A DNA stretch of 48,707 bases, from the IMG/VR virus record IMGVR_UViG_3300025628_000001. The stretch is one strand, 5' to 3'. Of the stretch, positions 1 through 48,707 are shown one piece after another. The stretch comes from a virus. Each line of letters opens with the position of its first letter. Position 1 is the first letter of the stretch. The translations under genes and the position numbers were made by a program. The notes beneath the pieces were generated by a model. The model worked only from the letters and a program-made list of their open reading frames with translations. It made no database searches and was not told where the DNA came from.

Positions 1-1060
1 TATTGGCTGTGATTGCAGAAGCCTGTCCTGAAGTTATTGTTGTCGGCTTATTTAATATTAACGCATCGCCAGCAGTTTCGTTCCAGTCCGATTGAACGTT
101 CTGCTCTTCGGTAGTAACGCCGACCTTTGCTGTGTTTGCGGTTACGACAAGATTGTTCTCAACCTCAGTATCAAAATCACTAATTGTGCTGGCGGCTTGA
201 GTCCCAGTGTGGTTTGTCCTATCAAGAAGTGTGGCGTCAGAACTGTTCGCCGTCGCTCCGTCGGCTACATTTAAATCGCTTCTAGTTTCACTATAAGAAC
301 GACCCTCTAAAGTATCTGAATCTGTAAACCTGGCGTAATCATATTGAACTGGAGTTCCAGAAACATCTAAAGTGCCTGTGCTCGGAGCCCCCCATGCAAT
401 ATCGGTCCCATCGCTAGTAAGAACCTGCCCGGTAGTTCCGGCGCCAAGTCTTGCAGTTGTTCCAGCGCTGGTCTTATAAATCAAATCTCCCCTTGTTGTC
501 ATTGGATCAGGAAAACCGCTCACCTTTGCAGTGTTAAACCCAACAGCTGTAACGAGAGCATTAAGGTCAACAGCCCCAACAATCGTTATCAGTCCGAGCT
601 TAGACTGTTCAGCTGAAGTGTACGGCACTGCTACGGTTATTGAGTTTGCAGTATCGTTGTAAGTAAGCGTTCCATCGAGAAGCATGGCGCCGACAATATC
701 TTGAATAGCCTCATCACTGGCACCACCTGTAACATCCCCGACATAAAGAAAAGAACCGTCGGTTAGCCAAGCATCAAACTCCGCTTTCGTATCAATCGTG
801 CTGCTAATAAAATCAGCTACCGCAGATTGAGCCGCGGTACCGAGCGCCTGAGTCGTAACGCTAGACCCGCTAATCAAAAGGTATTCACCGTCCACAGCGG
901 TCCAGCTATCCGGAAAGTCTAAAAGGTCAGTTGACTTTGCGTCCGCTGCATTTCCGATATAATCACCATTGGTGTTTGCAGCCCTGGCCGTTGTGCAAAA
1001 AATAACCAACATCGTTAAAACAACTAAAACATATGCCCAAAAAAATTTATTTTGAATCAC
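1..1060 (-). CDS. Tail fibre / receptor-binding protein, N-terminal part (gene wraps the window ends and continues 48651 down to 46370; about 1113 aa in total)
   Basis: The minus frame is open from GTG at 1060 to the window edge. GGAGGAG lies 7 nt upstream and the start overlaps the TAG of ORF 1060..1521. The frame is in phase with ORF 46370..48103 once the 56-bp end overlap is removed. Hand translation shows fibre-type motifs (TRGDLIYKTSAGTTARLGAGTTGQVLTSDG, NHTGTQAASTISDF). It is absent from the ORF track because no stop lies inside the window. Confidence 0.75.
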   Translation of the reverse strand, partial: MIQNKFFWAYVLVVLTMLVIFCTTARAANTNGDYIGNAADAKSTDLLDFPDSWTAVDGEYLLISGSSVTTQALGTAAQSAVADFISSTIDTKAEFDAWLTDGSFLYVGDVTGGASDEAIQDIVGAMLLDGTLTYNDTANSITVAVPYTSAEQSKLGLITIVGAVDLNALVTAVGFNTAKVSGFPDPMTTRGDLIYKTSAGTTARLGAGTTGQVLTSDGTDIAWGAPSTGTLDVSGTPVQYDYARFTDSDTLEGRSYSETRSDLNVADGATANSSDATLLDRTNHTGTQAASTISDFDTEVENNLVVTANTAKVGVTTEEQNVQSDWNETAGDALILNKPTTITSGQASAITAN

Positions 1061-1521
1061 TATGATCTCCTCCAACTTCCTACCATGTTAAGTAGTATCC
1101 ATCTTTTTATTGAAAAAACAGGCTGAAGAGTTACAGACACATAAACCTGATCCGTATCGTTATAAATGCTTCCACCCTCAACGCCAAAGCCAACATAATC
1201 GCTTGCGTCGCCATCGATAATCAATTTCCCAGCGCCAAGTTTTGCCAGGGTAATCGGTGCTATCATGCCAGAGATTATTGCTGGCAGCGTAAAAGTCCTA
1301 TCCTCGGTAGGATGAGTCATGCCAATTGTTTTACCCACACCAAGGTCCGCAGCCAAAACAGAGTAATCAATTTCTTTAATGCTAAAAGCCGAATCAGCCT
1401 GACCAGCAGTAACTGTGACAGGATACTCCCCAAACTCAAGAATAAGCTCAGAGGCTAAGGATGCACTTATTAAGTCGATCTCTACCGTTTCCTGTAAAAA
1501 ATCAAGATATATATCGCCCAT
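1060..1521 (-). CDS. Hypothetical protein (153 aa), likely fibre/tail-associated by position
   Basis: Track ORF. Its start overlaps the stop of the upstream ORF (TAATG) and its stop overlaps the fibre start, which suggests translational coupling. Confidence 0.65.
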   Translation of the reverse strand: MGDIYLDFLQETVEIDLISASLASELILEFGEYPVTVTAGQADSAFSIKEIDYSVLAADLGVGKTIGMTHPTEDRTFTLPAIISGMIAPITLAKLGAGKLIIDGDASDYVGFGVEGGSIYNDTDQVYVSVTLQPVFSIKRWILLNMVGSWRRS

Positions 1522-1952
1522 TATTCATCCACCTGAACAAGATCCTGGAGTTGTTTCCATGCAAAAGTTTCGCTGCTCATAATATTCCCAGCACTATCCT
1601 TGATTTGAAATTCAGCAAAATATTTTTCTCCGACTTCATTAACGGCAAAATCCATGTCTTCAGCAGAACAGTTGGTATTTGACAACCCGTTTGCATAAGG
1701 AGCTGTATGCTCCGTAGGGCCGATCTCTTTAAGCAATAACGCACCATTCTGGGCCAAGATACTATTGTCCGGATCAGCTTCAACCGCCACATCAGGGTCT
1801 GCTTCTTGTATCTTAATCGTGAACCAGATCGTCGCACCTGTAATATTAATCGGCTCATATGTGATAGCGCCAGTATCCGGGTCAACGGTTTTTGTTCGTA
1901 CCCTTATAATGCTATTGAAGGAATCGCCCTTTTTATGTGTGATAACGTTCAT
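1521..1952 (-). CDS. Hypothetical protein (143 aa), possibly an Ig-like virion-associated domain
   Basis: Track ORF with ATGA overlap with the endolysin stop. The N-terminal KGDSF...ITGATIWFTIK pattern resembles Ig-like phage tail domains. This is a weak call made by eye. Confidence 0.55.
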   Translation of the reverse strand: MNVITHKKGDSFNSIIRVRTKTVDPDTGAITYEPINITGATIWFTIKIQEADPDVAVEADPDNSILAQNGALLLKEIGPTEHTAPYANGLSNTNCSAEDMDFAVNEVGEKYFAEFQIKDSAGNIMSSETFAWKQLQDLVQVDE

Positions 1953-2701
1953 GCTTCTCCCCTTGGATCGCCGACCAAATATTGGCCTGTAAAATTTTTA
2001 TGAGCCGTGCTTGTCTTCTTGCCGGAAATTCCGTCCATTTTCAGTTCTGGATCCGGCTTAATATTTGCGTTTAAAAACATCTGATAAACAAGAACATCTT
2101 CATTCCTGGCCAAATAAGTCACAGGCCAAGGTTTTTGGGGGCCAGGAGCATAAATCCCCTTTTCCATAAGTTTATGTAAAATAACATAAGCACCTGCCTG
2201 CTTAGAGCGCAGGATCGGGCTGTATTCGCCATCTGAGCCATAAAGACCGAGATCGACACCCCATTGGCAGCCAGAGAACAAATAAGGGCTTAAAAGACCG
2301 TTGTTGCGATATCCGAAGCCATTGTGCCGTTCAAGATGATAACCCATCACCCCGACATCCCAATGATCGACGGTCACATAGTTTTGAAGGCCCTCAATTG
2401 CCGCAGTATGCCAGAACTTCCATGGGCCATGTCCTTTCGGCACGATTGTCGTCATCTCGTCAAGGCGCTGTCCGTTTAATATCTGCCGGTCGAAACTGCA
2501 GTCGCATTCCATTTCATGGATAAGCGCAGTAAAAACCCAGGGGATTCCAGTCTCTCCTTCGACGGCTTTATATTGGTTTATGCCAAAAATAATTCTCTCA
2601 ACACAGATTTTCAGCTGATATTCAAAATCAGCAGAAGGAGTAATTCCATCAAAATACCTTTGATATTCATTTGGAGTTAAGCAATAAAGTCTTTTTGTCA
2701 T
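1949..2701 (-). CDS. Endolysin: lysozyme-family peptidoglycan hydrolase (COG5526-like) with a C-terminal peptidoglycan-binding repeat
   Basis: Motifs seen: IHEMECDCSF...LNGQRL...VPKGHGPW, ERHNGFGYRNNGLLSPYLFSG, and a C-terminal MDGISGKKTSTAHKNFTG (PG_binding_1-like). The likely start is the ATG at 2701 (MTKRLY), which forms an ATGA overlap with the terL stop. The track ORF begins 25 codons earlier. Confidence 0.75.
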   Translation of the reverse strand: MTKRLYCLTPNEYQRYFDGITPSADFEYQLKICVERIIFGINQYKAVEGETGIPWVFTALIHEMECDCSFDRQILNGQRLDEMTTIVPKGHGPWKFWHTAAIEGLQNYVTVDHWDVGVMGYHLERHNGFGYRNNGLLSPYLFSGCQWGVDLGLYGSDGEYSPILRSKQAGAYVILHKLMEKGIYAPGPQKPWPVTYLARNEDVLVYQMFLNANIKPDPELKMDGISGKKTSTAHKNFTGQYLVGDPRGEA

Positions 2702-4617
2702 GACCAACCCTCTCCAAGTTCTCCGGAATAAACAACTTCTGCGGCTTTTTTCTGAGCAATTCGCCATGCAAGACAACCTTCCGGGATTTCCGGAGCGCTA
2801 GATTCTTTAATTCGTTCTTTTTCTGATAACGCCAGACTTGCCAAGGCATCTGCAACAACTTCATCACCATGAGCGGATTTTGCGCCAGATGGATCCTGAG
2901 AGTTCGCGGCCTTTGAATGTTCAACTAACCCACCCGGTTTAACAATGAATTGCAGGCATTCGATATATGCCGGGGCAGACCTGTTAATAAACGTCTGAGA
3001 GCCCAAAGCATCCCGATAATTTTCAAACACATGCGTCCTGGCTTCCGGATTAAGAAAATAACCGGGTTCGTCAGTTACACGCTGGCCGACCTTCTTTTCC
3101 ATCTTGCGGTAATAAATATTTCCATAACCTGTTGCCATGACTCTCATCGTAAAAGTTTTTCCAGTGGGCCCTGACGCATCCCAGATCATAAAAGCGTTAT
3201 TAAAGAATTTTGCAAGGGCCATCGTATAGTTAGCGAATCCGTTTGGTCTGACGTGAGGTGTCCTCAAAACACCAATTTTTTCTCCGGTTGCGATATTAAC
3301 AATCGATGACACGGAATTTGATGCACCAGTTCCAGCAGAAACATCTGACCCGATAGCAAATTTCATGTCATGAGGAATTTTCCCAGAAGAATTTAAAGGC
3401 AGCCAAAGAGAAATATCGCCATGAATGTTTTCAGTGAAGCGTTTCGGGATTTGTGTTTCTGGATCAAATTCAAGATCCCCGATTAATATCGGTGGCCGTG
3501 CGTTCTTTTTCCGCAAAATGTCGATCGTCTCCGAATCGAAAAACTGATAATCAGAACCCAGAAAATCAATGTCAAGTTCCTGTGCAATCTCCATTTCCGA
3601 CACGCATCTTGAACATTCGTTGTCATACCATGGACTTCTGGTCTTTCCATCAAGGCGAAAAGGATAGTCTTCCGGAAATTTTACTTCCCGAGCTTCTTCC
3701 CCCTTTTTCCGAACAGTAACAACAGTACTATAACCGTCAAGGAGTTCTAGTTTCCCATCTTTGTCAGCCCGGTATAGACCTTTGTTATATTCCGGATGTG
3801 AGGTCCAGTGCAGTCGAATGTTTCTGGCTGATGAATTATGGCAAATTTCATAAAAGGCATTATTTGCGCCCTGAGGTGTAGAGTTAAATCCACGGCATTT
3901 CGTTGTGTCCCGGGTCGCTCTTAAAACTTTAAAGCCGTCATTTATATCGAAAGCTGCATGTTCGTCAATGAACATCGCGGTCCGTCGATCGCCGCGGCCA
4001 GCGTCACCAGTCGTTGACTCACCGTCAATAACACTATCGTTATCAGCGTTCGCTAAATGAAGAAGTCTTCTCCCGGGATCTTTGTCCGCCATCCATCTTC
4101 CGGTCGGGAGTAACCATTTCGGCTGATATTTATGTAAAAAATCTATTTTCCAAAAAAGCGTTTTTGGGTTTCCGGACTCATCAACATATTTCTCGTTTCT
4201 CGATATAAGTAAAAAACTCAAATCTTTCTTAAAATGCCAAAACCACTCAAAAACCGTCAGACCCATCCATGATGCACCCATAGTCCTCGATTTCGGCACA
4301 ACAAAATCCTCACCGGATTGAATACAATCGGCCATGGATAACATCGCTTCGTCTTGAAAGTCATAAGTAATAAAAGGAAGTACAGGAGTTTTATGGCGAG
4401 GATCATACGTCCAGCAGAAAGTATTGATATAAAACATCAAATCATCAGCGCACATCTGCTTAACCGCGGCTGCTTTAAAAGGATCGCTCCGGCAGATTGA
4501 AAGGACATTTTTCCGGAATGTTAAATTTGCAGCCATACTTTTCGGAACCATGCCGTAATGTGGGCAAGACATCGATCCCAAAACAGTTAAAACCGCCACT
4601 AAAAACCATTTCCGCAT
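2698..4617 (-). CDS. terL: Terminase large subunit
   Basis: 639-aa ORF with a P-loop-like VPKSRTMGASW, a Walker-B-like AMFIDEHAAF and a C-terminal nuclease-like IGSDVSAGTGASNS. It lies downstream of a small basic/acidic protein. The true start may be an internal Met (M16, M23 or M28). The hydrophobic first 15 aa are probably not real. Confidence 0.85.
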   Translation of the reverse strand: MRKWFLVAVLTVLGSMSCPHYGMVPKSMAANLTFRKNVLSICRSDPFKAAAVKQMCADDLMFYINTFCWTYDPRHKTPVLPFITYDFQDEAMLSMADCIQSGEDFVVPKSRTMGASWMGLTVFEWFWHFKKDLSFLLISRNEKYVDESGNPKTLFWKIDFLHKYQPKWLLPTGRWMADKDPGRRLLHLANADNDSVIDGESTTGDAGRGDRRTAMFIDEHAAFDINDGFKVLRATRDTTKCRGFNSTPQGANNAFYEICHNSSARNIRLHWTSHPEYNKGLYRADKDGKLELLDGYSTVVTVRKKGEEAREVKFPEDYPFRLDGKTRSPWYDNECSRCVSEMEIAQELDIDFLGSDYQFFDSETIDILRKKNARPPILIGDLEFDPETQIPKRFTENIHGDISLWLPLNSSGKIPHDMKFAIGSDVSAGTGASNSVSSIVNIATGEKIGVLRTPHVRPNGFANYTMALAKFFNNAFMIWDASGPTGKTFTMRVMATGYGNIYYRKMEKKVGQRVTDEPGYFLNPEARTHVFENYRDALGSQTFINRSAPAYIECLQFIVKPGGLVEHSKAANSQDPSGAKSAHGDEVVADALASLALSEKERIKESSAPEIPEGCLAWRIAQKKAAEVVYSGELGEGWS

Positions 4618-5318
4618 AGTTTTTCAGCCTCTTTACTGATGCTCAACAATTCATCAATAACTTCAGTCGTTTTACTACCGTCTGTGTCCTTTTCGCCTTT
4701 AGATGCTTCCATTTGCGCTCGACTCGGAAGCAATTTTGTAAATGTCGTCTTCCAAAATTCTGCGGCGGACATATTACTCTGTCTGCAATGGGCCAATAAC
4801 CCCCACGCAGATCCGTCTGGACATTCCGCAATCGATGGATCGTTTACCATCATGTTTCTGGCAACCCACCTTATAATCTCAACTTCAGTAGCCTGCTTCC
4901 CTTCAAATACACTTAAATCAACAGGCTTTAAAGGATCTGCCGTTGCTGATAGGCCAGCCAGAAGCTTTCTAACCTCCGGCTGACCATCATCGGAGACAAC
5001 ACCATTTTCAGAACCCACGACAGGTTTCTTTTCAGGACTTAAATCCTGTTTCTTATCATTTTTGTTTTTTGAAGTTTTTTCCGTAGCCGGCTTTGTCTCT
5101 GTCCTTTTACGACTTCCAGACTGGCCAATAACTTTAGGAGGATTTTTGAAAAACTCTGCGACGGCTCTGGCTTGAGCCTCCTTAGGAGAACAACCCTGGA
5201 GCTTTAACTCATCTCGTAAACGAATGAATCCGGGCCATTGTCCAGCCTCCTTTAATTGATTCTTTAAAGATTCGCTTAATTTCGCCATGTCTACCATATA
5301 GCCTCTGATATTTTTCAT
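4599..5318 (-). CDS. Putative terminase small subunit / DNA-binding packaging protein
   Basis: The call rests on position immediately upstream of, and overlapping, terL. It has a helical N-terminus and a K-rich linker. The start is more likely the ATG at 5297 (MVDMAKL), which is preceded by AGAGG. Confidence 0.4.
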   Translation of the reverse strand: MKNIRGYMVDMAKLSESLKNQLKEAGQWPGFIRLRDELKLQGCSPKEAQARAVAEFFKNPPKVIGQSGSRKRTETKPATEKTSKNKNDKKQDLSPEKKPVVGSENGVVSDDGQPEVRKLLAGLSATADPLKPVDLSVFEGKQATEVEIIRWVARNMMVNDPSIAECPDGSAWGLLAHCRQSNMSAAEFWKTTFTKLLPSRAQMEASKGEKDTDGSKTTEVIDELLSISKEAEKLCGNGF

Positions 5319-5678
5319 GTCAAGTAAAAACTATAAAACTTTTTTATAATTCCCTGCTTTCTTGAGAACATTGTAAAATTTTTTTATATATTTTTTTGGG
5401 TTTTTGTCTCTAATAAATTTATATCAGGGAAAAGTGTGCAGCGCTATACACAATTTTATATATTTTTGGGACTTTTCCGGCTAAACAAATAAAACGTAAA
5501 CCGGCAAATTAGCCGCTTACCCACTTTTTTTAAGTTTACATTATGAATTACCTTCGATTATCGACACGGAAGGGCTGAGGTAACTAGGGACTCCAACAGC
5601 TTTCGGGCCGGGGGGTGTGGTAAGAAAATCCCAGGCCAAAATAAAAAGAAATAAGATAATAAATCATCTAATCAAATT

Positions 5679-5772
5679 ACAGCCCACAGCCTCACAGCTC
5701 ACCACCTCACAGCACAGCTCACAGCACAGGACCCGCACTGCCCACAGCCCACCACACCACATGACAGCCCAT
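5679..5772. repeat. C/A-rich pentamer-periodic tract (CACAG/CTCAC-type units; G-rich on the minus strand)
   Basis: The sequence reads cagcc cacag cctca cagct cacca cctca cagca cagct cacag cacag ... cagcc cacca cacca. GCTGTGAG occurs three times on the minus strand. Confidence 0.85.
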
Positions 5773-6291
5773 GTATTATAGGTGATATTGGTATTGTGTT
5801 ACTTACCAAGCGAACGCTTGGACATTATCGCAGCTCAACTAGTTATAAAGCCAAGATCTAACAGGTCCATAAGCAGATAACCAGAACGGCCTGACTACCC
5901 ACCACCTCCACCTATACACACGGGAGGCCAAAACACTCCAAATTTATAACCCCTAACCCCCTGATATACCTTCATAAAGGGCCAAGTTTATACGATTTAT
6001 AACTTGTGATTATAAATTTACCCTCTGTCTAACTACCTGTTATTACTTTATAAAACACCTCTTTTTATCAAGTTTATAATTTATAACCCGTTACCCCCAT
6101 ACAATAAAAAGTCTAAATCAACATAAATTCACAGAATAATTAACACAATAGTATTTAAAAAAAAAAAAAATATAATAATAAAATAACACTACACTACTCA
6201 AGCAAAATCAAGCACTTAGCAACATTTCAAGTTTATAATAAGTGCAATATGAAGAGCTATAAACTTATAAACTTCTCCCTGTACCACGAAT

Positions 6292-6307
6292 AGGTTGTTG
6301 ACAACCT
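6292..6307. promoter_or_regulatory. Palindromic operator candidate AGGTTGT-TG-ACAACCT overlapping the -35 box
   Basis: Perfect 7-bp inverted arms around a 2-bp centre, containing TTGACA. Confidence 0.5.
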
Positions 6308-6326
6308 CGCCTTAGTAATATATAAG
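6298..6326 (+). promoter_or_regulatory. Sigma70-type early promoter (TTGACA, 17 nt spacer, TATAAG)
   Basis: Consensus -35 at 6298..6303 and a near-consensus -10 at 6321..6326. It sits about 35 nt upstream of the first rightward ORF (RBS GGAGG at 6351, ATG at 6363). Confidence 0.6.
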
Positions 6327-6362
6327 TACAGGTAGAATATAAACAATATTGGAGGTTACACC

Positions 6363-6533
6363 ATGCCAAGAACATCAAACAATATAACAGACAAAACGGG
6401 CAGAATAATTGATGGTTATGATTATGATTTGCAGGTCTGGATTTTGTCCGGCAGATATCAAAACTGTGGACATCCTGAAGACATGAATTGTGATTGTTTT
6501 GGCCGACTACATCAGGGAGAGGAAAACAAATAA
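6363..6533 (+). CDS. Small early protein (56 aa), Cys/His-rich
   Basis: GGAGG lies 7 nt upstream of the ATG. Hand translation: MPRTSNNITDKTGRIIDGYDYDLQVWILSGRYQNCGHPEDMNCDCFGRLHQGEENK. It falls below the ORF-track size cut-off. Confidence 0.6.
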   Translation: MPRTSNNITDKTGRIIDGYDYDLQVWILSGRYQNCGHPEDMNCDCFGRLHQGEENK

Positions 6534-6535
6534 TC

Positions 6536-6679
6536 ATGAAATTAACAAGTGATGGATATATCTTGAAAGTAATTAAATCGACCTATTATAAAACATTAAA
6601 TATTACTTGCAGTCTGGTATTAAAAAGACTTCCAGACGGCAGAAAAACAAAGTTAAATATTATAACGAAAGGCCAGTAA
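6536..6679 (+). CDS. Small early protein (47 aa)
   Basis: The ATG lies 2 nt after the preceding stop (MKLTSDGYILK...). This is the internal Met of track ORF 6494..6679. Confidence 0.5.
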   Translation: MKLTSDGYILKVIKSTYYKTLNITCSLVLKRLPDGRKTKLNIITKGQ

Positions 6680-7027
6680 ATGAAAATTGAAACATTAAAA
6701 GAATTATCAAAACTATCTGACCGCATTTTAGACATTGCGGACAAATTCGACGAACTCACCACTTCAGACCTTCAGGGCATTATTGGGGCTGTTCTTCTGG
6801 ACGCTTTCAACCTTGAAAGAATTAAGAAACCCAAACCCACACCCACAGCAGGAGCAGGAAACAAGAAGAAATTTAATTATGTTGATGAACAGTTTAAAAA
6901 AATTGTTCCTTATGATTCTGGATATAAAGCCACGATCAAAATCATGACAACCGCAGGCCATACAAACAACATGGATATAACCGTTCCACAACTTAATAAA
7001 ATCAAATTAATCTTAGCAGGAGAATGA
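6680..7027 (+). CDS. Hypothetical early protein (115 aa)
   Basis: Track ORF that starts directly after the preceding stop. Confidence 0.65.
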   Translation: MKIETLKELSKLSDRILDIADKFDELTTSDLQGIIGAVLLDAFNLERIKKPKPTPTAGAGNKKKFNYVDEQFKKIVPYDSGYKATIKIMTTAGHTNNMDITVPQLNKIKLILAGE

Positions 7028-7028
7028 C

Positions 7029-7187
7029 ATGGTAAAAGAAAACTTTCAGAAAATGACAACAATTGAATTGTTGCAACATGATAAAGTCTGGGAAAATAAC
7101 GGCAAATATACCCTGAGATATTTGGTAAATAAGTTAATAAAAGATCGTGAAGAACTTCAAACAATAATTGATTCACTCTTAAAATAA
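7029..7187 (+). CDS. Small early protein (52 aa)
   Basis: Hand translation MVKENFQKMTTIELLQHDKVWENNGKYTLRYLVNKLIKDREELQTIIDSLLK. It is tightly packed after the previous stop. Confidence 0.5.
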   Translation: MVKENFQKMTTIELLQHDKVWENNGKYTLRYLVNKLIKDREELQTIIDSLLK

Positions 7188-7201
7188 CTGGAGGCCATAC
7201 C

Positions 7202-7360
7202 ATGACAGAATTAACAAAACAAAATATTTATGACTGGTTAGGCTCTGACAACACCGAAGCCCAAGCCGTTGAGATCATCCAAGATTTAGCCAATGGGAAT
7301 TATGATATTGAAGCCCTGAAAAGTGATATCTCAGGATATCAAGATAATTTGAAGCCATAA
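7202..7360 (+). CDS. Small acidic early protein (52 aa)
   Basis: A GGAGG-containing CTGGAGGCC lies 7 nt upstream. Hand translation MTELTKQNIYDWLGSDNTEAQAVEIIQDLANGNYDIEALKSDISGYQDNLKP. Confidence 0.55.
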   Translation: MTELTKQNIYDWLGSDNTEAQAVEIIQDLANGNYDIEALKSDISGYQDNLKP

Positions 7361-7429
7361 CCCATGATGATATTTGTCAAACTTGTGAGACTATCGCTAA
7401 AAAATTGAACTTAACTATCGGGGCAAAAC

Positions 7430-7609
7430 ATGCACGTTTACAGCAAAGACATTAACAATAAAAGAATAGTTCTAACTGAAGTAAAAGGCATTTGGAAACT
7501 GACTGTAATTAATAGATCAAGTAATAATTATACAACATCAAAAGTATATGGAAAGGATGAAAAAAAGGCCCGGGCAGAATATAAACAGAAAATAAAAGAT
7601 AATTCTTAA
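7430..7609 (+). CDS. Small basic early protein (59 aa)
   Basis: Hand translation MHVYSKDINNKRIVLTEVKGIWKLTVINRSSNNYTTSKVYGKDEKKARAEYKQKIKDNS. It is followed by a hairpin. Confidence 0.5.
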   Translation: MHVYSKDINNKRIVLTEVKGIWKLTVINRSSNNYTTSKVYGKDEKKARAEYKQKIKDNS

Positions 7610-7618
7610 AAGCTTGAG

Positions 7619-7653
7619 GAAATAAGCGCACCTGCTTATTTCTTAAACTTTTT
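7619..7653 (+). terminator. Hairpin GAAATAAGC-gcacct-GCTTATTTC followed by TTAAACTTTTT (attenuator/terminator candidate)
   Basis: Perfect 9-bp stem. A near-identical element lies at 8118..8141. Confidence 0.45.
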
Positions 7654-7674
7654 AATAATAACAGGAGACATAAA

Positions 7675-8100
7675 ATGAAATATACAGAACTAAAAGCAAA
7701 GCATTCGGCCGAAGTAAACAACTTCCCCATGGCCTTCTCTTTCTCAGACGATCAGCTTGTTAAGGCTTTGAAAAAATTAAATGTAAAACGTGAAAACATG
7801 GAGGCGGAACTTATGGGCCTTGACGGTGGCGGAATGATCCGAAAAACGGACGTAGAAGCTTTTGACAACATGTTTGCAAGACACCGGACAGAACGGGCCG
7901 AAGCCTTTAAAGACGACGAATTTTTAATTAATGCGATTAATTACGAACTGGGAAATCATGAATTTATTATAACTTATGACCCACAGCCAGTAATTGACGC
8001 GCTCAACCTTGATATTGAAGACGAACGGGTTTTGAAATGTTTTTGTATTGCAAGAAAAAAATATCTGGAATGGCAGGAAGAACACGGCTGTTTTGCATAA
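7675..8100 (+). CDS. Hypothetical early protein (141 aa)
   Basis: Track ORF with AGGAGAC upstream. Confidence 0.7.
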   Translation: MKYTELKAKHSAEVNNFPMAFSFSDDQLVKALKKLNVKRENMEAELMGLDGGGMIRKTDVEAFDNMFARHRTERAEAFKDDEFLINAINYELGNHEFIITYDPQPVIDALNLDIEDERVLKCFCIARKKYLEWQEEHGCFA

Positions 8101-8117
8101 CTTTTTAAACTTTTTAG

Positions 8118-8141
8118 GAAATAGGCTTAAGGGCTTATTTC
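8118..8141 (+). terminator. Second copy of the GAAATA(A/G)GC...GCTTATTTC hairpin
   Basis: 9-bp stem with one G-U pair. It is preceded by the same TTAAACTTTTTA motif that follows the first copy. Confidence 0.4.
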
Positions 8142-8185
8142 TTAAGATGTTTAAATAATAATATCAATTACTTGAAAGGTGCATT

Positions 8186-8458
8186 ATGAAAACCTACGCA
8201 GATTTAGAAACCGCTTTAATGCTCGAATTAAAAATTTGGTTTAAAAGACAGTGCTTGCTTCCTTCTGAAAGTTTTTATCTTTATTATCAAGAGAAAACAT
8301 CAGAACATAACGGGGGAATTATTATTTTAGTGGATCCGCCGGCAAATAAAAACTATCGCCTTGCCTCTGCTGAAAGAATTAACAAAGGCGCAACAATTGA
8401 ACAGAATTCTAATTACTTCCGCAATTCAATACTTGGTGGACTTCCGGTATTAGGATAA
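8186..8458 (+). CDS. Hypothetical early protein (90 aa)
   Basis: Track ORF. Confidence 0.65.
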   Translation: MKTYADLETALMLELKIWFKRQCLLPSESFYLYYQEKTSEHNGGIIILVDPPANKNYRLASAERINKGATIEQNSNYFRNSILGGLPVLG

Positions 8459-8492
8459 ACAATTATTAATCATTAACAAAGGGATTAAACAA

Positions 8493-8831
8493 ATGAAATT
8501 AGATTATAAGTATATTTTAAATCAAACTACTTTAGTAGGGAATGGTGATTGTGGACATTCTTTTTATGATTCTATTATTGAAGTATGCCGACTATTGTTT
8601 AAAAATGTAACCTACAAAGACGGGCTTATAACTTCTAAAACAAAACTTGGAAAACTCCGTATTATTTGCAGCTTTAACGAGCCTAAAGTATATATTGATA
8701 TTTCTAATTGTTGGTGTCAAGAAAGTCAGTTAAATTCTTCAAATATAAGATTTTTAAATTATGAATCTTGTTGCAACTTCCTGGACGGAGTAAAGGACCT
8801 TGAAGATATTATTGTTAAAAACGAAGGATAA
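8493..8831 (+). CDS. Hypothetical early protein (112 aa), Cys-rich
   Basis: Track ORF with AAGGGA upstream. Confidence 0.65.
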   Translation: MKLDYKYILNQTTLVGNGDCGHSFYDSIIEVCRLLFKNVTYKDGLITSKTKLGKLRIICSFNEPKVYIDISNCWCQESQLNSSNIRFLNYESCCNFLDGVKDLEDIIVKNEG

Positions 8832-8857
8832 TAAACAATTAAACAGGAGCTAAAAAC

Positions 8858-9064
8858 ATGAAAAAATTTAACACTATAAACACAAAAGAACAAAATAATA
8901 TAATTTATGACCTTTGTTTGTTACATGATAAGTTAAACGAAATTAAAAGGAGCGACAAGCTATTAACGCCAGCCGTTGAAAAGCTTATTATTGACATGCA
9001 GAATGAAATTAAAGATAGAATCCGCCTTGCAGCAAGATTAATAAAAGAACTTAACGCCAAATAA
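8858..9064 (+). CDS. Hypothetical early protein (68 aa)
   Basis: Track ORF with AGGAGC upstream. Confidence 0.65.
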   Translation: MKKFNTINTKEQNNIIYDLCLLHDKLNEIKRSDKLLTPAVEKLIIDMQNEIKDRIRLAARLIKELNAK

Positions 9065-9087
9065 ACAATTAACTCGGAGGCTTAAAA

Positions 9088-9180
9088 ATGAAAACCTGCA
9101 CCTTGTCAGAAGAGACACAAAAAGAGCTTTACGACGTATTAGTACAAATTGAAAAAATACGGAGAGTTGAACACATTTAA
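9088..9180 (+). CDS. Very small ORF (30 aa)
   Basis: GGAGG lies 8 nt upstream. Hand translation MKTCTLSEETQKELYDVLVQIEKIRRVEHI. Confidence 0.4.
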   Translation: MKTCTLSEETQKELYDVLVQIEKIRRVEHI

Positions 9181-9207
9181 CTATAAAATCATACGAGAGG
9201 ACAAGCC

Positions 9208-9505
9208 ATGGCCGATACAGCTAAAGTTATTTTAATCGAGGGAAACCCACATAATAAAATTCCCAGGTGGATCAATTGCAGTTTGCAGAACTTCAGACAA
9301 TGAGTATTGGGCGCATATCGAAGTAAATCACAAAGACGGGCCAAACGGTCAGATCCTTGAAGACGATCACCGGCAGAGCAAGAACGGGGAAGTCGTCACA
9401 AGCCGGGTTGATTACAACTATCCTCATACAGACATTCCGGCCATTCAGTACCATGAAAACATAAACCACATAGCCGTCCGGATCAAGACGAAAGGAGGCA
9501 AGTAG
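9208..9505 (+). pseudogene. Hypothetical protein of about 99 aa interrupted by a frame change at an A4 run (9256..9259)
   Basis: The frame from ATG 9208 stops at 9301. The +1 frame is open from 9260 to TAG 9505 with no ATG, GTG or TTG start. Removing one A joins them into ...EGNPHNKFPGGSIAVCRTSDNEYWAHIEVNH... Confidence 0.55.
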
Positions 9506-9506
9506 T

Positions 9507-10115
9507 ATGGACACGATAACCAGAAAATATAATCTTTACCAGTATCAGGAGCTTTCAGAACAGGCCAAACAGAAGGTGCAGCAGATGTTTGGCGAGGATC
9601 CGATTGATGAAACGAGCATGCTGACAGAAGACTTTAAAATGTTACTTGAACAGGATAACCCGTATTTTACAAACCCAGAATTTCAGTGGAGTTTGGGCCA
9701 TTGCCAGGGAGACGGATTGAGCTTTTCCTGTGATGTTGATGTTTTAGCGTTTGTAAAGGCAGAACTGGAAAGCATTAAAAAACCTAGTGTGCAGAATGTG
9801 ATTTCTAACTATTTAACAATCAGGTCAACGGGGAATAAAGGCCGATATTGTTACGCATCAAAGAACGATATTGATTTTGATTTTGAGACAGATGTCGGTG
9901 GGAACATAGAGCAGGTTTTTGATTCTGTAATTAAAGCCGTACAGGATAAGTATATGGATCTTTGTGCTAAATTCGAGAAAAGCGGTTATGAGCAATATGC
10001 TTACAGGTATTCCGACGAGAACGCACAGGAAATGTCTGAGGGGAATGATTACACTTACCTTGAAGACGGAACGATGTTTAACAAAGAGGAAGGAGATACA
10101 CCGAGCAATGGTTGA
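9507..10115 (+). CDS. Hypothetical early protein (202 aa)
   Basis: Track ORF with AAAGGAGG upstream. Confidence 0.75.
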   Translation: MDTITRKYNLYQYQELSEQAKQKVQQMFGEDPIDETSMLTEDFKMLLEQDNPYFTNPEFQWSLGHCQGDGLSFSCDVDVLAFVKAELESIKKPSVQNVISNYLTIRSTGNKGRYCYASKNDIDFDFETDVGGNIEQVFDSVIKAVQDKYMDLCAKFEKSGYEQYAYRYSDENAQEMSEGNDYTYLEDGTMFNKEEGDTPSNG

Positions 10116-10281
10116 ATATACAACAGTACCCATGGACGACGGGACGGACGATTTTATTTTGCAGTGTAACAACTGCGGAGCATTTAAACTGAATGCAGGA
10201 AGTGGATCCGAAATCGAACACCACAAGACCTGCAAACCTAACGACGATGACTGGACGGAAGGAGCAGGCGAGTCATGGTAA
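10108..10281 (+). CDS. Small Cys/His protein (57 aa), possible zinc ribbon
   Basis: The ATG at 10108 overlaps the stop of the previous ORF. Hand translation MVEYTTVPMDDGTDDFILQCNNCGAF...HHKTC. This is the internal Met of track ORF 9964..10281. Confidence 0.5.
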   Translation: MVEYTTVPMDDGTDDFILQCNNCGAFKLNAGSGSEIEHHKTCKPNDDDWTEGAGESW

Positions 10282-10331
10282 AGAAGTAAACAGAGACATT
10301 AACCCATAATTTTAAAAACGGAGACAGTATC

Positions 10332-10916
10332 ATGGCACAAAAAAAAGTAGTTAAATCACCAGCGATCAAAATCCAATTTATGAACCTTATTTTAGTGGGA
10401 GATTCCCCGTTGGTTTGTCATGCTTGGAGCGAAAAGGCAAAGAAAATAATGGCAGACGACCAGGACCCCGAAAAGGTCAAGCCTCCAAGAACAAAAAGAG
10501 ACAAAATAGCAGAATATCAGGCGAGCATGTATCATCTTCCGAACGGAAAACATGGTTTCCCGTCAATTGCTTTTAAATCTTCCGCCGTCCGAGCAGCAAA
10601 GAACGTGGAAGGGATGACCATGGCCGACACCAGAAACGCTTTTCATGTTCAGGGGGAACTGGTAGAGATAAAAGGAAAACCGGAAATGCGTGAGGATATG
10701 ATCCGCGTTAAAACTGGCGGAGCAGATTTGCGCTATCGTGGAGGTTTTAACGAATGGGAGGTTGAGATTACCGTCCGGTTTAATTCTTCAGTTATTAGCG
10801 CAGAAAAGATTGTGAACCTGTTTAATCTTGCAGGGTTTGGCGTAGGTGTTGGAGAATACAGACCAGAAAAAAACGGATCTTGGGGCTTATTTCATGTTAA
10901 AACGGAGAAGGAATAA
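10332..10916 (+). CDS. Hypothetical protein (194 aa) with a glycine-rich C-terminal loop
   Basis: Track ORF with ACGGAGAC upstream. It ends with AGFGVGVGEYRPEKNGSWGLFHV. An ATGA overlap couples it to the next ORF. Confidence 0.75.
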   Translation: MAQKKVVKSPAIKIQFMNLILVGDSPLVCHAWSEKAKKIMADDQDPEKVKPPRTKRDKIAEYQASMYHLPNGKHGFPSIAFKSSAVRAAKNVEGMTMADTRNAFHVQGELVEIKGKPEMREDMIRVKTGGADLRYRGGFNEWEVEITVRFNSSVISAEKIVNLFNLAGFGVGVGEYRPEKNGSWGLFHVKTEKE

Positions 10917-11362
10917 TGGAATATGACTGGAAATACGGCTCAAGAATCTCCGGTAATGCGAGTGTTGTTGGCGGTCAGATTGAATCTATACGTCAAAAAA
11001 AGGGCGGTTTTGTTGGTGCTAGAGACGTTTTGCAGAGTGCAAAGAGAAAAACATCTCCCCTGCACGAATATTTTGAATGGGACGATGGTTTGGCTGCTGA
11101 TGAATATCGGTTAGTTCAGGCAAGAGAATTGCTGCGAGCTATTGTTATTGTCAGGGAAGATGTTACTGTTCGAGGATTTGTAAACGTCCAAATTGAAGAC
11201 GATCTAACTTATACCAGTATTGACTTTGCTTTGTCAGATGCGGAGTTGAGGTTACAAGTTATAAATAAAGCAAAAAAAGAAATGATATCATGGCATCAAA
11301 GGTATAAAGATTTAGTAGAGTTTAATCCCATTCATGAAGCTATTGCGAGGTTTGCAGACTAG
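10916..11362 (+). CDS. Hypothetical protein (148 aa)
   Basis: Track ORF coupled to the preceding gene. It carries the motif PLHEYFEWDDGLAADEYRLVQARELLRAI. Its stop codon touches the G-rich tract. Confidence 0.7.
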   Translation: MEYDWKYGSRISGNASVVGGQIESIRQKKGGFVGARDVLQSAKRKTSPLHEYFEWDDGLAADEYRLVQARELLRAIVIVREDVTVRGFVNVQIEDDLTYTSIDFALSDAELRLQVINKAKKEMISWHQRYKDLVEFNPIHEAIARFAD

Positions 11363-11675
11363 GCAGGCGTGGACTGGCGGGGCGGGGCATGGTCAGGCCC
11401 GGCGCGGAATGGCTTGGCAGGCATGGCCAGGCGCGGTGAGGCAAGGCGAGGTGAGTGGGGCGAGGCATGGCAGGCGTGGTCAGGTCTGGTTTGGCATCGC
11501 TGGGCGAGGCGAGGTATGGCGGGGCAGGCTGGGCGCGGCAAGGTTCGGCGGGGAGAGGCAAGGCGTGGCAGGGCAGGGCAGGTTAGGCGTGGCGAGGCAG
11601 GGCAGGGCACGGCAGGCTAGGCGTGGCGAGGTTTGGCTTTGCAAGGTCAGGCATGGCAGGGCGAGGCAGGCAGGG
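11361..11675 (+). repeat. G-rich (GGYNN)n pentanucleotide-periodic tract, about 60 units
   Basis: GGC, or occasionally GGT, recurs every 5 nt (sometimes 4) with variable 2-nt spacers. The tract has very high GC in an otherwise AT-leaning genome and carries no stop codon in any of the six frames. Confidence 0.9.
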
Positions 11676-11701
11676 AAATCTATAACGAAAGGAGGAACAA
11701 A

Positions 11702-12403
11702 GTGACTAATGCAATTATTTACGCGAGGTTTTCTCCGCGCAGAAACGCTGAAACTTCAGACTCAAACGAGATCCAGAAGGCATATTGTGAACAGCATGCT
11801 CATGACAAAAAATACACTGTGGCCGGTTTTCATGAGGACAAGGCCCTTTCCGGATCCGACGCAGATCGTCCGGCTTTGTGGGCCGCCCTGGAGCAATTAG
11901 AAAAGGGCTCCGTCTTGCTGGTTTATAAGCTCGACAGACTGGCCAGAAACGTCTATCTGATGGAATTAATAAAGCAGGCAGTGAAAACCTGCGGCGCAAG
12001 GATTGAAGCCGTTGAGGGCGATGTTGAAGGCGATACGGCTGAATCTGTGCTGATTAGACAGATACTTTCTAGTATATCGGAGTATGAACGCAAGATCATA
12101 GCCTTAAGGACTAAATTTGCAATGCAGCAACATCAGCGAAACGGAAAGAGAATGGGTAGGTTTCCGCCTTATGGTTTCCAGATCGATCCGGAAGACAATA
12201 CCATGCTCATCCCGGTTGAACTAGAGCAAAAGGCAATCGTCCGGATCTGGGCGATGAAGGCCGAAGGATATGAGACTATGCAGATTGCCAGAAAGATGAA
12301 CCATGAGAAGTTGCATAAGACCCGGAACGGAAATCGCTGGGCCAGAAAACAAATTGATAAAATCTTAAGTAATCACAAACAAATAAAAGGAGACAGTAAA
12401 TGA
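11702..12403 (+). CDS. Small serine recombinase (resolvase/invertase family, about 233 aa)
   Basis: AIIYARFSPRRN contains the catalytic Ser context. Also present are DKALSGSDADRPAL, LLVYKLDRLARN and a C-terminal helix-turn-helix-like region. The likely start is GTG 11702, 7 nt after GGAGG. The upstream part of the track ORF is an artefact of the stop-free tract. Confidence 0.85.
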   Translation: MTNAIIYARFSPRRNAETSDSNEIQKAYCEQHAHDKKYTVAGFHEDKALSGSDADRPALWAALEQLEKGSVLLVYKLDRLARNVYLMELIKQAVKTCGARIEAVEGDVEGDTAESVLIRQILSSISEYERKIIALRTKFAMQQHQRNGKRMGRFPPYGFQIDPEDNTMLIPVELEQKAIVRIWAMKAEGYETMQIARKMNHEKLHKTRNGNRWARKQIDKILSNHKQIKGDSK

Positions 12404-12993
12404 ACAAGAATCCAATAGATAGTTCAGTAATTGCAAAAAGGCTAGCAACTGCGCTGGACAGAACTCAAAAGGATATTGAATCCTATTTTGACCGGGTTAA
12501 ACAGGGGGCAACTGATATTATCCGGGAGAATGTAGCCGACGCAATAAGGAGTAAAACCTTGACAGAAGATATCGCAAAGCATGTCGATAAAAATGTTTCT
12601 TTTGTTGTCGCTAAACACTTCAGGCAAAAGGACTTCAAAGGGGATCTTGACAGGAAAATTGAATCTATTGTTGGAGAAGAATTCAGCGCTTTTATTAATA
12701 AGTCTGTAAAGGAGGTTTTTGAGGACTATTTCCGTGAGAACATCAGGGTTATGATACAGGACTCAATAGAAAAACAAACAGACTATGTTATTGAGACGAC
12801 TAAAAAGATTGCCTTAACAACTTTTACTGACGCTATATCGACAAGAGTTAAAGAGCAGTTTAATGATGTGGCTTGTAAACATGTCATTACAAAAAAGATC
12901 GACGAGCTGATGGGAGCTCTTGGGAAAAGTCACGTTAAGCGGCTTTTAGAGACTGAGCTTGAGCACAGGGAAGGGGAAAGCGACAAGCATTAA
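12400..12993 (+). CDS. Hypothetical helical protein (197 aa)
   Basis: Track ORF with ATGA overlap with the recombinase stop. Confidence 0.65.
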   Translation: MNKNPIDSSVIAKRLATALDRTQKDIESYFDRVKQGATDIIRENVADAIRSKTLTEDIAKHVDKNVSFVVAKHFRQKDFKGDLDRKIESIVGEEFSAFINKSVKEVFEDYFRENIRVMIQDSIEKQTDYVIETTKKIALTTFTDAISTRVKEQFNDVACKHVITKKIDELMGALGKSHVKRLLETELEHREGESDKH

Positions 12994-13023
12994 TATTTTT
13001 GTTCCCTCTATACTTACACTACT

Positions 13024-13044
13024 CATACACCATTGTGGTGTATG
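13024..13044. terminator. Perfect 9-bp hairpin CATACACCA-ttg-TGGTGTATG in the convergent intergenic region
   Basis: It lies between the last rightward gene (12993) and the last leftward gene (13136). There is no immediate U-run, so its role as a terminator is uncertain. Confidence 0.4.
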
Positions 13045-13135
13045 CAGTGGTGTATCTGTATCCTGCCGTTTTTGCATGGTTTTCCTTCCAGACACACCAT
13101 TACCTACACCTATACTTACACTACGACTTACACTA

Positions 13136-13351
13136 CTATTTTTCTTCTATAATCTGAACAATACTCTTTAAAACGTCCAGTGGTACCTCTGACCCGTGAG
13201 CAGCAACATGCGCTATGGATTCTGGCTCTCCCATCGAGGGATGTAACGTGGCTACTCTTAGCTTTTTCTTTTTGGTGATTTCATCTTGAGTGATAACAAA
13301 TCCGGTCGTGGTTGCAAAATTGGTTGTAAATGTGGCGTGAAGAACTTTCAT
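13136..13351 (-). CDS. Hypothetical protein (71 aa)
   Basis: Track ORF that starts 2 nt after the rusA stop. Confidence 0.55.
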   Translation of the reverse strand: MKVLHATFTTNFATTTGFVITQDEITKKKKLRVATLHPSMGEPESIAHVAAHGSEVPLDVLKSIVQIIEEK

Positions 13352-13352
13352 G

Positions 13353-13757
13353 TTATTTCTGTCTTTCTATTGTTAATTCAACCCTTGACGTCTTCTTGTC
13401 GATAAAAAACTCTGCCGGCAACGTGGTTAAATGTTCCGAATCGTCGTCTACCAGTAGGTTTGCGTCAACCAACCCGTCATATGTCGGCTTTAACATTGCC
13501 AGATGGTTAATGTCGTCACGTCGGCGCTTTTGCTTGTGATAGAATTTCGCCTTGATCGTAGCTCTCCGCCATGGCCCGGAACTGATCCCTTCACGTTCTG
13601 CAGCTTCCATGGCCAGTCTCCGGGACTTCTTTGTTACTGCAGCTCGTTTCATCCTACCGCCAATAGATCCGCACACGGTATTTGGAGACAATATCGCAGG
13701 TGGAAGCGGTAGGATTATAACGACGGTTTCTTTGGTAAATTTACTTTTTACTTTCAT
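13353..13757 (-). CDS. rusA: RusA-family Holliday junction resolvase
   Basis: LPLPPAILSPN..., KQKRRRDDINHLAMLKPTYDGLVDANLLVDDDSEHL match the RusA pattern. Confidence 0.8.
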   Translation of the reverse strand: MKVKSKFTKETVVIILPLPPAILSPNTVCGSIGGRMKRAAVTKKSRRLAMEAAEREGISSGPWRRATIKAKFYHKQKRRRDDINHLAMLKPTYDGLVDANLLVDDDSEHLTTLPAEFFIDKKTSRVELTIERQK

Positions 13758-14109
13758 TAACCTGTGCTATGTGGTCGTTGTAAGAAGTGTAGGGGACAAA
13801 TACTGAAGAAATCGAGCTGATTGGTTTTTCATATATCCAACCGCCAGGGACGCGATGAATAATTAGTGCGTTCGGCTCTTTCCCTGGCATTTTCATAATT
13901 TTAACTTCATGTAGCTTCATGTCGTAAACAGTGTACGGCTCATCCCCGAAGGAATCTTCATACTCAATAACTCTTTTCTCTGTCATCATCTTCTCCTTTT
14001 TTCGGCCTAGGCCAAGTATTCTGTTAGCGATCTTTTCTTTTTTCCAATCGACCGGACCGCCTTCGTCGTCGAATGGATCGTGAATATCTTTAAAAAGTGA
14101 ATGGTCCAT
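13741..14109 (-). CDS. Hypothetical protein (122 aa)
   Basis: Track ORF packed within the operon. Confidence 0.6.
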   Translation of the reverse strand: MDHSLFKDIHDPFDDEGGPVDWKKEKIANRILGLGRKKEKMMTEKRVIEYEDSFGDEPYTVYDMKLHEVKIMKMPGKEPNALIIHRVPGGWIYEKPISSISSVFVPYTSYNDHIAQVNESKK

Positions 14110-14110
14110 A

Positions 14111-14419
14111 TCAGTAATTTGGGATCGTTACATTAATCGTGAAAGTGTATTTAATCTCATTGTTAGCAAGTATCTTAGCTTTCATTTTAGAGTCGTCCAT
14201 TACCTTCTTTGCCATTTGTCTTTTTATGCCAGCCTTGACCATTTTCTGTAAGATAGCTATTTCGTGAATGTTCTTCCTGGTAAAGTACGCCGGGGATCCT
14301 GCTTTCGGGGCTGGGATCTCTGGCGTGATTAGCCCAGCGAATACCCAGCCGGTAAGTGTCATATATTTAAGATCGAGCATTTTGCAAACTTCACCTTTTT
14401 GCCATAAGGGATCTTTCAT
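14111..14419 (-). CDS. MerR/excisionase-type helix-turn-helix DNA-binding protein
   Basis: VCKMLDLKYMTLTGWVFAGLITPE...YFTRKNIHEIAILQKM resembles the MerR-like HTH and wing. Confidence 0.6.
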   Translation of the reverse strand: MKDPLWQKGEVCKMLDLKYMTLTGWVFAGLITPEIPAPKAGSPAYFTRKNIHEIAILQKMVKAGIKRQMAKKVMDDSKMKAKILANNEIKYTFTINVTIPNY

Positions 14420-14619
14420 TTATTGTCCTTTCTGTTTAATGGATGACAGATAGAATTACAACCATGCCAATCAAGATTACGCTTAGAGATGTCGCCCATA
14501 GTTTCGATAAACTTAACAATCATTTCTGCCATCAAATAATCTGGCATATCAAAATCATTCTCAACATTATACTTATTTATTAATTTTTGTAAGTCTACTT
14601 GAAAAGCTACTGAAGCCAT
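14416..14619 (-). CDS. Hypothetical protein (67 aa)
   Basis: Track ORF that overlaps the downstream start by 4 nt. Confidence 0.55.
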   Translation of the reverse strand: MASVAFQVDLQKLINKYNVENDFDMPDYLMAEMIVKFIETMGDISKRNLDWHGCNSICHPLNRKDNK

Positions 14620-14631
14620 TACACCACCCCC

Positions 14632-16881
14632 CTATTCAGGTTCTTGTTTTGTTTCTTCCAATCCATACGGGTATGCCCAGACCATCAAGGCGCGTTTCCC
14701 CGGTTTTGTTCCGATTACAACATGTTTTTGTTCTTGTAAATCAGCTAAATGGTCGTCGCGTTGACGTTTGCTGTGTTTCGGGGTTTTTTGTGCAAGTACA
14801 CTTTTCGGGATCCCTTTTGCTCCGGCCTTTTTAATATGGCTAAATATTCTCAGTTTGTCTTTTTCGTAAACACTTTCTACGACATGGTTCTCTACCATAT
14901 TCACAGTTCTGGTCAGGAGTGCATTTGCCAGTTGACACGCCCAATCAGCGTGCATATCTGAGATCTCGGGATTGTCGAATCTATCCCCTGCAGCGACATT
15001 AAGCGCAAGCCGGCGAGCGTTCTCCCCGGACTTTAACCATAATTTATCAACACCTTTATTCTGGTTCTGTCTGGCCATTCGGTCTGACGCTAGTTCAAAA
15101 TCCATAAAGCATTCATGGGCCTGCGCGTTTGTAGGGATTACTGCCGGGAATATGCCCGTTGCCGCGTCGATGTCCGGAGTTCCTGCAGGGGCCATAATTG
15201 ATCTTGTCCACCATGCCTGCAGCTGAGTGACCAGATGCTCTGGAACAGGTTTTGTTTCGTGTTCTTTCCATCTTTTAGCTGGATTTGTGTTTGATATAAA
15301 TATCAACACACGACCCAGCCATCCGTCCTCGATCTCTGCAGGACTGATACCCTCGCAAAGCTTTTCAGGTGTCGTCGTACCATATAGGCAGCAACATGGT
15401 TGAACGATAACCTTGCGCTCCTGTTTTGCATATTCTTTGCCATAATATGTCGATTTCGCACATGAATAAAGTTTCATTAATATCGGGACAATAGATGCTA
15501 AATGTGGATTAACTCCGCCAGAAGCCTTGATGCTACCCATCATGTGGCCAATTTCATCCATGGGGAAATATATCGAAGGAGATTCTGTCAGGCGTGATTC
15601 GATCGCTGCATCTCCAGTGACACTTTCTCCGCCCAAAATTGCGTGAATCCCTGCGGTTTCTATCAGTCTTTTAATCTGATCTCTGGCGTGCTCCTTCCCT
15701 GCGCTGGAAGGAGCGACACCCATTGCGTACAGGTTTGTCCGATTGTTCCATTGATCTCTGACCTTCTGTCCGAATAGTGCTCCACAGAAAGGCAGGACAG
15801 CCCCAAGAGTGAGTAAAGGTTGATCTTTTAAAGCAGTTGCGTTGATCCATGCACAAATGTCTCCAATTAAGCCTGGCGGTTTCAATAACCATTCAGGGAA
15901 TGCTTCTTCAGGTTTTATCTCGGAAACTGATTCAATTCTGGGTTCGTTTTTTACTTCTTTTTTCACACTGGCCAATAATCCAGCTGCCAGTTTTCCGCCA
16001 TAGTCCATGAGTTCCTCATCGTCTGGCCTTAACCCGTATTCTTCTAATAACCAGCCTGCAGGTTTCTTCCCGGGCGTTTTCTTAGCTTCATGTACTTTTC
16101 TCTCGAAGTCTTTCCGTTCCTTTTGTGGATCCCATGGCGGATTGCACATGGGATTGTATACGCTCCATAACAGCTGGATTGCCGTACCCTCATCGAGTTC
16201 AAAACCAACTACCAAAGAGCGAGCGGCCCATAATAGAGCCTCATGGCCGTCCTGTCCCTGATTTGCCGGCGCACATTTCTTCAGGTACAGTTTCGCTCTG
16301 TCAATAATGTCTGTTTTGGGAAGATTTACTTTGTTTATTATTTCCCTGGGCTTTTCCCATGGTAATGCCGGTGCTTCTTTTTCTGGCTTCAGATGTTCCG
16401 GATATTCTGCCAGCTCGACATCATCAGGGCCATGTTTCGGCATCCATTGATACTTCTTCCCGTTTGGATGCGTGGACGGGGTTAGAATAATATAATAGCC
16501 GTCACCCCGGATATCGATTCCGTTCCGGAAGTTGTTTCTATTTGCAGGAGGATCGTCTGATTTAAACAGATAATGCGCTCCGCCTCTCGGTGTGATCTGA
16601 ACGGCTGTTTTTGGCATGGTTTCGGAGAATTCTTCGAGAGATTCAAACCCGTCCTCACCTTTCTCTGGGTCATAGTCGATATCGACGGTATAAACTCCGG
16701 AAGCTTCACCACAGGCAAGTCCGATATTTGCCTCTGGCCATCTTTGCCACCAGGCGCGAATGGTTTTTTCGTCGGTCGTTGCGTCTCTGCAGCCATGTTT
16801 TGTCAGCGGTGTTTTGACTTTAGCTCCACATGGGAAGATGTGCCAGCCTCTTTGCGAGTAGTTCAGTGCGTGATTAATCAT
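14632..16881 (-). CDS. Bifunctional primase-polymerase (prim-pol) fused to a DUF3987-like P-loop helicase domain
   Basis: The N-terminus carries GWHIFPC, VYTVDIDYD (DxD) and PRGGAHYLF, which are prim-pol motifs. The central region carries GVAPSSAGKEHA (Walker A) and YFPMDEIGH (Walker B). Confidence 0.85.
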   Translation of the reverse strand: MINHALNYSQRGWHIFPCGAKVKTPLTKHGCRDATTDEKTIRAWWQRWPEANIGLACGEASGVYTVDIDYDPEKGEDGFESLEEFSETMPKTAVQITPRGGAHYLFKSDDPPANRNNFRNGIDIRGDGYYIILTPSTHPNGKKYQWMPKHGPDDVELAEYPEHLKPEKEAPALPWEKPREIINKVNLPKTDIIDRAKLYLKKCAPANQGQDGHEALLWAARSLVVGFELDEGTAIQLLWSVYNPMCNPPWDPQKERKDFERKVHEAKKTPGKKPAGWLLEEYGLRPDDEELMDYGGKLAAGLLASVKKEVKNEPRIESVSEIKPEEAFPEWLLKPPGLIGDICAWINATALKDQPLLTLGAVLPFCGALFGQKVRDQWNNRTNLYAMGVAPSSAGKEHARDQIKRLIETAGIHAILGGESVTGDAAIESRLTESPSIYFPMDEIGHMMGSIKASGGVNPHLASIVPILMKLYSCAKSTYYGKEYAKQERKVIVQPCCCLYGTTTPEKLCEGISPAEIEDGWLGRVLIFISNTNPAKRWKEHETKPVPEHLVTQLQAWWTRSIMAPAGTPDIDAATGIFPAVIPTNAQAHECFMDFELASDRMARQNQNKGVDKLWLKSGENARRLALNVAAGDRFDNPEISDMHADWACQLANALLTRTVNMVENHVVESVYEKDKLRIFSHIKKAGAKGIPKSVLAQKTPKHSKRQRDDHLADLQEQKHVVIGTKPGKRALMVWAYPYGLEETKQEPE

Positions 16882-18508
16882 TTAAGCTATACCCTATTAT
16901 TTCAGCGTTTTTCCCGCGCTGCCGCACGGTGATTGTTCGGGTTCTGTCGTTGATCCATTGTGGTAAAAACATGTCCTGTAGTGCTTCTCTTACAGTTATT
17001 GTATCCCAACTAGAAAAGCCCCTAGCTCTCCACCATTGCCGAGCTTGTCGTTCGGCATATCCACCATGATCCAAACAGATCCATTCTCTAAACGTGCTGA
17101 TCCCGCATCGATATTGCACCCGGAGACTATCAGGTTTTTCTGGCTTAATATGCCGATGAACAGTGACGGCATCAACTAAGAGAGTTTCTGGTTCGCTACC
17201 CAAGATATTCTTATTACTGTGTTTTGCTTCGTTAAGTCTTCTTTCTCCTTCTTCAGATTCAAGCCTTTCAATTTCCTTTTTAGGGATCACCCAACCACAA
17301 TGAGGGCATTCCCCAATAGCACGACTAAAGGTATCACCACAGTCTTTGCACTCGATTATTTTAACCACTCCAGCGTCCAGGCAATCAATTGGCCCATGCT
17401 CTTCAATACACCCAGCATAGTCAAGCACTAGACAATCCTCTTTCCCGGGATGCGTCCGCAGACCACGCCCGACCATCTGCATATAGAGCCCTTTTGACAG
17501 CGTAGGGCGAAATAGGGCAACACAATCCACCTGCTTTGCATTAAACCCTTCGGTATAAACATTGATGTTACAGATAGCTTTAATCCTACCGGCCTTAAAT
17601 TCATCTGCTATGCGATCGCGTTCTGAGGCCGGAGTTTTTGCCGTCACAACCGGAGCGTGGAGCCCGTATTTTCGAAGTTCTTGGGACACGGCTTTGCAAT
17701 GGCTAATGTCAACACAAAAGAAAATAATGTTTTTCCGTTTTTCAGCCATGATGGTCTGCATCGAGGATTGGACAGCCACAGCGACAACATCGCTTTTATC
17801 AACTGCCTCGGCCAGTGATTTTATGATATAGTCACCGCCCGAGTTCCGCTTTACTTCTGTTAGGTCGGGTTGAGCGTCACCGATTTTAGATCTCAGCCTG
17901 CAGAGATATCCACCCTCGATCAGATCCCCGACATTAGCCTCATAACAGACGTGATGTAAAATGTGGTCCTTATGACAAATTGGGCCACATCCCATCCGGT
18001 AAGGTGTCGCAGTAAACCCGACAATTCTCAGGTTTTTGTTAAGGCTCCGGCAACCTTTAATAAACTTCCGATATTTACCTTCCCCTTTGGCCGGTATCCT
18101 ATGAGCCTCATCAATAATGATGCAATCGAAAGGTGCGAAGTTCCCCCATCTTCTGTGAATGCTGTCAATACTGGCATAAGTAACAGAATGATCTTCATCT
18201 CGTTTTCTTAGCCCTGCAGAGTAGATCCCAATATCCCCACCGGGCCAGACTTCCATCAACTCTTCAGCGTTTTGTTTAACCAGTTCTTTCCTGTGGGCTA
18301 AGATACAAACACGGAAAGCAGGATAGTCAGCTTTCCATCTCTGAATCGCCCACGCCATCATTAAAGACTTGCCTCCGCCGGTTGGGATTACTACGCAAGG
18401 ATTCGACTCATAGATACAAATATGGTGATGCAGCGCACTTATTCCGTCCTCTTGAAAAGGATAGGGTTGTAGAATACTACTATTTGCCGTCGCAGGGAAC
18501 AGTGTCAT
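16874..18508 (-). CDS. SF2 DEAH-box DNA helicase with a C-terminal zinc ribbon
   Basis: Motifs seen: PTGGGKS, IIIDEAH, FTATP, QMVGRGLR, and CKDCGDTFSRAIGECPHCGW. Confidence 0.85.
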   Translation of the reverse strand: MTLFPATANSSILQPYPFQEDGISALHHHICIYESNPCVVIPTGGGKSLMMAWAIQRWKADYPAFRVCILAHRKELVKQNAEELMEVWPGGDIGIYSAGLRKRDEDHSVTYASIDSIHRRWGNFAPFDCIIIDEAHRIPAKGEGKYRKFIKGCRSLNKNLRIVGFTATPYRMGCGPICHKDHILHHVCYEANVGDLIEGGYLCRLRSKIGDAQPDLTEVKRNSGGDYIIKSLAEAVDKSDVVAVAVQSSMQTIMAEKRKNIIFFCVDISHCKAVSQELRKYGLHAPVVTAKTPASERDRIADEFKAGRIKAICNINVYTEGFNAKQVDCVALFRPTLSKGLYMQMVGRGLRTHPGKEDCLVLDYAGCIEEHGPIDCLDAGVVKIIECKDCGDTFSRAIGECPHCGWVIPKKEIERLESEEGERRLNEAKHSNKNILGSEPETLLVDAVTVHRHIKPEKPDSLRVQYRCGISTFREWICLDHGGYAERQARQWWRARGFSSWDTITVREALQDMFLPQWINDRTRTITVRQRGKNAEIIGYSLND

Positions 18509-18685
18509 TTACTTTATTTCGTCTACCTTCCTATACCGCTTCTTAGTTGCTTTAGTTACGCTCCGCAAACTTGAAAAAGACCTCTTTGTTGAAGCTTTGG
18601 CTTTCCCTACTACCTTCCTCCCGGCCTGTTTAAGCCTCTTAAGGCCCTTCTTTAATTCTGCTTGTCGTCTTGTCATTTCACTCAT
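18509..18685 (-). CDS. Small, very basic protein (58 aa)
   Basis: Hand translation MSEMTRRQAELKKGLKRLKQAGRKVVGKAKASTKRSFSSLRSVTKATKKRYRKVDEIK. AAGGAAAGGG lies upstream and the TAA stop abuts the helicase ATG. It falls below the track cut-off. Confidence 0.55.
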   Translation of the reverse strand: MSEMTRRQAELKKGLKRLKQAGRKVVGKAKASTKRSFSSLRSVTKATKKRYRKVDEIK

Positions 18686-18708
18686 GTTTTTGCCCTTTCC
18701 TTTCGTAC

Positions 18709-18975
18709 TTATTCCTTCTTCTTTTTAGACTTTTTAGACTTTTGTTCAGTCATTTCTTTAATCTTGAACTCATACTCGTAAGGAGAAAGCGCAATGAACT
18801 TTTCTGCTAGTTCCTTAGTCTCAAACCTTTTCTCCATTTGTGTTTTTATTAATGTTCCGTGTGCGACTAAACATTTCGAGTTACCGCCCGGATTGTATTC
18901 GTCCATCTTGTACCCGGGACATGGTGTTGATATCCACGTTGTCACTATCCAAACTACCATAAAAAACTTTGTCAT
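18709..18975 (-). CDS. Small protein with an N-terminal signal/TM segment (88 aa)
   Basis: MTKFFMVVWIVTTWISTPC hydrophobic N-terminus and a lysine-rich tail. Confidence 0.6.
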   Translation of the reverse strand: MTKFFMVVWIVTTWISTPCPGYKMDEYNPGGNSKCLVAHGTLIKTQMEKRFETKELAEKFIALSPYEYEFKIKEMTEQKSKKSKKKKE

Positions 18976-18992
18976 GATTTCCTCCTATACTA

Positions 18993-19358
18993 TTAGTTTA
19001 ATATTGGGTTTCGTTCTTGCCTAAAAAATATAATTGTTTCATTGTCTTTAATCTCAACTAGTTGATAATACGGGTAGAATCCATAGTAATCATCCATTGG
19101 CTGCACCTGATATTTGTCGTTTTTCAGTCCACCTATAAGATATCGACAATCGTCTCCGGTCTGAACATAAAGAGAAATTTCTTCAAACTGGCTACATTTT
19201 TTTTCCTTTATTTCTACCTGAATGCCAGTGCAGTTACCTCCAGTAATAGTCCCGGTAATAGTCCCGGTCTGTGCTCCAGAGTTCTTTGCAACAAAGATTA
19301 GAGGGGTCAGGCATCCAATCGTAAAAAATATTACTATTGTCCATACTTTTTTGCTCAT
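18993..19358 (-). CDS. Putative lipoprotein (about 121 aa)
   Basis: The ATG at 19358 is preceded by GGAGG. MSKKVWTIVIFFTIGC is a lipobox-like signal. A TGTITGTITGG repeat follows. Confidence 0.6.
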   Translation of the reverse strand: MSKKVWTIVIFFTIGCLTPLIFVAKNSGAQTGTITGTITGGNCTGIQVEIKEKKCSQFEEISLYVQTGDDCRYLIGGLKNDKYQVQPMDDYYGFYPYYQLVEIKDNETIIFFRQERNPILN

Positions 19359-19359
19359 T

Positions 19360-19950
19360 TTAAACCTCCACTGGCCGTTCATGTGACAAGCACCCTTTAA
19401 GTAACTTTAATTGTCTGTCTGTGGAGAAGTCTGCAGGGATATATTCATTAGAAGGCAGTTCTTCGCTTAACAGTTCCATCCGCTGATATCCTTCTGCAGT
19501 TAGCTCTGAGCAAAAAATGCTGGTCAGGTCTTCGGTGTTCATACCACCCCAGCCGTCATACATCGCTTTAAGAAGCTCAATAGTGTCCTTCTCATACGGC
19601 AGGCCAACAACTTCGTTTCTGAAGTTTTTTAGAGCCATACGCATCCCGTAGGTTCTCTCAACTTCCAAGTGCCGGATTGCAACTTCTCCATTATAGCGTC
19701 TGATCCGCTCTCTTAATGGCCCTACCTGGACACCCCTTGTCTCAAGGCCAGACTCAATGTCAGCGACGTTACTCATAATAGTTGATTCAAAAATCAGTTT
19801 CATGTCGTACTCTGGGAGGCTCATAGCTATCCCAACATGCGACCATTTACTACCGGAACGCTTCCGGATCTGCTCACTAAAGAATCCTTTTCCAGAGAAC
19901 AGCACGATATCTCCTGTTTGAATATCCTTTCTCATTAGATGGTACTTCAC
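19360..19950 (-). CDS. Permuted papain-fold (YiiX/C92-like, NlpC/P60 superfamily) peptidase/amidase
   Basis: GDIVLFSGKG...SKWSHVGIA (His) precedes IFCSELTAEGY (Cys), which is the typical permuted order. GTG start. Confidence 0.6.
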   Translation of the reverse strand: MKYHLMRKDIQTGDIVLFSGKGFFSEQIRKRSGSKWSHVGIAMSLPEYDMKLIFESTIMSNVADIESGLETRGVQVGPLRERIRRYNGEVAIRHLEVERTYGMRMALKNFRNEVVGLPYEKDTIELLKAMYDGWGGMNTEDLTSIFCSELTAEGYQRMELLSEELPSNEYIPADFSTDRQLKLLKGCLSHERPVEV

Positions 19951-20120
19951 GACGGTTCCTCCTTCCCTAGTTTAAACCCGATCTCGTTAGCTTTAAACTT
20001 CTTTGTGGCAGGGTCAATTTCAACACCCTTAAGAACAAATTCTATGTCTCTAGTCACTACACCGTTAGCTACCGCTATACAGTCTCTCAAGACATCGGTC
20101 AGGGTCTTCATAATTTCCAT
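19947..20120 (-). CDS. Small hypothetical protein (57 aa)
   Basis: AAGGAGG lies 5 nt upstream. Hand translation MEIMKTLTDVLRDCIAVANGVVTRDIEFVLKGVEIDPATKKFKANEIGFKLGKEEPS. Its stop overlaps the next GTG start (GTGA). Confidence 0.55.
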   Translation of the reverse strand: MEIMKTLTDVLRDCIAVANGVVTRDIEFVLKGVEIDPATKKFKANEIGFKLGKEEPS

Positions 20121-20129
20121 GGTTCCTCC

Positions 20130-21449
20130 TTATTTGTTTGGTCCTGTTAATTCTAGTATCCATGCTGTTTGTGAGCATTTAACAATAACGGCAACACGCC
20201 GTCCCTTGATCTCTTTCGCCATATATTTGCCGTCATGCTGTGTTGCTGTTGGATTCACGTTTGCCAGAGATTCGTTATAAAACGATTCCCACGCCTTATT
20301 GAGCATAGACGCTGGCCCGCTCCACTTCTGGACGCTCAAATCACTCTCGTACCGCTCCATAACATTGCCAATCGGCACTCCACCATAAACGACCTCAGAT
20401 CCCGAAAACTCTTCCTTGATTATTTGAGTTTTGTCGTTGAGACTTGAAGGAGTACAGGCCATAAGTTCTTTTGTGCTCCATTTTCCATCACCGTCGCCGT
20501 TTACCCAAATTGATCCATCCTTATTTGTGAATTCAATGCTGTTGTCTGTTGAGTCTGTTGGTTTTGCGAAGTGGATCAGGTCTGGCAGAACGATGTGATG
20601 AGGGCAGGCTTCAAGCTGTTTTTCGCGTGAAATTGTCGCTCCGGTATAGTTACAGCTCCAGCGTCCATGGTCCGTGTCCGTTTCGGGAGTAGAATGGCAA
20701 CATTGCCTGCAGGAAATGTACGGTACCGGCAAAGCTTTTAAGGATTCCCCCCAACATAAATCGGAGGCAGGACAAAACCTGCAGGTAAATGTTCCGGGTT
20801 TTGAAACACATCTTTCTGGAGCATGTCTGGCTAGAATTATCCGACGGGCCTTCGCTATTAGTTCGTTAGATTCCCGTCCACTATAATGAATCCGCTCGGT
20901 GTAAAGTTCATCGGTGTTTTTGTTTACAGCCATATACAAGGCACGCTTCATGCCCGTCTTATGCATATACATTTGCATCTGAGCATAGTGCTTGAAGAAT
21001 CCGACCTTAACGCCTTTTTTCTTCAGGATCTTAAAATATTTGTCGTTGTGGGTTTTGCCTTCGAATACATGCCAAGTTTTAGGAGCTTCAGGAATACCTA
21101 AGCAGCAACCGTCCATATGACCGCTAAAATGACCGCTGACATCCGACATACCAAACTGTTCACCTTTGTCATCAACGTCGTGAACGGTTACGCCTATAGA
21201 CCTTAGATCCCTTACCATCCGGCCTTCCTGCAGGTGTCCTGTCTCAAACAACCTGTAAAGTCTGCCAGGGAAATTCTCTTGTACGCAATCGTTAAAATCG
21301 TACCAGAGATAACGATCACACTCATGGCCAATGATACTGGCCCCCAGATATCCCCTTGGAGGCTCAGTATCGCCATCAACCTTAAGGCTAATATATATGG
21401 CCGTGACTGTTTGTGAATCAGTTGGGAGACAGGAACTAATATCTCCCAT
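20130..21449 (-). CDS. Cas4/RecB-like PD-(D/E)XK exonuclease with an Fe-S cysteine signature and an extra Cys-rich C-terminal domain
   Basis: GASIIGHECDRYLWYDF, HMDGCCLG and VFEGK form the D...ExK core. One N-terminal Cys plus CRFCPASDLC gives C-x2-C-x5-C. CRQCCHS...WSCN...ACPHH follows. Confidence 0.75.
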   Translation of the reverse strand: MGDISSCLPTDSQTVTAIYISLKVDGDTEPPRGYLGASIIGHECDRYLWYDFNDCVQENFPGRLYRLFETGHLQEGRMVRDLRSIGVTVHDVDDKGEQFGMSDVSGHFSGHMDGCCLGIPEAPKTWHVFEGKTHNDKYFKILKKKGVKVGFFKHYAQMQMYMHKTGMKRALYMAVNKNTDELYTERIHYSGRESNELIAKARRIILARHAPERCVSKPGTFTCRFCPASDLCWGESLKALPVPYISCRQCCHSTPETDTDHGRWSCNYTGATISREKQLEACPHHIVLPDLIHFAKPTDSTDNSIEFTNKDGSIWVNGDGDGKWSTKELMACTPSSLNDKTQIIKEEFSGSEVVYGGVPIGNVMERYESDLSVQKWSGPASMLNKAWESFYNESLANVNPTATQHDGKYMAKEIKGRRVAVIVKCSQTAWILELTGPNK

Positions 21450-22048
21450 TACTTAATCACTAATATTTTTTCACGTTTTGGAAGGCATGCACCTTCAACC
21501 GCAATCCCAGCTTTGAGATCGGCGCGAATGTCGTCGGTCAAGACCTTGGTTGTGGTTACTTCTTTAAGGTATTTCCTAGCCAAATCCGGCACGCCTTCGC
21601 TGTCCACTTCGGCAAAAATATCAATCGGTGCTTTCCCTCCGGGGTTCTGGACGTTCAAGGTATGTTTTGTGGTTTTGACTTTTGGGGTGTTTGAGGATTC
21701 CATGGCATGTTTTAATAACTCTTTGACTTTATCAGCCTTTGCAGAAAACTGCTTCGCCATGGCCTGCAGCCTTCCAGCCTCAAGCTTGAGAGTTTTTTCC
21801 TGAGCGATAGCATCTTTGATTATATAAACAAACTCATCAGCTCTTTCGGCCAAGTTCTCTTTGATATCGTCATAAAACGATTTCAAAGCGTCCTGAACGG
21901 CCGCGGAAGGGCCTTCGGCCTCACCTTGAACACCAGAGGCCAATGTTTCATTCTGCTCTTCAGTATAGAGGTCCCATGCGCTTGCAAAGCTGTCGGGGGT
22001 TCCGAACGATGTCAGCTCGGGCTTAACTAATTTCAATGCTGTGTTCAT
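21449..22048 (-). CDS. Siphovirus Gp157-like protein
   Basis: A coiled-coil centre followed by KVKTTKHTLNVQN...IRADLKAGIAVEGACL...ILVIK resembles the Gp157 family. It sits in a Sak4-type module. Confidence 0.6.
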   Translation of the reverse strand: MNTALKLVKPELTSFGTPDSFASAWDLYTEEQNETLASGVQGEAEGPSAAVQDALKSFYDDIKENLAERADEFVYIIKDAIAQEKTLKLEAGRLQAMAKQFSAKADKVKELLKHAMESSNTPKVKTTKHTLNVQNPGGKAPIDIFAEVDSEGVPDLARKYLKEVTTTKVLTDDIRADLKAGIAVEGACLPKREKILVIK

Positions 22049-22063
22049 AAGGTGGTCTCTCTT

Positions 22064-22639
22064 CTATCGCTCCCATGGCGGTTTAGTTTTGGTTGATGAC
22101 GTAGTTGCTGGTTTGATGGTTTTTTTTGCCTGAGGCTTTGCCTTTGTGGTCCCACTGTCTGGCTCAGTACCAGCAGTCGCTTCTTTTTCTTCTTTTTCTT
22201 CTTCTGCTTCTACTTCCTGATCCGGGTTAGCTGGCTTGTACGTCCGGACTTCGTTCTCAGCTTCACGATCACCGTCACCAGCCTTAACTTTGAGCTTGAC
22301 GATAATTATTTTCTCGATCAGTTCCTGGCTGTCGGTAATCGCAGCCAAGCCAAGGGCCTGCCCAAGAGCGGCCAGTTGCTTAATGCCAATCTCAACGCAT
22401 TTCGAATTTGGGTTGCTAAGGTTAATGTTATCAAAGACTTTCCGGCCCTCATATTCTTCTCCAATAACAGAAAGCTGAAGTTTGAGATATGATCCATCGC
22501 CTTTTTTAGTCTCTTTTACTTCTGCTTTCTCGATGAACATGTGGTATTCACCAGGAGGCAAAGGTTTAAAGTCTTCTGTCTTTTCATGCTGGCCTGGCTC
22601 GAAAGCGTTCCCACCATAACTATCTGAAATATCGCCCAT
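22064..22639 (-). CDS. DUF669-type single-stranded DNA-binding protein
   Basis: LPPGEYHMFIEKAEVKETKKGDGSYLKLQLSVIGEEYEGRKVFDNINLSNPN pattern with an acidic/low-complexity tail. Confidence 0.65.
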   Translation of the reverse strand: MGDISDSYGGNAFEPGQHEKTEDFKPLPPGEYHMFIEKAEVKETKKGDGSYLKLQLSVIGEEYEGRKVFDNINLSNPNSKCVEIGIKQLAALGQALGLAAITDSQELIEKIIIVKLKVKAGDGDREAENEVRTYKPANPDQEVEAEEEKEEKEATAGTEPDSGTTKAKPQAKKTIKPATTSSTKTKPPWER

Positions 22640-22663
22640 GGTTCTACTCCTTATGTGTTGTTA

Positions 22664-24466
22664 TTATTTAACTACCTTAGTCAATGCTTTCATAAATTCA
22701 TTCCAGTCAAGAGGCAGTTCATATGGCAATCGGCCATAAGGGCCACGACCACCACCCGGATGAGCTGGTCTTTTCTGGGTGAACAGAAATCGGGATCCAC
22801 CAGTTACGTCAATACCGCGTTTCTTTTCCTGTCCAAACCCTTTGTCTTCTTTCTGCACCTTAACTTTAGTGTTGCAAAACAGAATTACATCTGCCCAACG
22901 AAAAAGCATATTTACGGCTTTCTCGTTAATGTCAAGAATGTACTGATCGTAGCTGTCACCGGATGGATCGTCAAAGCGTTTAACCTTAACATGTCCGATA
23001 ATAATACTGGACATCCCTTTGTGGCTTCTCAGGGCGTCCAACCCTTCTGTGAGCTGTCTCCAATAGTTCACTGATTCGGTGTATCCTTTGCCATACCCAC
23101 CGCCAACGGCCTCAATATTCTTTACGTTTGCAGCGTCGCAAACAGCGTTCCAGACAAGAGGCTCCATCGCGCTTGCGCTGTCTAAAACTACGGTTCTGTG
23201 CTCATGTTCTTCGGAGTAAAGGGATCCAAGTGCTTCGATAATATCTTCAAATTTATTGCAAACTGGAAACTTTGGGATTTCCAAGTCGTCTGCTCCCTCT
23301 TCACCTTTCATCGATAATAGGATAGGAGCGTTCAAGCCGGTCTTGAATATTTTATTGTCCTTAAATTGCGTTCCGCAGGAAAAGGTCGTGTTGTGTGTTA
23401 CGACCAAATCTCGTCCCGCTAGATAGGTGTGAGAGGGTGAATCGACGGATATACATTTAACAGGGACGGACTTTACAGGTGTAACGGAGACGATAGCATC
23501 TTTATTGGCTTTCCTTCTGGAGTTTTTTGTTTTAAAGCAGTTAAACTTAAACTTTGAAAACCTAAAAGGATTTTCTTTCGGGAAAAATGCTACACGAAAA
23601 TTGGGCCCACAATCTTTGCCATTAAGTTTTGCACGACATCTTGTAATAGATGCTTTGACCCCGAGAGATCGAAGCAGTTCGATAAATCCGTCACAGAGAC
23701 ACTCTTTGACCGTTGAGAATTCACACTGGCCTTTGTTGTTGTCGTAGCAACATCCGTCAGTATCCATGAGCCCAGCCAGCAAGCTTCTCCTGTCTTCTTC
23801 GGTACTTTCCCAAACTGAAGCATGGGGGATGTGCTTATTGCCTAGCAGGTTTCTGTTTCTTAGTTTTACTTTAAGACCTAAGATCGTAGAAGTCTTGCAG
23901 CCAGCAGTTTGGTATGGTTTACCAGTTGATCCCAAATTATTTCCAATTAGAGCGTCCCTGTCTGATATTGTTACTCGACCATCGCTAGAACTTCCATCTC
24001 CGAGCCAAACTCCCAAAACATATGGGTCAATGCCTATTACTGAAGTCTTCTTTATCTTGAGCGGGAGCGTGATTGGGACTGCATGATTGTAACGATCTCC
24101 GTTGGGAGGTCTAAGGGTCTTAAGGATTTGGCCTGTAGTCAACACTCGTTCTTTATTGTCCCGTATCGACCTTGTGAGCCATTGATGCTCTTTATCGGCT
24201 ATCAATGAGGCCCCGCTCTTAAACTTCACTTCATAGCAGGTTCGTTTTTCCATGATACCCGTCACATCGGTAACGCGTACCATGCTGCCGTCTCTATCAA
24301 AGACATAATCCCCTCTTTTAATAAATTTCAGTGGTTGCCATCCCCTGTTTGTAAAAATTGGGGTATTGTAGTCGAGAGCCTTCCCGATCTTTTCAACACC
24401 TAGAACCAGGATCCTTGGTGCTCTTAAAATTGTTTCTTTTTTAATACTGTTAAGGTCAAACGTCAT
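22664..24466 (-). CDS. Sak4-like RecA-fold (AAA_24) recombination ATPase interrupted by an intein (270-aa extein plus 330-aa intein)
   Basis: The Walker A is split as LVLGVEKIGK | intein | TTFSCG. The C-extein carries VVLDSASAMEP (Walker B-like) and SIIIGHVK. Confidence 0.8.
   Translation of the reverse strand: MTFDLNSIKKETILRAPRILVLGVEKIGKALDYNTPIFTNRGWQPLKFIKRGDYVFDRDGSMVRVTDVTGIMEKRTCYEVKFKSGASLIADKEHQWLTRSIRDNKERVLTTGQILKTLRPPNGDRYNHAVPITLPLKIKKTSVIGIDPYVLGVWLGDGSSSDGRVTISDRDALIGNNLGSTGKPYQTAGCKTSTILGLKVKLRNRNLLGNKHIPHASVWESTEEDRRSLLAGLMDTDGCCYDNNKGQCEFSTVKECLCDGFIELLRSLGVKASITRCRAKLNGKDCGPNFRVAFFPKENPFRFSKFKFNCFKTKNSRRKANKDAIVSVTPVKSVPVKCISVDSPSHTYLAGRDLVVTHNTTFSCGTQFKDNKIFKTGLNAPILLSMKGEEGADDLEIPKFPVCNKFEDIIEALGSLYSEEHEHRTVVLDSASAMEPLVWNAVCDAANVKNIEAVGGGYGKGYTESVNYWRQLTEGLDALRSHKGMSSIIIGHVKVKRFDDPSGDSYDQYILDINEKAVNMLFRWADVILFCNTKVKVQKEDKGFGQEKKRGIDVTGGSRFLFTQKRPAHPGGGRGPYGRLPYELPLDWNEFMKALTKVVK
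23390..24379 (-). mobile_element. Intein with a LAGLIDADG homing-endonuclease domain; class-3-type signature
   Basis: It starts ALDYNTPIFTNRG (Ala1, block A). Block B is GASLIADKEHQWLT. The two LAGLIDADG motifs are LGVWLGDGSSSDG and LLAGLMDTDGCC. Block F is VKCISVDSPSHTYLA. It ends VVTHN followed by Thr+1. Confidence 0.8.
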
Positions 24467-24677
24467 TGTTAGTAACTCCTTCCCTTTCCTCTTTTAACTG
24501 CTGTTTGGCGAATATAATGATTTTAAGCTTGCTAATATCACCCCACCTAATTCTATGCGCACACGATTGAATGTACTGGAGTAGCAAAAAAGTTCTTGAC
24601 GATCTTACACAGGTAGAATGTTTGTTTTGACCTAATTTAGAAAGAAAAGTCCTTTCGTTCGACGTTGTGTATCTCAT
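24456..24677 (-). CDS. Possible small basic protein (73 aa)
   Basis: Track ORF with GGAGGTG 4 nt upstream of the ATG. It overlaps the Sak4 start by 11 nt. There is no functional clue, and the region may simply be a promoter/leader. Confidence 0.35.
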   Translation of the reverse strand: MRYTTSNERTFLSKLGQNKHSTCVRSSRTFLLLQYIQSCAHRIRWGDISKLKIIIFAKQQLKEEREGVTNNDV

Positions 24678-24696
24678 ACATCACCTCCAAAAATTC

Positions 24697-24767
24697 GGCA
24701 TAAAAAAAGACCGAAATTATAAAGCGGTGTGTGGCCTGCTTCGTAGAAATCGGTCTTTTTTTATGCC
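24697..24767 (-). terminator. Bidirectional rho-independent terminator after the late operon
   Basis: Perfect 18-bp inverted repeat GGCATAAAAAAAGACCGA ... TCGGTCTTTTTTTATGCC with a 35-nt spacer. It gives a GC stem plus a T7 run on both strands. Confidence 0.65.
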
Positions 24768-24853
24768 TATTGTTTGTTTGATCATTAAATATCCCCACAC
24801 GGAATCAAAGTTTAAGCCCGATAAAAACACACTTTCAAAAGTCTGTCAAGATT

Positions 24854-27800
24854 TTATTTTTCATTAAAAATTTTATTTAGATGTCGCATTCTCTTCCAAT
24901 AACTTTTAGTACCTACCTTCCTGCCTGATCGCCTACCGTCAAGAGTAAATATCCAGCGATTCCTGAAAGCAGCTGCAACAAATTTAAAATCATCCTCATA
25001 CTGTGGGTTGTTATGAATCGCGTCAAGAAGCTCTTCTTTCCGAGCCGGTGTAATGTTTGGGTTTGTTAGCTGCCATGCAGCGTTCCGGATGATCTGGACA
25101 TCGCCTTTTACCTGGTCGTCAACTTGTGCCTGAGTTAATTTCAGCTCATAATACATCGCAAGAGATGTCGGGTCCGGATCAATTTCGTTTTTACGTTTCT
25201 TTATCAGCTGGTCCCATGCCTGTGCTCTTTCTTCTTTACTGGAGATAGAAAACACATTAACTGCCTGGTCGAATGATAGCCTTTTAAACGATGCTTTAAA
25301 CGGAGACATTTTGGCCGTGGCTTTGATGTTTTTCTGCTGTCTGGCCGTAAATCCCTCGTAATCCTCTGCAGGGATTATTTTTCCTTTCCGGATGCTATTG
25401 ATTATCTTTCTGCGACGATCTGATTCCTCAGCGTCCGCATGAGAGATGTTACTGCGACCTCCTTTTTCTCGGTTGTAGTCAATCATCCTCTTCTGAGCCG
25501 GTGATCTCGTGATATATGCGGGAGCCGGCGATATTCCGGACGCTCCTATGATCCATGAGACGGACGTTTTCTCTCCGTTCTCATGTAGCTTCATACCGTT
25601 TCTAACAGAAAATGGCATGAACATGTTTTCAACAAAATAAAGCGATCCTTGCGCTAGTCTGGTTAAAGGATCACCTTCTTTGATCTGCCGCCCAAAATAA
25701 TCTTCATTAGTGAGGAGGTCAACTGCAGTACCCCACAAGGGGTTCAGTTTATGTGTGAGCGTCTTCCATGGCTGTGTCATCCACGCCACTATGTCTTTAG
25801 AATAATGTGGGTTAGAAAGCCGCTCAGGGCTTCCGTCGGTATTCTTGCGGCCAGTTTTTGGAAAGTAAAGGTCCTTTGGTTCTTCTGGCGGTTCTCCAGT
25901 AAAAAGATATTGAAGCAACGCGCCCTGAATGGCGTAAGAGATCCCAGCTCCGAAGGCATAACCCATTCTGCGAGTGACAACATCCTGATCGTTGCCAATC
26001 CTTCTCCAGAACGTCGCAGCGTCCACTGCTCCGCCTCCAAACTCCCTTATCGATCCCAACGTCCAACCAGGAGCACGAAAGGCCAGCATAACGATCTCCT
26101 TGACCGTCCTGTTCCAGTTCAGGTTATCATACCGGAGTTGACCCATCCTGTTATCAACATTATCCCATGCACTGGCAAGTTCTGACTGTATCCGGATATC
26201 GTCCCAATCCTTTTTATTGGCCTGTTCATAGACATCGGAAGCCATATGGTAAAAGATCCCTAATTTAAGGCGCGGTACCTCCATCTGCATGATCGGAATA
26301 GAAAGTCCTTCGATCAGAGCCATGGAAGCATGAATCGGTGCTGCCATCGCACCCTTAACTTTGCCAGAAGCATCTTTGCTAAATTTAACATCTCTCAGGG
26401 CCTTAAGTAAATTGCTCCCGGCATTATTCCTGTATGCTGCATCCATGGTCGCACTACCACCGCCATCAATTACGGCCTGAACAATTTTTCTCATAAAAGG
26501 ATCTTCAATCTCGCTAAGTTCCTGCCCCATGGCCTTCATTACTTTGTCGCCGGTAAGATAATCTGAAACCGGAGCTTTCCATGATTTCTTCACCCATTCG
26601 TCGATTGCACCACTAACATCTCCCCTTGAGAGTTTCTGCAGGCCAAGACCAATGTGCGTATTTATACTGTCTGATGCCACATTAATTCCGTGAAACGCGC
26701 TTAAGCCGTGACTTGCCATCAGGGTAACATTCCGCAATTTGCGAAGGCCGTCATAGATGTTTCTGGTGATGAGACTTGGGCTCGAGCCAAGGCCCGGGGA
26801 AAGATGTCTGTTAAGAATTGTTGCGGCTTCTTTAGGTACGGCCCACTTCCCAATTTCAAGAACTCCCGGTTGAGTATGTGTTGACGATCGGGTCCCGAGA
26901 ACTACCGATCTGTCAAGATTCAGCAGTGGTTTTACAATATCGTTATCATTTAAGAAGGTTTTCCATGCTGCAGAGATCTTCGGGGCAACCTTTGCCATTT
27001 TCTCCGGAGCTGCAAGCCATGCTTCAAGAATTACAGCTTCCTTCTCTTCTTTTTTACGGCGGTACCTTTCCCTCGTTTTCCCAAGATCTCCCAGGGTCTC
27101 GTCTCTGAGATCAGCTAGGGCCTGAAATTCTTTCCGGATCGCAGCACGATTAGCAGTTTGCTCGAATTTTATGGGCTGTCCTTCACGTTTACCGCTTTCA
27201 TGTACGCGGCCGATCGTATGGTCGCCATGCAGCATGTAATTAAATAAATCGTACTGGTTTCCGATCTGATGGCCTATTTCATGAGCCAGCACAGATGTTG
27301 GTCCTGCGAATCGAGTCTCTATTTTGTTTTGACCGGGATATGACAAACCCCATACTTGACCGCGCATTTTTGCTACACGTTCATGGGAAACGCCCATTCT
27401 GGTCGCTACGCCCATGAGTTGGTCCACAAGAAGCTTGTCATATGCTTCAGGGAGGGTAAGCTCAGGTGTCACCTTAACTTCCATATCCGGATCGTCAATA
27501 AACTCCCATCCGGCCTTTTTATAATTCTTCTCTAATGAAGACGGAACGAATACAGCCATGCCCAGCTCTTTAAAATCCTGTTTGATCCTCTTGCCGGCAA
27601 CGAAACGATTCATCTCATGAAGTCTTAAAATTGTCATCTCAACCGGATTGTAATGGGCCAACTCAAGGCCAGCATCAAGGCCGTCTTTTAACGTGAGATA
27701 TTTTCTTTTATGAAGGAAGCCTTTCGGGACCAGTCTTCTTTTAGACAGTAATCCGGAAATCACGTCAGAGGCATGTTCTGGTCTTTTAAATAAGTGAGGG

Positions 27801-30800
27801 AAATAATTTTCAATATAATCTTCTAGTGCACCAAACTCCTGAACCCTTTTACGGCCCTTGTCCAACATTTCACGCAGGAGTGCTGCAGCGTCATCCAGTT
27901 CTGTTGTTACTTGAGGACGCGCACCTTTTGGATCCTCCATCTTGTCAATAAAATCAACGATGTCCTCCGGAGCCATCCAGTGAAACTGTTTGCCCGTCTC
28001 ATGAAGCTTGGCCCGTGTCATCTCGTCAAGCTGAGCGGCTTCTGCGGTTCTTTTTCTTTTAACTAATGCCGCGACTTTTCCAATAACCCCACGTTTATGA
28101 GGCATAAGGATCTCCATTACATTGTCGGCAACTTCCCCTGCAGTCATTTTTGCCTGGGCAACTTTAGTCAGGATCTCGTTTGAAGGTTCATTCTGGGAAT
28201 AACTGTCATCATCTGAAACTGCGACGTTTGCGTTTCCGGAGGATCCACCGCCTTTTTTCTTCTTGTCGTCGGGCAGGTCAGTCTGCTTACCCTGTTTCTT
28301 TTTCCTTACTTCGTCAAACTCGAAATCTTCGCCTTTTGCGTCTTTCTTGGCCTGTTCCAAATCTGCTGCAGCGTCGCCATCAGTTTCGGTCTTAAACATT
28401 TTAGGCTGAACAGGCTTTGCCTTCTTTTTCTTACCCTTGTTTTTTTCTTTTTGCTGTTCGAGAATAAGAGGCTCTTTGGTGATATCTTCTCCGGCCTCTA
28501 TTTTTTTATTTAGAGCGTCCTGCCCTTCCTGTAAGCTTTTGTCGAGATCCTCAATGGTAGGTTTTTTCTTTTCCTTGGAAAGAATATCTGCAGTCTTTAC
28601 CAACATGTGTCCGATGTGCTCATGTTCTGTGTTGTTGCCAGTCTTCGGGTCCTCCATTGACCAGCGGCCATCTTCTTTCTTGGTCCCCCTAAACCTGTCA
28701 TTGATGTGGAGCCCTCTTCCGCCCATAACCTGTCTGATGTCAAGATCGTCAAACATGGCAATCTTTTCTAGCTCAGTTTCTGTCAGATTAGGCTCTTTTT
28801 TTTCGTCCTTAAGCTCATAGTCTTCCCGTTTTTTGTCCGGAGCTACTTCTTCACCCGCAGGCTTTTTAACAGCTTCTTGCTTAAGTTTATCAATCTCCCG
28901 CGCTTTTTTAGCAGATTCAGCTTGCAAGAATTCCTCTTCGAAGTTGTCTTCTTTGCCCTGCTCAACCTCTTTTTCTATTTCAGCTTTCCGTTTGTCTTCA
29001 CCCTCAAATGGTTTCTGCTCTTTTCTGTTGTCAATTTTTTCGTGATGTTTAAGCCTCTTGAGCTGTCGTTCTTTTATTGCCAGTTGTGTCTTTAAGTCCC
29101 TTTCTTTTTCTTGCTGTCCAGCGAACCATTTTATAGTTTCGTCGGCGGCTTGATCTGCCTCTTCTTTGGAAAGCCCAGCTTCGATGCTATCTCGGAGAAC
29201 TTCTTCCCGTATGCTTTCTTCCTGAGATCTCTCAGCTTTGCTAATTGCTGTTCGTTCAATGCCTTCATCTGTTAGCTCCTTACTAATATAATTTTCATAC
29301 TCCTGTTGTTGAATATCGGCCTCATCAGATGCCTTCTGTGCGATGTCTCCAATTGCAGAGACTTCTGTTCCGGAATAAGATTCCTCCATTTTCTTAAAAA
29401 AGTCATCGATGTCAGCTTTTCCATGCTCATCTGTCTTGATATATCCTGCTTCGGCCAGAGATTCTGCCATATGGTCAATACTCATTCCACCTTTTTTCCG
29501 GAGAACAGGTCTTCCAACCATTTTGGTGTTAATTCGTTTATCTTTTGACATGTCAGAGATTATGGATCCCCATTGTCCATGAACATCATCAAAGTCTAAA
29601 CCGCCGACCTTTGAAATGTGCTGCAGCATAGTGTCGGGTTTCTTAACCTTTAAGCCTTTACTTTTAATTTTGGATCCGATTTTGTTTCCCGGATCCTCTT
29701 TCTGCCTTTTTTCAATTGCAGAGATCAATTCAGTTTTTTTCATGTTAGTTTTAAGGCCAAGCCCTTTGGCCAGTGCTCTAATTTCTTTAAATGGTTTCGC
29801 CTGCAGGTCAGAGTTTGGTAATACTTTGTCAAGCTGATCTTCCAGATCTGCCGGTTTTTTGTCTTGCACGGCTTCTTGCACGCCCTGTGGAAGTTGCGTC
29901 TCATCACCGGCAGGTTTTATCTTTTCCTGCACTTCAGCTACAGTTTTATCCTCTTCCTTCGCTTGCACGGCTTGCACTTCAGGTGTAATTTTCTCACTCC
30001 CACCAACTCCCACCTCCTCTGTCGTGGGAGTAGTTTCTTCCTCTTCTGACGCCTCAGAAACCAACCCTCTCGCATTGTCAGCAAAAGCCGATCGATCTTC
30101 TTTAGACATCTCCGGGAGACCGTATTTTGCAAAAACCTTCCGGGATGGTTTTTCTTCACGGGCCAACTCTATTGCTTCCCCTGGGTTTTCTGAAACCCAT
30201 GTCGCTGTCCCAAGCTCGGTCTTTAACACTTCTTTCTCAATTTCACGGCCTAAAGCGATTTCTGTGTCCTCTTTTGACTTAGAGGCGCGATGGAGCATGT
30301 TTTTCGTAGTTTCTTTGTCAAGGCCATATGTGTTTGCAAGGGAATCAGTGAAAGCATCACGTTCTTTTAGGTTTTTTTGACCTTTCCATCCTTGATACGT
30401 CCCGGTACCACCAACAGCAAGGAAGGTCTGCATTATCGTGTCAATAGCCGTGTCCCAAAGTGCCTTTGGTTCCAAGGCGTTCGGGTCAATATCGCTTATT
30501 TTCCTATTTGCGCTATGAAGCCCTTCTGTGATTAACTCTTCCGGGGCCTCACGCCCAAGACTTTTCCCGATGTCCTTCATTACCTGCTTAAAGCCTGCTC
30601 TTATGATTTGTTTTCCGCCGCCAAACATTGACTCGAAGCCGCCCCAGCCAAGTTTTTGAAATATGCTGGCAACGGCTCCCTCGATTACTGCAGCCCGACC
30701 GGCATAAAGTAAACGATCTGAACCTTCAAGACCTTTGTCTGTAGCAGTAGTTAAAGCATCATTTCCCTCAAAAAGAGAAAAACCGGCAATGATCCCATAA

Positions 30801-31300
30801 GGACCAGCTCCAGCAAGTCCTGCAGCGGTAATCACAGAGTCAGCTGCACCCCTGACCCATCCGACACCTCTTGCGCCTTTTCTACCAAGTTGTTCTATAT
30901 CTTTCTGCCGAACGCCCTCCTGAAAAGTCTGGTTGGACCGAATCATCTCATCTGCAAGCTCAGGATTGAAAGGCCGATTAGTAAGTGCGGCAACCTTTGA
31001 GATTGTTCCTAAGCCAAGAGCTGAAACCTGCCTCCCGACAAAATTATCAGGAATTAAAGAGATGTCTCTTTCCGTCCGTGCCTGGTCGAGTTTACGATCG
31101 TTTCCCTCAATCCGCATATCAGCTGCAGCAGACGCATTTTCAGCTATTTGTGCTTTCAGGATCGCATTCTCAAAGCCAACAAACTGTTCGGTGTATTTCT
31201 TTTTGTCAGCGTCAGACTCTCCGGCTACAAGATCCTCAGCTGTCAAGCCCATGTCCAGAGACTGCCGTACAAAGTCTTCAGAGAAGTTCTCTTGTCTCAT
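24854..31300 (-). CDS. Giant virion/ejection (polyvalent-type) protein, 2148 aa, with a zincin HExxH metallopeptidase motif
   Basis: It is the last gene of the structural operon. It has a Gly-zipper hydrophobic segment (AAGLAGAGPYGIIAGFSLF), a K/E-rich low-complexity region of about 600 aa, and SVLAHEIGHQIGNQYD in the large C-terminal domain. Confidence 0.7.
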   Translation of the reverse strand: MRQENFSEDFVRQSLDMGLTAEDLVAGESDADKKKYTEQFVGFENAILKAQIAENASAAADMRIEGNDRKLDQARTERDISLIPDNFVGRQVSALGLGTISKVAALTNRPFNPELADEMIRSNQTFQEGVRQKDIEQLGRKGARGVGWVRGAADSVITAAGLAGAGPYGIIAGFSLFEGNDALTTATDKGLEGSDRLLYAGRAAVIEGAVASIFQKLGWGGFESMFGGGKQIIRAGFKQVMKDIGKSLGREAPEELITEGLHSANRKISDIDPNALEPKALWDTAIDTIMQTFLAVGGTGTYQGWKGQKNLKERDAFTDSLANTYGLDKETTKNMLHRASKSKEDTEIALGREIEKEVLKTELGTATWVSENPGEAIELAREEKPSRKVFAKYGLPEMSKEDRSAFADNARGLVSEASEEEETTPTTEEVGVGGSEKITPEVQAVQAKEEDKTVAEVQEKIKPAGDETQLPQGVQEAVQDKKPADLEDQLDKVLPNSDLQAKPFKEIRALAKGLGLKTNMKKTELISAIEKRQKEDPGNKIGSKIKSKGLKVKKPDTMLQHISKVGGLDFDDVHGQWGSIISDMSKDKRINTKMVGRPVLRKKGGMSIDHMAESLAEAGYIKTDEHGKADIDDFFKKMEESYSGTEVSAIGDIAQKASDEADIQQQEYENYISKELTDEGIERTAISKAERSQEESIREEVLRDSIEAGLSKEEADQAADETIKWFAGQQEKERDLKTQLAIKERQLKRLKHHEKIDNRKEQKPFEGEDKRKAEIEKEVEQGKEDNFEEEFLQAESAKKAREIDKLKQEAVKKPAGEEVAPDKKREDYELKDEKKEPNLTETELEKIAMFDDLDIRQVMGGRGLHINDRFRGTKKEDGRWSMEDPKTGNNTEHEHIGHMLVKTADILSKEKKKPTIEDLDKSLQEGQDALNKKIEAGEDITKEPLILEQQKEKNKGKKKKAKPVQPKMFKTETDGDAAADLEQAKKDAKGEDFEFDEVRKKKQGKQTDLPDDKKKKGGGSSGNANVAVSDDDSYSQNEPSNEILTKVAQAKMTAGEVADNVMEILMPHKRGVIGKVAALVKRKRTAEAAQLDEMTRAKLHETGKQFHWMAPEDIVDFIDKMEDPKGARPQVTTELDDAAALLREMLDKGRKRVQEFGALEDYIENYFPHLFKRPEHASDVISGLLSKRRLVPKGFLHKRKYLTLKDGLDAGLELAHYNPVEMTILRLHEMNRFVAGKRIKQDFKELGMAVFVPSSLEKNYKKAGWEFIDDPDMEVKVTPELTLPEAYDKLLVDQLMGVATRMGVSHERVAKMRGQVWGLSYPGQNKIETRFAGPTSVLAHEIGHQIGNQYDLFNYMLHGDHTIGRVHESGKREGQPIKFEQTANRAAIRKEFQALADLRDETLGDLGKTRERYRRKKEEKEAVILEAWLAAPEKMAKVAPKISAAWKTFLNDNDIVKPLLNLDRSVVLGTRSSTHTQPGVLEIGKWAVPKEAATILNRHLSPGLGSSPSLITRNIYDGLRKLRNVTLMASHGLSAFHGINVASDSINTHIGLGLQKLSRGDVSGAIDEWVKKSWKAPVSDYLTGDKVMKAMGQELSEIEDPFMRKIVQAVIDGGGSATMDAAYRNNAGSNLLKALRDVKFSKDASGKVKGAMAAPIHASMALIEGLSIPIMQMEVPRLKLGIFYHMASDVYEQANKKDWDDIRIQSELASAWDNVDNRMGQLRYDNLNWNRTVKEIVMLAFRAPGWTLGSIREFGGGAVDAATFWRRIGNDQDVVTRRMGYAFGAGISYAIQGALLQYLFTGEPPEEPKDLYFPKTGRKNTDGSPERLSNPHYSKDIVAWMTQPWKTLTHKLNPLWGTAVDLLTNEDYFGRQIKEGDPLTRLAQGSLYFVENMFMPFSVRNGMKLHENGEKTSVSWIIGASGISPAPAYITRSPAQKRMIDYNREKGGRSNISHADAEESDRRRKIINSIRKGKIIPAEDYEGFTARQQKNIKATAKMSPFKASFKRLSFDQAVNVFSISSKEERAQAWDQLIKKRKNEIDPDPTSLAMYYELKLTQAQVDDQVKGDVQIIRNAAWQLTNPNITPARKEELLDAIHNNPQYEDDFKFVAAAFRNRWIFTLDGRRSGRKVGTKSYWKRMRHLNKIFNEK

Positions 31301-31302
31301 TT

Positions 31303-32694
31303 TTATGTCGCCTCTTCTGTACTGTCTTTAAGGAGTTGAAGTCGTTTCAGGTCCGCTTTTTCTTTTATTTTCAGTGCATCTTCCATGTCTTTGAGGCCGT
31401 TGCGTTTCTGTTCAAGAGCCTTAATCTCTTCCTTGGCCTGTTTCTGCCTTGCATCACGGGTCCCGGAACTAAAATATGTCTCTTTTTTACGTTTGCTAAA
31501 AGGCTTCTTCTTAGAGCCTTGTTTTCCGTGAGCTTTAACCTCAGTGGCAAGAGCTTCTTTTGCCTTAGTGAGTTCATTTTCCAGAGAATCCAAGCTTTCA
31601 ATCTGTCCGTTCTCGGATCCGATCCTGAGAGCGTTTAGCTTGTCCCTTGATGCCTCAACCGCTCCAGCAGCCTTGTTCCATGCGATTTTAAGTGCAGGCT
31701 GGTCATAAGCTTGTGATGGAGCAGGGAAGTCCTTAACTTCGACCACTTCCTGTTCTGCGATAGTTGCCTCCGGGCCTTCTTGCTGAACGCCATCTGGTTG
31801 CCCCTCTACAGGCCCAAATCCGCCTTCTGACAGACTTTGCTGCATCTGCCCGACATCTTGTTGCTGAGTACCAACTGGTTGTCCCTCTGTAGGCCCAAAT
31901 CCGCCTTCTGCGCTAGCATCTGAGAGTCCTTTCGCACGGTCAACTATCTCCTGCACTTGCCCGACACCATCTGGCTTCGGGCCGTAGCCAATCATCTTAA
32001 GCCTTTGCTGATAATATTCATTAGCCTTCTCAGGATTCACTACGTTTGTGATCGAATCAGTCGCCAGATCAAAGGACTGCTGACTAATGTCGATCTTGTC
32101 TTTATCGCTAAGGCCCCGTTTTTCAGTATCTTTGACTTCGGTATTCCCCTCTAAATCCATGCTAAATTGTCGGTTGTTCCCTTCGTCAAACCAGACATCT
32201 CCGGGGCCTTGCCCTTTCGGATGCCGGGAAGGATCTTGCCGCTTAAAAATAGGTTCTATGTTTGCCGCTTTAGCTTCCAGCATGCGAACAGCTTTAACTT
32301 TTTCATCAGGACTAAAATCAGGATTGTTCTGGACTTTATAGATTTCGTTTCGTAGTTTCTCTTCATCATGTTTCTGTTCTGCAGTCAGCTCATAGTCAAA
32401 CATGTCACGGTCAAGGCCGGCATTAAAGAGAGTATCTTCACGGTCAAATAATCGGTCGCGATCGGACTCATTAGCACTAAAAGATTGCTTTCGGTCTAGC
32501 AGTTCCAGTTTATTAGCATTCCGATTTTCTTCAGTCTTAGAAAGGAAATCCTGCCGGCTATTCTGCCGAGTCTGCCGGTCTAGGATATCTAACCCTTTTA
32601 ATTTTGTTTTTCCAAGTTGTTCACCTCGTCCTCCTGCGAATTTTGCGCCGAGTACCGATGCAGGGTTTGCTCCATGTTTCATTTCGATAGCCAT
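31303..32694 (-). CDS. Putative internal virion / ejection protein (463 aa)
   Basis: The call rests on position upstream of the giant protein. It is charged and coiled-coil rich, with an internal duplicated EGGFGP(T/V)EGQP motif. Confidence 0.5.
   Translation of the reverse strand: MAIEMKHGANPASVLGAKFAGGRGEQLGKTKLKGLDILDRQTRQNSRQDFLSKTEENRNANKLELLDRKQSFSANESDRDRLFDREDTLFNAGLDRDMFDYELTAEQKHDEEKLRNEIYKVQNNPDFSPDEKVKAVRMLEAKAANIEPIFKRQDPSRHPKGQGPGDVWFDEGNNRQFSMDLEGNTEVKDTEKRGLSDKDKIDISQQSFDLATDSITNVVNPEKANEYYQQRLKMIGYGPKPDGVGQVQEIVDRAKGLSDASAEGGFGPTEGQPVGTQQQDVGQMQQSLSEGGFGPVEGQPDGVQQEGPEATIAEQEVVEVKDFPAPSQAYDQPALKIAWNKAAGAVEASRDKLNALRIGSENGQIESLDSLENELTKAKEALATEVKAHGKQGSKKKPFSKRKKETYFSSGTRDARQKQAKEEIKALEQKRNGLKDMEDALKIKEKADLKRLQLLKDSTEEAT
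31794..31910. repeat. Two near-identical 36-bp segments 81 bp apart inside the 463-aa gene
   Basis: ctggttg(c/t)ccctct(a/g)taggcccaaatccgccttctg occurs at 31794 and at 31875. Confidence 0.7.
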
Positions 32695-32724
32695 TATTTA
32701 CTCCTAAAAAGTTAAGGTCGATTT

Positions 32725-33555
32725 TTACAGAACCTGTATCGTTGGTTCTTCCGCTTCTTCAGGGTCTTCCCAAGTTACATCCTTCACACGGTAACGAAGA
32801 AAGCCGCACCCATCAGGGATAAAAGTAACATACATGGTGAAATACTCTCCAGGCACAGCATTAAACCCCATAGCGTTCAGCTCTTCCAGGGTAATTACAC
32901 TTTCAAGAGTGATATCCTCCCCCAAAGCTAGGCCCGAAAAAACGTTGTGATTTTCAAAATACGGCCCATGAAAAACTATAGGGTCAAAAGTATCAACAAC
33001 CTCACCAAAAACCACCTGTGTTTTTCTTTGCAGGTTGGTAAAATCCGGCCAGGACTCATACATGTAATAACCTGGGCCAGGGTTCCACCCGTCATCATCA
33101 TAGTGAAGACAGAAACCTCCGTCAGGGCAAGTGTAAACCCCAGTCTCTCTTGGTTCAACGAGACAGGCCCCGTCTTCCTCTGGAGCGGGGGTAGGCTCCT
33201 CAATGGTAAGGACAGTTGGTGTTACAATAGCGACATCATGACTGGACAACCTCCAGTCATGAAAAACAATTCCCCGCTGATTTTTATGTAATCTCCAAAC
33301 ATATTTTACCTGCCTGGTTCCCCAACGCCAATCAACTGTATTGTTTGTCTGCAACCACCATCCGTCTGGAGGTATTCTAGGGTCTTCTGAAGTTCCTGGC
33401 CACACGTAAAGCCAATAATATGTAAAGTAAAGGGTAGAATAAAGATATTGACTATAATAAATATTGTTGCCATAAAAAATATTCTCACTACCTCGAACTC
33501 CCAATGGAGATCTGTAACAAACACCTAAAGGGCTTCTGCCCGGAGCATCAATCAT
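32725..33555 (-). CDS. Hypothetical virion protein (276 aa), Trp/Tyr-rich
   Basis: Track ORF with ATGA overlap with the upstream ORF. Confidence 0.6.
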   Translation of the reverse strand: MIDAPGRSPLGVCYRSPLGVRGSENIFYGNNIYYSQYLYSTLYFTYYWLYVWPGTSEDPRIPPDGWWLQTNNTVDWRWGTRQVKYVWRLHKNQRGIVFHDWRLSSHDVAIVTPTVLTIEEPTPAPEEDGACLVEPRETGVYTCPDGGFCLHYDDDGWNPGPGYYMYESWPDFTNLQRKTQVVFGEVVDTFDPIVFHGPYFENHNVFSGLALGEDITLESVITLEELNAMGFNAVPGEYFTMYVTFIPDGCGFLRYRVKDVTWEDPEEAEEPTIQVL

Positions 33556-34016
33556 GCTTCAGCCTCCGCCGCCCAACATCGCCCAGCATTGTTCAAGTCA
33601 ACCCAATGCTCTTGAAATTTTACAGCAATAATTTGCTCTCCGATTAAATATGGCGGAGTAATAAATTGGTCTTCTTCTTCTCCGTCATATTCGCCATCAT
33701 CTACCCCGGTAGCTGTGCGACTAAAATTGCCTACATAGACATATGCTATTTCATCAACCGTTTTCTGGTCAAAAGGAGAGCGCCTAAGCATGTAAGGTTT
33801 ATACACTATAATTCTCTGCCCGTCATCAGTAGGATCGGTCTTCCTGCACCAAATAACATCATAGAAATCAACAGAGTCAGTATCAAAACCTATGACATCC
33901 ATAACCACGATATCGCCAGAAACATCGCCAAAATGCAACATCTTCCCAGACATGGGGTCAAAGGGATGTTGAGGCATCCCGAAGGGCCTTGTCTTTCGGA
34001 GTCTAGGGACAGCCAT
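33552..34016 (-). CDS. Hypothetical virion protein (154 aa)
   Basis: Track ORF coupled at both ends. Confidence 0.6.
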   Translation of the reverse strand: MAVPRLRKTRPFGMPQHPFDPMSGKMLHFGDVSGDIVVMDVIGFDTDSVDFYDVIWCRKTDPTDDGQRIIVYKPYMLRRSPFDQKTVDEIAYVYVGNFSRTATGVDDGEYDGEEEDQFITPPYLIGEQIIAVKFQEHWVDLNNAGRCWAAEAEA

Positions 34017-35188
34017 TAAGGAGTGCCCCCTTCGATAGACCCAACACCGATCTTAGAGACTGCATCCCCAATAGAAGTAAGATCAGGATACGAATCGGTC
34101 CTGCGCTCTACAAACGTACACAGGCCAACAACTGCCTGATTTCTCATGTCAAGCCGTTTCACGGTTAACTCATTTATTAGTTTCCAGAGACTCTCTTGTG
34201 CTGTAAATTGCCGGGTTTGTTTGTCTTTCATGCCATCATAAAGCAGTTTTTCAATAGTTAATCGGGCCTGATACATCCTTGTGTTCGCTTGATTTATGTT
34301 TGAATAGACAAGCTCTTTAATTTGTGTTTGGAAGCTGCTCATTCTCGAACGGGATCCACTCTGATATGTGGCCAACTGCTCCTGCAGTGCGATCTTCTGC
34401 TTTGCCAGAGCGTCGTCAACAGCCAGAAGAGCACGACTTCTTTCCCGCTCGATCCCGGCGTTGGTTGAGTTGACAATGGTAGTATTGTAAAGCCCTTTTG
34501 TAGTTAGGGAGTTAGAAACTTTTGCCAGTTCTGCGTCGAACCTGGCATTGATTTCTGCTTTCTGGGAAGCCTCATAGTCGTCGATTATCCCGTCAGTTAT
34601 GGCAAGTAGTGCAGTTGTCGCAGTCGTCTCGGCTGAGAGGAAGGCGTTAACTAAAGCTATTTCATCAGCATCAAAATCAGCTATAGTATTTTCCTCCAGG
34701 GTCAACATGCTGGACAATGATGCCCGGACCTTAACCTCAAAGGCTGTAAAATCAGAGTCAAAGTCGTCTATAATGTCTTGAAGTTTTGTTTCATTAACGG
34801 CATCGTCAGTTTCCAGGGCGGTAAACTCAGTCTCAAGGCTAGTAATAAGCTGCTTATATAAACTGATAGCGTAGTCGTATCTCTGGTCGTTTATTTCTCG
34901 GCCTTCATTATATGCAGCAATATAGTCAGCAGTCAATGTGACAAGCGCCCTAGCACTGTCAATGCTTGTTCTCTTTAGATAATAGTACCTATATACAATT
35001 GGGGCCTCTCCCGTATAGGTTATACTGGAACTGGAAGTATCATAAACTTTCCAGCCCTGAGCCGTAAGCCAACCAATTATGTTAGGATCCGAGGTAGACA
35101 TGTGTTCGGTTTTATACCAGCCGTCAACAGTCGGAGCGGTTACAGGTACTGGGTCAGAGATGTCACTTGGTAAAGTAATATTTTCCAT
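34016..35188 (-). CDS. Hypothetical tail/virion protein with a long coiled coil (390 aa)
   Basis: Track ORF located in the tail module. Confidence 0.6.
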   Translation of the reverse strand: MENITLPSDISDPVPVTAPTVDGWYKTEHMSTSDPNIIGWLTAQGWKVYDTSSSSITYTGEAPIVYRYYYLKRTSIDSARALVTLTADYIAAYNEGREINDQRYDYAISLYKQLITSLETEFTALETDDAVNETKLQDIIDDFDSDFTAFEVKVRASLSSMLTLEENTIADFDADEIALVNAFLSAETTATTALLAITDGIIDDYEASQKAEINARFDAELAKVSNSLTTKGLYNTTIVNSTNAGIERERSRALLAVDDALAKQKIALQEQLATYQSGSRSRMSSFQTQIKELVYSNINQANTRMYQARLTIEKLLYDGMKDKQTRQFTAQESLWKLINELTVKRLDMRNQAVVGLCTFVERRTDSYPDLTSIGDAVSKIGVGSIEGGTP

Positions 35189-35222
35189 TATAAAACCTCT
35201 TTGCTAAAATAAATATTCACAA

Positions 35223-37250
35223 CTACCATGCTGCCACTACAGCAGTTTTCTTATATTGTATTAAGACTCCAAACACATGTGCATCCACGTCCATTACAGC
35301 TCCAACACCAGCATAATCGTAGTTCCTTGCCAGCTTGCCATGGACCATATCGCCTAGGGCAGCAGTGCCGCCGACGGTCACAGCTGAACTCGCAGCCGTA
35401 ACATGAAGGTCGCCATCAACAATCAGTTGGTCCTCTACAGCTATTGATTCTCCCAAAGTAGCGTCCAAAGCGTCGTCGTTTGACCTCGCGCCTAGCTTAA
35501 GATAGAACTGAACATATTCATCAGTGTTTGAATCAGCGTGACCGTTCGACCAGAAAACCTTATATTTCAAAGTGCCTAGATTCCAAGCCGGAGGCATGAC
35601 AATGTCAAACTCCGCGCTTTCATCAGCATCAGCTCCAGCAAAAGTCATCACACTATGAGACATGTCATTTGTCGCATATTCAATAGTTGCTGCAGTTGCT
35701 CCAGCAGTTGTACTCGCAATCAAATCTTTTGCAGGGATCCAAATTTCATCATATTCCGTACCTGGAGGTGTAGCCCAGGTCCCATCAGCCCTCAAAAAAT
35801 GACCAGTAGCATCAGTTAGCTTTAGAAGCAGGCCATGCCGTGCATTAGAAGCGTTAAGATCAGTGTTGTCGCCGGGAGTATCCAGATCATCAAGATTAAA
35901 CAGGTTTAGCCTATTCTCTGCAAACCATTCCCACAGCACATCAATAGTTATTGTCTTCAAATTGTTACTATCATCAGCATCTTGAAACATTATGATATCA
36001 GCAGAAGTAATGGCATCAGAATCAATCTCCGACAGACCTTGAATTTTTCCCGTAATATATGTCCACAACCGACTGACAGCACTTTTCCTTTGAGCTGTTC
36101 CCAAACCCCCGTCATCGACCAGAATAGTGTCAGCGTCAGCAAGTGCAGCCCCTATAAGAGTTGATTCATAAATTATAGTAGAAGTGTCTGCATTCGTTGC
36201 GTCGATTGCATCTTGAACAGCTTTTGAAGTGGGAATGTCTGTATCTGATCCCGGGGAGACAATCGATGTAACCATCGTTAGGAGAGATTTCAGACTATTA
36301 GCACCACTCCATTGAGCAATCATGCCGTCGACACCATTGCCTGCGCCAGTTATCGAAAAACCAGCATGAGCTATGATCTGGTCCAATGTCATTTTTTTTG
36401 CTGTACCACTTTGTAAAACATAAAAAACGTCAGAATCAACCGTTGTCGCAACTTCGTCCAAGCCTGTAACGTGAGCGGCTAGAGCTAAATAAACTTCAGC
36501 AGTCAAATTCGCAAAAGTTATTTTCTTCCCCGTAGTTGTTTGCGTTACGGCGAACATATCTGCAGCAGCCAGTGGGGTTGTGGCAGCGCTTAAACCCGCC
36601 AAGTTGAGAACGGTTGCTTGCAAGGCAGTATTGAAAAATGTCGTCAAGGTTCCAAGAGTAATGGTCTTTTCAGTCACTCCACCATCTTTTAAGACCAGAA
36701 CATCAGCAGAGTCTGGAACTGTTTCAGCAGCCTTATCCCACATGACAGTTGTTGCATATTGTGCCACAAGAGCAATAGCCATAGGCTTTAAAACTCCGCT
36801 TTGAAGGACATATACAGCATCAGCGACAGTTATGGAACTTCCAGCCTCAATTTCCTCAATTGCGTCAATAGTTGCGGTCTGGATTGCGCTACTGAGATAA
36901 GCTTTCAAAACTGCATAAGTGACAGTTTTTTCAGTTGTATTACCGTCTTTCAAGGGAAACACATCAAGGTCATCGGGAACTGTCTCAACCGCTTTACCCC
37001 AAACAATATCGATCGCATATTGTGCAATAAGATCAATATCGGCAGGCTTCATCACGCCACCCTGAAGAACAAAAACACTGTCCGAACCAGATGGAGCAGA
37101 GCCTGTGGGGATCGCCTCAATCTGGTCAATCGTGTAATTTTTTAAACCGGCAGTTGTTATGCTTTTCGCTGAAGCACCGTCAGATACAGGAATTTTTTCA
37201 CTACCGCCGATACTATCATCTGGCGTCATCGCTGATATTTTAATAGCCAT
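35223..37250 (-). CDS. Tail fibre/spike-like protein with about 9 copies of a 25-30 aa motif (675 aa)
   Basis: A recurring pattern D-x-hydrophobic-x-V-x-Q/D-x-G-x-x-K-K/P-hydrophobic-T, for example DSVFVLQGGVMKPADIDLIAQYA, DAVYVLQSGVLKPMAIALVAQYA and DVFYVLQSGTAKKMTLDQIIAHA. Confidence 0.6.
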   Translation of the reverse strand: MAIKISAMTPDDSIGGSEKIPVSDGASAKSITTAGLKNYTIDQIEAIPTGSAPSGSDSVFVLQGGVMKPADIDLIAQYAIDIVWGKAVETVPDDLDVFPLKDGNTTEKTVTYAVLKAYLSSAIQTATIDAIEEIEAGSSITVADAVYVLQSGVLKPMAIALVAQYATTVMWDKAAETVPDSADVLVLKDGGVTEKTITLGTLTTFFNTALQATVLNLAGLSAATTPLAAADMFAVTQTTTGKKITFANLTAEVYLALAAHVTGLDEVATTVDSDVFYVLQSGTAKKMTLDQIIAHAGFSITGAGNGVDGMIAQWSGANSLKSLLTMVTSIVSPGSDTDIPTSKAVQDAIDATNADTSTIIYESTLIGAALADADTILVDDGGLGTAQRKSAVSRLWTYITGKIQGLSEIDSDAITSADIIMFQDADDSNNLKTITIDVLWEWFAENRLNLFNLDDLDTPGDNTDLNASNARHGLLLKLTDATGHFLRADGTWATPPGTEYDEIWIPAKDLIASTTAGATAATIEYATNDMSHSVMTFAGADADESAEFDIVMPPAWNLGTLKYKVFWSNGHADSNTDEYVQFYLKLGARSNDDALDATLGESIAVEDQLIVDGDLHVTAASSAVTVGGTAALGDMVHGKLARNYDYAGVGAVMDVDAHVFGVLIQYKKTAVVAAW

Positions 37251-38874
37251 TTCTTAATCTCCCAAGTGTTTGAGCTGTAACTGCGACAGACTGGTAGGCC
37301 CAGCTATCTGCAGATGATAATAAGATTGCACACCATTGTCCTCGGACGCGCGGCCTAACGATTCGATTTCGATCTTCTGCCCATGTCCCGGTCGCTTTAA
37401 CCGCAGAAGGCGTTTCAGCTGCCAAAAGTGCCGTGATCGCTGCCACAGCATCATCTCCAACATCTTCTGCGCTTGAACCGACAAACGCTCTCCAGGTAAC
37501 AGTTCCAGCGTTGTCCGCCAAAGTTCCCCGAAGTTCTTTCATTATTGAGTCAGCGCTTTCGCTGGTTGTTAACCTGAAAGGTCCCAATACTACATAACTA
37601 TTTAACGCGGTCTCGTCATCGTCGTTTTCAGACGCTGAGAAGTTCCTTAAATATCCATCCTTACAGCCGAGCACAACTTCCGACCGTTCATCTCCAATAT
37701 CATATCGCCCAATTGCCACGGGTTGCTGGGTTTGAGGCAGAATCACCGGCCACATTGCCTTGTTCTCAAGATCCAACCACCAGTGCGTTCCAACAGTAGC
37801 CGCCTCCGGAGTAACAAATAAATGAAACCCTTTCGCTTTTATATCATATTCCATCAGAACAATGTTAGCCGTCACATCTACATCTTTAAGCAGTTCAGGC
37901 ACCCGTTCATCACTGAAAGGCACTGGCTCAGCAGAACTGCCGAGTTTCCAAAGGTAAACGCCATTATAACTCAGAAACGCCACGGTCCCTTCTGGAGACA
38001 CCGCCCAAGCTTTTGGAGCGATTATACCAAACTGATCACTTACGTTGAACAGGTTGCCGTCTGAGGGCTCTCCGGACAACACGTGAAGACTGTTTGGAGT
38101 AGCAATTGCCAGAAACTTGTCCTTATACGGAATCATAGCCTTTATGACCCCTGTAACCTGGCCAGCTTCGCCAGATTGCCCAGCGATCGCACGAGCTGTA
38201 TCCGCATAATCATCATTAAAGTTCCAGTCTGTAACATCTCCTTGTCTGCAGGCATACCAGATATGATCAACCCCGGCAAGAAACAACCTTCCACGATAAG
38301 CAGTCACAAGAGGTTGAAGTATCGGGATTGCCCCAGCGGAAGCAATTATCGTGTCAACAATACTGGTGCTCGGATCGTAAGCAGCCAAGGCAGAGTCAGC
38401 AATATACAATTTTTGTCCAAACATAGACGTATCAAACCCACCAACAGCCGCAAAAGGGCTTGTCGCAGTAACCACAGAATCGAAGACAATAGTATTACCA
38501 TCTTCGTCCTCGATCGCCACGCCGTCTTCAGTGTGAAGCTCAGACTCACCAGTTAAAACCGCATCACTTCGGAGAACATAAAGCTCCCCGTCAGCTATAA
38601 CATAAAGGTCATACTGGTGGTTCCCGTCACCGTCCACAACCCTGGCGGAAGCAATCGCGGTAATTTCCCCAGCCACCGCTGGGGGGAAATGGTTTGCATA
38701 AAACTTCTCTAACCCCGGTCGAGATCCGCCTCGGACCCGGTTCTCAAGAAGCCCAACACCCCGGACATTTACAGCCCACGGCGCAGTATAGGGCTTATCC
38801 CTATCCCAATATCCCACCCGACGGGAAACCCCGCCAAGTGGGAATGAGATTACAAGTTCACGCTGCTTTGTCAT
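37240..38874 (-). CDS. Putative tail tubular/nozzle protein (544 aa)
   Basis: The call rests on position after the adaptor candidate in a T7-like order. It has repeated beta-strand-rich blade-like segments. This is inference only. Confidence 0.4.
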   Translation of the reverse strand: MTKQRELVISFPLGGVSRRVGYWDRDKPYTAPWAVNVRGVGLLENRVRGGSRPGLEKFYANHFPPAVAGEITAIASARVVDGDGNHQYDLYVIADGELYVLRSDAVLTGESELHTEDGVAIEDEDGNTIVFDSVVTATSPFAAVGGFDTSMFGQKLYIADSALAAYDPSTSIVDTIIASAGAIPILQPLVTAYRGRLFLAGVDHIWYACRQGDVTDWNFNDDYADTARAIAGQSGEAGQVTGVIKAMIPYKDKFLAIATPNSLHVLSGEPSDGNLFNVSDQFGIIAPKAWAVSPEGTVAFLSYNGVYLWKLGSSAEPVPFSDERVPELLKDVDVTANIVLMEYDIKAKGFHLFVTPEAATVGTHWWLDLENKAMWPVILPQTQQPVAIGRYDIGDERSEVVLGCKDGYLRNFSASENDDDETALNSYVVLGPFRLTTSESADSIMKELRGTLADNAGTVTWRAFVGSSAEDVGDDAVAAITALLAAETPSAVKATGTWAEDRNRIVRPRVRGQWCAILLSSADSWAYQSVAVTAQTLGRLRNGY

Positions 38875-39095
38875 TATGCAGCTGCCACAGTAACAAGGTT
38901 AAAGTCGCATGACGCTGAAGTTCCCTCATTAACATAGAGGGCATCGCCATCACCACCATCGGTATGCTGAAACAAGCATCCGACTGCATAACCAGCAGTT
39001 CCGTCAACAGGCTTGGTCGTCCCACTAACAATCAGCAATCCTGCATCCTGAGCTGGAGGTGCTATTCTTAAAAGTTTAGCAATACGTTGTAACAT
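38874..39095 (-). CDS. Hypothetical protein (73 aa)
   Basis: Track ORF coupled at both ends. Confidence 0.5.
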   Translation of the reverse strand: MLQRIAKLLRIAPPAQDAGLLIVSGTTKPVDGTAGYAVGCLFQHTDGGDGDALYVNEGTSASCDFNLVTVAAA

Positions 39096-39412
39096 CAGTC
39101 TTCTCCTTTTTTAGTTTCACTAGTTTTTGTATCTGTGCTTCTTCTGTTTTTGTTTTCGCCATCATATCCGAATTGCGCACGGCATGCAGCAGTATTCACC
39201 ATTACTTCCTGAATACTCTCATCCATTTTAGAAAACCATAGAAGATGCTCATCATCTCTTTTTTCATGATTATCCATTTTAACCTCAAGCTCTATCAGTT
39301 TTCGCCCCTGGTCGATTACTTTAACAGCGAGCCAACCCCAGAAGCTCAAAACACCACCTATTAAAACAACAGCAATAGCGATCAACAGTGTAACCAGCGC
39401 AGTACTCACCAA
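39095..39412 (-). CDS. Small membrane protein (105 aa, one N-terminal TM); holin/spanin-like candidate
   Basis: The N-terminus is MVSTALVTLLIAIAVVLIGGVLSFWGWLAV, followed by a charged coiled C-terminus. Confidence 0.55.
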   Translation of the reverse strand: MVSTALVTLLIAIAVVLIGGVLSFWGWLAVKVIDQGRKLIELEVKMDNHEKRDDEHLLWFSKMDESIQEVMVNTAACRAQFGYDGENKNRRSTDTKTSETKKGED

Positions 39413-40182
39413 GTATCCTCCTTATAGGTAATATCGTAACTCGTTTGCCGGACACCATCAGAGACAAGAGCATTACTATTGCCTCCCATAGCACCATAAT
39501 AACGAGCACCGTTTTTATTGTCATAAAGCACGCCGGCAATCAGCAACCGGGAGAAAGCATCCCAATGGATACCCTTCTCATCGTTTGCTCTTTGCTCTGC
39601 GATCGCAAGACAGCTTTCAGTCGCCAACTCGGCGTATTTCATCCCGCCAAGAGGGTACTGGAAGTCGTCCTTCAACTTCCCCTGATAAGCTTCAAACCTG
39701 TAAGTCAGCGTAAAGACTGCATTAGGCACCGGCCATAACACAATCTGTTTCCTCTGGCCCTCAAAGCCATCAGACGGCTTGTCTCTTACAGCAGCATACC
39801 GAGGAATGCCAGCATCATCAGACCCAGACATCAATGCAGACAGCTGGGCCTCACTCACAAGCACAATCGAATGGTTATAAAGTTCTGGCTCAAAGGTTAG
39901 ATCACCGAGAATCCGACCCAAAGAATTAGGCAGGTTTACGGTGCTCGTGCTCGCAACTGTCACGAGGGTAGTTGTCGGATATAGAAACGTCCAGCTATGG
40001 CCATTTTCTACGCCTTCAACCGCAGGAGGATAATAAAACTGCCGAACACCTGACTGGACATACAAATCAATCTCAGCCTTTTGTGAAGTGTTCCAGTCGT
40101 CCTTATCACCACCATACCCCAGATAGAGGCCAACAGCCTTCATCAAGTCGTCGTAAGAAATTGACAGTTCTGATTCAGCCAT
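39406..40182 (-). CDS. Putative head-tail adaptor (258 aa)
   Basis: The call rests on position downstream of the capsid genes and on size. No diagnostic motif was recognised. Confidence 0.4.
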   Translation of the reverse strand: MAESELSISYDDLMKAVGLYLGYGGDKDDWNTSQKAEIDLYVQSGVRQFYYPPAVEGVENGHSWTFLYPTTTLVTVASTSTVNLPNSLGRILGDLTFEPELYNHSIVLVSEAQLSALMSGSDDAGIPRYAAVRDKPSDGFEGQRKQIVLWPVPNAVFTLTYRFEAYQGKLKDDFQYPLGGMKYAELATESCLAIAEQRANDEKGIHWDAFSRLLIAGVLYDNKNGARYYGAMGGNSNALVSDGVRQTSYDITYKEDTW

Positions 40183-40184
40183 GA

Positions 40185-40436
40185 CTATTCTTCCTTATAA
40201 AAATTAAGATCGCCGTCAATCATGTCGGCCATCAGTGAAACTATGGCTATACCTTCGCATGATGTCTGCCCAGCGTTCAGCAAGTCTTTCCGTCGCTTAA
40301 ATTCCTTATAGACAGAAACCAGCGTGTCGGAAAAAGGCTCTTTTATCCCTATAGCATTCAGCTTAAGGGCAGAGTTCTCATCAATCTTAAGTTTAGCCAC
40401 AGCCTCTTCTTTTTTCTTTGGTGCTGCCATCCACAA
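40185..40436 (-). CDS. Hypothetical protein (83 aa)
   Basis: Track ORF, the first gene after the terminator at 40447..40477. Confidence 0.55.
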   Translation of the reverse strand: MWMAAPKKKEEAVAKLKIDENSALKLNAIGIKEPFSDTLVSVYKEFKRRKDLLNAGQTSCEGIAIVSLMADMIDGDLNFYKEE

Positions 40437-40446
40437 ACCTTCCTTT

Positions 40447-40477
40447 AAAAAAAGGGACCAGGCCGAAACTTGGCCCC
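40447..40477 (-). terminator. Rho-independent terminator after the capsid genes
   Basis: The minus strand reads GGGGCCAAG-tttcgg-CCTGGTCCC followed by TTTTTTT. The stem has one G-U pair and one mismatch. Confidence 0.6.
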
Positions 40478-40501
40478 TTTTGGTTAATTGTTAACTATTG
40501 A

Positions 40502-41584
40502 CTACGCCTCTGCTGCAGCACCAAGAAGTCCCTGTGTCAGCCAGGTAGCCCCGTCAAACTCAAGGAAGCAACCATCACCAGCAGCGTCCATCGCGCCAAT
40601 TTCGGCCAGAGCTGTAAGAGCTCCACCCTCAGTTCTGATCTGCATGGTAGAAGCGGTTACAAGATCAATAACCAGCGGAGTAGTTGCTAAAGCACCAAGA
40701 ACTAGAAACGCCTTCTTGTCGCCAGGAAGTAGGCCCTGTGCAAAGGTTACGTCTGCGGCTGCAGCAACAGTAACGCCACCACAACAGTAAGTTACTCCGC
40801 CAACCATATGAGCCAGGCCAACCAGGCCGGCATTAGGAGGACAGATAAACTCAACGCCACCACATTCATCACCTTCAAGCAAATCAGCCTGACAGACAGG
40901 ATTGCCTGTGTAGACATATCCCGTGAAAGAGATTGTTCCGGTTGAGAAAGTTGACAGCGCAGATGATTTTAGGACAAAATGTGTGGCATCTGTGATCGAA
41001 GCAATTTCATATTTTCCAGGAACCAGAACACCAGTAGCATCATTTTCACCGGCAAGAATAACGAGAACATCACCAGCTGCAATGCCATTGGCGGCAGCGT
41101 GGGTCACAATAATTCCAGCGACAGCCTCAACAGTGAATGCACCTGTCATGCTTGCTTCCAGAATGGCAGTCTTTGTCTGGCGAGGGATTACAGATCCACG
41201 ACCCTTATATTTCCCGGTATAAAACCGACCGGCTTCTCCACCAGTTCCAGCGATAAAGGACAGGAGTCCTTCACCGATAACAGTGTTAATGCCAAGAGCA
41301 ACCTTAACGCCTTTGCTGCCGGGAACGTAAATCTCAATCAGCCGACCAGTTGAGCTTGCAGGATAGCTGCGAGCAGCGACACCGGCAAAGGCCATATTGT
41401 TACTAGTGCTTGGACGTTCAACGCGATTTCCACGTCTTGCGTCATAGCTTGCAGCAACGCCATAATCAGTATTGTAACAAACTGCCTCGCCCTCTTTCAG
41501 AGCGTCAACCCCTTCATACCATACCCACTCGGCTACGATATTGGGACCTTTTGAATGTCCGTTTATACTCTTATCCATTTTCAC
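40502..41584 (-). CDS. Gly/Ala-rich structural protein (360 aa), candidate capsid decoration / minor capsid protein
   Basis: It lies immediately downstream of the major capsid gene, has a strong RBS (GAAGGAG), and is followed by a terminator. Confidence 0.5.
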   Translation of the reverse strand: MKMDKSINGHSKGPNIVAEWVWYEGVDALKEGEAVCYNTDYGVAASYDARRGNRVERPSTSNNMAFAGVAARSYPASSTGRLIEIYVPGSKGVKVALGINTVIGEGLLSFIAGTGGEAGRFYTGKYKGRGSVIPRQTKTAILEASMTGAFTVEAVAGIIVTHAAANGIAAGDVLVILAGENDATGVLVPGKYEIASITDATHFVLKSSALSTFSTGTISFTGYVYTGNPVCQADLLEGDECGGVEFICPPNAGLVGLAHMVGGVTYCCGGVTVAAAADVTFAQGLLPGDKKAFLVLGALATTPLVIDLVTASTMQIRTEGGALTALAEIGAMDAAGDGCFLEFDGATWLTQGLLGAAAEA

Positions 41585-41644
41585 TTCTCCTTCTCAGATA
41601 TTTACTATTTAACTTCATTCACTTCATTTACCGCTTTTCAAACA

Positions 41645-42685
41645 CTATACCTTATAAAGAATTGTCTGACGACGAGGGTCAGTACAAACTACGTTCAGAG
41701 AAGCATCAAGGTCAATTCTACGGACAAGATGTTTTCCTGGCACCATATAAGGTGCTGTCATGTTATTTTCCCATCCAGCCATAACGCCAACAGCTAACCA
41801 CTTCCAGTCAAGCATGTAGAGAGGATCAGTATCGTCATCATCCAGAAACGGAACGTAAGTAAGCGGAGTAGACTTGAACATTGTCTTTCCGTCTTTGCTC
41901 GCCAGATCGTTACCGAGGTTCATGTTCTGAGCCTCAAGCAGTGTTTCCAGGGAACTAATGAGATCATTGTTGCAATAGATCCCGTTACTCATTCCACCAA
42001 GATCCGGGGTAGCATGAGAAACTGGAGAACGGAACTTGCTCTTGCGATGCGCCTCGCGCATGGTTAAGATAATATCGTTAGAAGCCACAGCGGCATAAGT
42101 TCCACTGTAGTTTTTAAATCTTGCATTTGCTGGCACGCTGGCATCAATTCCGCCCTTACCGCCAGTAAAGCCCACAGCATTCCCGCCATTGAAACCCTTG
42201 GTAGCATTTCTAGTAACCCAATAAGGGATACCATAAGGGGTTTTCAGGTCAGAAGAGTCGTCTGGCTTGTTCCAGAGTGCATCCTCAAGAAACTCATAGA
42301 AAGAAACCATCATCGCAACATACTTTGTTTTGATGAGGTCAACAATAGCAGTCCCGCCACGCTGAAAAGCTTTTTCTCTCTGGTCATAAAGATAATGAGC
42401 ATTGATATGCCTTGGGGCAACTTCACCCTTAACCATGGTGTCATTGATGCTTGAACCATCGGTTTCATACAGACCAACAGAGCGAGTTGAATGATTGTGA
42501 TCCATCTGGACCTCAAACTCCCAATTTTCTCCGCCGGTAAATTTTTTCTTTTTGCCTTTCCACATCTCACGAACCGCAACATGATCGGTAAGATCAGTCT
42601 GCATGTCCACGAAGGCACCACGTTTTACGAGCGTATTCTGAGTAAGCAGAACAGCGTCGTCTATTTGACTAAATGATAAACCCAT
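41645..42685 (-). CDS. Major capsid protein (346 aa)
   Basis: The call rests on position after the acidic scaffold gene, a strong RBS (AAGGAG) and a T7 gp10-like size. No search was run. Confidence 0.65.
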   Translation of the reverse strand: MGLSFSQIDDAVLLTQNTLVKRGAFVDMQTDLTDHVAVREMWKGKKKKFTGGENWEFEVQMDHNHSTRSVGLYETDGSSINDTMVKGEVAPRHINAHYLYDQREKAFQRGGTAIVDLIKTKYVAMMVSFYEFLEDALWNKPDDSSDLKTPYGIPYWVTRNATKGFNGGNAVGFTGGKGGIDASVPANARFKNYSGTYAAVASNDIILTMREAHRKSKFRSPVSHATPDLGGMSNGIYCNNDLISSLETLLEAQNMNLGNDLASKDGKTMFKSTPLTYVPFLDDDDTDPLYMLDWKWLAVGVMAGWENNMTAPYMVPGKHLVRRIDLDASLNVVCTDPRRQTILYKV

Positions 42686-42713
42686 TTTTTAGGCTCCTTT
42701 CACTACATTAAAA

Positions 42714-43670
42714 CTATTTGAAGAATTTATTGTCAATCGCCTCGGCAACTTCGTCGAAGGCATCAACCTTTCCTTTAATTTTTTTACCACCAGGTCGCTG
42801 TGTAATCTGGCCGCTTCGCTTTTTCAACTGACCAGTCTTCTCTGCAAGAGCTTTCGCCTGGGTTTCTGCACCCAGGATCACGCTAACTGCCTGCTCAAAG
42901 ATTTCCGCAGAAGAAACATCGTCTCCCTTGGCTTCATAACCAGATTTTAAAACGTCAGCCATGCCACGCAACTCAGCTCGCTTCTGTGCCTGCGGGCTGT
43001 TAGGGTCCAGTTTCCCTTTTCCAACCGCATCAACATAAGACTCGCCAAGCTCATCAACCTGTTTGTCGAAAGACAGCGCGTCAGACTCCTGGCCCTTTTG
43101 CTCCATCCCCACAATCTTCCCCTGCATGGCACGAATAACATCTTTGAGACCATTGAACGTCTCAATGAGGCCCTCATCGTATTCCTCAGGGTCAAGGTCC
43201 GGAACAGCATCCAGGACAGCATCAATATCTAAATCACCATCGTCCTTGTCGTCACCGTCAGACGTATCGTCGTCAGGCTTGCTCTTCGCCTCTAATAGCT
43301 CGCAAGTTCTAGTCAGGGCATCCGCATCCTGAAAGGTTCTAGCATCTGTCAGAGACAGTCCTGCTTTCACTGCTCTTGTCAGAATATCGTCTGAAACAGG
43401 AACAGGCTTGTCGTCATCATCAGGCTTATCATCATCGCCAGACTTGTCGTCTTCGTCAGAGATATCATCGCCATCAGTTTCAGACTTTTCGCCAAGGGCA
43501 TCGCCATCTTGACTGTTATCATCATCGGTGTCAGCTGCCGGATCGTCATCTTCGCCAGCTTCCTCCGAATTAAGTTCATTCACTATACTCTCGACACCGG
43601 CATCAATCTCCGAAGTTAATTCTTTGGTGATTCCCTCTTCCGATGTATTATTTTCATTTTCGATTGTCAT
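42714..43670 (-). CDS. Scaffolding protein (318 aa, highly acidic)
   Basis: The N-terminal half is D/E-rich (DDDNSQDGD, DDKSGDDDKPDDDDKP) and the C-terminal half is helical. It lies between the portal and capsid genes. Confidence 0.6.
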   Translation of the reverse strand: MTIENENNTSEEGITKELTSEIDAGVESIVNELNSEEAGEDDDPAADTDDDNSQDGDALGEKSETDGDDISDEDDKSGDDDKPDDDDKPVPVSDDILTRAVKAGLSLTDARTFQDADALTRTCELLEAKSKPDDDTSDGDDKDDGDLDIDAVLDAVPDLDPEEYDEGLIETFNGLKDVIRAMQGKIVGMEQKGQESDALSFDKQVDELGESYVDAVGKGKLDPNSPQAQKRAELRGMADVLKSGYEAKGDDVSSAEIFEQAVSVILGAETQAKALAEKTGQLKKRSGQITQRPGGKKIKGKVDAFDEVAEAIDNKFFK

Positions 43671-43694
43671 AATTCTCCCTCTCTAATATTAATA

Positions 43695-44045
43695 TTATTT
43701 ATAGCCGTTTTTATCAAACATTCCTCGCGCTTTTAAAGCTTTATTCCTATGGGACGAGCTTGTGTAGATTGGGTCTCCATCTCTGGTCACTTCCGTTGGC
43801 ACGCCCTTCCGCGCCAGCTCTGCCCTTAAATCACCGGCCTGAGCTGCATTTACTCCAGAACCCAGGCAAGTCATCGGCCATCCTCTAGGAGATGCAGACT
43901 TGACTCCTTCTGCAGCAAAGCTGCGTTTAGCACAAACAATCCCCTCAGCTGGATCTGCATGAGTAATATGTGCAGGGGCCTTCCCTACAGGAAACACACG
44001 GTCAGTTATTGTTCCGCCCGGAGTTTTATAACAATATATTGGCAT
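43695..44045 (-). CDS. Hypothetical protein (116 aa)
   Basis: Track ORF whose start overlaps the stop of the upstream small ORF (TAATG). Confidence 0.6.
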   Translation of the reverse strand: MPIYCYKTPGGTITDRVFPVGKAPAHITHADPAEGIVCAKRSFAAEGVKSASPRGWPMTCLGSGVNAAQAGDLRAELARKGVPTEVTRDGDPIYTSSSHRNKALKARGMFDKNGYK

Positions 44046-44221
44046 TATTTCTTCACCTTCTTTTTTCTACCAGAAGCTTCTCTGTCGATGCCCTTGGCCC
44101 TCCTAATTAAGAGCTCAGCCATTCGGGACCGTTTCTTTTCTTTCTTGTATTTCGGGAGTTCCATCCGTTTCTTTTCTTTCTTGTATTTCGGGAGTTCCAT
44201 CCGTTTTATTTTTTCTGACAT
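44045..44221 (-). CDS. Small basic protein (58 aa) containing a 12-aa tandem duplication
   Basis: GGAGGA lies 7 nt upstream. Hand translation MSEKIKRMELPKYKKEKKRMELPKYKKEKKRSRMAELLIRRAKGIDREASGRKKKVKK. Confidence 0.55.
   Translation of the reverse strand: MSEKIKRMELPKYKKEKKRMELPKYKKEKKRSRMAELLIRRAKGIDREASGRKKKVKK
44129..44200. repeat. Perfect 36-bp tandem duplication (2 copies plus 6 bp of a third)
   Basis: ccgtttcttttctttcttgtatttcgggagttccat occurs twice head to tail. Confidence 0.9.
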
Positions 44222-44264
44222 TACTCGTCCTCCAAAATAAGCTTAACGCCTAAAAATCTCTGCA

Positions 44265-45983
44265 TTAGTTTACCTTCCTGTTAAGGGTTGCGGCTTCCGC
44301 AGGCTGAGGGTTTCCGCCCATCAATACTTGTGAAAGCACATTATTCCTGCCGCTCCTGGTTGCTCCGGGTCTGTTAACCCGTTCATACGTTCTTTTTGTC
44401 TCTGCAGGTTTTGGATTCGGATCCCCGTGGACCTGTCCTTGTTCCTGAGGCATGCCTTGGAACTGCACAACCTCTGCCAACTCAGGAAAATTACTGAGTT
44501 CAGCAACCATGTCAAGGATAGCTTTTACATCTACCGTTCCGCCCTGCTGTTGTATAAAAGGCATTAGCGGCATGATGTACTGCTGGACGATCTGACTAAG
44601 CTTCTGCAGCCTTGTAGCAGGAGAATTGTCCTGCATAGAGTAAACGTCAATACCAAAGTTATAATCTAAAAAGTTACCTTGCCGTGTTTCTTCAGACCAT
44701 GCGGCCGGCACAGACATACCAGTTTTACCAATCGGTTTCTCAACTTGGCGTTTCCGCACCGGATCAGTCCATTCATACCATGCAAGGGCCTCGAAGATTC
44801 CCCTTGCAAATTTAATCGTTTGCTGGGACATATCCTGAGCACGAGCACCTGCAGCTTCAGATATTAGCTTGTCTTGGCCAACCGTCTCAGTAGACGGCCC
44901 AAGTCCTCCCAAAGAGTTTAAGTTCCCACCAAAATAATCAAACAGATCCTGAACCTGCAGGAAGAACGCAAGAGACTGATTATCAATACCACCAACCGTG
45001 ATAGTTTCAGGTTTCTGGCCGCTATACTTAATCCCGTCTCCGTCGTTAGCCGCTATAAGGTTATTAGCACCGTCGTCGTCGTTATGGAAAGCAGCAACGG
45101 TTTTCTTGGCATCGGCCTGCTTTGCCAGCTTCCGGAACAAAGTGTTCCCAAGCTCGTGCAGGTCCAGCCAAAGAGCAACCGGAGGCAAAGGCATAAGATT
45201 GCCAGGGACATCAGAAAAACCAAGGACATGATATGGGCCATCGTCTGGACCGTCCCAATCAATAGTCCTGAGCAGCTTGCCAGTTTTTACAGAATATGTG
45301 AGCAGCTGATTGTCTTCGTGGAGGTAAATGTCTCGAAGCCATATTTTCTCTTTATAAAGGTCAGCCCCTTCGTCAACAGATACACTTTCAGCGCGGGTTT
45401 CGCCCTGCTCGCCAATAACGGTATGGTCGTCAGCTTCAAGCTTCATATCGAACAACGCCTCAGCGCTATTCTTAGACATCCAGTAATCGTTGCCTTCATA
45501 TTGCATCGACTTACGACTCTTGGCAGACATGTCACAAAAATAATCATCAATAGTTATTAGATCAGCATAAGATTCTCCGATATCATGGCCAAGCATGGCC
45601 ACACCGCTATTGCAAATTCCAACTTTTATAATTGCCATAGAGAACAGAGCTTCAACTACGGCACGGCGAAGAGTTCCGCCAAGATTAATCTCGTCCGGGA
45701 TCTGGTTAATAGCGATCTCGGTGGTTTTTGCAAACGGCCTCAACGCTATGTTTTTTGTTGAGACAATTGCCCTCGGTGAGTTTGCTGCCAGTATCCTGAC
45801 ATAAACCGTGACAGCCAGCTCGATAAAGTTCGTCGGGACCCGCTTTTTTGATCCGCCAGAAGCATAATGATTACCAACAAACTCCGTGATAGCCTCGACC
45901 CGCTTTTTTCTGGGAGTCTCAAGCTGCCGGAGCGACCATTCAACTGCCGTCTTCAACTGTTCAAAATCAACCTTAATAGTCAT
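44265..45983 (-). CDS. Portal protein (572 aa)
   Basis: The call rests on size and on position upstream of scaffold and capsid in a T7-like order. No search was run. Confidence 0.6.
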   Translation of the reverse strand: MTIKVDFEQLKTAVEWSLRQLETPRKKRVEAITEFVGNHYASGGSKKRVPTNFIELAVTVYVRILAANSPRAIVSTKNIALRPFAKTTEIAINQIPDEINLGGTLRRAVVEALFSMAIIKVGICNSGVAMLGHDIGESYADLITIDDYFCDMSAKSRKSMQYEGNDYWMSKNSAEALFDMKLEADDHTVIGEQGETRAESVSVDEGADLYKEKIWLRDIYLHEDNQLLTYSVKTGKLLRTIDWDGPDDGPYHVLGFSDVPGNLMPLPPVALWLDLHELGNTLFRKLAKQADAKKTVAAFHNDDDGANNLIAANDGDGIKYSGQKPETITVGGIDNQSLAFFLQVQDLFDYFGGNLNSLGGLGPSTETVGQDKLISEAAGARAQDMSQQTIKFARGIFEALAWYEWTDPVRKRQVEKPIGKTGMSVPAAWSEETRQGNFLDYNFGIDVYSMQDNSPATRLQKLSQIVQQYIMPLMPFIQQQGGTVDVKAILDMVAELSNFPELAEVVQFQGMPQEQGQVHGDPNPKPAETKRTYERVNRPGATRSGRNNVLSQVLMGGNPQPAEAATLNRKVN

Positions 45984-45987
45984 GTCT

Positions 45988-46359
45988 CTAATTAATCCCT
46001 AATTGAATTTTTGCAGCTATTGTTAATCTGTCTCTAAGGACTCCGCCCTCAATATAAGTCATAAGTTCATTAAATTTGTTGTCCGTCTCGTCTACTCCTT
46101 CTGTGAGCGGGTTGTCCGGGGTGTTAACAAACTTAACCTTAAACTTCCCAGAATTGCCAGAGACCGGGACAGCACCGTTATATCTCCGATACACGATAGT
46201 TGCTGTTTGAAACCTAACGCTAATAATAAATTTTTCTATTTTCACGTTAGTTGCGCCGTCAAGAATTGCAAGATCAGACGAAATATCTCCAGGGTCTGCT
46301 ACGACAACCGCAACGGCACAAAACATAATAAACAGTGAAACCAATAAAACCTTTTTCAT
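45988..46359 (-). CDS. Secreted/exported small protein (123 aa)
   Basis: MKKVLLVSLFIMFCAVAVVVADPGD is signal-peptide-like. AAGGAGAT RBS. Confidence 0.65.
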   Translation of the reverse strand: MKKVLLVSLFIMFCAVAVVVADPGDISSDLAILDGATNVKIEKFIISVRFQTATIVYRRYNGAVPVSGNSGKFKVKFVNTPDNPLTEGVDETDNKFNELMTYIEGGVLRDRLTIAAKIQLGIN

Positions 46360-46369
46360 TTTTATCTCC

Positions 46370-48707
46370 TTAATAAGTTTCTATAGCTACGCTCTTCCAA
46401 GCACCAGACGCAGTACAAACATACATAAAACCTGAACCCCAGGCAATTTCCCCGGCAGTGCAAGCATCAGCAGCCGCTGGAGTTTGAGCCGTTGCTATCA
46501 CGATAGAATCCCCAGCAGCAGTAAGAACGCCATCTACGTTCATGTCAGTGTCAAACGTGACATCATCTTCGAAAGTAAACGTATCTGCTGAAACAAGTCC
46601 AGTCCCGTCGGAATAAAGCCTTTGCCCTCGATCATGGCAATATGTAACTATCTTGCCATATGTCATGTCGGGATCGTCACCTCCAGTTGCCCAAACATAT
46701 AACTTATCTTCGGCCGCATCATAAGAAAACGTGCCTTCTGACATGGCGGCCCAATTCACAGCATCAGAAGAACCATCAACCCAAACATATTCGATAAGAA
46801 GAATGTTGTCCTGCCTTACCTTGTATTGGTCCCATGTAACCCCTCCAGCAGTCCAGTCTGACACGTATATTTCACCAGACGCTGCAAGCCAACCAGTAAC
46901 AGTCTCCGTAGTAATATCAGACCCCAGCCACATTCCGTCACCGGAAGTTATACCGGCCAGCGTAAGTTGGATATTCTTGCCATATGTAACCGTCGCGCCG
47001 TATGTAACGCCAGCCAAAGCCGGAGAATCTATAAACACACCATAATCGTCGCCGTAATGTTTACCGCCATCTGGCGCGCTTATAAAGCTATTGCCTGCTC
47101 GAAAAGAGAAGCTGTCGCCGTAGACCTTAACCATAGTGGAAACGGAGCTCGTCTTCAAACCATAAAAATCTTGCCCAGATAAATGACTCCCAGTCCCGAT
47201 CCCGCCGGTCACTACCGCCCCAAAATAGTCAACGTGCTCATTACCGCCATGCCCTAATCCCCCCCAAGGAACCAACAAGGAGGTATTACTAAACTTTAAA
47301 CCTATGAAGCTCGCACCTTTACCGTAATGATCCCCACCCACCACATTATATCCAAACACGCTATACACATTCGACGCGAACCTTGGATCTGAAGAATTGT
47401 TGTCATCATTCCCATCGTCATAAGGATCAACAGAATTAAGGATATTAAGAACCATGGTATTCGAGTTTTCAGTAGTAGGGTTGGCTATATTATCAAAGTC
47501 AATCCGCTTCCAGCCATACGCCGTAGGATTCATAGAAATAGAATTAACATTTAACGAGTCAAACGTTACCTCGGCTCCTTCATCGACTTCCTGATCCATA
47601 CCTCCAACATAACCCCATTGTGCAGCGTCTATTGTGGTGGCCCCAATTAGTTCAAGCTGGTTTACCTCGGCAGCCGACAAAGCACTTAATCCTATTGTTG
47701 TGTACAAATTATCATGCTCGCTTTTAATTGTATTAAGTTCGGTGCCAGTAACGGTCGTGTCAAGAGAAGAAAGCGCATCCCCTGGCTGGGTTGCGGTATC
47801 AGCATCAGCAAGGCTTGTCCCTATAGCAGCAACCAAATCTCCAACATCGATACTGTTCGCATCTATCGTGGCACTAATCGCTTGACCCGTAACAACAATA
47901 TCTATGTCCCCGGCAGTTGTCCCGGTCGCAGCTACATGATCGTTATCTACCGAAAGCAAGCCCTCACCAATACCCCCGTCAGTGTAAGTCAACCCCGTTC
48001 CCGCCATACTTCCAACAAAGTCCTCCACCTCCTCTTCTGTAAGGTTTGTGTCTGTAGCCTTTAACGAGTTAGCTACAATCTCATCCCATTTGCCTGCACC
48101 CAAAAGCCCAGCGGAATCTGTATTTGCCTCTGGAAGTATAATGTCATTTGCACTACCGTCTGAGGTGATTCCATATGTAGTTGCGCTTACTGTCCCAGCT
48201 TCGAGGGTAGTAGGTACGTTTGTTACTTTTGCCGTATTGGTTACTATCGCAGAAGCCTGCCCAGAAGTAATTCCTGTCTTTGCTGTATTGGTTACTATCG
48301 CCGAAGTTTGCCCAGAAGTTATTGTTGTCGGCTTATTTAATATTAAAGCATCCCCAGTAGTGGCATCCCAGTTAGATTGAACATTTTGTTCTTGAGTAGT
48401 AACACCGACTTTAGCCGTGTTAGTTACTATCGCAGAAGCCTGCCCAGAAGTAATTCCTGTCTTTGCTGTATTGGCTGTGATTGCAGAAGCCTGTCCTGAA
48501 GTTATTGTTGTCGGCTTATTTAATATTAACGCATCGCCAGCAGTTTCGTTCCAGTCCGATTGAACGTTCTGCTCTTCGGTAGTAACGCCGACTTTAGCCG
48601 TGTTAGTTACTATCGCAGAAGCCTGCCCAGAAGTAATTCCTGTCTTTGCTGTATTGGCTGTGATTGCAGAAGCCTGTCCTGAAGTTATTGTTGTCGGCTT
48701 ATTTAAT
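46370..48707 (-). CDS. Tail fibre / receptor-binding protein, C-terminal part of the wrap-around gene
   Basis: The frame of track ORF 46370..48103 stays open upstream to the window end. The track 'start' is only the first TTG in frame. The region contains 61-aa tandem repeats and a fibre-type C-terminus (CTAGEIAWGSGFMYVCTASGAWKSVAIETY). Confidence 0.75.
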   Translation of the reverse strand, partial: LNKPTTITSGQASAITANTAKTGITSGQASAIVTNTAKVGVTTEEQNVQSDWNETAGDALILNKPTTITSGQASAITANTAKTGITSGQASAIVTNTAKVGVTTQEQNVQSNWDATTGDALILNKPTTITSGQTSAIVTNTAKTGITSGQASAIVTNTAKVTNVPTTLEAGTVSATTYGITSDGSANDIILPEANTDSAGLLGAGKWDEIVANSLKATDTNLTEEEVEDFVGSMAGTGLTYTDGGIGEGLLSVDNDHVAATGTTAGDIDIVVTGQAISATIDANSIDVGDLVAAIGTSLADADTATQPGDALSSLDTTVTGTELNTIKSEHDNLYTTIGLSALSAAEVNQLELIGATTIDAAQWGYVGGMDQEVDEGAEVTFDSLNVNSISMNPTAYGWKRIDFDNIANPTTENSNTMVLNILNSVDPYDDGNDDNNSSDPRFASNVYSVFGYNVVGGDHYGKGASFIGLKFSNTSLLVPWGGLGHGGNEHVDYFGAVVTGGIGTGSHLSGQDFYGLKTSSVSTMVKVYGDSFSFRAGNSFISAPDGGKHYGDDYGVFIDSPALAGVTYGATVTYGKNIQLTLAGITSGDGMWLGSDITTETVTGWLAASGEIYVSDWTAGGVTWDQYKVRQDNILLIEYVWVDGSSDAVNWAAMSEGTFSYDAAEDKLYVWATGGDDPDMTYGKIVTYCHDRGQRLYSDGTGLVSADTFTFEDDVTFDTDMNVDGVLTAAGDSIVIATAQTPAAADACTAGEIAWGSGFMYVCTASGAWKSVAIETY
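48225..48707. repeat. 183-bp in-frame tandem repeat array: copy A 48225..48407 (diverged), copy B 48408..48590, copy C 48591..48651 continuing at 1..122, plus a partial fourth copy near 123..150
   Basis: Copies B and C are identical base for base. Each unit contains two 51-bp sub-repeats encoding TSGQASAI(T/V)(A/T)NTAK. Confidence 0.9.
48652..48707. repeat. 56-bp terminal overlap with positions 1..56 (circular-assembly signature)
   Basis: Exact identity of the two window ends, with the reading frame preserved across the junction. Confidence 0.9.

Follow-up and report, generated by a model that had tools for sequence, protein, structure and literature searches.

Why does a phage genome carry a tract in which GGC or GGT recurs every 5 nucleotides, with two variable bases in between? 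This GGYNN tract is 315 bp long and lies at 11361-11675 on the plus strand of a 48,707-nt viral sequence (IMG/VR record IMGVR_UViG_3300025628_000001; by "the window" we mean this entire stretch of DNA). It is directly 3' of the TAG stop codon of the ORF at 10916-11362, and the G of TAG is also base 1 of the first unit, GGCA. (In terms of the genes discussed below, the array starts at the stop codon of the vap-like gene, 446 nt past vipr.) The original prediction, which was made from the sequence alone, gave the same coordinates, and its estimate of about 60 GGY units every 5 nt with variable spacers was close. There are 58 GGY triplets (61 units when degenerate copies are counted as well), and 44 of the 57 spacings between triplets are exactly 5 nt. 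Seven spacings are 4 nt, and the other six are 9-10 nt, each of which bridges one degenerate unit. Unit position 1 is G in 59 of the 61 units, position 2 is always G (61/61), and a pyrimidine (C or T) follows at position 3 in 58. The entropy is 0.24, 0, and 0.95 bits across GGY and 1.83 and 1.89 bits across NN, where 15 different dinucleotides occur. GGY is near-invariant and NN is near-random. The earlier view that the tract is not a slippage microsatellite was right. It is also a strong GC island, as had been noticed: the G+C content is 72%, versus 44% for the window, and the plus strand is 52% G and 20% C. The window has 23 occurrences of a four-unit GGYNN run, all of them within the tract (shuffles predict 0.05).

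The tract is not an assembly artefact, because the stretch from vipr to the recombinase gene (10332-12403, including the array) is identical, base for base, in three independent assemblies (from Logan, JGI, and ENA). This settles a concern that had been raised along with the prediction. Metagenomes with this phage are JGI 3300023251, SRR5458845, and ERZ27315834. No Rfam family matched the window at gathering thresholds, and a megablast search of GenBank phages with 24 kb of the window gave no match.

The gene upstream of the accessory ORF, at 10332..10916 on the plus strand, encodes a homologue of Vipr. The product is a RAMP (Cas7-like) protein of 194 amino acids that is predicted to polymerise on GGYNN RNA. 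Pfam finds nothing in this protein or in the product of 10916-11362, and both belong to unnamed PHROG families only. Using phmmer, the protein matches the "SUSP1 Vipr protein" in the PDB (36pp_D; E = 0.002), and a profile built from 27 homologues matches the same chain with E = 5e-8. A comparison with the SUSP1-type (Felixounavirus) Vipr of phage Andreotti by hhalign gave 96.8%. Only the C-terminal third (about 65 residues) is similar in sequence to SUSP1-type Vipr. An AF2 model of the protein (pLDDT 86.7) matches Csm3, Cas7, and Cas7-11 chains in Foldseek (E = 5e-6 to 1e-4). As for the residues that contact GGY, whose roles are taken from the structure of SUSP1 Vipr (10.64898/2026.04.26.720927), H17, R138, D177, and R179 of SUSP1 align with H30, R136, E175, and R177, which are invariant in the 27 homologues. 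Also, Y176 aligns with W178 of SUSP1, and the clade consensus at this position is tryptophan. According to this alignment, the SUSP1 residues that hold G1, G2, and Y3 are conserved or conservatively replaced.

We are confident that this tract belongs to a VIPR (Viral Interference Programmable Repeat) system, as its array of guide RNAs. VIPR was first described in two preprints in April 2026 (bioRxiv 10.64898/2026.04.26.720920 and 10.64898/2026.04.26.720927), and the earlier statement that no phage element of such architecture had been described has been out of date since then. Because the array is of this published kind, we consider the tract to be real, predict that it is functional, and do not view it as a new type of element. 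Vipr proteins are minimal RAMPs with an RRM core, a G-loop, and a thumb, and vrRNAs consist of YNNGG pentamers in tandem. In the published structures, one Vipr protomer occupies each pentamer, with GGY sequestered and NN exposed (10.64898/2026.04.26.720927). VIPR is a find of only months ago: it is RNA-guided DNA binding with a gapped code, and it is proposed to be older than CRISPR.

The original prediction had called the spacers free, as if they were uninformative. We think instead that NN carries the information, as a gapped code by which the guides specify their DNA targets. One of its suggestions, a landing pad for a TRAP-like protein, held up in part: the RNA does seem to be read as a triplet plus 2 nt, and 10332-10916 encodes a Vipr homologue, but the spacers are not filler. 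The TRAP protein of Bacillus is an oligomer that reads a (G/U)AG triplet every 5 nt, 11 triplets in all, on the single-stranded trp leader RNA. TRAP forms a closed ring of 11 subunits with an unrelated fold; its spacers are uninformative, and it acts by attenuation in cis. The likeness is by analogy, and the window's system would instead be an open helical filament whose spacers are the guide and whose target is DNA in trans. Also, the triplet is GGY rather than (G/U)AG, and the partner protein has a RAMP fold, not that of TRAP (MtrB).

How is the array divided into guides? It contains seven 4-nt units, all of them GGCA, which recur at intervals of 54, 53, 54, 54, 34, and 54 nt. This amounts to a higher-order period of 11 units, which the earlier description had missed. 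Each GGCA|G junction (at 11362, 11416, 11469, 11523, 11577, 11611, and 11665) is a register shift of -1, and neighbouring guides share 1 nt. These junctions mark the guide boundaries, and the array (11362..11669, plus strand) is of the staggered kind, with 1-nt overlaps between its guides. It comprises six vrRNAs on the plus strand, five with 11 units and a shorter one with 7, each of which ends with the constant dinucleotide AG. The variable dinucleotides of vrRNA1 (11366..11420; 11 units) are GT CT GG GG AT CA CC GC AT TT. Those of vrRNA2 (11420..11473; 11 units) are AT CA GC GA AA GA GA GG GA AT; one of its units is shortened to GTGG, which we take as GGTGG without its first G (that is, NN = GG). 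Then come vrRNA3 (11473..11527; 11 units, of which one, CGCTG, is degenerate), with GT CA CT TT AT TG GA GA AT GG, and vrRNA4 (11527..11581; 11 units, of which GGAGA is degenerate), with TG GC AA TC GG GA AA GT AG AG. The short one is vrRNA5 (11581..11615; 7 units), with TA GT GA AG AG AC, and vrRNA6 (11615..11669; 11 units, including the degenerate TGCAA) has TA GT GA TT TT AA CA AT AG GA.

Similar arrays exist in other viruses. We scanned viral contigs for the DNA pattern, blind to proteins, and found over 120 related loci, so to speak by their spelling; the 59 arrays that we count below are those with at least 30 units. A vipr homologue adjoins 46 of the 59, always on the G-rich strand. A scan for the GGYNN pattern is enough to recover VIPR loci without a protein search. 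The related arrays occur in hosts of 44 to 70% G+C and in three gene orders. Their slips resemble those in the window: 144 of 157 slips occur at a GGCA unit, 74% of the distances between slips are 4 mod 5, and the commonest length between slips is 11 units, with 34, 44, 49, and 59 nt also common. The guides have 7-11 units in the window and mostly 9-15 units across the 59 related arrays, and the VIPR preprints give 9-16 units per guide (10.64898/2026.04.26.720920 and 10.64898/2026.04.26.720927). Cluster F mycobacteriophages have the same trio of vipr, accessory gene, and array. There, the homologues of the trio's proteins are gp49 and gp50, which lie downstream of the array, so the gene order differs from that in the window. 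BLASTP between position-matched neighbours of the window and mycobacteriophage loci found no homology, and a search of the literature on pentanucleotide repeats in mycobacteriophages turned up only an SSR survey.

The gene between vipr and the array (10916..11362, plus strand; phrog_15946) is vap-like. It encodes 148 amino acids, and its start codon overlaps the stop codon of vipr. Homologues of this gene, which we call B, adjoin 28 of the 59 arrays, on the same strand, in the orders vipr-B-array, vipr-array-B, and array-vipr-B. Arrays with GGCA slips have B more often (15/17 versus 9/21; P = 0.006, Fisher's exact test). It is a conserved family of accessory genes that is tied to the staggered architecture. 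The B protein has no match among Pfam or PDB sequences and no detectable homology to vap1 of the SUSP1 type. It has a confident AF2 model (pLDDT 89), whose matches to winged-helix-like folds are weak only (E > 0.3).

On the other side of the array is a serine recombinase gene. It starts with GTG at 11702, on the plus strand and 27 nt downstream of the tract, and has the ribosome-binding site AGGAGG. The G-rich strand is the sense strand of this gene, as had been stated. The flanking genes of the 59 related arrays include no cluster of recombinases, and the recombinase's link to the tract is incidental.

If NN is a guide code, what do the guides match? We searched for exact gapped matches to five of the guides under the 1-nt-skip rule, in which the target reads NNx NNx and so on. 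(vrRNA5 was left out of the scans of sequence collections because it is too short.) The pattern for vrRNA1 is GTxCTxGGxGGxATxCAxCCxGCxATxTT. It has 3 exact matches in viral contigs, all of which lie in codon phase on the motif VLGGIQPAI[FL] of proteins with Prim-Pol and DUF3987 domains, and the wobble bases vary from contig to contig. The pattern for vrRNA2, ATxCAxGCxGAxAAxGAxGAxGGxGAxAT, has 11 exact matches in viral contigs, 10 of them in codon phase on IQAEND[DE]GD[MI] of AAA_25 primase-helicases, which carry a DnaB-N or DnaG zinc-ribbon domain; a caveat is that this pattern depends on reading GTGG as GG, and that a near-match suggested this reading before the confirming scan. Altogether, 13 of the 14 viral matches keep the codon phase, each skipped base falling on a wobble position, and they include several diverged homologues. 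There were no exact matches in viral contigs for vrRNA3, vrRNA4, or vrRNA6, and none for a reversed-order, composition-matched control of vrRNA1. Because these three guides and the control gave no matches in the same collection, the background of the scan is low. We conclude that the dinucleotides of vrRNA1 and vrRNA2 correspond to codon positions 1 and 2 of conserved motifs that other phages have in their replication proteins.

We set aside a few other matches. vrRNA3 has a single metagenome match, on an ORF-poor contig of 1.1 kb, which is at the level of chance. In GTDB genomes, vrRNA1 matches three orthologous sites at the start of queF in Stenotrophomonas, and we attribute these to chance because about 1 match is expected by chance and the G+C content is 65-70%.

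The contigs matched by vrRNA1 or vrRNA2 have G+C contents of 30-40% or 53-61%, versus 44% for the window. We view them as homologues of the real targets, and not demonstrably as phages of the same host. On these contigs, the other guides have nothing above 80% except for single borderline matches, and tblastx found no similarity between the target contigs of vrRNA1 and the window. The array does not seem to target its own genome: with a cutoff of at least 80% matching NN, there is no self-target in the 48.7-kb window, and the best site matches 16 of 22 NN bases (73%; 15 of 20 for 10-unit cores). The phage's own Prim-Pol/DUF3987 gene (14632-16881, minus strand) lacks the VLGGIQP motif. (By eye, the likeliest counterpart of VLGGIQP in its product is CLYGTTTPEKL.)

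Putting these observations together with the published work on SUSP1 and P. fulva, we can sketch how the system might work. From the gene order and strand, the array would be transcribed rightward together with vipr and the accessory gene. (A scan of 9000-12600 for promoters and terminators found nothing between the vap-like gene and the array and no plus-strand promoter-like sites.) Going by SUSP1 and P. fulva, Vipr protomers would bind the transcript, one per pentamer, and each would bury GGY and present the two variable bases. These would pair with double-stranded DNA, with one target base skipped per unit, and the resulting R-loop triplex, held by the protein, would block transcription. 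The function may be to silence the replication genes of rival phages or mobile elements during co-infection or in a lysogen. As for how guides are made, the junction might serve as a ruler: the -1 shift at GGCA|G would stop the Vipr filament after about 11 protomers and expose a point for cleavage. The B-family protein would then help to set the guide ends or to hand the guide to DNA. That staggered arrays have their own guide-making and that their guides are aimed at invariant motifs of replication proteins is, as a joint reading, a tentative proposal, and we would not be surprised if it turned out to be wrong. If it is true, then a guide against VLGGIQP (DUF3987) or IQAENDxGD (AAA_25) could silence whole families of competitors, not just a single rival.

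Could the tract have another role entirely? It might be a structural element without any guide role, in which G-quadruplexes or a persistent R-loop would prime replication or control the downstream recombinase. The plus strand's high G content, with a GG run every 5 nt, would suit this, and the RNA is predicted to fold slightly better than shuffles (z = -2.6), but the predicted fold consists of scattered isolated pairs with no discrete structure. Structure would also leave unexplained the pyrimidine at the third base, the exact -1 slips at GGCA every 9-15 units, the presence of a RAMP gene at 46 of the 59 tracts, and why NN spells in-phase codons of foreign replication genes. Nor is the recombinase conserved beside such tracts. 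We found no support for the G-quadruplex or R-loop element, or for the recombination or replication-priming site, that had been suggested, and a purely structural role is highly improbable. Another suggestion was that antisense RNA from the tract is a Rho-loading (rut) site that stops leftward read-through into the early genes. Over 315 nt, the minus strand has a C content of 52% and a G content of 20%, which is typical of rut sites. But a rut site has no need of phased GGY, junction units, or linked vipr and vap genes, and such arrays are found across hosts of very different G+C content and in several gene orders. We found no minus-strand promoter-like site just downstream of the array from which it would be read (the nearest is at 12122-12095). 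Here too we found no support, and we put the chance that the array is a rut site as close to nil; a rut-like effect would be at most a side effect, not the selected function.

It might also be argued that the tract encodes a low-complexity protein rich in Gly, Arg, and Ala. One frame, the ORF at 11334-11705 (123 amino acids), is open across the tract, and its TGA stop codon overlaps the start of the recombinase gene (GTGA). JGI's annotation includes this ORF as a gene, and Donkeykong has an annotated CDS as its counterpart (gp48 in some mycobacteriophages). However, an open frame is expected, because GGYNN repeats are intrinsically stop-poor. (The claim that there are no stop codons in any of the six frames was mistaken: the other five frames have 1-3 stops each.) Neither the 5-nt period nor the -1 slips keep step with codons, the ATG at 11334 is not preceded by a ribosome-binding site, and the ORF has no Pfam or PHROG family. 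Furthermore, the array ORF of Donkeykong is frame-shifted and stopped in Brocalys (387 nt versus 274 nt). The original prediction had also argued against coding, and we agree that the tract almost certainly does not encode a protein. Instead, VIPR arrays get annotated as if they were protein-coding; examples are gp48 of Cluster F mycobacteriophages and the JGI gene call on this phage. Other candidates, namely a loading site for an SSAP/Rad52-type ring, a primase recognition array, a Chi-like array, a small-terminase pac site, and a restriction or modification decoy, do not predict a linked RAMP gene.

Returning to the VIPR array, how does it compare to known systems? Staggered vrRNA arrays with "1 nt overlapping positions" appear in fig. 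S18 of 10.64898/2026.04.26.720920. The staggered systems there likewise have a Vipr RAMP gene, a small accessory gene, and unbroken GGY/NN pentamers; they are likewise phage-encoded, with the genes and the array on one strand and a 1-nt overlap between guides. In that preprint, they are presented as a locus diagram only, and confirmation by small-RNA sequencing is stated for type II systems, ribozyme arrays, and single-guide systems, not for staggered arrays. The window adds the constant GGCA|G, the mode of 11 units, and the predicted targets. The locus is a clean and compact example of the staggered form, which has no prior experimental characterisation; what we add is the guide boundaries, the junction motif, the typical guide length, the accessory family, and two predicted target motifs.

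The type II VIPR of Escherichia phage SUSP1 and Felixounavirus (PDB 36pp) has the same gene order, with vipr (195 amino acids), vap (146 amino acids), and then the array. The GGY-reading residues of its G-loop and thumb are shared with the window's Vipr, and its 1-nt-skip code fits the window's guides, but the accessory proteins have no detectable homology. Phage Andreotti, which has a SUSP1-type system, has separate guides that are mainly GGT, each preceded by an AT-rich leader and followed by a structured 3' tail that is conserved. In contrast, the window's array is mainly GGC and lacks leaders and tails, and neighbouring guides run directly into each other, sharing 1 nt. The backbone of class 1 CRISPR-Cas systems (Cas7 or Csm3 on crRNA) also has a RAMP fold, a fixed number of guide nucleotides per protomer, and thumbs that insert at regular intervals and interrupt the duplex of guide and target. 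However, the period is 5 nt in VIPR (three buried and two read), versus 6 nt in class 1 CRISPR (five read), and the window's system is phage-encoded and lacks repeat-spacer units, cas1/cas2, a Cas6-type repeat hairpin, and a nuclease. We considered whether the tract itself is a CRISPR array and rejected this: TRF found no CRISPR-type direct repeats (23-50 nt with unique spacers), and we saw no cas genes among the annotated ORFs near the array or the large ORFs of the window. Finally, this phage is seen repeatedly in metagenomes, and the index of the assembly collection lists its Vipr sequence in 82 blocks.

The sequence at 11361-11675 is, as the original prediction described it, a plus-strand run of GGYNN units. 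It contains 58 GGY triplets. Of the 57 spacings between them, most (44) are 5 nt; the remainder comprise seven of 4 nt and six of 9-10 nt, each of the six bridging one degenerate unit. Positions 1-3 of the unit have entropies of 0.24, 0, and 0.95 bits, versus 1.83 and 1.89 bits for positions 4-5. With 52% G and 20% C on the plus strand, the tract is indeed a GC island (72% G+C versus 44% for the window). Runs of four GGYNN units occur 23 times in the window, all inside the tract (0.05 expected, from dinucleotide-preserving shuffles). The claim that all six frames lack stop codons was wrong: only one of the six is open throughout. The region 10332-12403, from vipr through the array to the recombinase, is identical across three independent assemblies (Logan, JGI, and ENA), so the array is not an assembly artefact. 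All seven of the 4-nt units are GGCA, and they are spaced 54, 53, 54, 54, 34, and 54 nt apart. Each of them thus shifts the pentamer register by -1, after every 11 units and once after 7. This slip pattern, which had been overlooked, proved to be the decisive feature.

A sensitive blastn search of the region against GenBank phages, a check suggested with the original prediction, matched the tract alone. The matches were 27 Cluster F mycobacteriophages (Cheoctovirus), with the same GGCNN run and GGCA slips. Also, the upstream ORF (10916-11362, protein B) has distant relatives in IMG/VR, and at 5 of 8 such loci a GGYNN tract adjoins the gene. We then scanned the DNA of IMG/VR, blind to proteins, for seven consecutive GGYNN units and found at least 120 loci. 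Among the matches listed, 59 loci carry arrays that reach 30 units or more and measure 150-1250 nt, on contigs of 44-70% G+C. When the ORFs around these 59 arrays were searched by iterated HMM, homologues of protein A (ORF 10332-10916) appeared at 46 loci and homologues of protein B at 28, always on the G-rich strand. Three gene orders were seen at these listed loci: A-B-array (as in the window), A-array-B, and array-A-B (in the mycobacteriophages, as gp49 and gp50). The serine recombinase downstream of the window's array is outside the gene set conserved at the 59 listed loci. Across the same loci, GGCA accounts for 144 of the 157 slip units, and the length between slips peaks at 11 units and is mostly 9-15. 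Protein B is more common at arrays with GGCA slips (15/17 vs. 9/21, p 0.006).

These features correspond to VIPR (Viral Interference Programmable Repeat), described in two bioRxiv preprints of April 2026 (10.64898/2026.04.26.720920, which is also PMC13142463, and 10.64898/2026.04.26.720927). VIPR consists of Vipr, a RAMP protein of about 20 kDa; an accessory gene, vap; and guide RNAs (vrRNAs) built from 9-16 YNNGG repeats. Each repeat is bound by a single Vipr protomer, with GGY buried and the variable dinucleotide NN exposed; NN pairs with double-stranded DNA, skipping one target base per unit, and the complex represses transcription of rival phages, satellites, and prophages (10.64898/2026.04.26.720920, 10.64898/2026.04.26.720927). 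So the statement that no phage element with this architecture had been described no longer holds. In "staggered arrays", neighbouring vrRNAs share 1 nt (fig. S18 of 10.64898/2026.04.26.720920), which is exactly the -1 slip at GGCA in the window. (That preprint's account of staggered arrays does not report small-RNA sequencing.) In contrast, the characterised type II locus (phage Andreotti) uses GGT instead of GGC and has per-guide leaders and structured 3' tails, both of which the window's array lacks.

The proposed landing pad for a TRAP-like protein anticipated the mode of RNA reading but missed the purpose of the "free spacers". The other readings of the tract (an R-loop or G-quadruplex element, an antisense rut site, or a recombination or replication-priming site) were not supported. 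An Rfam search of the window found no family, and structure prediction for the array RNA gave no discrete structure. We consider the locus a genuine, functional-looking VIPR of the staggered-array kind, with vipr, a vap-like gene, and six predicted guides. The present analysis adds the boundaries of the guides, their junction motif, the accessory family linked to such arrays, and two predicted target motifs.

Protein A has no Pfam family, but it matches PDB 36pp, "SUSP1 Vipr protein" (E 0.002), and a profile of 27 homologues matches 36pp at E 5e-8. Its AlphaFold2 model (pLDDT 86.7) matches Csm3, Cas7, Cas7-11, and type VII Cas7 chains (Foldseek E 5e-6 to 1e-4), and the profile aligns to the Vipr of the SUSP1-like phage Andreotti with 96.8% probability (hhalign). 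In SUSP1 Vipr, H17 and D177 hold G1, R138 and W178 hold G2, and R179 holds Y3 (10.64898/2026.04.26.720927). The corresponding residues of protein A are H30, E175, R136, Y176, and R177; four of the five are invariant in its clade. (Vipr of this clade is also encoded in 27 Cluster F mycobacteriophage records, five Gordonia phage records, cyanophage Cy-LDV1, and Pseudomonas phage LESphi2.) For protein B, no known family was found, and its model (pLDDT 89) gave weak winged-helix-like matches. It is not homologous to vap1, the accessory protein of the characterised type II locus.

The GGCA|G junctions lie at 11362, 11416, 11469, 11523, 11577, 11611, and 11665, and the G that ends the TAG stop of the vap-like gene is the first base of the first junction. 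Between them are six predicted guides: vrRNA1 (11366-11420), vrRNA2 (11420-11473), vrRNA3 (11473-11527), vrRNA4 (11527-11581), and vrRNA6 (11615-11669), with 11 units each, and vrRNA5 (11581-11615), with 7. Every guide closes with a constant GGCAG unit, whose final G also serves as the first base of the following guide. Between the vap-like gene and the array, we found nothing resembling a promoter or terminator, so the array is probably part of the vipr-vap transcript.

Targets were predicted by the published 1-nt-skip rule. The constant last unit was left out, and each remaining 10-unit guide was written as a gapped 20-base pattern. Within the window, no self-match exceeded 73% of NN positions. 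The vrRNA1 pattern has three exact matches in IMG/VR. In each, the pattern is in codon phase (the skipped base is the wobble base), and all three fall on the motif VLGGIQPAI[FL] of replication proteins with Prim-Pol and DUF3987 domains; the wobble bases vary among them. The vrRNA1 dinucleotides in reverse order have no match in IMG/VR. The vrRNA2 pattern, completed by reading its shortened unit GTGG as NN = GG, has 11 exact matches, of which 10 are in phase on IQAEND[DE]GD[MI] of AAA_25 helicases. These helicases have either a DnaB-N or a DnaG zinc-ribbon domain and include at least five diverged homologues. (The eleventh match, in an ORF-poor region, was treated as chance-level.) The patterns of vrRNA3, vrRNA4, and vrRNA6 have no exact match in IMG/VR; a single metagenome match to vrRNA3 was treated as chance-level. 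Because we estimate about 0.2 chance matches per pattern, and the four other patterns had none, the vrRNA1 and vrRNA2 matches are unlikely to be due to chance.

The window's own replicase gene (14632-16881, minus strand) shares its Prim-Pol/DUF3987 architecture with the predicted vrRNA1 targets. It lacks the VLGGIQP motif; the likeliest counterpart by eye, CLYGTTTPEKL, is not matched by vrRNA1. Judging from these sequences, the window's replicase has diverged at the putatively targeted motif. The G+C of the matched contigs is not that of the window, and these contigs are best seen as homologues of the real, unsampled rivals. On another VIPR phage contig (L024, reverse strand, 7359-7387), an in-phase near-match to vrRNA2 (17/19-18/20) suggested this reading of the shortened vrRNA2 unit. 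The near-match fits the reported targeting of VIPR phages by one another, but alone it is not significant. By eye, the gene looks like the same AAA_25-type helicase. The vrRNA1 pattern also matches exactly in Stenotrophomonas genomes of three species in GTDB (L137 2531-2559, L138 6698-6726, and L139 7560-7588), each match overlapping the 5' leader and start codon of a gene judged QueF-like by eye. These matches are probably coincidence, as about one is expected by chance and the G+C is very different.

Arrays of this kind get annotated as genes for hypothetical proteins. Examples are gp48 of Mycobacterium phage Donkeykong (L001 2950-3336) and a JGI gene call on the window's phage (L132 4003-4374). 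Unlike gp48, the run in Brocalys was left unannotated. Between these two phages the run differs by 113 nt, and in Brocalys the frame used in Donkeykong hits a stop, so the run is non-coding. Other punctuations besides GGCA slips exist: pentamer blocks (13-16 units each) with a conserved 59-nt spacer between them that contains a hairpin, GGCGGCTAAAAACCGCC (L013, reverse strand, 3081-3639), 14-nt GGTGAGGACTTTAG units (L014 5813-6150), 9-nt GGCGTTCAR units (L038 1986-2351), and GGCGGTCAN units (L033 and L064). They probably represent further VIPR types, with short tails.

Elsewhere in the window, a 183-bp tandem repeat (48225-48707; 2.6 copies, 90% identity) reaches the window's end, a 36-bp sequence is perfectly duplicated in tandem (44129-44206; 2.2 copies), and a 7-nt ACAGCCC repeat is imperfect (5679-5773). 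At 22664-24466 (minus strand), an AAA_24 ATPase is split by Hom_end/LAGLIDADG domains, which are probably an intein.

What the first reader, a model, noticed from the sequence alone, without database searches (positions are those of the whole stretch)
23390..24379. Class-3-type intein (Ala1 plus Trp-Cys-Thr signature) with a LAGLIDADG endonuclease, inserted in the P-loop of the Sak4-like ATPase
The 600-aa ORF reads ...RILVLGVEKIGK / ALDYNTPIFTNRG ... DLVVTHN / TTFSCG.... Removing residues 30-359 recreates a canonical Walker A (GVEKIGKT) and a 270-aa Sak4-sized protein.

The insert has intein blocks A, B, F and G and two LAGLIDADG motifs.

It starts with Ala, not Cys or Ser. It has Trp two residues after the block B His (KEHQW), a Cys in block F (VKCISVD) and Thr-His-Asn at the C-terminus. 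That is the non-contiguous W-C-T pattern defining class 3 inteins, which splice through a block F cysteine branch as described for the mycobacteriophage Bethlehem DnaB intein.

Class 3 inteins are uncommon. As far as I know, a Sak4/AAA_24 P-loop insertion site is not a standard one.
Basis: partly seen in the sequence, partly recalled or inferred. Interest (0 to 1): 0.7.

Follow-up and report, generated by a model that had tools for sequence, protein, structure and literature searches.

The report
Class 3 intein splitting phage Sak4 P-loop
A self-splicing protein element (a class 3 intein carrying its own homing endonuclease) sits exactly inside the ATP-binding loop of a phage Sak4-like recombinase. 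It is a clear, well-preserved example of a known kind of element in a host protein not yet described in the literature I could search.

Summary
The 600-aa ORF at 22664..24466 (- strand) carries a 330-aa in-frame insert at 23390..24379, between Lys29 and Thr360. Removing it gives a 270-aa AAA_24/Sak4-like protein that aligns without a gap to 120 intein-less homologues. Natural 270-aa alleles 92-94% identical to the predicted spliced product exist.

The insert is a bifunctional intein. Its splicing halves match the crystallised class 3 inteins Mch DnaB1 and Msm DnaBi1 (E 7e-20 to 2e-18). All class 3 signature residues are present: Ala1, Asp62, His65, Trp67, Cys309, Thr328, His329, Asn330 and Thr+1. 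They are near-invariant across 73 full-length relatives. The middle is a LAGLIDADG endonuclease with both catalytic Asp motifs. The predicted structure (pLDDT 91.7) matches PI-SceI best.

- The Lys/Thr P-loop junction is the classic class 3 insertion site.
- Class 3 inteins are common in phages.

The AAA_24 host is absent from the searched literature but has unremarked precedents: Lactococcus phage 949 ORF58 and three metagenomic proteins.

Verdict: a new member of a known kind, of modest interest. Splicing and endonuclease activity are inferred, not shown.

The parts
22664..24466 (-). Precursor gene: 600-aa Sak4-like (AAA_24) protein interrupted by the intein. Includes the stop codon at 22664..22666.
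   Evidence: ORF list. Pfam AAA_24, Hom_end and LAGLIDADG_3 hits. The identical or near-identical 600-aa protein is on 23 or more contigs.
24380..24466 (-). N-extein, residues 1-29 (MTFDLNSIKKETILRAPRILVLGVEKIGK). Ends with the Walker A Lys.
   Evidence: Translation. Aligns to residues 1-29 of intein-less homologues.
23390..24379 (-). Intein, 330 aa (ORF residues 30-359).
   Evidence: 137 homologues, best E 2.8e-56. Family HMM hit E 1.5e-110, and it is the only such element in the window. AF2 model pLDDT 91.7, pTM 0.90.
24074..24379 (-). N-terminal half of the splicing (HINT) domain, intein residues 1-102. Contains block A (Ala1...), Cys48 and block B.
   Evidence: Aligns to residues 2-71 of 6RIX, 6RIY and 6BS8. 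The model shows beta-strands for this stretch.
24179..24196 (-). Block B, DKEHQW: Asp62, His65 (B:10) and Trp67 (B:12, the 'W' of the WCT triplet).
   Evidence: Translation. His65 is kept in 72/73 relatives and Trp67 in 73/73. The numbering equals that of Asp62/His65/Trp67 in Msm DnaBi1 (PMC6195587).
23504..24073 (-). LAGLIDADG homing endonuclease domain, intein residues about 103-292.
   Evidence: Pfam Hom_end 35.2 bits (cutoff 21.1) and LAGLIDADG_3 31 bits (cutoff 22.5). PI-SceI is the best fold match, TMq 0.71-0.76.
23987..24025 (-). LAGLIDADG motif 1 (PYVLGVWLGDGSS) with the presumed catalytic Asp128.
   Evidence: Translation. Asp128 is kept in 71/73 relatives and Gly129 in 73/73.
23750..23782 (-). 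LAGLIDADG motif 2 (LLAGLMDTDGC) with the presumed catalytic Asp208.
   Evidence: Translation. Asp208 and Gly209 are kept in 73/73 relatives. Aligns to PI-SceI residues 313-371.
23825..23839 (-). Conserved endonuclease motif NKHIP, containing Lys182.
   Evidence: Lys182 and Pro185 are kept in 73/73 relatives.
23390..23503 (-). C-terminal half of the splicing domain, intein residues 293-330 (blocks F and G).
   Evidence: Aligns to the C-terminal 34 residues of 6RIX and 6BS8.
23453..23455 (-). Codon of Cys309. This is block F position 4, the predicted initiating nucleophile and branch point.
   Evidence: Translation. Kept in 68/73 relatives. Aligned with the catalytic Cys of VPVRC in 6BS8 (Cys118) and 6RIX (Cys124) (PMC6195587; PMC7664689).
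23390..23404 (-). Block G, VVTHN: Thr328 (G:5), His329 and Asn330 (which cyclises).
   Evidence: Kept in 70/73, 72/73 and 71/73 relatives respectively.
23387..23389 (-). Codon of Thr+1 (ORF Thr360). This is both the C-extein nucleophile and the Walker A Thr.
   Evidence: Translation. The +1 residue is Ser or Thr in 72/73 relatives. Intein-less homologues have Thr (100) or Ser (21) at this Walker A position.
22667..23389 (-). C-extein, 241 aa: the rest of the AAA_24 ATPase core.
   Evidence: Pfam AAA_24 covers residues 380-574 of the precursor. 59-80% identical to 120 intein-less proteins.

Best explanation
This is a full-length class 3 intein: a HINT splicing domain with a nested LAGLIDADG homing endonuclease. 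It is inserted between Lys29 and Thr30 of the Walker A motif (GVEKIGK|T) of a phage Sak4-like (AAA_24) single-strand-annealing ATPase.

Proposed mechanism. All steps are inferred from homologues, not shown here.
1. The 600-aa precursor is translated with its P-loop split, so it presumably cannot bind or hydrolyse ATP.
2. Ala1 cannot start splicing. Instead the block F Cys309, activated by His65 with Thr328 and packed by Trp67, attacks the Lys29-Ala1 peptide bond. This gives a thioester-linked block F branched intermediate.
3. The N-extein is passed to the side-chain oxygen of Thr+1, forming the block G branched intermediate.
4. Asn330, assisted by His329, cyclises and releases the intein.
5. 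An O-to-N acyl shift restores the peptide bond. The product is a 270-aa Sak4-like protein with an intact GVEKIGKT loop.

The freed 330-aa intein is predicted to act as a site-specific endonuclease. It would cut intein-less alleles around GAAAAGATCGGGAAG|ACGACCTTTTCCTGC, and repair would copy the intein in (homing).

The gene lies in a recombination module: Sak4, then a DUF669 SSB-like gene, a Gp157-like gene, and a Cas4-type exonuclease.
For: Exact colinearity:
- The spliced sequence aligns to 120 homologues of 246-291 aa with no gap at the junction.
- Natural 270-aa alleles P0244 and P0247 are 253/270 and 248/270 identical to the predicted product.
- At the DNA level, intein-less contigs L007-L011 lack exactly the 990 nt.

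Class 3 assignment:
- Both splicing halves hit the validated class 3 inteins 6RIX, 6RIY and 6BS8 at E 7e-20 to 1.7e-18, with His65, Trp67 and the VPVxC Cys in register.
- All defining residues are present.
- Among 73 full-length relatives: position 1 is Ala (38) or Gly (27); Trp67 73/73; Cys309 68/73; Thr328 70/73; His329 72/73; Asn330 71/73; +1 is Ser or Thr in 72/73.
- Definition and mechanism come from PMC2807308 (abstract, sections 18 and 30), PMC4031507, PMC6195587 and PMC7664689.

Fold:
- AF2 model pLDDT 91.7.
- Best PDB matches are PI-SceI, TliVMA and PI-PfuI, all intein-endonucleases.
- The class 3 mini-inteins match at TMt 0.83-0.88.

Endonuclease: Pfam hits are above the curated cutoffs. 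Asp128, Asp208 and Lys182 are conserved.

Host identity and context:
- AAA_24 and phrog_124 hits.
- Neighbours are DUF669, Sipho_Gp157 and a Cas4-domain exonuclease.
- This matches the published sak4 gene neighbourhood (PMC8093625).
Against: - Nothing here demonstrates splicing, the branched intermediate or DNA cleavage. All of that is inference from homologues.
- One relative of this family, Arsp-FB24 Arth_1007, is a documented non-splicing pseudogene (PMC3196547). Family membership alone therefore does not guarantee activity.
- Block A is slightly off consensus. It reads ALDYNTPIFT against a consensus of ALALDTPIPT, with Asn5 where 53/73 have Asp and Phe9 where 56/73 have Pro.
- Grafting the WCT triplet onto a class 1 intein did not yield splicing (PMC7664689). 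The triplet is therefore necessary but not sufficient.
- The closest intein relative is only about 45% identical, so details of rate and conditions cannot be transferred.
Confidence: 0.88

Rival explanations
1. A decayed, splicing-dead intein. The element is a genuine class 3 intein by descent but no longer splices, so this sak4 gene is a pseudogene or makes only precursor.
For: A relative, Arsp-FB24 Arth_1007, is such a pseudogene (PMC3196547; it is hit P0106). Another AAA_24 gene with a related intein, L004/P0002, is frameshifted about 10 codons after the intein. Block A deviates somewhat from consensus.
Against: Every catalytic residue is intact: Asp62, His65, Trp67, Cys309, Thr328, His329, Asn330 and Thr+1. 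The reading frame is open through both exteins. The C-extein is 92-94% identical to intein-less alleles, with no disruptive changes. The gene is kept, essentially unchanged, on 23 or more contigs of about 10-50 kb.
Confidence: 0.07
2. The intein splices by another route. Either Thr+1 attacks the N-terminal junction directly, as in class 2 (KlbA-type) inteins, or an unrecognised nucleophile is used, with Cys309 only structural.
For: Ala1 is shared with class 2 inteins (PMC4031507). No biochemistry exists for this intein.
Against: Class 2 inteins have Cys+1, Ser at G:6 and Asp at F:4 (PMC4031507). Here these positions are Thr, His and Cys. The sequence homology is to class 3 inteins whose block F Cys is essential: C118A in Msm DnaBi1 (PMC6195587) and Cys320 in MP-Be DnaB (PMC2807308). 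No KlbA-type hit appeared.
Confidence: 0.04
3. Not an intein at all. The 330 aa would be a permanent domain insertion, or a free-standing endonuclease gene fused by misassembly.
For: None beyond the lack of experimental proof.
Against: There is a HINT fold and sequence homology at both ends. The insert is in frame and precisely bounded inside an invariant motif, which would destroy the P-loop if retained. The 120 closest homologues lack it. The same structure appears in many independent assemblies.
Confidence: 0.01

Closest known systems
Mycobacterium smegmatis DnaBi1 and M. chimaera DnaB1 class 3 inteins (PDB 6BS8, 6RIX, 6RIY)
   Same: - Ala1, Asp62, His65 and Trp67 share identical numbering.
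- The block F VPVxC cysteine and the C-terminal Thr-His-Asn are shared.
- Both are inserted in a P-loop, immediately before the Ser/Thr that coordinates Mg2+.
- Cys48, the redox partner in DnaBi1, is also present here.
- Sequence E 7e-20 to 2e-18; TMt 0.83-0.88.
   Different: Those are mini-inteins of 139-146 aa without an endonuclease, in a bacterial DnaB helicase, with Ser+1. This one is 330 aa with an apparently intact LAGLIDADG domain, in a phage Sak4-like protein, with Thr+1.
Mycobacteriophage Bethlehem DnaB intein (MP-Be DnaB), the class 3 prototype
   Same: A full-length phage intein (341 aa) with an endonuclease domain. It has His65, Trp67, a block F Cys, Thr at G:5, a terminal Asn and Thr+1 (PMC2807308).
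   Different: The prototype starts with Pro1 after Gln-1. This one starts with Ala1 after Lys-1. I could not compare the sequences directly: the Bethlehem region I fetched held no homologue.
Class 3 LAGLIDADG inteins in the P-loops of phage terminase large subunits and DnaB-like helicases (e.g. the mycobacteriophage TerL1-a site; Brevibacterium phage Rousseau DnaB)
   Same: Same intein family, and the nearest relatives by identity (43-45%). Same GK|[ST] insertion point, called the 'classic' P-loop insertion (PMC5050341). Same two-domain architecture.
   Different: The host protein family differs. No relative exceeds about 46% identity, so this is not a recent transfer from any sampled TerL or DnaB intein.
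Lactococcus phage 949 ORF58 (ADM73616.1) and metagenomic AAA_24 proteins P0002, P0303 and P0315
   Same: All are AAA_24 proteins with an Ala1...THN|S/T LAGLIDADG intein at the same GK|[ST] Walker A position.
   Different: - Their inteins are only 29-41% identical to this one.
- Apart from the pair P0303/P0315, they are not each other's nearest relatives. This suggests separate invasions of the same site.
- The phage 949 intein lacks the block B Trp (DEHII).
- P0002's gene is frameshifted.
- None is annotated or discussed as an intein in the literature searched.
PI-SceI (yeast VMA1 intein)
   Same: Best whole-molecule structural match: a HINT domain plus a LAGLIDADG endonuclease. The second LAGLIDADG region aligns by sequence.
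   Different: PI-SceI is a class 1 intein (Cys1). It is larger (454 aa) and has an extra DNA-recognition region. Identity is only 16-18%.

Membership tests
Class 3 intein (definition of Tori et al. 2010, PMC2807308) | Non-nucleophilic residue at intein position 1 | tested here: met
   Ala1. Relatives have Ala (38) or Gly (27) of 73.
Class 3 intein (definition of Tori et al. 2010, PMC2807308) | Trp at block B position 12, two residues after the block B His | tested here: met
   His65-Gln-Trp67. Aligned to His65/Trp67 of 6BS8 and 6RIX. Kept in 73/73 relatives.
Class 3 intein (definition of Tori et al. 2010, PMC2807308) | Cys at block F position 4 | tested here: met
   Cys309 in VPVKC, aligned to VPVRC of 6BS8 and 6RIX. 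Kept in 68/73 relatives.
Class 3 intein (definition of Tori et al. 2010, PMC2807308) | Thr at block G position 5, followed by His-Asn | tested here: met
   Thr328-His329-Asn330. Kept in 70, 72 and 71 of 73 relatives.
Class 3 intein (definition of Tori et al. 2010, PMC2807308) | [quoted passage not shown] | tested here: met
   Thr360 of the ORF. Ser (36) or Thr (36) of 73 relatives.
Class 3 intein (definition of Tori et al. 2010, PMC2807308) | Splicing depends on the block F Cys and proceeds through a block F branched thioester intermediate | not testable with these tools
   Needs expression, C309A and N330A mutants, and thiol-lability or mass-spectrometry assays.
Intein (HINT-domain protein-splicing element) | In-frame insertion whose removal restores a protein colinear with insert-free homologues | tested here: met
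   Zero inserted columns at the junction across 120 homologues. Natural 270-aa alleles exist. There is an exact 990-nt difference at the DNA level.
Intein (HINT-domain protein-splicing element) | HINT fold formed by the N- and C-terminal segments | tested here: met
   AF2 model pLDDT 91.7. Foldseek hits to PI-SceI, 6BS8, 6RIX and hedgehog HINT.
Intein (HINT-domain protein-splicing element) | Produces a ligated extein and a free intein | not testable with these tools
   Requires an expression experiment.
LAGLIDADG homing endonuclease (intein-borne, two-motif type) | Two LAGLIDADG motifs, each ending in a conserved acidic residue | tested here: met
   LGVWLGDG (Asp128) and LAGLMDTDG (Asp208). 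Kept in 71/73 and 73/73 relatives.
LAGLIDADG homing endonuclease (intein-borne, two-motif type) | Matches the curated family profiles above threshold | tested here: met
   Hom_end 35.2 bits (cutoff 21.1). LAGLIDADG_3 31 bits (cutoff 22.5).
LAGLIDADG homing endonuclease (intein-borne, two-motif type) | Site-specific cleavage of the intein-less allele | not testable with these tools
   Needs a cleavage assay on the reconstructed empty site.
Sak4-like recombinase / Pfam AAA_24 (host protein) | Matches AAA_24 and the Sak4 PHROG; a minimal RecA-like ATPase core of about 250-280 aa | tested here: met
   The spliced 270-aa protein scores AAA_24 110.6 bits (cutoff 27), with profile positions 2-194 of 195 covered. 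phrog_124 E 1e-26.
Sak4-like recombinase / Pfam AAA_24 (host protein) | Intact Walker A after splicing | tested here: met
   GVEKIGKT is identical to that of intein-less homologues.
Sak4-like recombinase / Pfam AAA_24 (host protein) | Typical gene neighbourhood: upstream of an SSB/DUF669 gene, near gam-like or Gp157-like genes | tested here: met
   DUF669 at 22064..22639, Sipho_Gp157 at 21449..22048 and a Cas4-domain exonuclease at 20130..21449. The published pattern is in PMC8093625.
Sak4-like recombinase / Pfam AAA_24 (host protein) | Single-strand annealing activity stimulated by the cognate SSB | not testable with these tools
   Biochemical assay needed.
Class 2 (KlbA-type) intein | Ala1 together with Cys+1, Ser at G:6 and Asp at F:4 (PMC4031507) | tested here: not met
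   Ala1 is present, but +1 is Thr, G:6 is His and F:4 is Cys.

The most novel reading that the evidence does not exclude
The intein acts as a conditional switch on phage recombination, not only as a passenger. It keeps Cys48, the residue that in Msm DnaBi1 forms a reversible disulfide with the catalytic block F Cys and blocks splicing under oxidative stress (PMC6195587). If this holds here, Sak4 ATPase activity would appear only under reducing or otherwise permissive conditions.

In addition, intein-containing and intein-free sak4 alleles occur in related uncultivated phages, and these differ most around the target site. They would then be a natural system for watching class 3 intein homing and target-site escape.
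Probability: 0.15. Interest if true: 0.5.

Novelty: new member of a known kind. Interest (0 to 1): 0.3.

Why it matters
- It adds the Sak4/AAA_24 recombinase family to the list of proteins invaded by class 3 inteins. An actinobacteriophage survey found class 3 inteins in only four host proteins.
- The same Walker A junction in this family seems to have been invaded by several distinct intein lineages. That supports the published idea that conserved nucleotide-binding sites let inteins hop between unrelated genes.
- For annotation, such genes are easily mislabelled. Relatives are annotated as 'hypothetical protein', 'terminase large subunit' or 'HNH endonuclease'.
- The intein is compact, fully conserved and has Thr+1. 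Natural empty-site alleles are available. It is therefore a convenient candidate for testing class 3 chemistry, redox control and homing specificity.

Tried and rejected
- **Megablast of the gene against 50,697 phage records:** no match, so the phage has no close cultured relative.
- **Direct comparison with the Bethlehem prototype:** the region fetched (AY500153, 33-45 kb) contains an intein-less 273-aa DnaB-like gene and no homologue of this intein. I relied instead on the crystallised class 3 inteins and on the residue numbering in the paper.
- **Neighbour-joining tree with bootstraps:** timed out. It was replaced by pairwise identity ranks, so the 'independent invasions' statement has no tree support.
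- **PDB sequence search with the spliced extein:** no meaningful hit.
- **Second intein in the window:** searched for with tblastn and a family HMM; none found.
- **Rfam, tRNA and promoter/terminator scans around the locus:** nothing relevant.
- **The 73-aa ORF upstream and the 2148-aa neighbour:** no informative family hits.
- **Salmonella Jerseyvirus 'intein-containing helicase' hits:** considered as precedents and rejected. Their host is an SNF2 helicase, and the intein starts with Cys, which is class 1-like.
- **Mycobacteriophage Nidhogg gp215:** considered as an AAA_24 host and rejected. Its exteins show no AAA_24 match, and the junction is ELK|S in a protein adjacent to resolvases.
Full report
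**1. What is in the sequence**

The - strand carries a 600-aa ORF at 22664..24466. Residues 30-359 correspond to nt 24379..23390. They begin ALDYNTPIFT and end DLVVTHN, and are flanked by ...LGVEKIGK and TTFSCG....

G+C content does not set the insert apart. The intein is 0.438, the exteins 0.439 and the window 0.444.

**2. The insert is excisable and the host is a Sak4-like ATPase**

With the insert in place, Pfam AAA_24 matches only residues 380-574 of the precursor (profile positions 22-194). With residues 30-359 removed, the 270-aa protein matches AAA_24 over profile positions 2-194 of 195 (110.6 bits, cutoff 27). It also matches phrog_124, 'Sak4-like ssDNA annealing protein' (E 1e-26).

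A search with the spliced sequence returned 1030 hits.
- The 120 best are 246-291 aa, 59-80% identical, and cover 90-100% of the query.
- In their alignment there is no inserted column between Lys29 and Thr30.
- The motif LGVEKIGK[TS] is essentially invariant.

The 90%-identity cluster of the window protein contains four near-identical 600-aa variants seen on dozens of contigs. It also contains two natural 270-aa proteins, P0244 and P0247. These are 253/270 and 248/270 identical to the predicted spliced product.

At the DNA level the intein-less contigs L007-L011 are about 87-90% identical to the window on both sides. They lack exactly the 990 nt. The element is therefore a discrete, precisely bounded insertion. 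It is not an assembly artefact, because 23 or more contigs carry it.

**3. The insert is an intein of the class 3 type**

Sequence search of the PDB gave three top hits:
- M. chimaera DnaB1 mini-intein, 6RIX (E 7e-20) and 6RIY (E 3.3e-19).
- M. smegmatis DnaBi1, 6BS8 (E 1.7e-18).

Each hit has two aligned stretches, covering intein residues 2-71 and 296-330. Both halves of the splicing domain are therefore homologous to these inteins, and the endonuclease domain sits between them.

These are experimentally characterised class 3 inteins.
- In Msm DnaBi1 the WCT residues are Trp67, Cys118 and Thr137, with Asp62/His65 in block B and His138/Asn139 at the end. A C118A mutant is splicing-dead (PMC6195587).
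- In Mch DnaB1, Cys124-His65-Thr143 form a protease-like triad (PMC7664689).

In the window intein the aligned residues are Ala1, Asp62, His65, Trp67, Cys309, Thr328, His329 and Asn330, followed by Thr+1.

[quoted passage not shown] The triplet positions are B:12, F:4 and G:5 (PMC2807308, abstract and section 18).

It does not fit class 2. Class 2 has Cys+1, Ser at G:6 and Asp at F:4 (PMC4031507).

**4. Family-wide conservation**

The intein alone has 137 homologues in the word-indexed database (best E 2.8e-56, at most 39% identity). An exhaustive search with the whole 600-aa ORF, exteins included, found 14,041 representatives at E<=1e-10.

In 73 relatives that align end to end:

| Position | Residues among 73 relatives |
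|---|---|
| 1 | Ala 38, Gly 27 |
| Trp67 | 73 |
| His65 | 72 |
| Cys309 | 68 |
| Thr328 | 70 |
| His329 | 72 |
| Asn330 | 71 |
| +1 | Ser 36, Thr 36 |
| -1 | Lys 63 |

The signature is thus a family property under strong conservation, not a coincidence in one sequence.

**5. The middle domain**

Pfam Hom_end (35.2 bits, cutoff 21.1) and LAGLIDADG_3 (31 bits, cutoff 22.5) match residues 184-255 of the intein.

Both LAGLIDADG motifs are present: PYVLGVWLGDGSS and LLAGLMDTDGC. The acidic residues Asp128 and Asp208 are kept in 71/73 and 73/73 relatives. The NKHIP lysine is kept in 73/73.

An AlphaFold2 model built on a 50-sequence alignment is confident (pLDDT 91.7, pTM 0.90). Its best PDB matches are the intein-endonucleases PI-SceI (E 4e-17, TMq about 0.75), TliVMA and PI-PfuI. 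The class 3 mini-inteins follow (TMt 0.83-0.88), then I-DmoI and hedgehog HINT domains.

The endonuclease looks intact, but its activity is an inference.

**6. How it most likely works**

Steps 2 to 5 are inferred from homologues.
1. The precursor has its Walker A loop split between the invariant Lys and the Mg2+-coordinating Thr. It should therefore be inactive as an ATPase. The same argument is made for P-loop inteins in DnaB and RadA (PMC6195587).
2. Cys309 attacks the Lys29-Ala1 bond, giving the block F branched thioester.
3. The N-extein is transferred to Thr+1.
4. Asn330 cyclises.
5. An acyl shift yields the 270-aa protein with GVEKIGKT restored.

Thr+1 thus serves twice: as the splicing nucleophile and afterwards as the P-loop Thr. 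The same is described for Ser+1 of DnaBi1 (PMC6195587).

The free intein would cut empty alleles and spread by repair.

**7. Genomic context**

Downstream on the same strand lie:
- a DUF669 protein (22064..22639; its PHROG hits include single-strand DNA-binding protein families);
- a Sipho_Gp157 / Mu Gam-like protein (21449..22048);
- a Cas4-domain exonuclease (20130..21449);
- a helicase (16874..18508);
- a primase-polymerase (14632..16881).

This is the published sak4 neighbourhood (PMC8093625).

The window's first and last 56 nt are identical, so it is probably a complete circularly assembled phage genome. The best named extein relative (69% identity) is from Cerasicoccus frondis, a member of the Verrucomicrobiota. 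The host of this phage is otherwise unknown.

**8. Comparison with what is known**

*Insertion point.* It is the 'classic' P-loop site between Lys and Thr (PMC5050341). [quoted passage not shown]

*Frequency.* Class 3 inteins are frequent in phages: 287 of 784 actinobacteriophage inteins, though in only four host proteins, none of them Sak4 (bioRxiv 10.1101/2025.01.02.630785).

*Literature.* Searches for intein with Sak4, AAA_24 or PF13479 found no description of such an intein.

*Sequence precedents.*
- Lactococcus phage 949 ORF58 (697 aa, 'hypothetical protein') is an AAA_24 protein with the junctions ...GRPKSGK|ALDINT and VTHN|TS at the same site. It lacks the block B Trp.
- Metagenomic P0303 and P0315 are AAA_24 proteins with ...GVGK|AQP and THN|S junctions and a full WCT triplet.
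- P0002/L004 is a third case, with a frameshift after the intein.

*Relationships.* By identity, the window intein is closest to TerL and DnaB P-loop inteins (43-45%). The other AAA_24 inteins are at 41%, 30% and 29%. Only P0303 and P0315 pair with each other. This suggests repeated, separate invasions of the same site. It is consistent with the proposal that similar nucleotide-binding sites allow extein switching. I have no supported tree for this (timed out).

**9. Verdict**

It is a well-preserved new member of a known kind, in a host family not yet reported.

Nothing about it contradicts current understanding, so interest is modest. Its practical value lies in three things: annotation, extending the host range of class 3 inteins, and serving as a tidy experimental candidate with natural empty-site alleles.

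Splicing, the class 3 chemistry and homing all remain to be shown experimentally.

Noticed in passing
window 24467..24673 (ORF 24456..24677, - strand): A 207-nt, low-GC (0.34-0.38) insertion lies directly upstream of the sak4 start codon. It is absent from the intein-less relatives L007-L011 and present in all intein-containing contigs L012-L014. It carries a 73-aa ORF that takes over the ancestral ribosome-binding site and overlaps the sak4 ATG. The ORF has no Pfam or PHROG hit.
   Followed up: partly
window 23200..24440 compared with L007:972-1784: Between the window's spliced coding sequence and the natural intein-less allele, mismatches are densest around the insertion site. There are 33 in nt 60-210 against 97 in all 813 nt, with the site at nt 87. 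About 10 of these fall within 18 nt on either side. This could reflect co-conversion during homing or target-site escape. A second dense patch at nt 600-660 weakens the signal.
   Followed up: partly
intein relatives P0001-P0120; junctions: This intein family is inserted after a Lys in 63/73 cases and before Ser/Thr in 72/73, even in proteins that are not P-loop ATPases. Examples are dCTP deaminase (EGK|SSLGRLGL), PD-(D/E)XK/Cas4-like nucleases (DWK|...|TGK) and a Rad52-family protein (AYK|...|SAL). dCTP deaminase inteins are among the closest relatives (about 39%).
   Followed up: partly
window 24236..24238 (intein Cys48): Cys48 is present here and in 61/73 family members. In Msm DnaBi1 this residue forms an inhibitory disulfide with the catalytic block F Cys under H2O2 (PMC6195587). 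That hints at widespread redox-sensitive splicing in this family.
   Followed up: no
window 1..56 and 48225..48707: The first 56 nt equal the last 56 nt, which suggests a circular or complete assembly. The join lies inside a 183-nt tandem repeat (2.6 copies, 90% matches).
   Followed up: no
window 24854..31300 (- strand): A 2148-aa ORF lies immediately upstream of sak4. Its only hit is a Rho_N domain (residues 498-536), and it has no PHROG match. It is conserved in position in the intein-less relatives (L005, L007).
   Followed up: no
L004 (GCA_025490995.1 contig JAOQHZ010138396.1), 165-2047: Another AAA_24 gene has a class 3-type intein at the same Walker A site. Its reading frame shifts about 10 codons after the intein, so the C-extein is called as a separate 223-aa gene. 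The cause is either an assembly error or a decaying gene.
   Followed up: partly
L001 (Lactococcus phage 949, HM029250.1 28101-30194); NC_015263.1: ORF58 of phage 949 is an intein-containing AAA_24 protein. GenBank annotates it as 'hypothetical protein' and RefSeq as 'terminase large subunit'. phrog_19299, labelled terminase large subunit, also matches the window protein across intein and extein, so that label looks wrong.
   Followed up: partly
window 11499..11632: A G-rich imperfect tandem array (periods 24-34 nt; AGGC/GGCAGG units) lies near the 11334..11705 and 11633..12403 ORFs.
   Followed up: no
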